From Candidatus Omnitrophota bacterium (lineage in GTDB: Bacteria; Omnitrophota; Omnitrophia; Omnitrophales; Aquincolibacteriaceae), in contig JAYSWD010000065.1 in the NCBI GenBank assembly GCA_043718225.1, forward strand, positions 1 through 51,750: DNA of 51,750 bases. The letters are read 5' to 3'. Positions 1-51,750 of the stretch are shown here, one piece after another (position 1 is the stretch's first letter; every line of letters starts with the position of its first letter). Under the pieces are notes generated by a model. It was not told the DNA's origin. It made no database searches and saw only the letters and a list, made by a program, of their open reading frames with translations. The position numbers and the translations under genes were made by a program.

Positions 1-1539
1 ATACCAACCGATAAATCTTCCGTGTAAAACGACGAGATAGCCCAGAAGTGCGATCAGCGCCCAGGTTTCTTTCGGATCCCAGCCCCAAAACCGGCCCCAT
101 GAATAATTCGCCCAGACTCCGCCGAGAACGGTGCCGGCCGCGAGCAAAACAACGCCGATTTGAAGCGCGCGATAAACCGCGGTCGCAAGCGCATTCGCGC
201 TTTCAATTTTTGCGGGAGTGTTTCTGAAAGCATATCCGAAAACAACGGCATGACCCAATCCCCAGCCCAGCGCAAAAGCCCCGTAGCTCATTGTGATTGT
301 CAAAACGTGAATGGTGAGCCATAAATTGCTGCGTAAAACCGGCACAAGCGGCGACAGCGCCGGGTCGAGCACGGCGGGAAAAGATTCCGCGATCAACAAA
401 CCCAGCGCAGCAACAAATGAAGAAATCACAAGCACGGTGAGATGCCGCAAATTATAGTAAATCGGCAGCGAAAAAACCGCGACGGCCAGGGAAACCCAAA
501 CGATGGATTCGTACATGTTTGTTACCGGCGCGCGGCCTGAAATCACACAGCGCAAATAAAACCCGACCGCGTGCAGCAAAATAGCCGCTCCATAAACAGA
601 CAAACCTAAAATCAAAGAATAACTGCGGTCACGCTTGCGGCTGCGGCGCGAAAATAAATTGAGCAGGAAAAAAAGCGCCGCAAGTAGATAAAGCTTGGAG
701 CCGCGGCCGAAAGCATGCAGGTGATTATAAAAAATTTCTGTGTCGACAAGGCTATAGTCCATGACCATCCCCGCGCGCGCCCAGACAGCCTCGAGCGACT
801 TTCTGAAATTCTGTCCCGCCAGCGCTTTCGCGGCCTCGTCCGGCTTTTCCGCCTTGAACGTCGCGGCAAAATCTTCGGCTGATTTTTTGAAACTCTGCAA
901 TTCCGCCTGCGGCAATTCACGCATCCAGTCCGCGGGCGCCGCGGCAAAATCAGCGAATTTCAGCCAGGCTCCCTGCGGGCTTTGCGGTTCCGGGATCCAG
1001 CCCGGAAGTTCTCCGTCGCCTAATTGTGTCAGGAATATCGCGCGCTCATAAACTTCGATCCGTTTTTTATCGGTAAAAGAAAGTGATCCGCGTTTTTCAC
1101 GGCGGAGAAGCGCGTCTTCCACTTTTTGAACAAACGCCTTTTCGCCCATCACTACTTCGGCGGAAACGCGCTTTCCGATCAATTTGAGCCCAAAGTCGGC
1201 GCGCACTTGTGGCGCGCCCACGTAAATCAACGGCTCGGAAAGCCATTTACCGGGAATGACGATCCATTCCCAAACTGTTTGCGCCGCGGGCTGTTTCTGC
1301 CAGGCGGTTTTGCTCGTAACATATAAAAGAGCTTCGCGCGCGAAGGATTCGAACGGCTTGACCCTGCCGCCCTGCTGCACAGGAATACTAGCAAGTTCAT
1401 CTGACCATCTCTCTTGCGCGGCAAAAGATTGATTCATGCAAATCAAAGTCAGCAAAAAGCAAATAGCCGATAGCCGATAGCCGGCCGCTAATATTTTCTT
1501 AATGCTATGGGCTCTGTGCTGTGGGCTATAAGCTGTCAT
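1..1539 (-). CDS. ccsA: Cytochrome c biogenesis protein CcsA/ResC (System II); 3' end runs off the window
   Basis: Absent from the ORF track because it has no stop in the window. Manual translation of both ends: ATG at 1539 overlaps the upstream stop (ATGA), giving MTAYSPQ...GRVKPFESFAR; the same frame near position 1 reads GGVWANYSWGRFWGWDPKETWALI, the WWD heme-handling motif. Confidence 0.92.
   Translation of the reverse strand, partial: MTAYSPQHRAHSIKKILAAGYRLSAICFLLTLICMNQSFAAQERWSDELASIPVQQGGRVKPFESFAREALLYVTSKTAWQKQPAAQTVWEWIVIPGKWLSEPLIYVGAPQVRADFGLKLIGKRVSAEVVMGEKAFVQKVEDALLRREKRGSLSFTDKKRIEVYERAIFLTQLGDGELPGWIPEPQSPQGAWLKFADFAAAPADWMRELPQAELQSFKKSAEDFAATFKAEKPDEAAKALAGQNFRKSLEAVWARAGMVMDYSLVDTEIFYNHLHAFGRGSKLYLLAALFFLLNLFSRRSRKRDRSYSLILGLSVYGAAILLHAVGFYLRCVISGRAPVTNMYESIVWVSLAVAVFSLPIYYNLRHLTVLVISSFVAALGLLIAESFPAVLDPALSPLVPVLRSNLWLTIHVLTITMSYGAFALGWGLGHAVVFGYAFRNTPAKIESANALATAVYRALQIGVVLLAAGTVLGGVWANYSWGRFWGWDPKETWALIALLGYLVVLHGRFIGWY
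1463..1538. repeat. Inverted pair of 7-bp tandem arrays inside the ccsA 5' end
   Basis: ATAGCCG x3 (1463-1483) faces GCTATGG GCTCTGT GCTGTGG GCTATAA GCTGTCA (1504-1538). Confidence 0.7.
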
Positions 1540-3362
1540 TGGAGTCCTTTTTCGTTGCGGAGAGAATAAGGCCGCGTATAAAACATCAATAAAATACCTC
1601 CGACCATAATAAGCGCGCCGGCATACTTAACGGGAATTCCCGGGTCGCGCCCGACCGCGAAAACGGAAAGGTCTTTTCCGCCGGGGTTCGGGGTATACCC
1701 GGCCTGATAAATTTTAAATCCGCGATAAGTCAAAGGCTGATTCATGGAAATTGTTTTTTCAAGCGAAACGCCGCGCGCGAAATCTTTTAAAACAACATCG
1801 CTTTCAAACGAAGCCGGCTTATTTGTTCCCGGGTCATTCTTGACGCGGAAATCTTTCAGAGCCAGTTCAAATCCGAGGCCAAGCTGGCGCCGCCCGAAAA
1901 TAATTTCAAAAAGCCCACCGTCAATGATCACGCTTTTATGAACGCCTTCGACAACCCAAAACTTTTTGGACGAGGCTTCGGTTTTGATTTCAATTTCAAC
2001 CGCCCCGTAAGCCGCTTCTCTTTTGTCGTCATCTTCGAGAGGAATTACGTTCAAGTCTGATGCCGCGTGCGGCAGAGCCTGCTCAACGCGAAACTGCAGA
2101 TCCATCCAGCCCGTCGAGATCTCTTTCCCCATTTCGACCGGGCCCTGTTGAAGTTTGGTTCCGGTTTGAATTTGATATTGAATTCCGCCGGGCGTTGCCA
2201 CAAAACGTAATTCGTGACTCTCTCCCTTAGAACCAGAATTCGGCCGGCGGTACTGAACGGTCAAACCAAGCTGGCTGTCGGGACGGCCGTGCACCGTGGG
2301 AAAATCCGGAAAATTCGCGAAAACTGTATGCCGTTCTGTTTGCGCCGGTTGGCCTTGGCCAGAGGCATCATCTTTACCGGGCGCAGCCGCAGAGCTAATT
2401 TGTAACACCGCCGCGGGATTCGCCGCATGTTCCGCGGCCGAACCTTCTTTTAAAATATTTTCTTCGACATAAGCATAGCCGTAAAGTTCAGTGATTTTAA
2501 CGCTCAATCCATTCTCAAAAACTTTCTCATAAGGCAAAGCGCTTTTTTCAGGAACGGGAATTTGAAGTTTTTCATCGCCGCGCTGGATTTCCAAATAGGG
2601 CTTATCATTCACATTCGCAGCAGGCTGAATAAAATCGGAAGCGAATTTTAAAATCGCCGGTCCGACTGAAATTTCACGGCTTAAAGCTTCATCCGCGATC
2701 CATTGCGTCACATTCATTTGTTGATTATGCAAAGTGACCTGCACCGCCGCCGGCCCTTCCTGCGCGGAAACCCACTTGGTTTCCGATTCGGTTTTCGGCC
2801 AGAATTGGGTAACCGCGATTTCTGCCCGCTTTCCTTCCGTTTTTAACTCTGCGATTTTTTCACGGCCTTTCCATTTAAACGCATGCTCTTTAAATGAAAG
2901 CATCCGCTCCTCTTTAAACCCCTGCGAATAGAGATAAAGCATGGGTTGTTTGAGCGTAACCCATTTTCCGCTGCCGCCCTCTTCTAGCATAATCTGCCCA
3001 TCCACCGCGGCCTGCTGGGTCGCAAGTGAGCCGGCGAGAATAGTAATAATTCCCAGATGCGTGAGTACAAATCCGATATGCTTTTTTTGCCACGGTAAGC
3101 GGTCCGCCGCGGAACACGCTAAATTTATTACAAGCACGATAAGAATGAGGCCAAACCAGGGCGCGCCATAAACTAAAATTCGCGCGGCATCGGCGCTATA
3201 GCGAGATTCGATGATTGTTCCCGCGGCAAGTACGATCATAAGCGTGACAAGTGTTCCCACGGCGAGCTGAAGGGAGGCAAAAAATTTAAAAATAAGACGT
3301 GCGCTTTGCCCGTTAAAAAAAAGGCTCTGCCCTGCTGTTTTTTTAGTCGATTTTGAGTTCAT
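1536..3362 (-). CDS. ResB/Ccs1-like cytochrome c biogenesis protein
   Basis: N-terminal TM helices (FFASLQLAV...GTIIES; HIGFVLTHLG), large periplasmic region, C-terminal ISMNQPLTYRGFKIYQ...DPGIPVKYAG TM. Coupled to ccsA. Start taken as MNSKS (3362) rather than 3458. Confidence 0.85.
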   Translation of the reverse strand: MNSKSTKKTAGQSLFFNGQSARLIFKFFASLQLAVGTLVTLMIVLAAGTIIESRYSADAARILVYGAPWFGLILIVLVINLACSAADRLPWQKKHIGFVLTHLGIITILAGSLATQQAAVDGQIMLEEGGSGKWVTLKQPMLYLYSQGFKEERMLSFKEHAFKWKGREKIAELKTEGKRAEIAVTQFWPKTESETKWVSAQEGPAAVQVTLHNQQMNVTQWIADEALSREISVGPAILKFASDFIQPAANVNDKPYLEIQRGDEKLQIPVPEKSALPYEKVFENGLSVKITELYGYAYVEENILKEGSAAEHAANPAAVLQISSAAAPGKDDASGQGQPAQTERHTVFANFPDFPTVHGRPDSQLGLTVQYRRPNSGSKGESHELRFVATPGGIQYQIQTGTKLQQGPVEMGKEISTGWMDLQFRVEQALPHAASDLNVIPLEDDDKREAAYGAVEIEIKTEASSKKFWVVEGVHKSVIIDGGLFEIIFGRRQLGLGFELALKDFRVKNDPGTNKPASFESDVVLKDFARGVSLEKTISMNQPLTYRGFKIYQAGYTPNPGGKDLSVFAVGRDPGIPVKYAGALIMVGGILLMFYTRPYSLRNEKGLQ

Positions 3363-3445
3363 GGCTAATATTTGTCCGCTCTGAAGAATGAAGAGCGGGT
3401 ATTCTACAGGCGACAAGGTACGGGGGACAAGCGGCAACTGGTGCC

Positions 3446-3480
3446 AAAACCTTCCCAACCCCCGGCGTTAGGAAGGTTTT
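3446..3480 (-). terminator. Hairpin downstream of RNase HI, likely intrinsic terminator
   Basis: AAAACCTTCC...GGAAGGTTTT inverted repeat with short T-tracts on both strands. Confidence 0.55.
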
Positions 3481-3555
3481 CTAGAGGGAAGCGGCTCGCT
3501 AGCAGATTATCGGACGCTGTGTTTTGCGGTTGGGTGCAGCCCAGAGTTTAAATGA

Positions 3556-3972
3556 CTAATATCCGGCTTCGTCGAGGGCGCGATTCACCTGCCTATCAGC
3601 TCGGCGCATCTGGGGATGTTCGCGCGGCACATGCACATAAGAAATTTTTTTAAATTTCTTTTCAAGGTCTTTGACTTTGAGAAAAAGCGGGCGGAGATGC
3701 TCTGCTTTAAGGCGGTATTCCCCCGTCAGCTGTTTTTTGACAAGCTCGCTATCCATATGATGCGTGATCTCATGCGCGCCAAATTCTTCGGCAAGCGACA
3801 AAGCTTTAATAACAGCTTCATATTCCGCGACATTATTCGTCGTAGCGCCAATCACTTCGCCCTGCTCGAATAGAGCCGCGCCTTTTTCATCGCACAGTAA
3901 AACGCCGATTGCCGCGGGCCCAGGATTGCCGCGCGCGCCGCCGTCAGAATAAGAAAAAATTTTGTGATGCAT
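3556..3972 (-). CDS. rnhA: Ribonuclease HI family protein
   Basis: YSDGGARGNPGPAAIG, TNNVAEYEA, DSELV, HVPRE..N-like/ADR motifs. Start taken as MHHKIF (3972); the longer ORF overlaps the pilin gene. Confidence 0.9.
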   Translation of the reverse strand: MHHKIFSYSDGGARGNPGPAAIGVLLCDEKGAALFEQGEVIGATTNNVAEYEAVIKALSLAEEFGAHEITHHMDSELVKKQLTGEYRLKAEHLRPLFLKVKDLEKKFKKISYVHVPREHPQMRRADRQVNRALDEAGY

Positions 3973-3991
3973 ATAGGAAGCGGCTTTTTGT

Positions 3992-4483
3992 TTATTGAAG
4001 TATGACTGCGCCTGTTCCGCCGGAACAAGGTGAGCTTGTAAAAGCTCCCGAAGAAGTAGCGGAAGACCATGCGACGCCCGTTTCATCGACACAAAAAGAA
4101 TTATTCCCCGTGATCGCAGCCTGTGCGGGTTGAGCGAAAATCGCATACTGTGACGCATCGGTCCGCGCGTAAGTAAAAAGATAACCGCTTTTAGTTGCTG
4201 TCGTTCCCGCTCCCCAAGTCGAGTCGAGATAGGCTGGTGATGCGGCCGTAAGGCCGCTAATATCCGCAGGGTAAGACGGCGTTGCCTGCGCGGCGCGATA
4301 AGCTTCAATAGAAGTCGCGAACGTTTTCAAATTCGATTTTGTCGCGGATTCATTCGCATTCAACCGGCTACGCATCAAAGCCGGGATGGCAATAGCCACA
4401 ACAATACCGAGAATCGCTATGACAATCATGACTTCCACAAGCGTGAAACCTGTTGTTACTGAAAATAATTTGCGGCTAAACAT
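3992..4483 (-). CDS. Type IV pilin / prepilin-type protein
   Basis: Class III signal G|FTLVEVMIVIAILGIVVAIAIP with E5, plus a C-terminal Cys pair. Confidence 0.9.
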   Translation of the reverse strand: MFSRKLFSVTTGFTLVEVMIVIAILGIVVAIAIPALMRSRLNANESATKSNLKTFATSIEAYRAAQATPSYPADISGLTAASPAYLDSTWGAGTTATKSGYLFTYARTDASQYAIFAQPAQAAITGNNSFCVDETGVAWSSATSSGAFTSSPCSGGTGAVILQ

Positions 4484-4489
4484 TAAAAC

Positions 4490-5164
4490 TTATTTTTTCT
4501 CCGGCGGGCTTTGACCGAAATTTGCTTCAAGAGTCTCAACTTCTTTTTGAAGCGCGCGAAGGCGATTTTTAAGCTCACGTACGGGGTCCGGCAAATCTCC
4601 ATGATCGAGATCAATCGGGTTTATTTTTTTGCCGTCTTTGCGAACAATTTCCGCGGGAACGCCAACGACGGTGCAGCTGTCGGGGACCGAATGAACCACA
4701 ACCGAGCCGGCGCCGACTTTCACGCAATTACCCAACCGGATATTTCCGAGCACCTTTGCTCCAGCGCCCACGACAACATGATCTCCCAAGGTCGGATGGC
4801 GCTTGCCGCGTTCATTCCCCGTTCCCCCGAGAGTGACGCCTTGATAAAGCGTGACATTTTTGCCGATCTCGGAAGTTTCTCCGATCACGACGCCCATGCC
4901 ATGGTCAATGAAAAGCCCGGGGCCAATTTGCGCGCCGGAATGAATTTCAACGCCGGTGAAAAAACGTCCAAGCTGGGAAAGCAGCCGCGGAATCAACGGA
5001 ACTTTCCATGAATGAATAACATGCGCGAATCGGTAAAGCAAAACAGCGTGAAAACCGGGATAGAGTAATATTACTTCGAGCCAGCCCCAGGGAGTTTGTG
5101 CCGCCGGATCACGGTCAATGCAGGCGCGGAAATCGCTTTTGACTTTATAAAGGAAATTTGACAT
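4490..5164 (-). CDS. cysE: Serine O-acetyltransferase
   Basis: DRDPAA, YPGFHA, TGVEIHSGAQIG, IDHGMGVVIGET, GKRHPTLG hexapeptide region, DHGDLPDP. Confidence 0.95.
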   Translation of the reverse strand: MSNFLYKVKSDFRACIDRDPAAQTPWGWLEVILLYPGFHAVLLYRFAHVIHSWKVPLIPRLLSQLGRFFTGVEIHSGAQIGPGLFIDHGMGVVIGETSEIGKNVTLYQGVTLGGTGNERGKRHPTLGDHVVVGAGAKVLGNIRLGNCVKVGAGSVVVHSVPDSCTVVGVPAEIVRKDGKKINPIDLDHGDLPDPVRELKNRLRALQKEVETLEANFGQSPPEKK

Positions 5165-5180
5165 AGGGGAATTTTAGCAC

Positions 5181-5215
5181 AGACTATCGACTAAAGACTA
5201 CCGACTAAAGACTGC
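5181..5215. repeat. 7-bp tandem array
   Basis: AGACTAT CGACTAA AGACTAC CGACTAA AGACTGC. Confidence 0.75.
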
Positions 5216-5223
5216 AAACGAAG

Positions 5224-5263
5224 ACACCCCCGAGGTGCGGTCCGCGCCGTTCCTCGGGGGTGT
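5224..5263. terminator. GC-rich hairpin (terminator or REP-like) just after the 2344-aa gene
   Basis: ACACCCCCGAGG...CCTCGGGGGTGT, 12-bp perfect stem. Confidence 0.55.
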
Positions 5264-5275
5264 GAAAAGGTTTGT

Positions 5276-8200
5276 TTACGCCATTGAAGCAATGTAATTG
5301 CGAATTTCAACCGCCAGCAAGGCCGCATCCAAGATAGAATTAATCGAAAGCGACCCGTTGAAGCCGAAAAGCGAGGGATAGCGACGCGCGATTTCCTGCA
5401 CATCTTTTACCGTAATATCTGTTTGAGCCGCGGTTGAAACGTTAAGAAAAACCGCGGAATTTAAAATTTGCGCCGAGGGAAGCCCGCCGACCTTAACTGC
5501 CAAATGCCGGAAGGCCTTCAAATCGGAAGGCTGCATGTTAAGTCCTTCCAGATTGAAAGTAAAAATTTCCTGATTGCGCATGAGAAAAGATTCCATGGCT
5601 TCCGAGTTGGCGACAGTTTGAACCCGAGCAACCTTACCTACTTTTTTAGAAAATGCAGAAGCTTCCTTGGAAGGTTTTTTAGGCAAGAGCAAAGCCATAT
5701 GATTTTCAATTAATCCGTCGGGATGTTGCCTTTTTAAGGCTTCGATTTTTTCGGCGTATATCAAAAAGTCAGATTTAGCCTCGAGAGAATCGGGTTCCAT
5801 TGTCGGTGAATATGCCATCGCAAAACCCAAATGCAGTTTGGTTTTCGGATTAGCTTGAAAATGCGCTGCAACAAATATTTCCAAAGGGTCCGCGGGTAAA
5901 ACTGCAGGCTGAGCGAGAGGCAATTCGGTTCTGGCTTTGCTTTCAGCCGCAGCTCCCCGCGCCGAGTCCAAAATAATTTTGGGAACAAATCCGTCGCCTA
6001 AATGAGCCGCAATATAAGCCGGCGCTGCGACTTCTGCCGCAATAGCGGGTTGGCTTCCAAGGATGGTTACGACAAGCAAAAAGAATGCCGCGAAAATTCC
6101 TAGATTGTTTGTTGATGCCACCGGTGTCTTCGCGCCGCTTTGAATTCGAGCTTCTGATCGAACAGCAGCGCTTCTTGTCTCGGAACGCTGGGTTACAATT
6201 AATGTCTGATACGCGTCTTCGGCCGGAATCCTAACCTGCCAAGCCTCACGAAAATTTCGACCATCATATTGAGCGGGCGCACCATCCCGCTGAACCATTC
6301 CGTCCCTAATCGCGGCATCACGAAAACCCAAAAACTTTAATTCGTTCGGCATAATCACCGTATTTAATTTTTGAGTTTCACTGCTGCCCTGATTGAACTC
6401 GCGGTCAAAACCTGGCGCGACTTTTAAATTGAAGAAAACTGTTGCGCCGCTTTTTAATTTCACGGCAATAACAATTGTCGCAATATGTGAAGAAGTCACG
6501 ACGCGCCGCTCTACCACCTGAGACTCATCAAAAAGAGCGCCCTCTACAAGCTGATTCAATCTTTGAATGTTTTTATACATTGCGGCATCCCAATCTTCAA
6601 ATAATATTAGCTCTTGCGGCGCAAGCGCAGCCGCAAGAAGCTGAATTATTCTTACGCCGGCCTTGCTAAATAAAAACACGGCAGATCGCGAATCGATTTC
6701 AGCAAGCTGCTCAAAATACTGCGAAAACGCAGCCTCCCGCTCTTCTGGTTGCGTTAATTCGAACATGGCTTGAATCTGTCTTTCGATTTCACCCACGCTG
6801 CCTTCTGCGTTTCTTTCGTTCGCGAGCTTCGTAGCGATATGCATTTTAAACGCTGCTTCATTCTGTTTAGGCTCTAATTCCAAAACTTCGATGTTAAGCG
6901 GCGCAAGAATACCGACACCCAGCCGCCCATCTCCGACTGGGTGTAATTTGAAATCGAGCCCTCGCTTCACTTCTTTGACAAGAAAAAATGCGCTCTGAGA
7001 GAAACCAAGGAGTTGGGCGGCATACTTGTCAAAAAACACTGTCGCGCGAGCCTTTTTTACCCGTTGCCCCCCCTCGATTTCGTCTGTTACAGAATGAGCA
7101 ACATTGATGTTAACAAGATATGGCTTTTTTCCTGGGCGCTGAACAACATAGCTGTGCAAACCATCTACGCTCGTATCTAAAACGTGCGCCCAAGATTGGG
7201 TGTCAAGATACCGGACAAGGTATTCTGCCCAGGGCTGATAAGTGTTATCGATAGAAGCATTTTCTAAATTTTTTCTTAATGGGGCTATCTCGTCCGGACT
7301 CATCGCGTTTAAATAGGCTTCGAGGAATTTCCCCGCTGATGCCAGCAGCCATTGATCGATCAATTCGACTATTTCGGAAAGCGACTCAAGCCTAACTTGC
7401 GGATTCGTAGATGCCATAGCTTTTTCACGAAGCTCGTAAACACGCTGCGTAAGGACGGAGTGGTTCTCCGGCAAAGCTTCTAATTCAGCTATAAAATAAT
7501 CAAACAAATTTTGCCCCGGTTCCATTTCCGCAGGAGTCAAAACGCCGATAAATTCGATTTTCATCGAACGTTTTTTGGGATCTCCGTCATGACTCTCAAT
7601 CACCGTTTCCCGGTAACGAATCCCCGCACTGTACGCCAAACTAACAAGAAGATCTTGTCCGTGAGTTTGTTCGGCGCCCCACAATCTTTCGTAGTTTATA
7701 ATTTTTCTAAATGATCGCATGGTCCGCAACAATCCGCCCTTCAGTGCCGGATCGCTGGGATACGCCTTCAATGGAACTTCTTTGCCCTCTCGCAATAAAC
7801 GCCAGACAAAAGTCTTTCGTCGCGGAATGGACTCGATTGCCTTCCCATCAAGCGGAGAGCGTTCAATTAATGCACGTCGTTCCATTTCCTTGCTAATGGT
7901 GATTTCAAATAAATGCGCATGCGCCAAAGCTTGGCTGGTTGTCGCATCAACACGAGGCGAAGAAGCAACCGAGTCAAACATACGCTTTTGGCGCGTCTCG
8001 GCATCTTTTCTGTTTTCTTTGGCTTGCTTGACTGCCGCGATAAGTGATTCGGTGCTTGGCCGCCGGCCTCCGCCTGCTTGAGTGCTTATAATTTTATCGT
8101 AGGCAACTAAAATACCGTTGCGAATGTGCGCTTTTTTTTCTATCAACCATTCCGCCAGCTGTTCATACTTTAAAATAGGGTTGCCATCCTTATCCAGAAC

Positions 8201-11200
8201 GGGAATTTCTTTCCCGTTTTCGTCAACCACAACCCAAATTTCCGGATTAGCCCCGCCAAAGACGCCTATCACTTCACCGCCGTTGGCTAAAACTTTCATC
8301 ATGCTGGTTGCCGACGCTTCTAAAAACTCATCAGAGAGCATGATGGCTCCCTGCGCACCTCGAAAAATGATAGGCGCTTCGTAGTAATTATAATTTTCGA
8401 TGGTTGCAACCCGGTCTTCAATCGACATCAATTCAACAAGAAATTTGATATATAAAAACCTACGATAGGCTTCTCGCTCGTCAAAAGTTCTGCCGCCGAT
8501 TAAAAGCCGCGCCCATGTTTCATGGATCTCATTTAAGTTTTTAGCATTCCGAATCGTTTGCTTGACCAGGGAAAAAGATTCTTTTTTGCCGGCAAGCCAT
8601 TCATTAAACAATTGTCCAAGATCAATATGGCTTAGACTTTTTTCATCTAGTGCTTGCCTGGCTTCGCGCGTGAATCCCTCGTCATATTTATCAGGCCCTT
8701 TATAAGCAACTTGCCGACGCAAATTGGTTAAAATCGGATCATTCAGCGCGGCCTGGATAAAGTCATTGAACGCCGGATGCACGGCCAAAAAAACACTCCA
8801 GGGCTCTGCTCTGTCTGCTTTCAAAAAAGTCGTAAGTTCGGAAGAAAATTGCTCAATTCGCGAAATCAGCGCGGCCTCACTAAGACCGTGAGCAGACATA
8901 TAATCTTTAAAGCTGTCAAACAACCATTTGATTTTATGTTTGCGATAGAGCCAAATCATCAGCTGGGCCGCGTCAATGGCACTGATAGCTTCATTTTTTT
9001 GCATGAAGTCCTTTTTCTGATCTGCATGATCGGGCAAATTCAACGCTTCAAAGAGCGCTGCGTCACTGACTTCCGGCACATCGCCATAAACAGGTATGCC
9101 GATTGCGCTTTTGGCCTTCTCTTTCAATTGCTGCCGGTCGGGCGAAACCCAGCGCTGAAAGAAAATGCCGTTTGTGCTTCGAGCTTTGCTATTAGGATCA
9201 TAAAATCCAAAAAGTTTATGCCAGTAAAATCGGAAGATATTGTCACGCAACGCTTGCATGTGTTCATTCAGACTTACTCCCGTGATAAGGTGGTAGCTAA
9301 GCAGAACAAAGTCTGTAATCCAAATCAAACCGTTCCCGGTAATAAAGCGCTTCATCCATCTTGGAAATTTGAGCTGTTTGAAAAAGGCCGCCGGCGGCTT
9401 AGGCACGCCCGGCATGAAAACGGTATGATTGAGCGTCACTTTTATTGCATCGGGGAAATGCCCGAGAGGAATGCTGGTAAAGGCCTCGTGATCCACCACC
9501 AATATTTTATTCTCATACGGTTTGCCGGCTACCAACTTCTTCATTAAAAGTTGTCCTGCTTCGCGGAAAACAATCATATCGGAATACCGGTCATAATTAT
9601 CTTCATAAGCCTCTTGAAAGACCGGCTCGCGCGTATCTGCATACCGTGCATCTAAATAATACTGTTTGGCTTCCTTGTGAAAGTCCATTTCTGTTTCATA
9701 AATTGCCACCTCGATTTCGCGCTCGCGGCCGTCAAGCTCAAGCGTCATTTGAATTTTCAAATCTCCACGCAACTTCATTTTAGATTTAATAACATCGCCC
9801 CACGGAACACCCGCGCCCTTTTCGGGTTTGTTTTTAATTCTGTTCCAAAGCGGATTTAATCCAACCCAACCTTTAGACGCGCCTGTTTCAATGGCGCCAT
9901 GGGCTTCATAAAGATCCGGCATCAATGCACCGAGACCTCCCGTTAAAGTCACCTGTGCGATAAGTGTCGCTGCTTGCGCGTTGGGAATTTTATATCTAGC
10001 TACAAGCTTTTTGGTCGCTTGCTCAAATGCGGCACGGATAGCCAGTTCGGCTCCGCCGGTCACCCCAAATTTTTTAAGCTCCTCATGATCATTTTCCTGA
10101 ATGGCCCGAAAAACTTCTCGCGCCGTGTTTTCAGGTAAAATTTTCTGAAGATCATAAAGATCATCATTAATATCTTTTTCAATTGCGTCTAAAATATGCC
10201 GCGGCAAGCCGGCCTCCATGGCAAAGCTTGCAATCCAATACTCTGGCAAATATTTAAATCCATTTTCGGGAGTTAACAATTTAGGGGCCTTGCGAAACTC
10301 GGAGCGTGCAAAGGCGGGTGCAATTGCTTTGGAAGATGATGATGTTGCTCGAAAGCGGCTTGTCGCCGGAGAGGCGGAAACCTGTGCTGTCTGCATCACC
10401 GGCCCTTTTAAAACAAAAGGGGTACTGATAAACTCTTTCATCGTCATTGCATTCAACGAAGACGCGAGCGTTGTTTGATTTAATTTCCCGGCTTTTTTGA
10501 GGCGCTGAAGCGCCGGCATTAATTTTGCGAATGTATTTTTCCAGCTTGCTTTCAACGAAGGATATTGCTCGGGATAAACCGCTTCTAAAACAATTTCGTC
10601 TAATAGCGAAAGCGCGCGCAGGTTTTTCTGCGCGGCAGCACCGTGAATTCCGCGAATTAAATTTTCGCGCCATGTTTTATAATTTGCCAAAGCACGCGAG
10701 GGATCTTTACGTTCGCCTTCTAAGTCCAAAAGCCGGTGTGTCATGGCACGCGCAAAAGATTCATACAATTTAATTTGGCCATTTTCAACACGCAGAAATT
10801 TTTTCCAGGAAACATCTCCGCTCATTAAGGCGTTGTAGCGGTTTTCGGCAGGCAGCTCCGAAATCGCCGGCGTCAAAACAGAATAAGAAATACCGCGTGC
10901 TTCGAGCTCGTTTGTGAGCCCCTCGGCGTGAAAGCCGCCTACAATCAAAACTGCGGTCGACTCGCCGGCGCGATGCATTTGCTTCAAGGTGTTTTCAAGC
11001 AATGCTTTTTCGCGCATTTCGGCATTCTTATAAAAAAGCGCAAAGTCCGAATTCACAAGTTCCGCGCGCAAAGTTTCTAAATTTTCGGAAAGAGCCCGAA
11101 AGCGCGCGTTCGAAACTACAGAGAAAGGCTTAACCGTCTGATTCCAAGTTTTGCGGGAAAGCTCGAGTTTAATCCAGTCGTTTAAAAACTCCGACTGATG

Positions 11201-12310
11201 AATTAAATTTAGAAGCGCGGTCTGGTCTGATTTGAAGGCGAGTTTTTTTTCAAGTTTCGCCAGCATGTTTTCCCATTCAGAAAGAAAGATATTCGACCGC
11301 ATGCGTGCCAACATTTCTCCGCGCTGCGCCAAAGCCCGCAATGCCTCCGGAATACGCGGCGTCCAGCCCTGCGCACGGCAGAAACGAATCGCATAAGCGG
11401 CAAATTGCGCATCGGATAAATTTCCCGTCGCCCAAGCCTGTTCATTCGAGGACCATTCTTTAAGCGTCTGTTTATTTTTTATTTTTCGGCGGACTTCCCG
11501 GCTCCATGCCGCGAGCGCTTCGCGCGAAAAAGATTGAGCGTCTTGAAGCTCCTGCGCCAGCACAGCAAGATGCGGAAAATCTTTTTTAAAGCCGGAGAGT
11601 TTCAGGTTTGCTTTTTCTAAAATTGACGCAAGAGCCTGCGGCTCGCCTTTTTTAAAACCAACGCGCTGGCTTTCAAACTCCATCAATTCTTTTGAAAAAA
11701 TTTCTTCCTTGAGGCTTTTGATTTTTTGATTCAGTTCATCCAATCGGCTTTGATAGGCGGGCAAAGCGGCGCGCGAAGAAAAATAAAATTGAAGGCCCTT
11801 TGCATACAAAGCAGAGTTTTCGGCTCCGAAATAATGTGTCTTTTCATTGCCTGAAAGCGCGGCCAAGGCTGCGCCTGAAATTTCACCTTGTGCCCCAAGC
11901 TGCCGCATGGCTTGGTTCAACTTCTCCGGATCAGGGAAAGCGCGGAGAAGCTCGGTTTTAAAATCGCCCGTGACACCTTCAACGCCCACAAAACGGAGGC
12001 GTGCTTCTTTTTGTAAAAATTGAATTGTTTGCGAAATGGACTCCTGAGCCGCGGGAACGGCATGCGCATCATTTAGAATCCAAATGGCTTCAGACTTTTT
12101 ACCTTGATATGTTTTTTCGGTAAAAGCGAGATTTTCGGGAAGCTTTAGGTGACGAAAAAGAAATGTGGAGAGTGCTCCCGACTCGACTTGGGCCTTACCG
12201 ATTGAAAACTGTGCTTGCGCGGGAGAAATGGAAGACCATGTAAATACCCCCGTAAAGAGAAGCACAAACAATCTAAAACGCAAGGAGCGACGGTTGGGCT
12301 GAAATCGCAT
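5276..12310 (-). CDS. Large secreted modular protein (2344 aa): shared N-terminal DAH/GGFH domain, RSExR-bounded divergent alpha-glucan phosphorylase, C-terminal region
   Basis: Signal peptide (RFRLFVLLFTGVFTWSSISPAQA); NDAH..VEG..MRE..VGGFH; RSEFR at aa 669; phosphorylase motifs SFAMEAGL, TGGLG, TNGI, RRQVAYK, EASATSMMKVLANG; RSETR/RSEAR at aa 2042/2051. Confidence 0.85.
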   Translation of the reverse strand: MRFQPNRRSLRFRLFVLLFTGVFTWSSISPAQAQFSIGKAQVESGALSTFLFRHLKLPENLAFTEKTYQGKKSEAIWILNDAHAVPAAQESISQTIQFLQKEARLRFVGVEGVTGDFKTELLRAFPDPEKLNQAMRQLGAQGEISGAALAALSGNEKTHYFGAENSALYAKGLQFYFSSRAALPAYQSRLDELNQKIKSLKEEIFSKELMEFESQRVGFKKGEPQALASILEKANLKLSGFKKDFPHLAVLAQELQDAQSFSREALAAWSREVRRKIKNKQTLKEWSSNEQAWATGNLSDAQFAAYAIRFCRAQGWTPRIPEALRALAQRGEMLARMRSNIFLSEWENMLAKLEKKLAFKSDQTALLNLIHQSEFLNDWIKLELSRKTWNQTVKPFSVVSNARFRALSENLETLRAELVNSDFALFYKNAEMREKALLENTLKQMHRAGESTAVLIVGGFHAEGLTNELEARGISYSVLTPAISELPAENRYNALMSGDVSWKKFLRVENGQIKLYESFARAMTHRLLDLEGERKDPSRALANYKTWRENLIRGIHGAAAQKNLRALSLLDEIVLEAVYPEQYPSLKASWKNTFAKLMPALQRLKKAGKLNQTTLASSLNAMTMKEFISTPFVLKGPVMQTAQVSASPATSRFRATSSSSKAIAPAFARSEFRKAPKLLTPENGFKYLPEYWIASFAMEAGLPRHILDAIEKDINDDLYDLQKILPENTAREVFRAIQENDHEELKKFGVTGGAELAIRAAFEQATKKLVARYKIPNAQAATLIAQVTLTGGLGALMPDLYEAHGAIETGASKGWVGLNPLWNRIKNKPEKGAGVPWGDVIKSKMKLRGDLKIQMTLELDGREREIEVAIYETEMDFHKEAKQYYLDARYADTREPVFQEAYEDNYDRYSDMIVFREAGQLLMKKLVAGKPYENKILVVDHEAFTSIPLGHFPDAIKVTLNHTVFMPGVPKPPAAFFKQLKFPRWMKRFITGNGLIWITDFVLLSYHLITGVSLNEHMQALRDNIFRFYWHKLFGFYDPNSKARSTNGIFFQRWVSPDRQQLKEKAKSAIGIPVYGDVPEVSDAALFEALNLPDHADQKKDFMQKNEAISAIDAAQLMIWLYRKHKIKWLFDSFKDYMSAHGLSEAALISRIEQFSSELTTFLKADRAEPWSVFLAVHPAFNDFIQAALNDPILTNLRRQVAYKGPDKYDEGFTREARQALDEKSLSHIDLGQLFNEWLAGKKESFSLVKQTIRNAKNLNEIHETWARLLIGGRTFDEREAYRRFLYIKFLVELMSIEDRVATIENYNYYEAPIIFRGAQGAIMLSDEFLEASATSMMKVLANGGEVIGVFGGANPEIWVVVDENGKEIPVLDKDGNPILKYEQLAEWLIEKKAHIRNGILVAYDKIISTQAGGGRRPSTESLIAAVKQAKENRKDAETRQKRMFDSVASSPRVDATTSQALAHAHLFEITISKEMERRALIERSPLDGKAIESIPRRKTFVWRLLREGKEVPLKAYPSDPALKGGLLRTMRSFRKIINYERLWGAEQTHGQDLLVSLAYSAGIRYRETVIESHDGDPKKRSMKIEFIGVLTPAEMEPGQNLFDYFIAELEALPENHSVLTQRVYELREKAMASTNPQVRLESLSEIVELIDQWLLASAGKFLEAYLNAMSPDEIAPLRKNLENASIDNTYQPWAEYLVRYLDTQSWAHVLDTSVDGLHSYVVQRPGKKPYLVNINVAHSVTDEIEGGQRVKKARATVFFDKYAAQLLGFSQSAFFLVKEVKRGLDFKLHPVGDGRLGVGILAPLNIEVLELEPKQNEAAFKMHIATKLANERNAEGSVGEIERQIQAMFELTQPEEREAAFSQYFEQLAEIDSRSAVFLFSKAGVRIIQLLAAALAPQELILFEDWDAAMYKNIQRLNQLVEGALFDESQVVERRVVTSSHIATIVIAVKLKSGATVFFNLKVAPGFDREFNQGSSETQKLNTVIMPNELKFLGFRDAAIRDGMVQRDGAPAQYDGRNFREAWQVRIPAEDAYQTLIVTQRSETRSAAVRSEARIQSGAKTPVASTNNLGIFAAFFLLVVTILGSQPAIAAEVAAPAYIAAHLGDGFVPKIILDSARGAAAESKARTELPLAQPAVLPADPLEIFVAAHFQANPKTKLHLGFAMAYSPTMEPDSLEAKSDFLIYAEKIEALKRQHPDGLIENHMALLLPKKPSKEASAFSKKVGKVARVQTVANSEAMESFLMRNQEIFTFNLEGLNMQPSDLKAFRHLAVKVGGLPSAQILNSAVFLNVSTAAQTDITVKDVQEIARRYPSLFGFNGSLSINSILDAALLAVEIRNYIASMA

Positions 12311-12453
12311 TTTCCCCCTCTACAGATTCAAGAATTAAACTGGTTTTAAAAACTTACATTATGAGTTTAGCAAAGACAAACACAAAAAAATAAATTTTTT
12401 AATCAATTATTTAAAGCTATGAAATGCTATAAGATGATTTGACTGGCTATGGC

Positions 12454-13551
12454 TTAAACCGAGAAACGAAACAGCATGACATCGCCGTCTTTCACTATAT
12501 ATTCTTTACCTTCAACGCGTAGCAGGCCTTTTTCTTTGACGGCTTTTTCAGAGCCGCATGCGACTAAATCCTCATAACTCATTACTTCCGCGCGAATAAA
12601 ACCGCGTTCAAAATCACTGTGAATCACGCCTGCAGCCTGGGGCGCGGTCATGCCTCTCACAATCGTCCACGCGCGAACTTCTTTTTCGCCTGCCGTAAGA
12701 TAAGTGATTAAATTCAAAGTTTCATACCCGCAGCGGATGAGCTTATGCATGCCGGGTTCTTCCAATCCTAAACTTTCTAAAAAATCTTTTTGTTCGGCTT
12801 CCGACAATTCAATAATCTCGGATTCTACTTTTCCGGAAATCACAACCACCTTCGCGCTTTCAGCCGCGGCAATTTTGCGGACCTCTTCGACCAGCGGCCC
12901 CCCGCCCGGCAAGTCGCTCTCAGCAACATTGGCACAATAAAAAGTAGGCTTTAAAGTTAAGAAACTGCATTCTTTAACAGTAAGTTGCTCATCTTCGGTA
13001 AGTCCCAGTTTGCGCAAAGGCGTTCCGGCCTCGAGCGCTTTCTTAATTTTTTCGAGTGTCGGCTGGATCGCGAGCGCGTCTTTATCGCCGCTGCGCGCGA
13101 GTTTGTCATTTTTGGTAAAGCGCGTACCAATAGTTTCGAGGTCTTTTAAGCAAAGTTCGGTGTCGATAACTTCAATGTCACGCGCAGGATTGACGCTGCC
13201 GGAAACGTGCAAAATATTCGGGTCTTCAAAACAACGCACTACATGCATGATCGCTTCGACTTCGCGGATATGCGTTAAAAATTTATTGCCCAGGCCCTCG
13301 CCTTCGGCCGCGCCTTTCACAAGTCCCGCGATATCATAAAATTCAACCGTGGTCGGAACTTTGCTTTGCGGCTTGATCAGCTTGGTGAGAGTTTCAAGGC
13401 GGTAATCGGGAACAGGCACAATGCCCTTATTCGGTTCAATCGTGCAAAACGGATAATTCGCCGCCTGCGCGCGTGACTCTTTATTAATCGCATTGAAAAT
13501 CGTGGACTTGCCAACGTTCGGCAGCCCCACAATTCCGCATTTAAAGCCCAT
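12454..13551 (-). CDS. ychF: Redox-regulated ATPase YchF
   Basis: GIVGLPNVGKST, ANYPFCTIEPN, DIAGLVKGA, TGS domain ending YIVKDGDVMLFRF. Confidence 0.98.
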   Translation of the reverse strand: MGFKCGIVGLPNVGKSTIFNAINKESRAQAANYPFCTIEPNKGIVPVPDYRLETLTKLIKPQSKVPTTVEFYDIAGLVKGAAEGEGLGNKFLTHIREVEAIMHVVRCFEDPNILHVSGSVNPARDIEVIDTELCLKDLETIGTRFTKNDKLARSGDKDALAIQPTLEKIKKALEAGTPLRKLGLTEDEQLTVKECSFLTLKPTFYCANVAESDLPGGGPLVEEVRKIAAAESAKVVVISGKVESEIIELSEAEQKDFLESLGLEEPGMHKLIRCGYETLNLITYLTAGEKEVRAWTIVRGMTAPQAAGVIHSDFERGFIRAEVMSYEDLVACGSEKAVKEKGLLRVEGKEYIVKDGDVMLFRFSV

Positions 13552-13558
13552 GATTTTG

Positions 13559-13593
13559 CTCGTGGTTCGTGTTTAGTGCTTTGTGTTTCGTGA
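13559..13593. repeat. 7-bp tandem array immediately upstream of ychF
   Basis: CTCGTGG TTCGTGT TTAGTGC TTTGTGT TTCGTGA. Confidence 0.75.
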
Positions 13594-13720
13594 TGAAAGC
13601 GCGAAAGTGTATCAAAAACTCCGCTATGCTACAACCTTGCTAACCTCACGCCCGTCCGCCGTGGTGGAAAACCCGAATCACGCATTTATGCGGTTGAGCG
13701 AAGCTCAGAGCAAAAATATC

Positions 13721-16700
13721 TTACGCGGCTGAGGCGAAAACAAGCTGGGACAAAAAGGCTCGTGTCATTTCAATAAAACGGCCGGATGGATCGCTTAAAA
13801 ACTCATCTTTTTGAACCAATGGCGTATCGCTAACCGTCCATAATAGTCCTAAGGCCAACATCGCAGCTTGGCCTTGAGCAGCAACACGGGCGACTCCTTT
13901 GCGAAGGCTAGAAAATCGAACCTCACTTCTTCCGGTTATGATCACCGCTCGCTCAGAAACCTGAACTCGCATCAAAGCTTTCGACTCATCTCCGTTAATA
14001 AAATTAACACGTCCCCTGCCGTTTGGAATTGTGGTGAGCATCTGGGCTCGGTGGTCTTCAGAATCAGTTAATGAATCCTCACCATAAACTAAAAAGCGAA
14101 TCTCGGAACGTGTGTAGGCGGTTTTATAGAGCGCCAGAAAATTTTCTTCGGGAAGATTCCGCAATTCAACGCGCGAAATTAAAACTGTTCCGACTTTTTG
14201 AGCCGGTAACGTTTTCAAATTAAGCATGCGCTGCTCCGAACGCGCAAGAAAAAACGAATCGTGCTTACCGAAGAGTGGTTGCACAATTTCTTTGGGAAGA
14301 TCCAAAATATAAAATATATTTTCTTGCAAATCGATCTCGACATCTTTTAATTTGACCTTGTTCATACCCGAAATCATTGGGCGAACATTCTCATAAATCT
14401 GATAACGAGGATCGTTTATGAGCATTCGGGTCCAATCCCTGTATGTGCTTTTGTCATTTCCGAATGAACCTTCAAATGTTTCGACAGCCTGCTTAACCTT
14501 TGCATACGGGTCAATCGATGGCGTCACTATCGCATCAATGACATCAAGCCAGGCAAGATGCACCTCAGCCAAACTAATAATCCGAGTATTTGCAATGTAG
14601 GCATCTTTGGGTCCGGCCGCTACAATCGCTGCTTTCAATTTCGCTATATCCCCTGTAAGCGCCTCCCGAGTATTGCCTGTTGATAAAATAGTTTGTTTTA
14701 ATTCTGCCTGCCATGTTATTGATGCTTCGGTTTTTGCCTGTTGGCCGCCCCCCTTGCGACGCTGTCTTATATAGTCAGAATGTTTACGTTGCTTCTGCGG
14801 CGGAGGCTGAAAATGTGGCTTTGCAGGTGGAAAAAATCTCGGCACACTCGGCGCTGGTGCAGCGGGAGCCGGGGCCGCAGGAGCAGCAGGCAGCGGAATA
14901 CGAAACTGCCTTTCTGCATTTTCAAGTTTTGTTTTGAATCCACGCACCTCATTTGCAAGTATGCGCATTGGGCCGTCCACCAACGTGGTTTTTAAAGCCG
15001 CCTTTGCAACCAACAAAATATTAATGCCTTGAATTTCCCTTTCGATTTGAGCTAGTTCCTTTTTCCGCTTATGATAAAGTTCCGCACTGCCGATTTCCGC
15101 TTTCAAAGTTTCCAATATAGCCGGCAGGCGCTCATCTATAAATTTTTGTATCCTTGCTTTTGGTGAATTGTCCTCCGGCAAGGGGGCTGCCGCTACCGGC
15201 GCTTGCGGCGCGGGTTCTTTTTTAGTCTCGGCGCCCGTTGGGGCGACCGGAACACTTGCCGGTGCCTTCGCTGTTAATGCAGATTCCGTTTGCGGCGCAA
15301 CCGCAGCCTTGATGCTCACCGTTAGGGGTAAATCAAAAAATATTTGCGTATCTCGGATAGCACGCTCGAGCTTTTCAAATTGCGCGCGACCGGCTGCATC
15401 TAATTTTTTAAGATGGGGGCGCGTCTTTTCCAAAAGTTCGACGGCGCCGGACAAAGCCTTTTTCGCGGTTACGTTGTCACGCACGCTTGCACTCAAACTA
15501 GCCGTGTTCAAAATTCGTGACAAAGAAAGAACGCGTGAGTTGAAATCCTTTAAAACCACATCTGCATCTTGAGCGGGCAATACAGCGGACACTTGTGCCG
15601 CTGCCACAGCTACCACCGTTTTCCCTGCAACAATATTTTGTTTATAAACTTGCAAGGCCCGTGGCCAAGACCCATATTTAGTGACCATAACAGAATAAAA
15701 ACGCCGAACCTCTTCGTCTTGGTGAAAATGAATTTCTCCTGACCTGAGTTTTCCTTCGAGCACAAGCCGCGCGAAGAGAGCGTTTTCTTTTTCTTGAGTC
15801 CATTCCACCGGACGCGGACTATCTTTTTTAGGAATGTACAAAGCCCCCATTGGAATCCATTCGCGGTCCATGGCATAGCGGCGTATTTTTTTAATAATTT
15901 CACGGCGCCGCGCCCCAACGCTTGCCGGACTTATTTTAAGTGCTTCAGCTAGCGCAGTATCAGGCGCGGTTTTAGGTTCGGTAAAGCCTAAATCCTTATT
16001 TATCAATTCCCGGTGCTGGTCAGACCAGACAATATCTTTCACCGCGGTCTTGACTTCATTTACCTTCAAAACAGACCATTCAACAAGACGCGTCCAGCCC
16101 GTTCGCCGGTCTTTCAAAGCCAACAAGCCGGCGCGGCGCTGATTCTGAAAATTCGTGCTCGAAAGGCCCGTTTGTTCGAGTAACTTTCTAAAATCAGGCA
16201 AGAGCTCGTCCTCATCGGTGCTCAAGTAGCTTTTTACTAAAACATCTCTTTCTTTTGGCTCTAAAAAATTCCAGGCGTAACGCAATTCCATCATTTTTTC
16301 AGAATTGGTTCCGGCTAGCGGCGCACTCGTTCCATTGGCCCAGCGAAGATCCGCAATTGTAATTCCATAAACTTCAGGAATTCCGGTCGAGTAATCCAAT
16401 AAATCTTTTGGCTCTGTTTCGACGGGCAACAAAGGCTCAAAGCCATAATGCCGCAAGCCTTCGCGGATCGATCCAAACTCTGTTAAAATTTGGATCAAGG
16501 GCAGCAGTCCCGCTTCAAATAAAACAGTGTAAGTAATCGGGCCGCTCAACGCGAAGCCCGCGAGGGTTTGCCGAATATAATCATCCGTCCATTTATAGCG
16601 GATTACGGCTGTTGCGTTTTGAGTCCCCGCTTTTACAGCATGCGGCTTTCGCCATCTTACTTTTTTTATTTCCTCGTCAACCCACCCCTTTTGGATTGCA

Positions 16701-19700
16701 TGTTCTCGCAATACTTTTATAGTCATGCGTCGTAAATCCCGAATTTCCTGGCCATCGAAAGGCCCCTCGGCAACAAATAGTTTGTTAAATTCTGCTGCCG
16801 TTTCCTGGTCACTTTGGATGAATTCATTTTCAAAACCAAAATCGCGGCGCATCAGCTTGGCACCAGCCGGGCTTAAAATACTTCGCTCTGCCAAAACTGT
16901 TTCGACTTGTGCTGGCAAAATTCCGGTAATGGCGTGAAATTCATCTTCGGCTGTTTGAACATCGCGAAGTTCGCCGAGTGCCACTCTCCGCTCCTTGGAA
17001 ATATTTGTCCGGCCCAGTTGATATCCCTCTATCTTTAAAAGTTTGGCTATCGCGACAAGGGATGTCTGTGCGGTTTTCCCTTCCACTCCATATTGATAGG
17101 CCAAAACTAACCGTTGAATCGGCGTGAGGCGCAACCAGCCCTTCCGCAATCGCAAAATCTCTTTTTCTTTTGTTGTGTTCGTCAAATCTACCGCTTGTCG
17201 CAGCTTTTCAATGGAAACGCCGTATTCGGAAGGAATCCTCGCGTATTGACGCAACATGGGCTCACGATATTTATGGGCTGCTTTTTCAATTTCTAACAAT
17301 GTGGCGCGAATATGCCCGAGCCCGGTATAAATTCGTTTGCGCGTTGCCTTTCCTCCAAATTTTCTACTTACTTCCTTCGCTAAGGCTCGTTTATCATCCA
17401 AGCGGTTGCGGTTGATTCCAAAAAATCTTTCTAAAATATAAAATGTTTCCGGTTCTAATTTTAAAAAGTTTTCTTTTTTAATTTTTTCCTTGGAAATACC
17501 CAAAAACTCCGTCAAGTAATCCATGCCATCTTTGCCCGACAGAAGCAACGGTTTCATTTTAAAGTGATCGCTAGTGATATTCCGCGCGCTTTTATACCGC
17601 GCCTCCTCTGCTTCGGGATGCGCTGTTTTGTATCGATCAACCTCTTCGTTTACTTTGGCTAATACCGCGTCGTGGTCGAGCTGCTTTTCACGCCCAATTC
17701 CGTATTTGTAACGAATCAAAAGTTCACGCCTCAATGAAACCGACCTTAAAAAGTTATCGGTTATTTTTTCGACTGGGAGTCTTACTTCGTCCGCGAGAGA
17801 CTGCCGAGCGCCTTGGTCCGTCGGCTGAATTCTGCTAAAACCAGGCACATTCCCCGGGGGCGCCGCTGCGGGCGAACCTTTCTTTTTTTCCGTTATAGCA
17901 CTATACCCCGCCGCAATTGCTCTATTCTTTATATTCGACATAGTTGCTCCGACTGAAACTTCTGTGCTGTCGGCTGCGTCCGCAATTTGTCGATTTGAAT
18001 AATCAGAATGCTCACGCAATATTTGTATAATTTTCTTTTCTAAGTTTGAAAATGTCGCAACATAATCAGCCGGAAGTGTTGTTAAAAACAAAACATTTTC
18101 AGCGCGGGATGGTCTTTTGGTAATCCTTGTCGCATCAACAGACTCTATTTTCCTTTGGGCCGCAGTGCGCCCAGGCTCAGGCGGCCGATCTCTCCCTAAA
18201 GCTGAGTCTGCCAAATAAGAATGATAGGGATCTAATGCTCTCAACCTAAAAGCTGCGCTTTGGTGCGCTTTTCCGGGAGAAGCTCTTGTTGCGTCAAATT
18301 TACGAATTGCTTCATCACGCAGTCCTTTAATATATTCAGCGCGTTCTTTGGAGCGGCGAATAATTTGTGCCTGCCGCCAATTGAAAATAGCTAATTGCCA
18401 AATTTTTCTTCGAGAATTTTGTTCTTGATCAAGGCGAGCTCGCTCCCACAAAGCATAAGAGCCTTTTTCCACGGCTGCTAAAACTTCTTTTATTTCTGTT
18501 TCTGTCGGATTTTCAACGCCGGCCTGGGTCAGAAACAATCGCGCTTTCTCATAAAAACCAGACTGCTGGTCTTGAGAGTAAATTACGCCTAAATTTGAAA
18601 AGTTAACCTTGCCTTTTTTTTCGAGCTTTAGTAAATGATAAGGAGTTTGATAGTGCCGCATTTCTTCTAAAAGCTCCGCCATAGGAATCGGCAGCATATC
18701 AAATGGCATTTCTTGACTTCTCATCCGAGCAACGGCCTGATTGATTTCCTCAGGCGCCTGCTGCATGCCCCCGATCACTTGTGCGGCCCAAATACCTATT
18801 TTTCTATAATCTATTTCTTGAGCCCGTAAAAAATTATTTAAAATTTCTTTGCTGGAAAGGTCCAAAGCAGGAAAAAGCTGGGAAACAACCGGCCGCAAAC
18901 CCCGCTGTTCAGCATTAACTATCGCTTGGATTAAGTCATGCAGTGTAAGGACATTGCGCTTGGGAAAGCGCTGTTCTTGTGAAGAAAATAAGGCTCGCGG
19001 GTCTGATTCACCTTCTATGAAGGGCACCATTCTTTCTGACGGCAGGCCCGACTTAATACGCTGAATCCGCTTTAATCTTTCGGCGTCTGAAATGCGTGTG
19101 CCTAATTGCAAAACAGTTTTGATCTCGGATTGTTTTTCAATCACCCAAGGCTCAACGCGAAACCATGTCCATTCATTTGGATTAATTTGCTTTTGATCAG
19201 CCACGGTCAAAATACCCCATGCGGCTAAATTCTTAAATACTTCGCGCATCATGAGCGCATGATAATTTTCGGATGTTTCTATAATCATGGATGTTCTAAG
19301 CGCAAATCCTTCGCGAATCCAATCCAAAAAATTCGAAATTAATAATTCAAATGTATAAACATGCGCGCCATCTTCTTGAATTTCTGAATCAGCCGGTGTG
19401 TTTTTTCCAATACGCGTTTCGCTTCTAACAGACTTAGGAAATTTACGATGCGTTTCATCCACACGCTTCATCAGCGCTTCCGCAAAGGAAAAGTCTGTTT
19501 CTTCGATCACATGTCCTAGAATCCATCGATAGGAATCATAATCTGCCGGATCAAACGCTCTCAGCCGATAGCCTGGTACGGGCCGAAACCGTGCCCCATC
19601 AGGATGTTCAACTTTAATCTTGATAGGCTCTGCTTTTTGAATCCAGCCAAGGCTCAGAAATTTATCCAAAATTTTTCCGGCTGTGGTCGGTGATCGTCCT

Positions 19701-22700
19701 TCGAGAGTAAGCGAGGCTTGGGTCATTGAAAAAGAATTAAATCCAAATGTGCGGTACAAATTTTCAAAAATAACCAAATAAGCCCGAGCATAACGTTTGC
19801 GTTCAGGTTTTGAGTTGCCCTCAACCAGAGCTGTCACGGGTTTATCATCAGATACGGAAGGCAATGCGGCAAGCAAACCGGCCATTTTACCGAACAATTT
19901 TTTGGACCAAGCCGCATAGGGTGCATGCGGATATTTTTTATTCTCTTCGAAAATCCCTTTGCCTGTCATAGTTTTGCGTATAGCTGATATTTCCTCGCGT
20001 TGAACATGGATACCAAAACGCCTTTCCAGAAACCATTGCTCATTTGTATCCAGCAGCGCCCAAATTTGCTTGAGGTCTTCTTCGCGGCCTGGTGCTTCCA
20101 TTTTTTCTGCTAATAATGTCCAACCTGTCACGCGTTGCGCTAAACATCTTTTAATTTCAACAAAGCGAAAAGATAGCATTGCCCCCGTAACCTTGAATTT
20201 TCTCTGCGCTTCTTCGCCCGTGTATTTATGTCCTGTCTGCTGAACAAAGTCATACAACGCGCGATTTACTGGGGAAAGCGCAAACAGCACCTCTTCGTCA
20301 ATTGCATCTGCATTGCCTAGGGAAACATCCTTTTCTTGCGGAGCACCAGGTTGCAATGTTGGTAGTGGCGCTGACTGTGGAACCGGCATAACGGGCTTAG
20401 CTGGTTGCGCTGTTGCAAGCACCGCGGTTGTCATAGGGTCGATAACTCCAGAAGATGCCGCCAACAAAGCTTCTTTGATACGCCGCAGCATGGGGTAAAT
20501 TTTTCCAGCTGTTACAGAAACATTGAATTGTTTATTGAATAGCCGGACTATTTCAGAAATTTTGTTCACACGATTCATCCCGCGGCCAAAGTACCGGTCG
20601 AAAACAAAACGCTCTTCTTCATTAAGGCGATCAGCAAGGCTTTTGTCTATTTCCGCCTCAGGTTTTTCAAGCCATGCGGCGATGAAATGCCAGGCGGTTT
20701 CGCCTTTTGTGGCTTTGAGTTTCTCAAGTGCGCTATAAATAGTCCGATTTGTCTGAGCGCGGCTCACCTCAATGTCATATTTTGCTTTCATCCAACGCAC
20801 AAGCTCTTCCATGTCATTGGTATATTCGGCACCAACACCATACCAATGCCGCAAAAGTAATTCTTCCGTCCGTGATACTTGCCAAAAAAGATCTTGCGTG
20901 ATCTTTTCAACCGGAACATCAATACGCGTGCTTAATTTTTGAATATCTCGCGCCGGCCCCGAAGCAGTAAAGCGTTCGGGATAAGCCGCTTTTTCCACAT
21001 CCAGCGGGTCAATCCCATAATATCGCAACACAGCATCCCAATCTTTATGTTGCCTTAAAAAGGCACGATAAGCCCGCTCATTATCTTCGCGAACGCGGGT
21101 AGCGGTGAGCAAACTTAAATCGTTTCGCCTTTCATCGATAAACGCTAAAAGATCTTCGCCTTTCCATTTCCATGCGGGGTATTCGCGTTTATGATCACGA
21201 TTTTTAAGTCTATTGAGCGCTTGTGCTTTTGTATCGATAATATCTTGATTTGTCAGAGTAATGTTCCGCGCAGCAAGCTCGACTTGGTGTGTCTGCGCTA
21301 ACTCAGCGGCAATAACACGATGATCTTCTTCTAAAAAAACACCCAGCCCAAAAGCGCGCCTCAAAACAGCTTCGTATGGAATAACTCCCTGATTTTTAAG
21401 ATTCAACAAAACACGCGGAATAATTTCTTCCGCTTCTTTTGGGACAATCCCGGTTTCTTTTTCGAGGGCCTTGTAGCCGTTATCGCGCCCCTTTAGTTTT
21501 TTGAAAGCTTTCTTGCGCTTAACCCAAACCGTGTTTTCATCAATCCCCCCCATCGCCTTGGCCAGTGCGGAAAAAGATGTCAATCTGGTTTCACCCAAAC
21601 CAAACTGTAAAGTTAAAATTTTTCGCTCATCCGCGGTTAAATACAGCCACGTAAGCCGCAAGGCTTCAAGGCGCTTGCTTTTAAATTTTTGAAAGGGCCT
21701 TGCGCTAACCTGTATTAATTCTTCAATTGAAACATCAATCTCTGCGGGGAGTTCGGTTGGCAGCTTGCGTTTTCGCCCTGTTCCGCTGTCATCCTCATCG
21801 GAAGCAACCGGTTTCTTTTTGAAAGATTTCAAAATTGCTTCGACGGGCAAATTAACCATGCTGGTGTGGGTTTTAAAAAAATCAGCCAGCGCTAAAAAGC
21901 GCTCGCGGTTCTCTTTGTTTTCATCCTCTAAGTTCAGTAAATCCATTTGCGCGGCAAGTCCGAAAAAATTTACCGCGGCTTTTGCGGCAACATCCATCGG
22001 AACAATCTTATCTTCGATAAAGCCTCTTACTCCTTCGGCGGCATCTAAAAACCCTTCTTTAAATTTTTGTTTTTGATTAAAAAATTCCGGGTTTCGAGAA
22101 AACCTGTCCTTTTTTGTTCTTTTAACTGCTCCAAATGCTGCGTTATATGCATGCCCAATCATCGTGATTAACCAAATGTATGTTTCCCGAAGTTCACTCT
22201 GTTCGTTTGCCGCTCGGTTACGCAGGCGGTCTTTTGCAAGCACCGCTTCTTCCGGATGAGCTCCGCTTAAATCCTCGTCTTCCCCCCGGTCGTCCGCAGC
22301 AGCCGCATCTTCTGCCGTCTCAAATTCAAATTCATCGGTCATTCGAATAGTTTTGGGAGAAGACAGGGCAGCTCCGGACCAGGCAGGAAATTGTTCTGTA
22401 ACCCAATTTTTTATTTTCCGCCCCGCGGGCGAAAGATCTTCGTCACCTTTATTTTCGCGGTTAAGAAAAACTGCCTGAATTTTTGGATCAAACCACTTTG
22501 TTTCGGGAATGCTATTCAATAGCTCATAGGCTGTTTCTTGCCAGTGGCCGTCAAGAGCAGAATTTTTTGAAATGAGATACAAAATAAAATACGCAATCCG
22601 CAATCGCGCTTCCGGATCAACTGGCCAAGCCTTCGATAAATCCGTTATCGCGAAAGCACGGAGCAATTCAAAGTAAAACCCCACGATTTTTTTTCTTTCT

Positions 22701-25700
22701 ATGGCTTTTCCATCTTTATCCTGCCATTGCTTCCAGCCAAAGCGGTCTCTGCCGCCGCTTCCTAAAGTTAATCTCTCAGCCAGGCGTTCGAGCAAGTGAA
22801 TTAATCGTCCGTGATATTGCGCAGCATTGGCTGTTTCATCGTGTTTTAAATTTTTAAAAAAAAGCGGGTGAAGATCCAAGGCGCTTACAACCTGTTGTGT
22901 CGGGGGTTTGCGCGTTTGACCATCAACCAGCTTCATGTCATCCAATACCAGATTGATGCGCGCTTTGATTTTCAAAAGGCTCGCGGGAGCAAGCGGTTCC
23001 AGGTCCGGATACAAAATTTCGTGATTCGAAGAACGCGCACTGTCTTCATTATCATCTTCTATTGCCGTTTTCGCGGCAAACGGCGCATTGGAATTAAAAG
23101 TTTGCGCGCGGGCTAAAAGTTCAGCGCGTGCTTTTTCAAGCTGTTCAACCAACTGCAAATCCGGATCTGTAAAACGAGACCGTCCCAGCTGAACAACTTC
23201 CTCGATAAGCGCGTTCACCGCTACAATCCAATCATCTCCTTCATTGCCCGTGTTTAAAATAATTCTGCTTTTTTGATCCAGTAGTTTTGGAACCTCTGCT
23301 TTAAGCAGCGCCTGCAGCCGTATCAGTTTCGCACCGGGAAGAAGCCCTTGAAAATTTCCTGCCGCAGTGAGCGCTGCCCCGGCAGGAGCGGAGCTGAAAT
23401 TTTCAAAAGTCGCAACAGCTTGCTTGAGCTTTGAAAAAAGAGCATTAGACGCTTCATCATATTTGTCTATATACCCTTGCATTTTTTGAATAAAAGGCAC
23501 CGCTTGCTCATGCCCATATCTTCCTTTTGCTCCGCTTACGAATTTCTCCATCCATAGCATCCACTGTTCAATATTTGCGCGCACATCCTTGGGGAATGAA
23601 TTTTTTTCTGAAGCAGGTTTTTTTGTGTCCGCCTGTTTTATTGCCGGAGCCGGTGCTTCAGTTACATTTGTTTCTTTTGAAAGATCCCATAGCCCTTTTT
23701 TGATTAATGCGCCTCGAATTTTCAGCAATATTCCGCGCAAACGCTCAGCATCGGAAGAAGCATCATTCCTTAATTGTGGAACGAACTTTCCTAAATATTC
23801 CTGCAGGCGTGGATAAAAATCAGGGTCGGAAATCAATGCTTCGGCTTCAAGCTGCTTTAAAAAGGAAGTCAGGCTTAATTCTATGCCTGTATAAAAAAAC
23901 TTTGCTCTTGAAACAGAAGCTATTGCGTGGTCAGGTGCCAAATCAAAAAATATTTTTCCCGCAAAAAAACTTTCTTGCCCCTGAGCCGTGTTTAATTTTG
24001 CGTCGGGATCAGTAAGCCCTTGTCCCGTTCTTATTTTTTTCTTATCCTTGATCCACAGCTCACGCAGTAATTCCAAGGGCATTCGTCCTTTCAGGATAGG
24101 CGCCTCGGCAATTTGCCGCACTGTAAACTGTCCCCTGTTCGGTTCAAGGCCTTGTGCTTCCCGTAAACTTATTTTTACTAGATGAATCAGCATGCCAAGT
24201 TCATAAGAAGTCCACTCTTCCCCTTCGCGATGAGCATCCAGCAATTCAAGAATTTCTGCTTTTTCTTCTTCGCGCATTTCGGAGCGCGTTGGAATTAGAA
24301 CTGTCCAAACCGTACCGATTTTCACCGTTTCTTGATCGAGAAGTGCTTGGCTTTCAATTTTGGCATGAGGATCACGTCCTAAAAACCTGTTAATAAGTTT
24401 GTGTCCAGTGCCTTTTCCGTGAAGACGAAAAACTTTCTTCAATTCCCCTAGACGGGCCGGTGAAGCATTTTGCTGGGCTCCTCCGTCTCCGACATGAATA
24501 AAAATTCTACCGGCTTTTCTTTCCCACCAAATCTCAAAAGGCCTCGAAGTGTCCCCTGAATTGCCATGCACTACTGCATTTGTTAAAAGCTCAAGCAACA
24601 GATCGCGCAGTTTTACATTAAAATCGGTGCCCGCATAACTCAAGCTTGGACTTTGCAGTTCCGGCCGATACCCCACCCAGGCATCAGCCCAAGCCTCGGC
24701 TGTAATCGCAGCAATTTCTTTAAGCGCTAATCCTAGCGCTGCCGGCTTCTCTATTGTTTCAAACACTTCAAGACCAGAAAAGCGCATTATGCTTTTTTGT
24801 TCAGCAAACATGCTTTTTGCCACTCCGAGTTCGGCTGCGGACTTTGTCTTTGTGGTTCCAAAAGCTGCAATTGGATTATTTTTAATATTTTGGCGGCGAA
24901 CATGAAATTGCCGCATAAGCGCAGCATCTCGTATTTCCGAGCGCGCAGGCTCCAGCTCCTCTTCCGGAATAAGCTCATGATAAAAAATCTTGTCGCCGGC
25001 GCGATCTCCTTCTCCGCGCGCCTCATGCATCACGTTTGTAAGGTAGCGAATAATTGTTTCGGAAGTTTTTTTGTCCGGGCTTGTCAGTAGAAATTCTAGG
25101 CGTAGATTTTCTGCTTCGGGTTTAATAGATTTGAGCCGGGCTGAATATCCCGCATGCCGCCGAGAACCGACGCGCAACTCTGCCCACATATCTTTTTTAA
25201 GTTTTCTTTTTTGGTATCCGGTTTTATAAAGCGTGCCCATATCCCAGTCTTTAATTGTTCCGATGGCGTCCAAGACCTCTTGCCATGTTTGCTTTTTTGG
25301 TTTTGTTAACAGCTCCGCAAATGCCAAGCTATTCCACTCATCCGTATCCAAAATATCAAAAACTTCAGGGCCTGTTTTTTTACCCGTGTACCGATCCATC
25401 AACAAAGTGCGATAGCGCCCGATCCAAAATGTTTTGTCCGGGTTTTCATTTGAAAATGCGAAAACAAGTCTGTACCTTTTTCCCTCGGCACCGGCGCTTT
25501 TGATAAATATTTTTACGCGCTCTTCTCCGGGCTTAAGCGGTCGCAAACCCAAATTGGTCAATTTGTGAATGAAGTTTGGAGCAATAACCATTAAATCAAG
25601 GTGCCCGCGCGCAATGGCTTCTCCCAATTCTTCGTTCCCTACAAAATCAGGTAAAGATTTTTTCGATTTCTCCCAATCAATATCCGCGGGCTGCCGGAGA

Positions 25701-28700
25701 ACCATCCCGAGCTTGCTTTGCGCCTCTTTCATCGGATCCGGAATCACGTTTGTCGGAGCTGTTGTTAATTTTTCTAAAAGTTTTCTTCTCTGCCGCCCAA
25801 CACTGGTCGCCGCCATTTCCTTGCCTGTCCTGCGCGACCACTCGGCGGCAATGTTCAAATTTGTAAAAAAGCGCGGCTGATCAAGCCCCAAATCTATTTT
25901 CAAGAAAAGCTGCTCATCCTCGTCGAGATTCGCCTCAAAGGCCTTTTTGGTTTCTTCCACGGACAGCCCCGCTAAACTCGCTAAATGCTTCCAGCCTGAT
26001 TTCCATAATTGCAATGATTCTAATGCGCGATCTCGAAGCTCGCTCGCGCCGTTCTCGGACAAGCCTGAAAGTTTGATTGTGGTTTCAAGTGATTGATCGA
26101 AATCACCGTCCAACCCAAGAAATGCCGTTAAAACAGACTGCTCACGCGGCTCTAAAAAATTCCAGACCTGACGAATTTCTTCATGCCGCAATACGTTAAC
26201 TTTCTTGGGAGTGGGCAAGCCCAATCGCGCCCAAACCAGCTCTTCGCGCGTCATGCCCAGGGCTTTGGGCCACAAAATCTTTTTGCTTATTTGCGGAATT
26301 ATTTCCGGGGCTTGTTTCTTTGGCGTTGTCGGTTGTGCTTTGTGCGTTTTTTTAACCTCTTTCCCCGAATCTTTTGCTTTTGCCGGGCGTGCCGCCGCGG
26401 ATAATTTTTTTGAAACCGCTAGCTTTGGTTCATTTTTCTTAACTTGCAAATCTTTAGCAATCTGTTTCGTGTTCACCGGAACGCTTCTCTTTTCCGCCGG
26501 CTTTGTTTTTTTTATTTCTTTTTTATTGGTAGGAATGGTTTTCTTGATACGCTCAGACGGTTTCTTTTTACTTACGCCCATTTTAACGGTTGGTTGTTTT
26601 TTCTCTGCTCCCTTTGCAGCAGGTTTAGTTTCTTTGGCTGCCGAAACACTTCCTTTTTGAGGTAACGTTTTCGACGTTTTAGGGACGGCAATTTTCTTTG
26701 TGGTTTTTTTTGCCTCTTCTTCTGCTTTGGGCGTTTCCTCTGCGCCCTTCAAAGGCGCTCGGACCACAAACACGTTTCTGCGCGGAACATCCGGAGGCAT
26801 TTCGTCTTCCTCCAAAACTTCTTCTATTTCTGGCTCGATTTTTTTAACGGGCCCAGTGATTTTTTTGTGGTGCACAATAATCGTTTGTGTATTTTTTGAA
26901 ACTTCCGCCGTATCCCAAGATCTTCCCACGTTAACCCCACCCACCAAAACTTTGCCGATAGCCGTCATTCGTAAATCGGCCGTCTTCTCATTCGAAAAAC
27001 CCGCTCTTCTCAAAATGTCTGCGACATCACCCGAATCTTCCGACCGAAGGTTAACTTTAACTTCATTGATTTCGCCAAAACCTTGCAATTGCACTACAAT
27101 TTTCCGCATTTCGGAGCGAGCTCTAGCTGCCAATTCGTTCTTTGGCGGATCGGAACGCTTCGTTAGAACCGCAAAACGCGCAGGCATAATCGGTACGGGC
27201 GAAAAAATATGCGTATGTGGATAAACCGGGCTCCATTGAAGGGAATAATTCAAGTGATCGGTTTGAGTTTCTAACCACGCTCCAAACCCGTTTAAGTTTG
27301 AAAGTTCTTGGCGAAGCCTCTCGCCCCCGGGAACATCGATTGCCGGCAAATCTTCAACATTAAAACCAAGCCGCGCCGGAGTTACAATGATTTTCCCGCC
27401 GGGCTTTAAAATTCGCAGCATTTCTTGGATGGCTTTTCTCCAAACCGTTTCATTTTCAAGACCAAAATTCGTAGCAAAAACATACGGCATAATAATCAAA
27501 TCAAATTCTTTTTCCTCAAAAGGCGTCTGCAAAATATTCCCTTGCTGAAAATCAATATTCGGAATTGCACGGCCGGATTTAGTTGCAGCGTCAGAATAAA
27601 GTCTCTGTAATAACTCGTGTTGAACAATAGGCCGTGAATTTGTGTCGGCAGAAAAAATGAGGTCTGAGCTGCCTGCGTTTGAATGCAGCGACTTGGCGCG
27701 TTGAACAATGGTTGTCAAGCGATCGGAATCAAGTCCGGTAACTTTTTTCGCTCTGTGCTCAATAAGTTGAAAGGGTAAATTGCCGTAACCGGGCGCAACT
27801 AACACATTTTTGTCTTGCACCCACTCTTGAGGATCAAGCATGCCCGGTTGATTAAACCAATGCTGGCCAAAAATTCGCGCGGAATCAACTTCCGTTAAGA
27901 AATGAACATAAGTTCGTTTTCCCTTTGCATTTTCGCGCATGGGTAATTCTCCGCCATTAGCCAACGTCCGCAAAGTCTCTAATTCATCAGTCGAAAGCTC
28001 CCGCATTTCGGAACGGCGCATGAGCCGCGCCCAATGAAGGCCGGTTCCAATAAGCCCCGCGGCGGCAAACGCAAAAATCGCATCGGGAACAAGCGGATAA
28101 TCGATTGGCACCGGAGAAAGCTGTGTCGGCTGTGTTTTTAATTTCAAAAATATCAGCCCTGCCGGAACCGCGAAAAGCCAAAGATGAAGAAGCGCCTGGC
28201 TTATTACGGCCGGTACTTTTTTTAGACGGCTTTCTATCATTAAAATCCCAAGCATTGAAATCCATACGGGCGCAAAGAGATTTGACAGCCAACTGAGGAT
28301 TGAGAAATAAAGCCCTTCTTGGGTCAGCACAAGGGAAGCAATAACAACCAATCCGTTTGAAAGCAAAAAGAAATGGGCTATGCTTCGAGGATCCGTGAAC
28401 GACCGGGCGGGAGCCACAGTTGTCGCAGCCATGGATGAGACGCTCTCAGCAGGCTGGGCGGGCTCTTCTTGCCTTTGTTTTACCGGCGCAAATTCTTTTT
28501 CAACTGTCCATTGTTCGGCTTCAAATAATTTCCATTCTGTTGCGTCCTGCCTAAACATTCGAATGATTTCGTCCATACTTTGCGGCCGGGCCTCCGAGTT
28601 GCGCGGAAACATCCCCGAAAGGGGCGCCGTTCCCACTTTGATTTGTTTTTGGAGCTTCTCAATCCATTCGGTAATTTCCATATGCTCGGAAGGAAAGCGT

Positions 28701-31700
28701 GGGTTTTCGAAAAGAAGCCCGAGATATTTTAAAATTAATTCTTTCACGCGCTCTTCCGGCATGAGCCCCCGGTTAAGAATTTTTGTCTCCAGCAAGCTAA
28801 TCAATGTCATGATCAACCCATAAACATCGCCTTCTTCATCTTCGGCCCAATGATCCTTGTAATTTCCGGTCAGCGGAAAAAAACCCGGCGTGCGCACTCC
28901 CATTCTTTGATCAACCGGAGTTGAGACAGCTTCGGCGGCTCCAAAATCAATCACCTCGATGTTGCCAAGGCGATTTCTCAAAATATTTTCAGGTTTAAGA
29001 TCCCGGTGCAAAATTCCATTCTTATGCAAACTTCTTTTGACCGTGCGCGCTGTTTTGATGACAACGTCAAAAATGCTGGAAACATATCGAAAGTCGGCAG
29101 AATCTAAATCGGTCGCGTCGCTTTGAGTTTCGATTTCAATCCATAGGCCTTTTACGCCTTCCAACACGCCTATTTCTTTTAAATGCGTAACTCCGGAAGC
29201 ACGAAGCATTGTTAGCTGATTTAAAAAATCTGCCTCATTGGCAAGCAGCCTGATCGAAAGCAAAGGGTCTCTCTGCGCTTGTTGTGACGGCGTCAACTGG
29301 GCGCTTTCGGCTATTTTTATAACCACCATTTTTTCAGGGTCAGCCGTTTGATGGTCCGCCCGGTCGGGAACAAACAAATTCGGCGCCCAGTGAGGGTCCC
29401 CGGCCGAAGCACCGCTTTCAGTAAAAAGCCTATGCCGCACCCCGCGTCTCCTGCCGTATTTTTTATCACTCCACTTGTCCCCAAAAAACTCTTTGAGATA
29501 AGCAACGTTGATTGTTTCGACGTCCGGCATAAAAAGCCGCGCTCCATCAAGCCGCATTTCCGAGCGCCGTGAAAAAACTTCGTGAAGTTTGGTTAACTGG
29601 TCATAGCGATTGGCGGTGGACTCGTATACAAAGAGGGCATAAAAAAACCAGCCGGTCAGTGAGCCTAAGAAAAGCGAAAAGGGTATGCTGTAAAATGCCG
29701 TAAGCCAGGTTAAAACATAAGCCTCTAAAACATACCACGTCAGTGTTGCTTGCTCGACAGCCCGCTTACGTACTTTCCAACGGTCACGAGACTCCCCAAT
29801 GTTTTTAAGTATCTCGTTATCGTTCGCCGCTTTTCCCGCCCATTGCCGGGCATATTTTTGCGCAATTTTAAAAAACGTTTTCGCTTCGTCTCCGAAATAG
29901 CCTGCCGCCTCAACTCGCGCTGCCATTTTTTCTTCAAACTCTGCGATTTTGTCCGGATCTGACACCAAAAATTTTAAAACGCTTGTTACCCACGCCCACC
30001 GCTCGGCAGGCTTGAAGAGATGACCAACCCCTCCCATTCTTACCGCTTGCGCATCATCCAAACCGACGGCTTGAATCCAATATTCTGTGCTTGCTCCAAT
30101 CACCGGATCTTCCTCAGCGGCCAGCGCAAATATTTTTTCTTTCTGCGCTGTAACTTCGGAGATTTGATTAGCATTCCACATAAGCTTGCGCGCTGCCACA
30201 TCAATGGCAGGAGCGTCTTCACCCACGAATGTTCGATCAAAATAGGCATTGAATACATCTAAATTTTGGGCTTGAAAATAATTTTCAAAATAAGGATTGG
30301 TGGGCATATGCATCGTGACCAGCTTTTGAATCTTATAGGCATGCGCGCCGGCCAATGCCGTCGCGGCGACGTAAGCTCCCATGCTGTGGCCGACAAGAGA
30401 AACTTGCTCAATATCCAAATCTTTCCGCACGGCAATGAACGACAAAATCGAGCCTACGTATTGATCAAAATTTTCATCTCCGGCCAGCGTATTTTGATTT
30501 TCGCCATGCCCGGGCAGATCGGGGCGAATGACTGCATAGCCGCGCCGAACCAAAACTGCTTCCAGCAAATCAAAGTAGGGAAATTCTTTTGATTCGGTCA
30601 TGCTGTGCATTAAAACAACCACGGGACGCGGCTTATCGGAAGGCTGTGCGCTTTGAATCAACCAAAGCGGGGTAGTCCCGGAAAATATTTTCTCAATTTT
30701 GGGAGGCGCACGCCCATGTTCCGCATACCATCTCTTTTTTGCGGCAGGATAAATGTCTGTAATACGCCGTCGGCTTTCAACATCTTCATCTGTGCCCGGC
30801 ATCATGTCCGCCGTCGCCATGTATAAATATTGAAATTCTTTGAGCTTATTGTCGCCGCCCTTTTGCTTGGCCCATTCAACGAGAGAAATCTTTTCGCGCG
30901 CTGTCTCACCGCTCGCAATCGGTTCACGGAACGGGATTTCTTTAAACAGCTTGTTGGCCTCTGCTCGCTTCAAATTAAAAACGGACATCAGCCAATTTAC
31001 CGAAAGTTTTCCGTTTCCATTCCGCATTTCGGCCCTTCGCTTTGGCGTGAATGCCTTGCTCAGGGCTTCACCCGTTGATTTTAGGGCCGATCCCTGAGCG
31101 GAAGTCGAACGGGCTTCGGAACGGAGTCGCTTTAATGGATGGTCCGCAAGAAGCGTCTGCATGTCGCGGAGCTCCGTTTCGATTTCTTCCGCAAGCTCGG
31201 TCCAGCCCAATAAACGGGCAAGTTTCGGCATGGCTATGCGAATATCCATGTTGTCTGTCGCTAAAACAAGATTTGGCCTTACGATCTTGTAATAAAGGAG
31301 CGCCTCAAAAACATTTTCAAGAGGTTCGTAAGGCGCTTCGCCGGCCCATATAATTCTTTGCAATTCGGGAATTCCCCGCTGAACGGCCTCGGTCCACATT
31401 TGAAGTTTCTGCTCAAATGAAACAGGGCGGGGCGCATCCACAACTGTTTGCCGCCAAGCTCGAAACCATCTTTCAATCGAAGGCTCAACCCATAAATATT
31501 CTTCAACCATTGCAACATCCAGCGCGCTCATATAAGTGCGTAAAATTTTAAGCGGGCGGTTCGGACGCCGGGTGTCATCAACATGCACTTGAATATGTCC
31601 GCGATAAAATTTATTTCCAAAAGGCGTCAATTTCTGCCGAATAAAAGCTTTTCGTTTATATTCAGACAGAGACGGATTGTCCGCCGATAAAGGCAAAACA

Positions 31701-34700
31701 TAAACGTTGTAAGTCATAAATTCATGCCGCCCCTGTGGTGCGTCGGTCAAAACAACAATCGCGGGTCCTCCGCCTTGCCGCGTGTCTTCGGCGAGCAAAT
31801 AGATTGTGTGCGGAATGTCGGCATTCACGCCATATTCTGGCGGCAAATATTCTTTTAACTCACGCAGCGGAAAGTTTCTCTCAAGGGCTTCGGCTTTAGC
31901 GCGAATGCGCGCAAGATCTTCGGGTGTTACAGGGTTTTGCATTTGGGCGATGTCCGAGAGTTCTGTCGCCAATTCTTTTTGCGCGTGCTCGGGCAAAGCT
32001 TTATAAGCGGCATTCAGCAGGCGCGCCTCTTCTAAAACCACCTGCATTTGCGGCTGCTGCTTTAAGGTCTTTTCGAGTAAGTTTCCGTGAACAATATTTG
32101 GATAATTTGCGACCACCATTCCTGATTGGTCAACCGCGCCCGGCACAGTATGAAGCGCCTCTCCCATCAATAAATTATCAGCTCCGTTTCTCAGTTCAGG
32201 CACCCAAATACCATTTTTGTCTTTCCAAAGTCCGGCTATTGTTTGCGATAAAATCGGCGCGAATAAATGTCTCGTCTCGCGCGCGGCTTGTCCGACAATT
32301 CCGTCTGTCGCAAGCCGTACGGATTCGGCGGGATCGAAACGAAGAATAAAACTGCGCTCAGGCGCCATCGCGGCCTGCGCCGCGGCTTTCAAAACGGAAT
32401 TCACTCCGAAGGCCGTGCCAAAGAAAAATGCCGCCGCTGTTTTTAGAAAGCTTCGGCGTGAAAAACTGCTTTGTCTTTCCATTTTTTGCGCATGATATTT
32501 TTCAAATAATCTTTGTTTAAAAATAATTTGCGGACTTTGCTCAATCGCAATAAGTTTGGCAGTCGCAATTTCACGAATGATTCCAAGCGCAACAGCTGTG
32601 TTTTCCCTCAGTCTCTCAAGAAATTTCCCCAGGCTTTCAAGAAGTTCATCATCGGTTTCTCTGTTTTTTTGGGCAAAATCAAAAAGCTTTTGAACAAACT
32701 CGTCAAGATTTTGCGCTACTCTCAACTTGTCCTGTTCCACTTCTCCGGGACCCCGCATTTCGGAGCGATAGCCCGCTTTTTTAAGAATTTGTGCGGCTTT
32801 TGGGTTTCGCGCCGCACGGTCTTGTAATATCTGAATTAATCCGTTTATTTTTCCGCGGCCGCCTTTCAAATGCGCCTCGACCGCGTTGGTTAAAAGCTCA
32901 AATGCCCGGTCGCGCAAATTTTTTCTTTCCTCAATTGCAATGAGCAAGAGTTCGTCCACAAAAGTTTCAAATGCAGCGCTGTAATTCAAATCGCTGAGAA
33001 AAATCACGGTCGCGGGTCTTTCGGAATTGAGGCCGGATCCCTTGAGTAAATTGATAATATGCCGGAATACACGTCCGGGATCACGGCCCGCGGTTGTTAA
33101 AAGTTCGTGCGCGGCCTGTTTAGACCTTTTGCGCTTGCGCACATCTTCACTCTGTCCCTCTGCGCGCCTTTGCCGGCGATCAAATAGAGAGGCCCTCTCA
33201 AGCAACGCCGACGTTGCCGTCCAGCCGTTACGCCGCATTTCGGAGCGCGGCAAGGTGCGCAAAATAAATATTTTTTCTGTTTGGAAGGTGGGCGGTACAA
33301 TTCCCAAGCTTAACAGATCGGCTTCGGCTTCTGTCGGCGCGCGCGTTTGCCATGTTTTTTCATCCGGCAAAATTTCCCAGCCGCTTTCCTGAATCAGCTT
33401 CTTGAAAGCAGCTTCATCCCGGCCCGGATTGAGAAAAATTCTAAGCAGCATTTTTGCGCCGGGACGGGCTTTTGCGGCAGTTGACTCGAAAATGTCGGCA
33501 AACTCTTGCGGGGAAAGTTCCACATTGGAGATGTCTGCCGTGCTCCGGCTTCCCTTGCGGACAGACGCGAGCGGAATTCCAAAAAAACACTTCGGCGCGT
33601 TAAACATATAAAAATCTGCTTCCGGAATTTCGCCAAGAAACAATTCGAGGTCGCGCATACGCGACGGAATTTTCTGCGCAATCTGTGCCTGCGTGTTCAT
33701 AAGTTTCAGCAAACTTTTATCTGCGCCATAAGCTTTTCTCGCTCCAAGCTCAAGAAAAATCGCGGTGTTCGCACCGGACCCAGAACCAATTTCAGCGGCA
33801 TCAAGTTTTGATAAATCAATTTCGTTGTCTCGCACGAGCCGGCGCAGCTGGCCCGCCAGTGTCCGTGAAGATTTCTCGTCCGGAGGATATACGGTCGGGA
33901 AATAAACGCCGCGCTCTCCTTGGACCACCAAGCTTTCAGGGACAATTTGTCCCTCTCCGAAATGAGTCGCAAAAAAAAGGCTCTCTCCAAGCTTTGCGTT
34001 ATACCGTCGCGTCAAAAATGTTTTTAACTCAGCTTCTGAATAGCCGTCTACTTTTTTCTGCCTTCCAAAAAGGGCCTCTTGTTCCGGTATCAAAAATTCA
34101 TAAATCAGTGTTGTTTTGTGCTGGCCCATTTCCGGCCAAATAATCGCGGCGGGTTCGTTTTTAAAAGTTAAAATATACGCGTCCTCCGCTGTGTCCGGCG
34201 GCGCTAAGAAAGCGGGGTTTTTAAAATTTTCCCGAATATGCGGTACTCCAAATATTTCTTCCAAAGACTGGTGCACCGCTTGCTTCAACGCGGCGCCTTG
34301 GAGCCCGACCACAGAATTTTGCGCGACAGGAATTTTCCCCCAAGGGCCTTCGAAAGGTTCTATTTCCGCGCGCGCCGAATCTACGCCAAACGCTTTTAAA
34401 AAATACCAGATCGGCATCTGGTCTGTAATTCCTTTCAGCCGCATTTCTGAGCGGCCGAAGAGTTTTTTGCGTGCTAAATCAATGACATGCTCGGTAATAA
34501 TTACCGCCGTAAAAAATGCGGGTGAGAACGCAAAAACCATCCCGCCCTCCGGCAAGCTGGTAAGCCGAATTGTTTTTGTTGCTTCATAAATCCGGTATCG
34601 AAATCGATTCCGCATTTCGGAGTGGTTTTTAGTTAAATAAGCGTTCTTAAAAAACCAAAACGCGGCTTTTTTAGCGGCAGCCAACATTTTGCTCCATTCT

Positions 34701-37700
34701 TCTACCGTAAACACCGTGTTGCGCGAAGGAATTACATCATTCGAGTCGAAAAATCTTTCCCATTCCAATTCATTTTCGGGCAGCTTTTCGGCGGTTTGCG
34801 CCAGCTCGCGTTTATTTTTTAAAATTTCCAGAGTCAAGCCATATGTCTCTTCCCAGATTTGTATTCGTCTTCCCGCTTGTCCCGTTCCTGTTCCAATCGC
34901 CGCTGCTTCGCGCGCCTGCCTAATAGCTTCGGAAAAAATCTGTGCAGTTTCCCTGCGCCCAATTACCATCCGCGTTTCGGAGCTCAGAGAAGTTAATTTT
35001 CCGCCTTGAGAATGAAATCGCATTGCAACAAGCGCGGCTTGCTCGCTTAATTGCGCAATGCTGGTTTTGTGATCAAATGGAAATCTTAATTTCCAGCGTT
35101 GGTTTCCCGGTGGGTCTATCCATAAAACACCTTCGTGTTCCAGCACTTTTGCGATTTCCAAATTAGCGGGTGAAAGGGACCTTGAGTTAATCCAAAGCGT
35201 TGCGTGTCCGATTCTTAAATCCGATCCGTTAGCGGAGGAAAAAACCGTCGTTATGCCCTTTCCAAAATTAAGAATTCTGGCACTTTCTACGAGCGCCGGA
35301 TCTACAATTGCTTTTAATTGGTCTTCATCAACAACCGTTTGTTGAAGAGGCGCGCCAATAGAAGGCAAATCCGCAATCAAAACAAATTGTGCAGCTAAAG
35401 GAAAAAATCTGTCACGAATTTTTACATTGCGTTTTGCGGTTGACGAGCCAATGAGCCGGGCAAGAGCATTTCGAGAAACCTGGCTTACTTCCTCGTCATT
35501 ATCAATCCGTGTGTTAACTAAAAGAGCAGCGACTATCAATCGGGCTTCTGCTTCCGTTGGAATATATGCTTCTGTGCTTTGGCTCCATTGCAAAATCAAT
35601 TCTATTGCGCTTATTTTTTCGTCATTCTTTCCTTCGGTTAACTTTCGAACTGTTTCCTTGATATTGAAAGCACGCATTTCGGAGCGGGTCACTGTTTCCG
35701 AATAAATTTGATTACCGTCATAATATTGATCGAGCTGCTTCCAGCGCCCCTTTTTTAGATGGTATTGAGTTATTTGAATAAAGTTTTTGACGCCTTGCAA
35801 ATTTTTAAAGAGCGCCTGCTGAAGAGCGGGGTTATCATTTTGCTCCGTCATTAAGAGCGCATTCACGCCCCATGCCTGTAGTTCCTTAGCCGCGCTGTCT
35901 TGGACAGCTTTAACGCTTTTATCTTCCTCGCCGCTTTTTCGGTATAAATCAACATAGGCTATATATGCCGCAACCATTTGTTTATGTTCCACCCTCTGCG
36001 CTAAGGCCGACCGAACGGATATTTTTGCTTCTTTGAGCCAAATATTAATTTGGGGAATATGCCTAGCCAGCTCCGCTAAAAAAAGTTCGGATTCTTTCTC
36101 GGAGTTCCATTCTATCGTCCTCATTTCGGAACGTTGGGCTTTGCCATTCTCTTCTCTCTTTTCTATTCGGGCGGGGCTTGTTAGGTACTGTTTCCAATAA
36201 TGTTTGAGCGCAGCGGGCGAAAGCGGCTTTCCGCTCATTTGTTCTTGGAATAAACTTCTTTCAAATTCACGATCCGTTTTAGAGGTAACGTCAAAGGGCA
36301 AATATTCGACCTCGAGCATGTCGAGCGTTTCAACGGCCAGCTCACGCGCTTTCACAATTTGCTGCATGACTTTTTCTACTTTGGAGTCAACCTGGACGGT
36401 ATTAGTTTCCAAATCTTTAGGGAACATCGCACTCGCATCAACAAGCCAGGCGCCCCAGGCCATCATGCCCGCCAAAATCAATTTCCCCGGATTCTGTTCT
36501 TTCCGTATTTCGGAGCGGGCGGGAGCCCGCAAATCCGTGCGTGCATATTCGTAGACTTTGCCGGTGCCGGCCCAATTGGGATGGCGGCTGAGCACGGTGC
36601 CGCCGACTTTGCGGGCAACGCCTTCTCGGCGATGCGCAGTTTTGTAGCGAAAGCCGCGTCGCAAAATTTCCTCGTTCAATTTTCTCTGCAGGTCCGTACC
36701 AATGCCGCGGCCGCGCATGCTCTCGTCAACAACCATGTCTTCGGAGTAAACGGTATTGCGCAATTCCATATTGGAATCCTGCGCCACACCGCTCAGCCCT
36801 CTAAATTTTTCAAGCGGGCCGGCCAAAACAAAACCGATAATCCGGCCGTTTTGTTTAGCTACAAGACTGATTTTTTCCGGATCGGTAAAGGCGTCACGCA
36901 ACATGGCTGGGGTATAACGCAAATTTGCTTCAAAGGCGCTTTCGAGCCGGATGATGTCGTCTTTGATTTGCGGCCATGCGTCCGCGGCCGGCTGGCTGAT
37001 TTCAATCAACGTCTCAACCGGCGGAATGGGCGTGACGGGGGGCGGCGCAATCGTACCTTCTGGATGCAACGCCACGCGCACACGTTGATAAGTTTTGGAG
37101 CCGCCCATCCAGCGCGGAAAAGTTTTGAGAATCTCCGCTTGCAGCAGCTGACTAACTTGTTTTTCAAAAACATGTGCGCCGAAATAAGCGTAATTTTTTG
37201 CGCGCGCCTTGGCAATCACGGCGTCGCGGAATATTTTGCGCACGCCACGGCCCTCCAATCCCGGCGCAATCGCCAGCGAAGCCAGATAAAACGTATTTCT
37301 TTTATTCCATTGATCGTCTTCTTTGTTTCCGGGGATGGAACCGTATTCTTCAAGCGGGCCGCCCACAGCATAGCCGACGATTTCGCCTTTGAGTTTGGCA
37401 ACCAGCGTCATGCCGGCCGGGTTTTTGAATTTTTTTGCGAGCGAATTTTCTGCTTCGCGCAAATTTGAGGGGAATGTGTTTTCGAGCGCCATGACATCCG
37501 TCTTGCTTCGGTCCCAATCATTGCCGGAAACCGTTTCGAATTGGACATCCTCGGGCTTCCAGGCTTCGTAGCGGTAGCGGCCGCGCGTTAAATCCGCCAC
37601 ATAACCCGTTACATTTCCCTGAGTCTGCCGCTGCCCGAACAATGAGGTGCCACGCGGAAAAGCTTCCAAAAATTGCAGGCTTTCGTCGTCGGCGCGCAAC

Positions 37701-40700
37701 ACTTGAATGGTTTGCTGCGTTGCACCCGTCGAAGCGACATGTGCGATAAATTTTTTGGGCGTCGCGTTGTGGGATACGGCATTGTAAATCACCTTTTTGA
37801 AACCAGCTTTGTACGCATATTCTTCGATCGCACGCTTGATCACGGCCGGATCCACCGACATCGTGCCCTCGACGCTATCGATAATCAAAACGCCCGCATC
37901 TTTATCTTCCGCATCTTTGTAAATTCCCGCCGCCATGATGGCGCGCACTTTCCGGTCGGAGCCCAGCGCAAAATCCATCATGGAAATGCCTTTGCTGAGC
38001 ATGTAACCATAAGCGCCGGTTTGAAATTGGCCGCCCAAAAAAGCGCAGCAAAAAAATTCGCCCTGCCGGCTTAAATCCGTCCATGGGTCGCGATCCCAAA
38101 TCGTCGCTTCAATCATACCTGAGGTCAACGTATAGTCGGAAGTAAGCGATTCCAAATAACCGATGAGCGCCTGTTCGCCGCGCGAGCGTTTTTTGATGTG
38201 GTGAATTTTGATTTCGTTCAGCAGGTAAATGCTTTCGTCGAGCGTGACCGTGCCTTCGCGGATATGCTTAAAAATTTCCGGATATTGCGCGAGAATTTGA
38301 CGCGCACTTTTAGCGCCTTTGCGCAAACTACCCGTCAATTCGCCTTCTTGTAAGATGCCGGCGTCGTCCCTTTTTCCAATGAATTGCTCGATGACAGCCT
38401 TACGGATTAAATCCAAATGCGTGGTAATGGGCCGAGCGATAAAGTCATCACCTTCGGAAGCATATTGCACGCGATAACCGGCGTCGTCCCACAACTCGTT
38501 CACGCCGGCATTCTTCAAACGCTGTTTGACTCTTTTTGTATGCGCCCAATTTTCGAAAGCCCCGCGAAAGTCGCGATATTTCAACATCATGGCCGTCAAA
38601 TACGCCAAATCATCCAAACGTACAAATCCGGGGTCGCTACGCTCCACCCTTTCTTCATATTCCGCTTCAGGTTGCGGTTCGGGCGTTGGCAGCAATTCGG
38701 GCTGGGGCGTCACGCGTTGCGGCGAAGAAAAAAGCCACGTCAAAAGAAATAAATATTCGATCGCCGCCAAGAGTGCTTGGCCGCCAAACCACCAATAATT
38801 TCCTTTTTGAAAATTAGCAATGGCCCAAACCGTCATGCTAATCGCCACAAAAAGCCTTATCAGTGGATGCGGCTTATTCTCGTGGCTGGGTCTGCTCGTC
38901 GGGAGCACCGCCTGGCTGACATTGCGCAAAACACGCGCGGCTCGGTTTCTGACTTCTTTGGCACGGATATAATTCGGCAACAATGTTTCGGGATCGAGTT
39001 GATCCAAGGTCGCACGACGCGGTTCATGAGCATGAAATTTTTCTCTTAGCTGCTCATACCCTCTCAAACGCAGCAGCCCTTCAATTTCCCGCACCGAATG
39101 ATAACGCTCGTCCGTCGAACCGAAGCGGCGGCGATTGCGGATCACGATTTGCGCCTCTACTTGATTCAGCACGCGGAAACGCGTAATCGGCTCGACCAGC
39201 GTATGCTGTTGAACAAATTTTTGAATTTCAATCAGCTTGACCATGCTGGTTTCGTCGTTCGGCTCGGCCGCGGCCACGGCCAGCCGCGCATGCGCGACTT
39301 CGTCAAAAATTAAATCCTCCTGCTCGAGAATATATTCGCGCAATTCGGCATCGACACTCGTCTGCATTTTGACAATTTCCGCCGCTTCCTGAATGATTTT
39401 GAAACGCGCTTCCAAATCCGCGCTTTGAACAAATTTTTCTTTGAGATGCGCAACGCGCGCGCGCGCGATTTCATTGGCCTTGCGCTCCACTTCCGCTTCA
39501 ATACCCGGCTTCGCCTGCGGAAAAAATTGCGTCCAATATTTAATTTGCCGCACAACGCGCACCCGCTTCTCGTCATCCGTGCCATCGAGATGCGGTAAAA
39601 GCAAATCAATGATGGCTTGCGGCATGCTGTGAAATGAGGCGCGCGGAAATGCGGCAAGCTGCTTCGAAAAATCGCTTAAAAAGAATGGGCCTCTTTCTTT
39701 GGGCCGCACAAAAAACCCATTTTTCCATAAATAATCAAAAGCATCGTAGACCTTCTTAAGCGGAGCATCGGCGTCACTTTGATCCCAATATCCTTTTGCA
39801 CGCATTCCGTTCTGATCGGCAATGTCGGCGGAAAGTCTCGGCGTAAAAAGAATGTTTTGAAGTACGCGCAGTGACAGTTCGACCCGCATTTTAGCCTTTT
39901 CTGCCTCGGTCCGCTGCTCCGAGCGCCGCCCCAGCTTTGTAATATTGTTTTTGTTTTCCGCGCGCGCGGAAAAGGGCTGTTCTTCATTCCAGCTTGTCTT
40001 TCGAAAAATTAAGTTCTGATTTTTTGGCGCGGGAGTCCGCATTCCGGAGCGAATATTTCCCCCCGAATCAACCGCGTAGGTTAAACCGCCGCGGTTCAAC
40101 CTACGCGTTTTAAGGCGCGCCTGGTCTGCGCGTATGGAAAAAGTCTGGCTTGTCCAATCGGAATGTTGACTTGCAAGATTTGAAAGACGGAGAAGCTCAG
40201 GTCTTAAATTTGAGAGTGATTTCAAAAACAATGTCGGCGATCTTGCGGCCTGAACAACCGCGCCACGAGCCACGGCCCACGAACCACGAGGCATATTTGA
40301 AAGCATCGCTTGGCGGTATAAATTTTGATGTTTGACTGAAAGCCCAGAAATACGCGGTGTTATAACTTGATAGGAAAATCCATGCGCGCGCAAAATTTTT
40401 GTAATCCCCTCTTTGTGGAATCCGCCGAAAACAAGCACCGCCGTGCTTGTTTCGTGGTTAGTGGTTAGTGATTCGTGGTTCGTGGCTCGTGGTTCGCGAA
40501 TCTTTGGTCTTTGGTCTCTTGTCTCTTGTCTCCAGTCTAACAAGGTTTTTTCGACAGCTCGTTCACGAATGGCAGCGAGCTCATAAAACCGCAGTGCGGA
40601 TTTAATTTGGCTTTCCCATTTTTTGGAAATGACGACGGGGGCTTTTTTGGTTCGCGCGATCCAAGCCGCAAGTTTCTCTGTATCGAGCGATGCGCTTTCG

Positions 40701-51750: not shown

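Follow-up and report, generated by a model that had tools for sequence, protein, structure and literature searches.

The giant genes of Omnitrophota are a recognised puzzle. Cleavage of the giant proteins into several products is suggested in the available text of two reports (10.1101/2023.11.21.568195; 10.64898/2026.06.07.730766), and West-Roberts et al. (2023, 10.1101/2023.11.21.568195) propose there C39 and S8 peptidase domains as possible processors, the cleavage points being given as unknown. RRSP, a TIKI-family protein, shows that this fold is capable of sequence-specific endopeptidase activity, and the catalytic pairs His-85/Glu-113 of Bcr135 and His-3902/Glu-3930 of RRSP both lie 28 residues apart (available text of PMC6254334). 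In Chlamydia trachomatis, GlgP, GlgX and MalQ are placed outside the bacterium's own cytoplasm to act on glycogen in a different compartment (Gehre et al. 2016, available text of PMC4829429). GT35 phosphorylases, which an earlier note on this DNA had described as cytoplasmic enzymes, are thus not always so, the chlamydial GlgP being at least one published exception.

Here we describe a 2,344-residue Omnitrophota protein in which a relative of the GT35 phosphorylases lies between RSExR motifs, which we call seams. With moderate confidence, we propose that this head-cassette-tail protein is exported, that its seams are cut by the head, and that the phosphorylase is freed for glucan breakdown outside the cytoplasm. 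The protein offers a concrete place for testing how the giant proteins of Omnitrophota are cut and used.

Layout of the 2,344-residue protein

The window, that is, the whole stretch of 51,750 nucleotides analysed here, contains at 5276-12310 on the minus strand one uninterrupted open reading frame of 2,344 codons; all features given below lie on this strand. The order of parts in the product is a signal peptide, a head of ~500 aa, the seam RSEFR, a cargo of 1,368 aa, the seams RSETR/RSEAR, a membrane helix and a tail. The host is an uncultured member of Omnitrophota with a genome of 2.3 Mb that is 88.8% complete. The flanking genes have housekeeping functions (YchF, a hexapeptide transferase, RNase H and cytochrome c assembly). 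Public contigs from two sediment runs match 5000-12600 without any difference, although they may come from the source sample and are therefore not independent. These contigs break at 9710-9721 and at 9975-9992, so that no listed piece covers the whole gene; continuity across both places is supported by colinear relatives.

The translated N-terminus (aa 1-33, 12212..12310) resembles a signal peptide, with an Arg-rich start, a hydrophobic core and A-Q-A before Gln34. The same N-terminal build and a small-x-small site were found in nine of nine aligned heads, and signal peptidase would be expected to cleave the protein here. The N-terminus also contains R-R, but the residues after it do not match the usual twin-arginine motif and other heads lack R-R, and export by the twin-arginine route was set aside. 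The head domain follows (about aa 34-520, 10751..12211; delimited by BLASTP to the head of a neighbouring giant and by invariant columns) and leads into a helical region and a Ser/Thr/Ala-rich linker that reach to the first seam (aa 521-668, 10307..10750). This segment has no Pfam match, and the composition scan marked a low-complexity stretch at aa 634-671.

Beyond the cargo, a Kyte-Doolittle scan identified a single strong hydrophobic helix (about aa 2069-2090, 6041..6106). It peaks at 2.11 at aa 2072-2090, and the sole other strong peak, of 1.7 at aa 1878, is amphipathic. Positive charges lie N-terminal of the helix at aa 2072, and the positive-inside rule would consequently place the cargo in the cytoplasm, which speaks against its export. 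The tail (aa 2091-2344, 5279..6040) ends in -S-M-A and resembles only the tails of the relatives P0003 and P0018. We had considered a conserved tail domain; phmmer found no similar tail within this genome and only one of 171 tail pairs had BLAST similarity, so that the idea was dropped and only the C-terminal Ala ending was kept. A C-terminal Ala is present in 16 of the 19 complete family ORFs of this genome and in 25 of 29 giants that bear the phosphorylase-like module, and an Ala-Ala ending in 11 of the 19 as against 9 of 745 other ORFs of the genome. The family referred to here, the head-cassette-tail family, is a group defined in this analysis and not in print; the 2,344-residue protein belongs to it by its signal peptide and DAH...E...GGFH head, its border seams and its small-residue-plus-Ala end.

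The GT35-like cargo

The first seam, RSEFR, was located by motif search at aa 669-673 (10292..10306). The second border is a double seam (6146..6187) composed of RSETR (aa 2042-2046, 6173-6187) and RSEAR (aa 2051-2055, 6146-6160). From RSEFR to RSETR there are 1,368 residues, in agreement with the earlier note, which had reported these motifs at 10292-10306 and 6146-6187 with a cargo of about 1370 aa. The cargo opens with a leader (aa 674-769, 10004..10291), where homology with P0003 begins at aa 679, and continues into a GT35-like core (about aa 770-1520, 7751..10003), delimited with PF00343, a family profile and hhalign. A C-terminal extension (about aa 1521-2041, 6188..7750) is conserved in relatives, with 24-30% identity in four other genomes. 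The GT35-like portion amounts to about the first 750-800 aa of the cargo, and the last ~520 aa match nothing known: the extension has no Pfam match, and its profile (A3, 5 rows), searched against the PDB to E <= 5, retrieved only designed helical repeat proteins at E 0.06 or worse.

PF00343, with which the earlier note had proposed to check its assignment, scored 29.8 bits on the whole protein at aa 1300-1365, above the cut-off of 27, although the match spans only 66 residues (66 of 713 model positions) and the margin over the gathering score is slim; on the cassette alone the score was 30.9 bits. Both NCBIfam phosphorylase models scored the core below their cut-offs (TIGR02093, 27.2 bits against 552.9; TIGR02094, 19.1 against 191.7); the genome's stand-alone phosphorylase scores 567.7 on TIGR02094. 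The short PF00343 match and the wide NCBIfam miss thus mark the cargo as a separate, deeply divergent branch. Where the earlier note had seen a signal-peptide-linked copy of GT35, the GT35 relationship and the signal-peptide-like N-terminus hold, but the cargo is not a copy of the housekeeping GlgP, which the genome holds separately.

Profile comparisons carried the assignment over a longer stretch. Of the 50 matches at E <= 1 that the family profile A1 gave against solved sequences, 48 are phosphorylases (best E 2.2e-10). With hhalign, A1 matched the genome's own TIGR02094 enzyme, to which the cargo has about 20% identity, at a probability of 97.2 and E 4.5e-11 over 437 columns, from GGLG to the PLP lysine. 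The core motifs are GGLG (791-794), NHT (961-963), TNG..W (1046-1054), RRQVAYK (1198-1204) and EASATSMMK (1331-1339, 8294..8320), and hhalign aligned GGLG, NHT, TNG and RR..YK to the matching motifs of the same enzyme. In muscle phosphorylase, catalytic roles are attributed to GGLG, the (T/N)HT histidine, TNG and the basic R/K-R...Y-K phosphate site. In residue-by-residue alignments, Lys1339 of EASATSMMK falls on the cofactor lysine of EASGTSNMK in solved yeast and plant phosphorylases, and the motif also aligns with EASGTSGMK of the genome's stand-alone enzyme; the GlgP-like motifs and the kept PLP lysine of the earlier note were therefore found again. Judged by these comparisons, the cargo is a genuine but very divergent relative of the alpha-glucan phosphorylases (GT35), and it is probably still a PLP-dependent enzyme of this kind.

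A different fate of the module, in which it would no longer be a phosphorylase but a glucan-binding or repurposed GT-B domain, or a synthase working in reverse, seems to us very doubtful. The cargo scores far under the curated phosphorylase cut-offs, which means that its substrate or chemistry may have changed, and it sits on a long terminal branch of the family tree (1.2, where its nearest relatives have 0.2-0.5); large insertions relative to the genome's own enzyme and an extension of 520 aa without a recognised fold would fit such a loss as well. Against this, the PLP lysine is invariant across the 13-row family alignment A1, as are the aligned motif residues of GGLG, NHT, TNG, RR..YK and EAS.TS.MK. 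Moreover, at the 34 near-invariant columns, in which exactly one of the 13 rows deviates, the copy studied here is the deviant once, with a conservative Ile-to-Val change.

The module is not confined to this locus. A word-index homology search with the 795-aa core against proteins of 437-1,392 aa gave no match at E <= 0.001; when 1.84 billion representatives were searched exhaustively, only 72 proteins came up at that threshold. The GT35-like module was present in 49 of 301 Omnitrophota genomes sampled. Of four further genomes from this genus that we searched for it, three gave no match, and the module is thus dispensable. Public records label members of the module family "hypothetical protein", and our reading, if true, would make them an exported branch of the glycogen phosphorylase family that has so far gone without annotation.

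RSExR seams and the head domain

The three RSExR seams of the 2,344-residue protein compare with 0.04 expected from its composition, and the looser patterns R.E.R,.SE.R and [RK][SAT][ED].[RK] had no further match in the whole 2,344 aa. A neighbouring ORF of 9,367 aa (13721..41824) carries the same head and has 17 RSExR seams between enzyme cassettes, against 0.23 expected. Pfam domains in its 21 seam-to-seam pieces of at least 20 aa include GNAT, alpha/beta-hydrolase, protein kinase, methyltransferase and HATPase domains; the earlier note's view that scaffold and motif are reused with other cargo is thus borne out by the enzyme cassettes of this neighbour and of relatives. Across the genome, 30 ORFs of 300 aa or more, 101 kaa in sum, have at least two R[SA]ExR motifs each, against a total of 16 motifs among the remaining 792 ORFs (412 kaa). 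We found no description of RSExR seams or of the GT35-like cassette in the literature searched, and nothing that joins Omnitrophota with the term polyprotein.

Seams mark the borders of a unit that moves. In 14 of 28 other giants the module is flanked by two RSExR 1,230-1,450 aa apart, its place within the protein differs greatly among those 14, and in most of the other giants 40-57 aa separate the upstream seam from the GGLG region. In the relatives P0026 and P0015 the phosphorylase-like module is flanked by seams of the GARLA type, at a distance of 1,358 and 1,298 aa from each other, respectively, so that different lineages mark the borders of the GT35-like cassette with different seam words. 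The syntenic ortholog in a sister species has one extra seam-to-seam cassette, exactly between its RSEMR-658 and RSETR-993, and our RSEFR seam aligns with both.

Could the seams be mainly joints in the DNA, short in-frame recombination sites through which cassettes are gained, lost or swapped, with the peptide as a by-product? The ortholog pair, in which one partner has an additional cassette and the breaks fall exactly on seams, and a cassette found at many positions in different giants would suit this idea. So would codon usage: at 196 RSExR seams of this genome, the motif is written with CGC (68%, background 29%), TCC (73%, background 17%), GAA (90%, background 72%) and CGG (51%, background 18%), and there is no conservation beyond the 15 bases. 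These biased synonymous codons suggest that part of the motif's conservation may sit at the DNA level. However, at six loci in other genomes of the same family the RSExR peptide is still the top pattern while the third codon positions vary, which points to selection on the peptide; 15 bases would also be little for homologous recombination to act on, and there is no linked recombinase. We consider the idea quite improbable as the main explanation, and it is compatible with proteolysis in any case.

In our preferred reading, the seams would be cut, and the candidate for cutting them is the head. As the earlier note had stated, this N-terminal domain is common to the neighbouring giant (BLASTP E 7e-13, 23% identity, 517 columns), and we found it in at least 15 other ORFs of this genome as well. 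A head search of the genome gave 30 matches in about 17 open frames, among them 14 of the 14 seam-bearing ORFs with a complete N-terminus; stand-alone heads are present in other genomes. Nine paralogous heads share 18 invariant columns, including D-A-H (81-83), E111, R433 and G-G-F-H (458-461). The head thereby shows a D/E-x-H motif, a Glu 28 residues later (in eight of nine heads) and a second His. PF04187 (ChaN, of the Tiki superfamily) matches three of nine heads with a best E of 0.0036, below the cut-off, and PF01963 gave one sub-threshold match; the head profile A2 had no meaningful match in the PDB (best E 0.38).

We then modelled the head together with a 40-aa seam peptide. The complex scored 0.61 (median of three runs) as against 0.00 for the best of three controls, which were unrelated proteins rather than a scrambled seam or a seam-free linker. 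Of 80 solved complexes, 58 attain the mark applied to such models, as do 2 of 110 mismatched pairs, a calibration that is only rough here owing to the shallow in-house alignment. At least 71% of contacts agree among the runs, and the partner has a pLDDT of at least 50. The modelled interface involves head residues 80-83, 110-113, 433 and 458-461, and places S-E-T-R-S of the RSETR seam against residues 459-460 of the GGFH motif. The model thus supports binding of the seam in the conserved His/Glu cleft of the head.

This result also bears on whether the protein is cut at all. It might act whole, as an envelope-anchored multi-domain protein in which RSExR is a linker feature, for example for chaperone or translocon docking or for pausing; we regard this as unlikely, while giving it real weight. 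West-Roberts et al. leave undecided, in the available text (10.1101/2023.11.21.568195), whether the giants act whole or cut, and the seam motif has no conserved flanks that would lengthen it into a protease recognition site. The modelled contact between head and seam argues against a protein that stays whole, as does the doubling of seams, which frequently lie 9-30 aa apart and resemble precursor processing. Other lineages place other seam words at the same cassette borders, and the cassette also exists free: a further family has the module by itself, as proteins of 1,032 or 940 aa that bear a signal peptide but neither head nor seam. The link of the module to a signal peptide, direct or via the head, is universal.

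Proposed function and comparison with known systems

What we observe directly is the open reading frame with its motifs and homologies, the borders of its modules and the catalytic residues that it retains. As to whether the protein is exported and cut, and whether, on which substrate and where its enzyme acts, we infer the following course. The gene product would be a small head-cassette-tail protein with one very large cassette, composed of a Sec-type signal peptide, a TIKI-like His/Glu hydrolase head, the cassette, a membrane helix and a tail whose last two residues are a small one and Ala. It would be exported and then anchored in the envelope; the head, in cis, or other heads in trans, would recognise the RSExR seams that flank the cassette as sites for processing, and the phosphorylase would be set free as a separate enzyme. 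Outside the cytoplasm, phosphorolysis of alpha-1,4-glucan would then yield glucose-1-phosphate, the phosphorylase being one tool in a set for glycogen breakdown that such proteins carry. Against this course stands the need of a Sec-exported PLP enzyme to acquire its cofactor outside the cytoplasm, for which we know of no precedent.

Companion enzymes suggest what this toolkit may contain. P0019 has a GH77 domain and an amylo-1,6-glucosidase immediately after the module, P0005 carries phosphoglucomutase in the same giant as the module, and P0017 and P0044, further giants with the module, carry a GH13 alpha-amylase and a ROK kinase, respectively. A UhpC-type sugar-phosphate transporter (TIGR00881) had only below-cut-off matches in this 88.8%-complete genome, which counts against our reading. 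In a wider hypothesis, which we offer tentatively and think rather unlikely as a whole, phosphorylase, GH77, debranching enzyme, alpha-amylase and PGM would form an Omnitrophota set of Sec-exported, head-cut cassettes that digest foreign glycogen outside the producer. A TIKI-like endopeptidase head would cut at R-S-E-x-R, or at another word in other lineages, and the freed enzymes would act in an enlarged periplasm or inside attached prey, turning foreign glycogen into sugar phosphates. This would bear on the feeding of very small, possibly predatory bacteria.

The enzyme might also travel further. After export it could be passed on into a prey or host cell, which would offer it PLP and phosphate, and there mobilise that cell's glycogen, much as the earlier note had imagined. 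The kinds of cassette found in the giants depend on cofactors of the cytoplasm: the neighbour has a kinase, methyltransferases and GNAT, and relatives have PGM, GH77 and debranching enzyme. In addition, a role as predation factors is discussed for Omnitrophota giants (available text of 10.1101/2023.11.21.568195), and type 3 secretion signals are found on the chlamydial glycogen enzymes, including GlgP (available text of PMC4829429). Nevertheless, we saw no sign of an injection device in the window or in the family, the neighbours being housekeeping genes, and one helix followed by a tail rather suggests a protein anchored in the membrane of the cell that makes it, so that we think delivery improbable.

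For the cutting of the giants, the 2,344-residue protein is a minimal test case, with one head, one cassette, three seams and one tail, and is small enough to express. It offers PLP binding and release of glucose-1-phosphate as enzyme read-outs, together with a concrete model of the seam in the His/Glu cleft. If the cutting is true, the giants would be polyproteins with a known cutting rule, and each cassette could be studied as a separate protein.

Compared with known GT35 phosphorylases (PF00343, TIGR02094 'more_P_ylases', TIGR02093), the cargo has the same motif order from GGLG to the PLP-lysine motif, and solved phosphorylases are its only real matches in the PDB; it adds long insertions, a leader of ~100 aa, an extension of ~520 aa and the linkage to a signal peptide. 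MARTX toxins, which have a cysteine protease domain and use type 1 secretion, offer a parallel in design. They combine exchangeable effector modules with a built-in protease that frees them, and their repertoire varies between strains (available text of PMC6254334). In our protein, by contrast, the role of processor would fall to an N-terminal TIKI-like His/Glu domain that follows a Sec signal, with R-S-E-x-R as candidate cut site and a metabolic enzyme as cargo, and there is no sequence relation to MARTX toxins. The head would fit the TIKI superfamily (Tiki, TraB/PrgY/GumN, ChaN, erythromycin esterases, RRSP) by its D/E-x-H, its second His in a G-G-x-H setting and its Glu at +28, a spacing equal to that of the Bcr135 and RRSP pairs, but the link is weak by sequence: it has only sub-threshold Pfam matches, no solved relative by sequence, and about 350-420 residues inserted between its Glu and second His.

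The Omnitrophota giants called 'Archaeovorins' (available text of 10.1101/2023.11.21.568195 and 10.64898/2026.06.07.730766) come from the same phylum, combine a signal peptide with a membrane helix, and are likewise strings of ordinary metabolic enzymes, including sugar-metabolism domains; our protein is a minimal, one-cassette member among Omnitrophota giants. The same text of the two reports has no seam motif, TIKI-like head or GT35 ('phosphorylase' occurs 0 times in the former, 'GT35' and 'glycogen' 0 times in the latter), although supplementary domain tables might list PF00343. Finally, the three kinds of enzyme that Chlamydia trachomatis places outside its cytoplasm also occur as cassettes in Omnitrophota giants. 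The chlamydial enzymes are separate proteins of housekeeping type with type 3 secretion signals and without a signal peptide (available text of PMC4829429), whereas here a divergent paralog lies behind a Sec signal, inside a seam-delimited multi-cassette protein. Should the toolkit hypothesis be true, these proteins would be for bacteria what polyproteins are for viruses, and they would parallel, by way of Sec, the glycogen enzymes that Chlamydia secretes.

A GT35-like cargo between RSExR seams

Contig C148, which is the window, belongs to an Omnitrophota genome of 2.32 Mb in 186 contigs (88.8% complete). On the reverse strand, positions 5276-12310 hold a single open frame of 2,344 codons. Its protein comprises a predicted signal peptide, an N-terminal domain (the head), a 1,368-aa cargo, a membrane helix and a tail, with short R-S-E-x-R words, here called seams, at the borders of the cargo. 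The seams, all on the reverse strand, are RSEFR (aa 669-673, window 10292-10306), RSETR (aa 2042-2046, window 6173-6187) and RSEAR (aa 2051-2055, window 6146-6160). The earlier note had placed the ORF and these motifs exactly, and its observation of a cargo between RSExR motifs in one ORF was confirmed. Against the composition-based expectation of 0.04 we observed 3 seams, and far looser patterns gave no further match anywhere in the 2,344-aa protein. Upstream, beyond a YchF GTPase gene, lies a giant frame of 9,367 codons (13721-41824), which carries 17 seams against 0.23 expected.

Several neighbouring features were also recorded. A 568-aa ORF (42001-43707, forward strand), without a Pfam match at E <= 0.001, faces the start of the giant gene, and a 166-aa ORF (43704-44204, forward strand) matches PF05635, the 23S rRNA intervening-sequence protein (E 5.8e-36). 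Past the giant ORF, about 36 kb from the cargo, the reverse strand carries two more genes (48313-50046 and 50047-51543), for a stand-alone phosphoglucomutase and a DUF4301 protein, which probably reflect conserved gene order and no functional link.

The cargo had been proposed to be an alpha-glucan phosphorylase (family GT35) with its PLP lysine retained. PF00343 was the sole Pfam match (aa 1300-1365), passing its cut-off of 27 with 29.8 bits, while the NCBIfam phosphorylase models, with 27 and 19 bits, fell far short of the 553 and 192 that they require. When aa 674-1873 were compared exhaustively with 1.84 billion representatives by HMMER, just 72 proteins came back at E <= 0.001, 39 of them at E <= 1e-30, nearly all 2,000-7,600 aa long. 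Among the 25 shorter hits scanned, 18 matched PF00343 at E <= 0.001 with scores of up to 90 bits, and therefore bridge the cargo to the classical family. We then used a 13-row alignment of the core (aa 770-1570), which has 65 invariant columns, as a profile against solved sequences. Of the 50 that it retrieved at E <= 1, 48 are phosphorylases of glycogen, starch or maltodextrin (best E 2.2e-10), and the alignment passes through the cofactor-lysine motif. The ordinary enzyme of this genome is a 563-aa TIGR02094 phosphorylase on contig C168, adjoining a debranching-enzyme-like gene. Using hhalign, the core alignment matched it over 437 columns (probability 97.2, E 4.5e-11), spanning GGLG, NHT, TNG..W and RR..YK through to EAS.TS.MK. 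The cargo's EASATSMMK (aa 1331-1339) aligned with this enzyme and with the solved phosphorylases, so that the PLP lysine is kept, as the earlier note had stated. The profile, the hhalign result and the kept motifs therefore indicate that the cargo is a complete enzyme of the GT35 type.

In the phylogeny, the 31 rows of this module formed one clade (SH-aLRT 99), far from the TIGR02094-like rows. The cargo is a deep, separate GT35 branch. The focal copy sits on a long end branch; nevertheless, in the 34 columns that have a single deviating row among the 13 aligned, it is that row just once, through a change from Ile to Val. Conservation across four other genomes extends to the final ~520 aa of the cargo, which matched nothing known in Pfam or, as a profile, in the PDB. 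Public records label close relatives 'hypothetical protein'. We propose that the cargo is a new, highly divergent glycogen phosphorylase variant, predicted to be exported, within a known kind of giant protein.

Two further observations concern this core. In the protein P0024, the GGLG region of the module (aa 131-172) weakly matches the starch-synthase GT5 model PF08323 (E 0.00019); some 'GT5' calls reported for Omnitrophota giants might be this GT35-like cassette. Public contigs from two sediment runs are otherwise identical to the window but break twice within the core, at 9710-9721 and 9975-9992, perhaps owing to variation between strains in the assembly graph.

The cassette in other genomes

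The module was found at E <= 1e-20 in 49 of the 301 Omnitrophota genomes sampled, always within open frames of 1,054-19,582 aa. Carriers include 34 of 65 genomes of the same family and only one of four other genomes searched in the same genus. In 14 of 28 other giants examined it is flanked by two RSExR words 1,230-1,450 aa apart, and its starting point varies between about aa 600 and aa 3,900. RSExR is absent from eight of the 28; in two of these, P0026 and P0015, the module lies between GARLA-type words, the seam of another lineage, 1,358 and 1,298 aa apart.

A syntenic ortholog from a sister species (P0003; 2,606 aa, locus L030 of genome G020, 3171-10991) keeps the gene order, with 54% identity to the focal protein in the head and 34% in cargo plus tail. 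It contains exactly one additional piece, of 335 aa, between RSEMR-658 and RSETR-993. In another family, f20, the module occurs as a stand-alone protein of 1,032 aa (locus L016 of genome G023, 1135-4233, reverse strand) with its own signal peptide, no head or seam, and the ending -SAA; over 824 columns it is 31% identical to the cargo. Another stand-alone protein, of 940 aa, is built in the same way. Heads also stand alone in f20 genomes, in open frames of 511-605 aa. Thus, what is one polypeptide here corresponds to separate, predicted exported proteins elsewhere.

Heads and seams as a genome-wide family

Searching the genome with the first ~540 residues of the focal protein gave 30 matches, spread over about 17 open frames of 143 to 9,372 aa. 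Each of the 14 seam-bearing ORFs whose N-terminus is complete is among these frames. Among ORFs of at least 300 aa, 30 (101 kaa in total) carry at least two R[SA]ExR words, whereas the remaining 792 (412 kaa) hold 16 altogether. Met is the fourth residue in 91 of 200 counted seams, no conserved flank surrounds them in this genome-wide count, and their median spacing of 286 aa corresponds to the length of an ordinary protein. When the giant is divided at its seams, the GNAT, alpha/beta-hydrolase, protein kinase, methyltransferase and HATPase domains found by Pfam fall into separate pieces; therefore, the idea that the scaffold-plus-motif design is used again with other cargo holds. Pfam gave no significant domain for the two longest cassettes of the giant (1,620 and 1,728 aa), and one cassette contains a long Lys/Ala/Pro-rich low-complexity stretch (window ~26000-27100, aa ~4910-5270).

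Family proteins also end alike, in a small residue plus Ala. Ala is C-terminal in 16 of 19 complete family ORFs and Ala-Ala in 11, the latter an ending of 9 of 745 other ORFs; 25 of 29 module-bearing giants of other genomes and both stand-alone forms end in Ala. A small residue plus Ala closes the focal ORF (window 5279-5290) and the giant (13724-13735). Tail-specific (S41) proteases and ClpX read non-polar C-termini, of which these ends are reminiscent; a single S41 peptidase gene is present in the genome, on contig C152.

Seam codons are skewed towards CGC-TCC-GAA-ATG-CGG. Over 196 seams of the genome, CGC reached 68% (background 29%), TCC 73% (17%), GAA 90% (72%) and CGG 51% (18%), with no conservation outside the 15 seam bases. 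At six loci in other genomes of the family the RSExR peptide is kept with variable third codon positions, and each genome favours its own fourth residue (Leu in 6/6 in one, Val in 6/9 in another). This pattern fits peptide-level selection plus homogenisation within a genome, a second reading that can stand beside processing by the head.

The head carries D/E-x-H, a Glu 28 residues on, and a second His in GGFH. Eight of the nine heads aligned from this genome keep the His-Glu spacing of 28, and 25 of 31 database giants have Glu at +28. The 18 invariant columns over the nine aligned heads include A-H (82-83), E111, R433 and G-G-F-H (458-461). This spacing equals that of catalytic pairs in the TIKI superfamily, for which PMC6254334 gives Bcr135 85/113 and the sequence-specific endopeptidase RRSP 3902/3930; apart from the spacing and residue pattern, however, the head's sequence matches only below threshold. 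We modelled the head (aa 35-540, nine-row alignment) with a 40-aa peptide spanning the double seam. Three runs gave 0.31, 0.62 and 0.61, a median score of 0.61, against 0.00 for the best of three controls, which were unrelated proteins and not scrambled seams; the mark applied is one that 58 of 80 solved complexes attain, as do 2 of 110 mismatched pairs. Contact agreement between runs was at least 71% and partner pLDDT at least 50. The modelled interface includes head residues 80-83, 88, 110-113, 426-427, 433, 458-461 and 492, the invariant ones, with S-E-T-R-S of the seam against residues 459-460. The model supports a putative binding of the seam by the head, and processing of the protein at its seams by the head is the best-supported candidate mechanism.

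Putative glucan role and comparison with published systems

Other module-bearing proteins carry further enzymes: GH77 plus amylo-1,6-glucosidase directly after the module (P0019), phosphoglucomutase (P0005), GH13 alpha-amylase (P0017) and a ROK kinase (P0044). The phosphoglucomutase and UDP-glucose dehydrogenase domains each lie wholly within a single seam-to-seam interval. This company points to a putative role in alpha-glucan breakdown, and the signal peptide on the focal protein and the free forms points to a predicted site outside the cytoplasm. By a crude hydrophobicity scan, 20 of 29 module-bearing giants lack a strong helix in the stretch from head to module. However, three points count against this reading: a PLP enzyme exported by Sec must acquire its cofactor beyond the cytoplasm, the charges around the helix near aa 2072 fit the opposite topology, and no UhpC-type transporter scored above cut-off in this 88.8% complete genome. 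The interpretation in the earlier note is partly supported, with delivery of the phosphorylase into prey a putative possibility.

Giant multi-enzyme Omnitrophota proteins that have signal peptides and helices are in print, as is the suggestion that they may be cut (bioRxiv 10.1101/2023.11.21.568195; preprint 10.64898/2026.06.07.730766). The first, in its accessible text, proposes C39 and S8 domains as processors and calls the cut points unknown; the accessible parts of both leave the seam motif, a TIKI-like head and GT35 unmentioned. Searches of the main text of papers for the seam motif and for 'polyprotein' gave nothing relevant. To these accounts we add a minimal one-cassette member with a genome-wide census, a one-cassette difference between orthologs, stand-alone signal-peptide forms of the module, codon skew at seams, a C-terminal Ala rule and a head-seam complex model. 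For exported glycogen enzymes, the closest case in print is that of Chlamydia, where type 3 secretion signals occur on GlgP, GlgX and MalQ (PMC4829429).

Follow-up and report, generated by a model that had tools for sequence, protein, structure and literature searches.

What would an array of helix-turn-helix repeats resembling region 4 of sigma-70 factors do within a giant membrane protein? The question is raised by a locus of a Candidatus Omnitrophota bacterium, which was analysed as a stretch of 51,750 nucleotides, here called the window (GCA_043718225.1, JAYSWD010000065.1:1-51750). Giant multi-module proteins of the Omnitrophota have been described by West-Roberts et al. 2023 (bioRxiv 10.1101/2023.11.21.568195), Nielsen and Lui 2026 (bioRxiv 10.64898/2026.06.07.730766) and Seymour et al. 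2023 (PMC10066038). Neither of the two bioRxiv papers uses the terms sigma, HTH or helix-turn-helix in its main text (0 occurrences), so a region-4 array is not described there as cargo, and in the available part of Seymour et al. (PMC10066038) 'Sigma' appears only as a supplier name. In the portions of these sources available to us, HATPase-type domains are common cargo of giants and 65% of giants carry a repeated Pfam domain (bioRxiv 10.64898/2026.06.07.730766), 94% of the catalogued giants have a signal peptide or transmembrane (TM) helices, and the view is taken that such giants reach the cell surface. The same partial texts discuss Omnitrophota giants as surface or predation proteins (PMC10066038, preprint) and describe one cultured relative as attacking an archaeon (PMC10066038).

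Architecture of the giant protein

Positions 13721-41824 of the window (-) form one uninterrupted ORF of 9,367 aa with a GTG start, in a 2.3-Mb genome that carries many giant ORFs. In both of two DNA runs a single contig covers window 13700-27500 with 0 differences, although these runs may represent the source sample itself. The N-terminus of the encoded protein (aa 1-27, window 41744-41824) is hydrophobic and signal-peptide-like, clusters of TM helices are present as in the Omnitrophota giants, and the cargo domains found with Pfam are GNAT, alpha/beta-hydrolase, protein kinase, methyltransferase and HATPase_c_2. The 9,367-residue product is a membrane protein and belongs with the multi-module giants reported from Omnitrophota.

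A junction motif, R-[S/A]-E-x-R, recurs at 19 sites in the giant ORF, and the modules between them measure 24-1,723 aa; across the genome, ORFs of at least 2,000 aa contain 111 of 133 sites. One junction, R-S-E-M-R, lies at aa 4903-4907 (27104..27118, -), and the array modules are bounded by further junctions at 24929-24943, 24272-24286, 19412-19426 and 14228-14242 (all -). Within a predicted cytoplasmic stretch of about 4,100 residues, R-S-E-x-R junctions divide off modules of 720, 214, 1,615 and 1,723 residues, with limits that include aa 4908-5627, 5852-7466 and 7472-9194. The 214-aa module (24287..24928, -), positioned between the repeat units U1 and U2 described below, contains HATPase_c_2, which scores 27.7 bits against a cut-off of 27.4, and 22 bits in the Pfam scan of large pieces. 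We take HATPase_c_2 to be the Pfam family in which RsbW/SpoIIAB-type anti-sigma Ser kinases are placed. The Pfam scan found neither a STAS domain nor a receiver domain (Response_reg) in the giant protein. Directly before U1 stands a Lys-rich low-complexity stretch (aa 4990-5184; 26273..26857, -) with 23% Lys and a net charge of +27, and weak HTH_24/AsnC-type Pfam matches occur near the array. No secretion or injection apparatus is encoded in the window.

Organisation of the repeat array

Fifteen repeats were delimited between aa 5219 and 8650, of which 14 form seven two-repeat units and one is single; the array as a whole comprises aa 5185-8650, window 15875-26272 (-). This agrees well with the original prediction, made from the sequence alone, of about 14 mostly paired region-4-like HTH repeats at 15880-26180. 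When each unit was left out in turn and searched for among the genome's 12,797 stop-to-stop ORFs, six of the seven were recovered at E 2e-7 to 2e-19. U1 (aa 5185-5356; 25757..26272, -), which consists of two sigma-region-4-like domains with a short helical linker between them, was recovered at E 2.3e-19, U2 (aa 6693-6877; 21194..21748, -) at 4.2e-16, U3 (aa 6963-7122; 20459..20938, -) at 5.4e-10, U7 (aa 8199-8376; 16697..17230, -) at 3.3e-19 and U8 (aa 8484-8650; 15875..16375, -) at 2e-11, while for U6 (aa 8009-8180; 17285..17800, -) the second half gave 2.1e-7 and the first half 1.3. The seventh, U4 (aa 7165-7320; 19865..20332, -), is a tentative unit: its match reaches only E 0.045 and runs over the linker into the beginning of the second half, its first half lacks the aromatic-Gly motif, and BLASTP between 100-aa fragments gave it no link to the other units. 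The same comparison connects U1 with U8 (E 4e-10), U3 with U6 (1e-10), U2 with U7 (4.5e-5) and U7 with U8 (4e-4). Leave-one-out searches with single repeats were much weaker, seven of 15 being reported, one at E 6.7e-6, three at 0.028-0.055 and three at 0.6-23. The single helix-turn-helix (aa 7919-7973; 17906..18070, -) was not recovered in them and matches Pfam HTH_24 below cut-off (E 0.007-0.01); it is taken as a generic HTH, and not as a proven region 4.

Spacer domains follow some of the pairs, namely U2 (aa 6878-6962; 20939..21193, -) and, in similar form, U7 (16376-16696, -) and U8 (15635-15874, -). They are all-helical with a G-S-W..A-L motif, are conserved with relatives, and are poorly modelled (pLDDT 56-76); by BLASTP, pair and spacer are colinear with those of the relatives. 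No tandem repeat was found in the DNA of the array, and identity between units is 10-32%, although core positions are still kept, as is an Arg/Lys in the last helix (10 of 12 repeats). An argument for the reading that we prefer below is that, judged from these sequences and from the recurrence of the pair unit in relatives, the array would have been kept by selection rather than produced by recent slippage. The repeats are mixed in charge, 8 of the 15 having a pI of at least 9 and the other seven being neutral or acidic, with a net charge of -5 for U1a.

Relationship to sigma-70 region 4

A profile of the 15 repeats searched against PDB sequences placed sigma factors (RpoD/SigA/RpoS) in all of the best 34 of 51 distinct sequences matched, with a best E of 2.1e-6 and 30 of these 34 at E <= 2.8e-4. 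Aligned with hhalign to the region 4 sequences of five genuine sigma ORFs from the clade, the repeats gave 96.3% probability and E 1.7e-9 over 59 columns, and in every run of the pair-level leave-one-out search the best matches outside the giant ORF were the two ORFs that encode sigma factors in this genome (E 6e-6 to 2.5e-4). At the profile level, homology of the repeats to sigma-70 region 4 is confirmed. Among LuxR-type chains, the profile search of the PDB up to E 10 returned only two response regulators (E 0.19-0.86). The HMM scan with Sigma70_r4 that had been proposed as a check fell short of the Pfam threshold: among 78 overlapping 110-aa segments covering aa 5150-8725 a single one, in U7, scored as high as 14.1 bits (E 0.033) against a cut-off of 24.1, and large pieces covering the giant protein had no match. 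In the giant ORFs of two relatives the family is narrowly under cut-off (21.8 and 23.3 bits).

The absence of a recognisable region 2, also noted in the original prediction, was borne out, as Sigma70_r2 has no match at E <= 0.1 in three pieces spanning the whole protein and none at E <= 1 in the 78 segments of aa 5150-8725; the giant ORF does not combine regions 2 and 4 in one protein as a complete sigma-70-family factor does. In the hhalign comparison, the recognition-helix columns in which the five genuine clade sigmas do not vary are not conserved among the repeats, which keep only the one Arg/Lys further along this helix. The -35-contacting residues are thus not conserved, which makes a simple copy of housekeeping promoter recognition unlikely.

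Structural modelling points the same way as the profiles, and the region-4 likeness first proposed from the sequence is now seen in PDB profile search, hhalign, AF2, VIA-align and Foldseek. Structure prediction of a repeat pair, another check proposed at the outset, yielded an AF2 model of U1 (pLDDT 88.2, pTM 0.81) with two sigma-domain-4-like bundles, and in another AF2 model the U7 pair reaches pLDDT 80-90. With VIA-align, 21 of the 22 top rows for the U1 model are sigma-factor chains (rmsd 1.6-3.9 Å over 57-71 residues) at Z 6.5-8.1, values which the program itself describes as common among small helical domains; LuxR-type structures lie below the sigma rows at Z 5-6.8. Foldseek gave no match at E <= 0.001, and its local matches to region 4 have TM 0.70-0.81 and rmsd 1.6-2.8 Å, among them 1ku3 (TM 0.81, rmsd 2.0 Å), 4g6d and 1rio. 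As modelled, each domain is a four-helix bundle ending in a helix-turn-helix that can be superposed on solved sigma domain 4 structures.

Membrane topology

The last membrane cluster before the array consists of four hydrophobic helices (aa 4482-4596; 28037..28381, -), and its loop charges put the following sequence inside the cell. The next hydrophobic segment (aa 8731-8749; 15578..15634, -), basic before and acidic after, is a possible membrane exit after the array. These assignments come from a Kyte-Doolittle scan, flank charges and the positive-inside rule, not from a trained predictor. The SAM-methyltransferase and ATP-binding HATPase_c_2 modules identified with Pfam on the same stretch need cytoplasmic cofactors, and from these modules and the loop charges the array is read as intracellular, probably cytoplasmic. 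The original description of the protein as exported can be retained for its signal-peptide-like N-terminus, but not for the repeats, which lie behind the four-helix cluster on the predicted cytoplasmic side. With the array on that side and beside SAM- and ATP-dependent modules, an exported effector is not supported, although the N-terminus and the surface location favoured in the available published accounts mean that the array may yet be exported.

Distribution in relatives

Giant ORFs with the pair unit were found in four of 40 close relatives and, at E <= 1e-7, in 14 of 301 genomes of the phylum when this one is counted (13 further among 300 searched), and the two-domain unit with its spacer is kept colinear across genera and families. 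The pair profile also matches 466 metagenomic cluster representatives, some of them complete sigma factors that carry additional copies of region 4. Many Sigma70_r4 copies are present in P0012, P0014, P0019 and P0032, and P0011, P0015, P0016, P0026 and P0033 have a full sigma factor ahead of repeated Sigma70_r4; a true Sigma70_r2 precedes the extra copies in six of 29 relatives scanned. Of the pair unit's 150 best relatives, seven have a hydrophobic N-terminus and 12 any TM-like segment, and P0011 joins a hydrophobic N-terminus, a full sigma factor and pair units in one protein. The scarcity of TM-like segments and the Sigma70_r2 domains ahead of extra copies both favour an intracellular location. 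HATPase_c_2 was not found beside pair units in seven stretches of four relatives scanned.

Possible functions of the array

The reading that we prefer, tentatively and at somewhat less than an even chance, is that the array represents putative intracellular nucleic-acid-binding cargo modules in a polyprotein-like giant membrane protein. Each unit would be made of two four-helix sigma-domain-4-type HTH domains held by a short linker helix, and would have descended from the region 4 of a sigma-70-family factor, first duplicated into a pair, with the pair then being multiplied to seven copies in this lineage. Together with the Lys-rich tail and further HTH-like stretches, the units would lie on the predicted cytoplasmic face over its roughly 4,100 residues, and would most probably contact the DNA of their own cell at numerous sites simultaneously, whether held at the membrane or, should the junctions be cleaved, released as free multi-HTH proteins. 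The repeats of high pI, the Lys-rich linker and the nearby weak HTH matches suggest such a DNA-binding setting.

Retention of the domain 4 fold and core without the DNA-contact columns would suit a decoy that mimics sigma domain 4 inside the producer and binds the beta-flap tip, anti-sigma factors or activators, sequestering these partners or recruiting them to the membrane-bound giant protein. This is rather unlikely in our estimation: sigma mimicry exists in nature, with PhyR and NepR among the structure matches, and a junction-bounded HATPase_c_2 module does sit between U1 and U2, but no HATPase_c_2 accompanies the pair units in the seven stretches scanned of four relatives, neither STAS nor a receiver domain was found in the protein, such giants commonly carry HATPase-type domains anyway (on the part of the literature available), and the partner-binding groove may serve the pair's own packing. 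That the bundles no longer bind a ligand and are only a helical spacer, a protein-protein scaffold or drifting duplicates, the enzymes being the active parts, is less probable again. The very low identity between copies, the mixed charges, the barely recognisable U4 and single HTH, and the frequency of repeated Pfam domains in giants (in the portion of that survey available) are all compatible with filler; colinearity of unit and spacer across genera and families, the kept core positions and basic residue of the last helix, the confident AF2 model of U1 and a wide family of array proteins with clean Sigma70_r4 copies in Pfam argue against it.

The proposal made at the outset was that an exported or injected array would bind promoter DNA or RNA polymerase in a host or prey cell and block or redirect its transcription. 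We now regard this as very improbable. The signal-peptide-like N-terminus, the make-up of P0011, the prevalence of signal peptides or TM helices among giants and their discussion as surface or predation proteins (the last two in partly available sources) speak for it, but the array is predicted on the inner side adjoining cofactor-dependent enzymes, the recognition-helix columns invariant in genuine sigmas are not conserved in it, hydrophobic N-termini are rare among the relatives and the window encodes no injection apparatus. Moreover, the cultured relative is described, in the available account, as attacking an archaeon, and to our knowledge archaea have neither sigma factors nor beta-flap docking of that kind.

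Comparison with known systems

With sigma-70 region 4 (PF04545) the repeats share profile homology and a four-helix fold with a C-terminal helix-turn-helix, as well as an L..E...L...[FY]G motif followed by spacer and HTH as in group 1-3 sigmas. They differ in that about 15 of them stand in one chain, paired and without region 2 or 3, in lying under the Pfam cut-off within a 9,367-aa membrane protein, and in not keeping the invariant recognition-helix columns of genuine sigmas. The very long ORF, signal peptide and TM helices are those of Omnitrophota giants, and the methyltransferase, HATPase, GNAT and hydrolase cargo resembles 'module 1' content as given in the available part of bioRxiv 10.64898/2026.06.07.730766.

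Zinc-finger arrays, TALE repeats and Myb repeats offer an analogy only: here too many small DNA-binding-type domains stand one after another, the scaffold being conserved and the contact positions variable, a pattern clearest in P0012. These arrays have no homology to the pair units, and nothing in the data points to in-register DNA reading by the units. PhyR-type sigma mimics, which are anti-anti-sigma factors, share with the giant protein a sigma-like domain outside a sigma factor. PhyR and NepR structures are among the matches of the U1 model (VIA-align rows 2 and 30, the latter one of the weaker), and 3n0r, presumably PhyR, was matched by the 15-repeat profile at E 0.19. PhyR differs in that it combines a receiver domain with a single ECF-like sigma-2/sigma-4 module, whereas Pfam finds neither a receiver nor region 2 in the giant protein. 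The multi-Sigma70_r4 metagenomic proteins are shorter (500-1,700 aa), mostly without TM segments and without the junction motif, and their copies are clear to Pfam, as in P0012 with nine stretches and 249 bits; like the giant protein, they carry repeated region-4 domains with a short helix before each, and they match the pair-unit profile at E 1e-20 to 1e-40.

Genomic setting and topology of the giant protein

The region that the original prediction assigned to an exported protein lies inside a single uninterrupted open reading frame (ORF) on the minus strand (13721-41824), encoding a protein of 9,367 aa to which all residue numbers here refer. The 51.7 kb contig is one of 186 in a 2.32-Mb genome bin with a completeness of 88.8%, and the giant ORF is flanked by ordinary housekeeping genes, namely those for YchF, RlmN, CorA, an ABC transporter, phosphoglucomutase and cytochrome c assembly. 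Just upstream, on the opposite strand, is a gene for a PF05635 '23S rRNA intervening sequence protein' (43704-44204), and a second large ORF of 2,344 aa (5276-12310, minus strand) sits directly downstream of YchF; the latter has only a weak carbohydrate-phosphorylase match (29.8 bits) and is without the junction motif discussed below. Tandem 7-base words are found at 40451-40496 and 41344-41374, within the opening 1.4 kb of the giant ORF. The genome contains 25 stop-to-stop ORFs of 2,271-9,372 aa, many of them cut by contig ends, and those of at least 2,000 aa total 109,804 aa, or around 14% of the 2.32 Mb. In one of these other giants (C186, 4,687 aa) there is one region-4-like match (E 1.4e-4). 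An assembly chimera was rejected because the region is spanned by a single contig in each of two runs, although these runs may themselves be the source sample and so do not constitute independent evidence. An expression look-up listed no RNA dataset for 16200-26180.

Pfam domains in the giant protein comprise two GNAT domains, an alpha/beta hydrolase, a protein kinase, a SAM methyltransferase and HATPase_c_2. A Kyte-Doolittle scan places the last membrane cluster before the repeat array at aa 4482-4596 and the next hydrophobic segment at aa 8731-8749, and between aa 4596 and 8731 lie the methyltransferase, the HATPase_c_2 module, a lysine-rich stretch (23% Lys, net charge +27) and all of the repeats. 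The loop charges of the cluster, together with four arginines that follow it, place the sequence behind it inside the cell.

Organisation of the repeat array

The array occupies 15875-26272 on the minus strand (aa 5185-8650), within which 15 repeats were delimited (aa 5219-8650; alignment A1). All but one of these combine into seven units of around 170 aa each (U1, U2, U3, U4, U6, U7 and U8; pair alignment A2), in which a short helix and a region-4-like domain are followed by a linker with a G-W..L motif and then by a further short helix and region-4-like domain. When each pair was left out in turn and searched for among all 12,797 stop-to-stop ORFs of the genome, six of the seven units were recovered at E values of 2e-7 to 2e-19, while U4 reached only 0.045. 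Single repeats are too diverged for this approach, with seven of 15 reported and one convincing, and of the 15 repeats twelve are therefore best counted as firm and the two of U4 as tentative, with the last a generic helix-turn-helix (HTH; aa 7919-7973).

Identity between copies is 10-32% and Tandem Repeats Finder detected no DNA tandem repeat within the array, from which it follows that the duplications are old; recent DNA slippage as the origin of the array was rejected on the latter ground. BLASTP comparison of the protein's own fragments links U1 with U8 (E 4e-10), U3 with U6 (1e-10), U2 with U7 (4.5e-5) and U7 with U8 (4e-4), so that related units stand in mirror order in the chain (U1~U8, U2~U7, U3~U6). 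As a simple block duplication would predict U2~U6 and U3~U7, this order suggests that the array may have grown from the middle or by repeated insertion.

A helical spacer of around 85-105 aa follows three of the pair units (20939-21193, 16376-16696 and 15635-15874) and is also present in relatives from other genomes. It carries the motif K-W-T...G-S-W..A-L..Y-G and has no Pfam match, and in a second AlphaFold2 model (U7 plus spacer) its pLDDT of 56-76 was too poor for a structure search. It may resemble the repeats associated with homing endonucleases.

The repeats as sigma region 4 domains

In sigma factors, region 4 is known to be present in a single copy. The original prediction that the repeats, mostly in pairs, are versions of this domain is borne out, as to domain identity, by profile matches to PDB sequences, profile-profile alignment and predicted fold. 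Searched against PDB sequences, the 15-repeat profile has as its best 34 of 51 matches RpoD, SigA or RpoS, with 30 at E <= 2.8e-4 and the best (E 2.1e-6) covering positions 2-59 of 63. Sigma factors alone reach significance in this search, and a transposase-type HTH identity was rejected for this reason. Aligned with hhalign to the region 4 sequences of five genuine sigma ORFs, drawn from this genome and its relatives (A6), the repeats gave 96.3% and E 1.7e-9, and the best non-giant matches in every pair-level leave-one-out search were the genome's two sigma ORFs (570 and 387 aa). A scan with the Pfam Sigma70_r4 model leaves a trace in one of 78 windows of the array, but at 14.1 bits this falls short of the cut-off of 24.1. 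No sigma region 2 was found by Pfam in the giant protein or in the array windows, as had been anticipated.

Structure prediction of a repeat pair likewise favours the assignment. The AlphaFold2 model of U1, made with a seven-row alignment, has ten helices (pLDDT 88.2, pTM 0.81) and superposes locally in Foldseek on region 4 of 1ku3 (TM 0.81, rmsd 2.0 A over 58 columns) and also on 4g6d, 6onu and 1rio; as a Foldseek query, it returned no match at E <= 0.001. With VIA-align against 48,161 chains, sigma-factor chains account for 21 of the 22 highest rows (Z 6.5-8.1), with LuxR-type domains ranked under them, and the second half of U1 matches other sigma-4-like HTH domains at Z 5-5.8. By the program's own caveat Z scores of this size are common for small helical domains, and the fold evidence thus counts only jointly with that from sequence. 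For aa 6693-7122 the leads from the Protein Atlas are only weak (0.87) and point to small Sigma70_r4 proteins, some of them from phages, and phmmer searches of flanking parts (aa 5852-6692, 5357-5632 and 7321-8008) against PDB sequences gave nothing below E 0.6.

Distribution within the phylum

Of 40 close relatives, four have giant ORFs (2,697 to 10,541 aa) in which the pair profile detects units. The other four matching genomes have half-unit matches in ORFs of 368-411 aa, three of which, on inspection, end in sigma region 4. At E <= 1e-7 the profile matches 14 of 301 genomes of the phylum, the present one being counted in both figures; almost all of these matches fall in ORFs of 1,173-13,732 aa with one to four units each, and the units of two relatives score 21.8 and 23.3 bits with Sigma70_r4. 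A giant ORF from the same genus is colinear with the protein described here on both sides of the array and yet has one unit only, indicating that the array has expanded by around 3,500 residues in the present lineage. A word-index search with aa 6690-7330 returned nothing among proteins of 5,151-16,393 aa and, among shorter proteins, one 89-aa fragment at 90% identity.

A junction motif fixed at the DNA level

The motif R-[S/A]-E-x-R occurs at 19 sites on the minus strand within the giant ORF (27104-27118, 32753-32767, 33233-33247 and 16 more), dividing it into modules of 24-1,723 aa. The array is spread over three of these (aa 4908-5627, 5852-7466 and 7472-9194), of which the first two are separated by a 214-aa HATPase_c_2 module. 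West-Roberts et al. (2023, bioRxiv 10.1101/2023.11.21.568195) state that the cleavage points of such giants are unknown.

In this genus the R-S-E-M-R form is fixed at the DNA level. Across 89 RSEMR sites in ORFs of at least 1,000 aa, Ser is encoded by TCC in 77 (background 16.5%), the first Arg by CGC in 68 (32%) and the last Arg by CGG in 55 (16.5%), and the flanks are not conserved. A degenerate 15-mer is in frame as RSEMR at all 80 of its sites, 74 of them in ORFs of at least 2,000 aa; the exact 15-mer has 40 copies in this genome and 4-23 in genus mates, and among 61 genomes of the order 18 contain it (reversed control, 0). Selection on DNA or RNA, as for a recombination or processing site, may stand on an equal footing with a protease site.

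A signal-peptide-like segment (36425-36502, aa 1775-1800) comes right after the junction at aa 1770-1774, and a twin-arginine-like signal with an A-x-A end (around 32375-32476, aa ~3117-3150; Pfam TAT_signal 14.3 bits, under the cut-off) lies inside the module starting at aa 3025. Internal segments of this kind would be expected had the modules originated as free-standing exported proteins.

A wider family of poly-region-4 proteins

When 1.84 billion cluster representatives were searched exhaustively by HMMER with the 11-row pair profile A3, 466 metagenomic proteins matched at E <= 1e-3, of which 59 had E <= 1e-10 and 14 had E <= 1e-30. They include arrays in which region 4 recurs as 9-11 clean copies, and sigma factors whose tails carry additional copies of it. 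Among 29 mid-sized proteins picked from the best 47, 26 pass the Sigma70_r4 cut-off, several with many copies, and six have a true Sigma70_r2 in front of the region-4 copies; in P0011, P0015, P0016, P0026 and P0033 a complete sigma factor precedes additional region-4 units. P0012, in which Pfam sees nine Sigma70_r4 stretches (249 bits), consists of eleven region-4 repeats at a spacing of 84-85 aa after a first interval of 91 aa, and its most variable columns fall in the linker and where the last (recognition) helix begins. Many clean Sigma70_r4 copies also build P0032, P0011, P0014 and P0019; the locus L013:4001-6814 belongs to this set. By a crude hydropathy measure transmembrane-like segments are rare, with 12 of the 150 best relatives carrying any.

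In the literature we found no description of proteins with tandem or multiple region-4 copies. In the array the domain serves as a repeated module, with as many as around 15 copies in one chain. The functions of Omnitrophota giant proteins have been called obscure in print, and the array would add a regulatory or DNA-binding type to their known enzyme and adhesin cargo. It also supplies small units, of around 170 aa, that fold well and lend themselves to direct expression and testing. The terms 'sigma', 'HTH' and 'helix-turn-helix' have no occurrences in the main texts of West-Roberts et al. (2023) or Nielsen and Lui (2026, bioRxiv 10.64898/2026.06.07.730766), though the supplements of both, and the Zenodo domain catalogue of the latter, could list weak PF04545 matches.

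Possible roles of the array

On the simplest reading, to which we give slightly less than an even chance, the array is DNA-binding cargo that a polyprotein-like giant carries inside the cell. The exported effector of the original prediction, directed at prey, is not supported, since the loop charges would put the array inside the cell and the methyltransferase and HATPase_c_2 share its stretch; of the explanations considered here it is the least probable. The repeats could instead be sigma-4 decoys acting on RNA polymerase or its regulators, which is unlikely, although more credible than the other alternatives. In the hhalign alignment the repeats do not keep the columns that never vary in the recognition helices of genuine sigmas, which argues against plain mimicry of promoter -35 recognition and not against DNA binding. 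A purely structural role, with the repeats serving as a scaffold, is somewhat less likely than a decoy.

Beyond the intracellular-cargo reading, we consider it improbable, more so than a scaffold, that the sigma-4 pairs are a modular multi-site DNA reader tethering the chromosome or RNA polymerase, and that the wider family is a new class. The scaffold of each pair would stay constant while its recognition helices vary and make contact with a short stretch of DNA, and the seven pairs, carried on a cytoplasmic loop of a membrane-anchored giant, would pin defined chromosome regions or RNA polymerase where its enzyme modules work. If this proposal were true, poly-region-4 proteins, some of them placed behind complete sigma factors, would be a new bacterial class for transcription or chromosome organisation, and the sigma-4-pair reader could be likened to a zinc-finger or TALE array, in which variable recognition parts are likewise held on a fixed scaffold.
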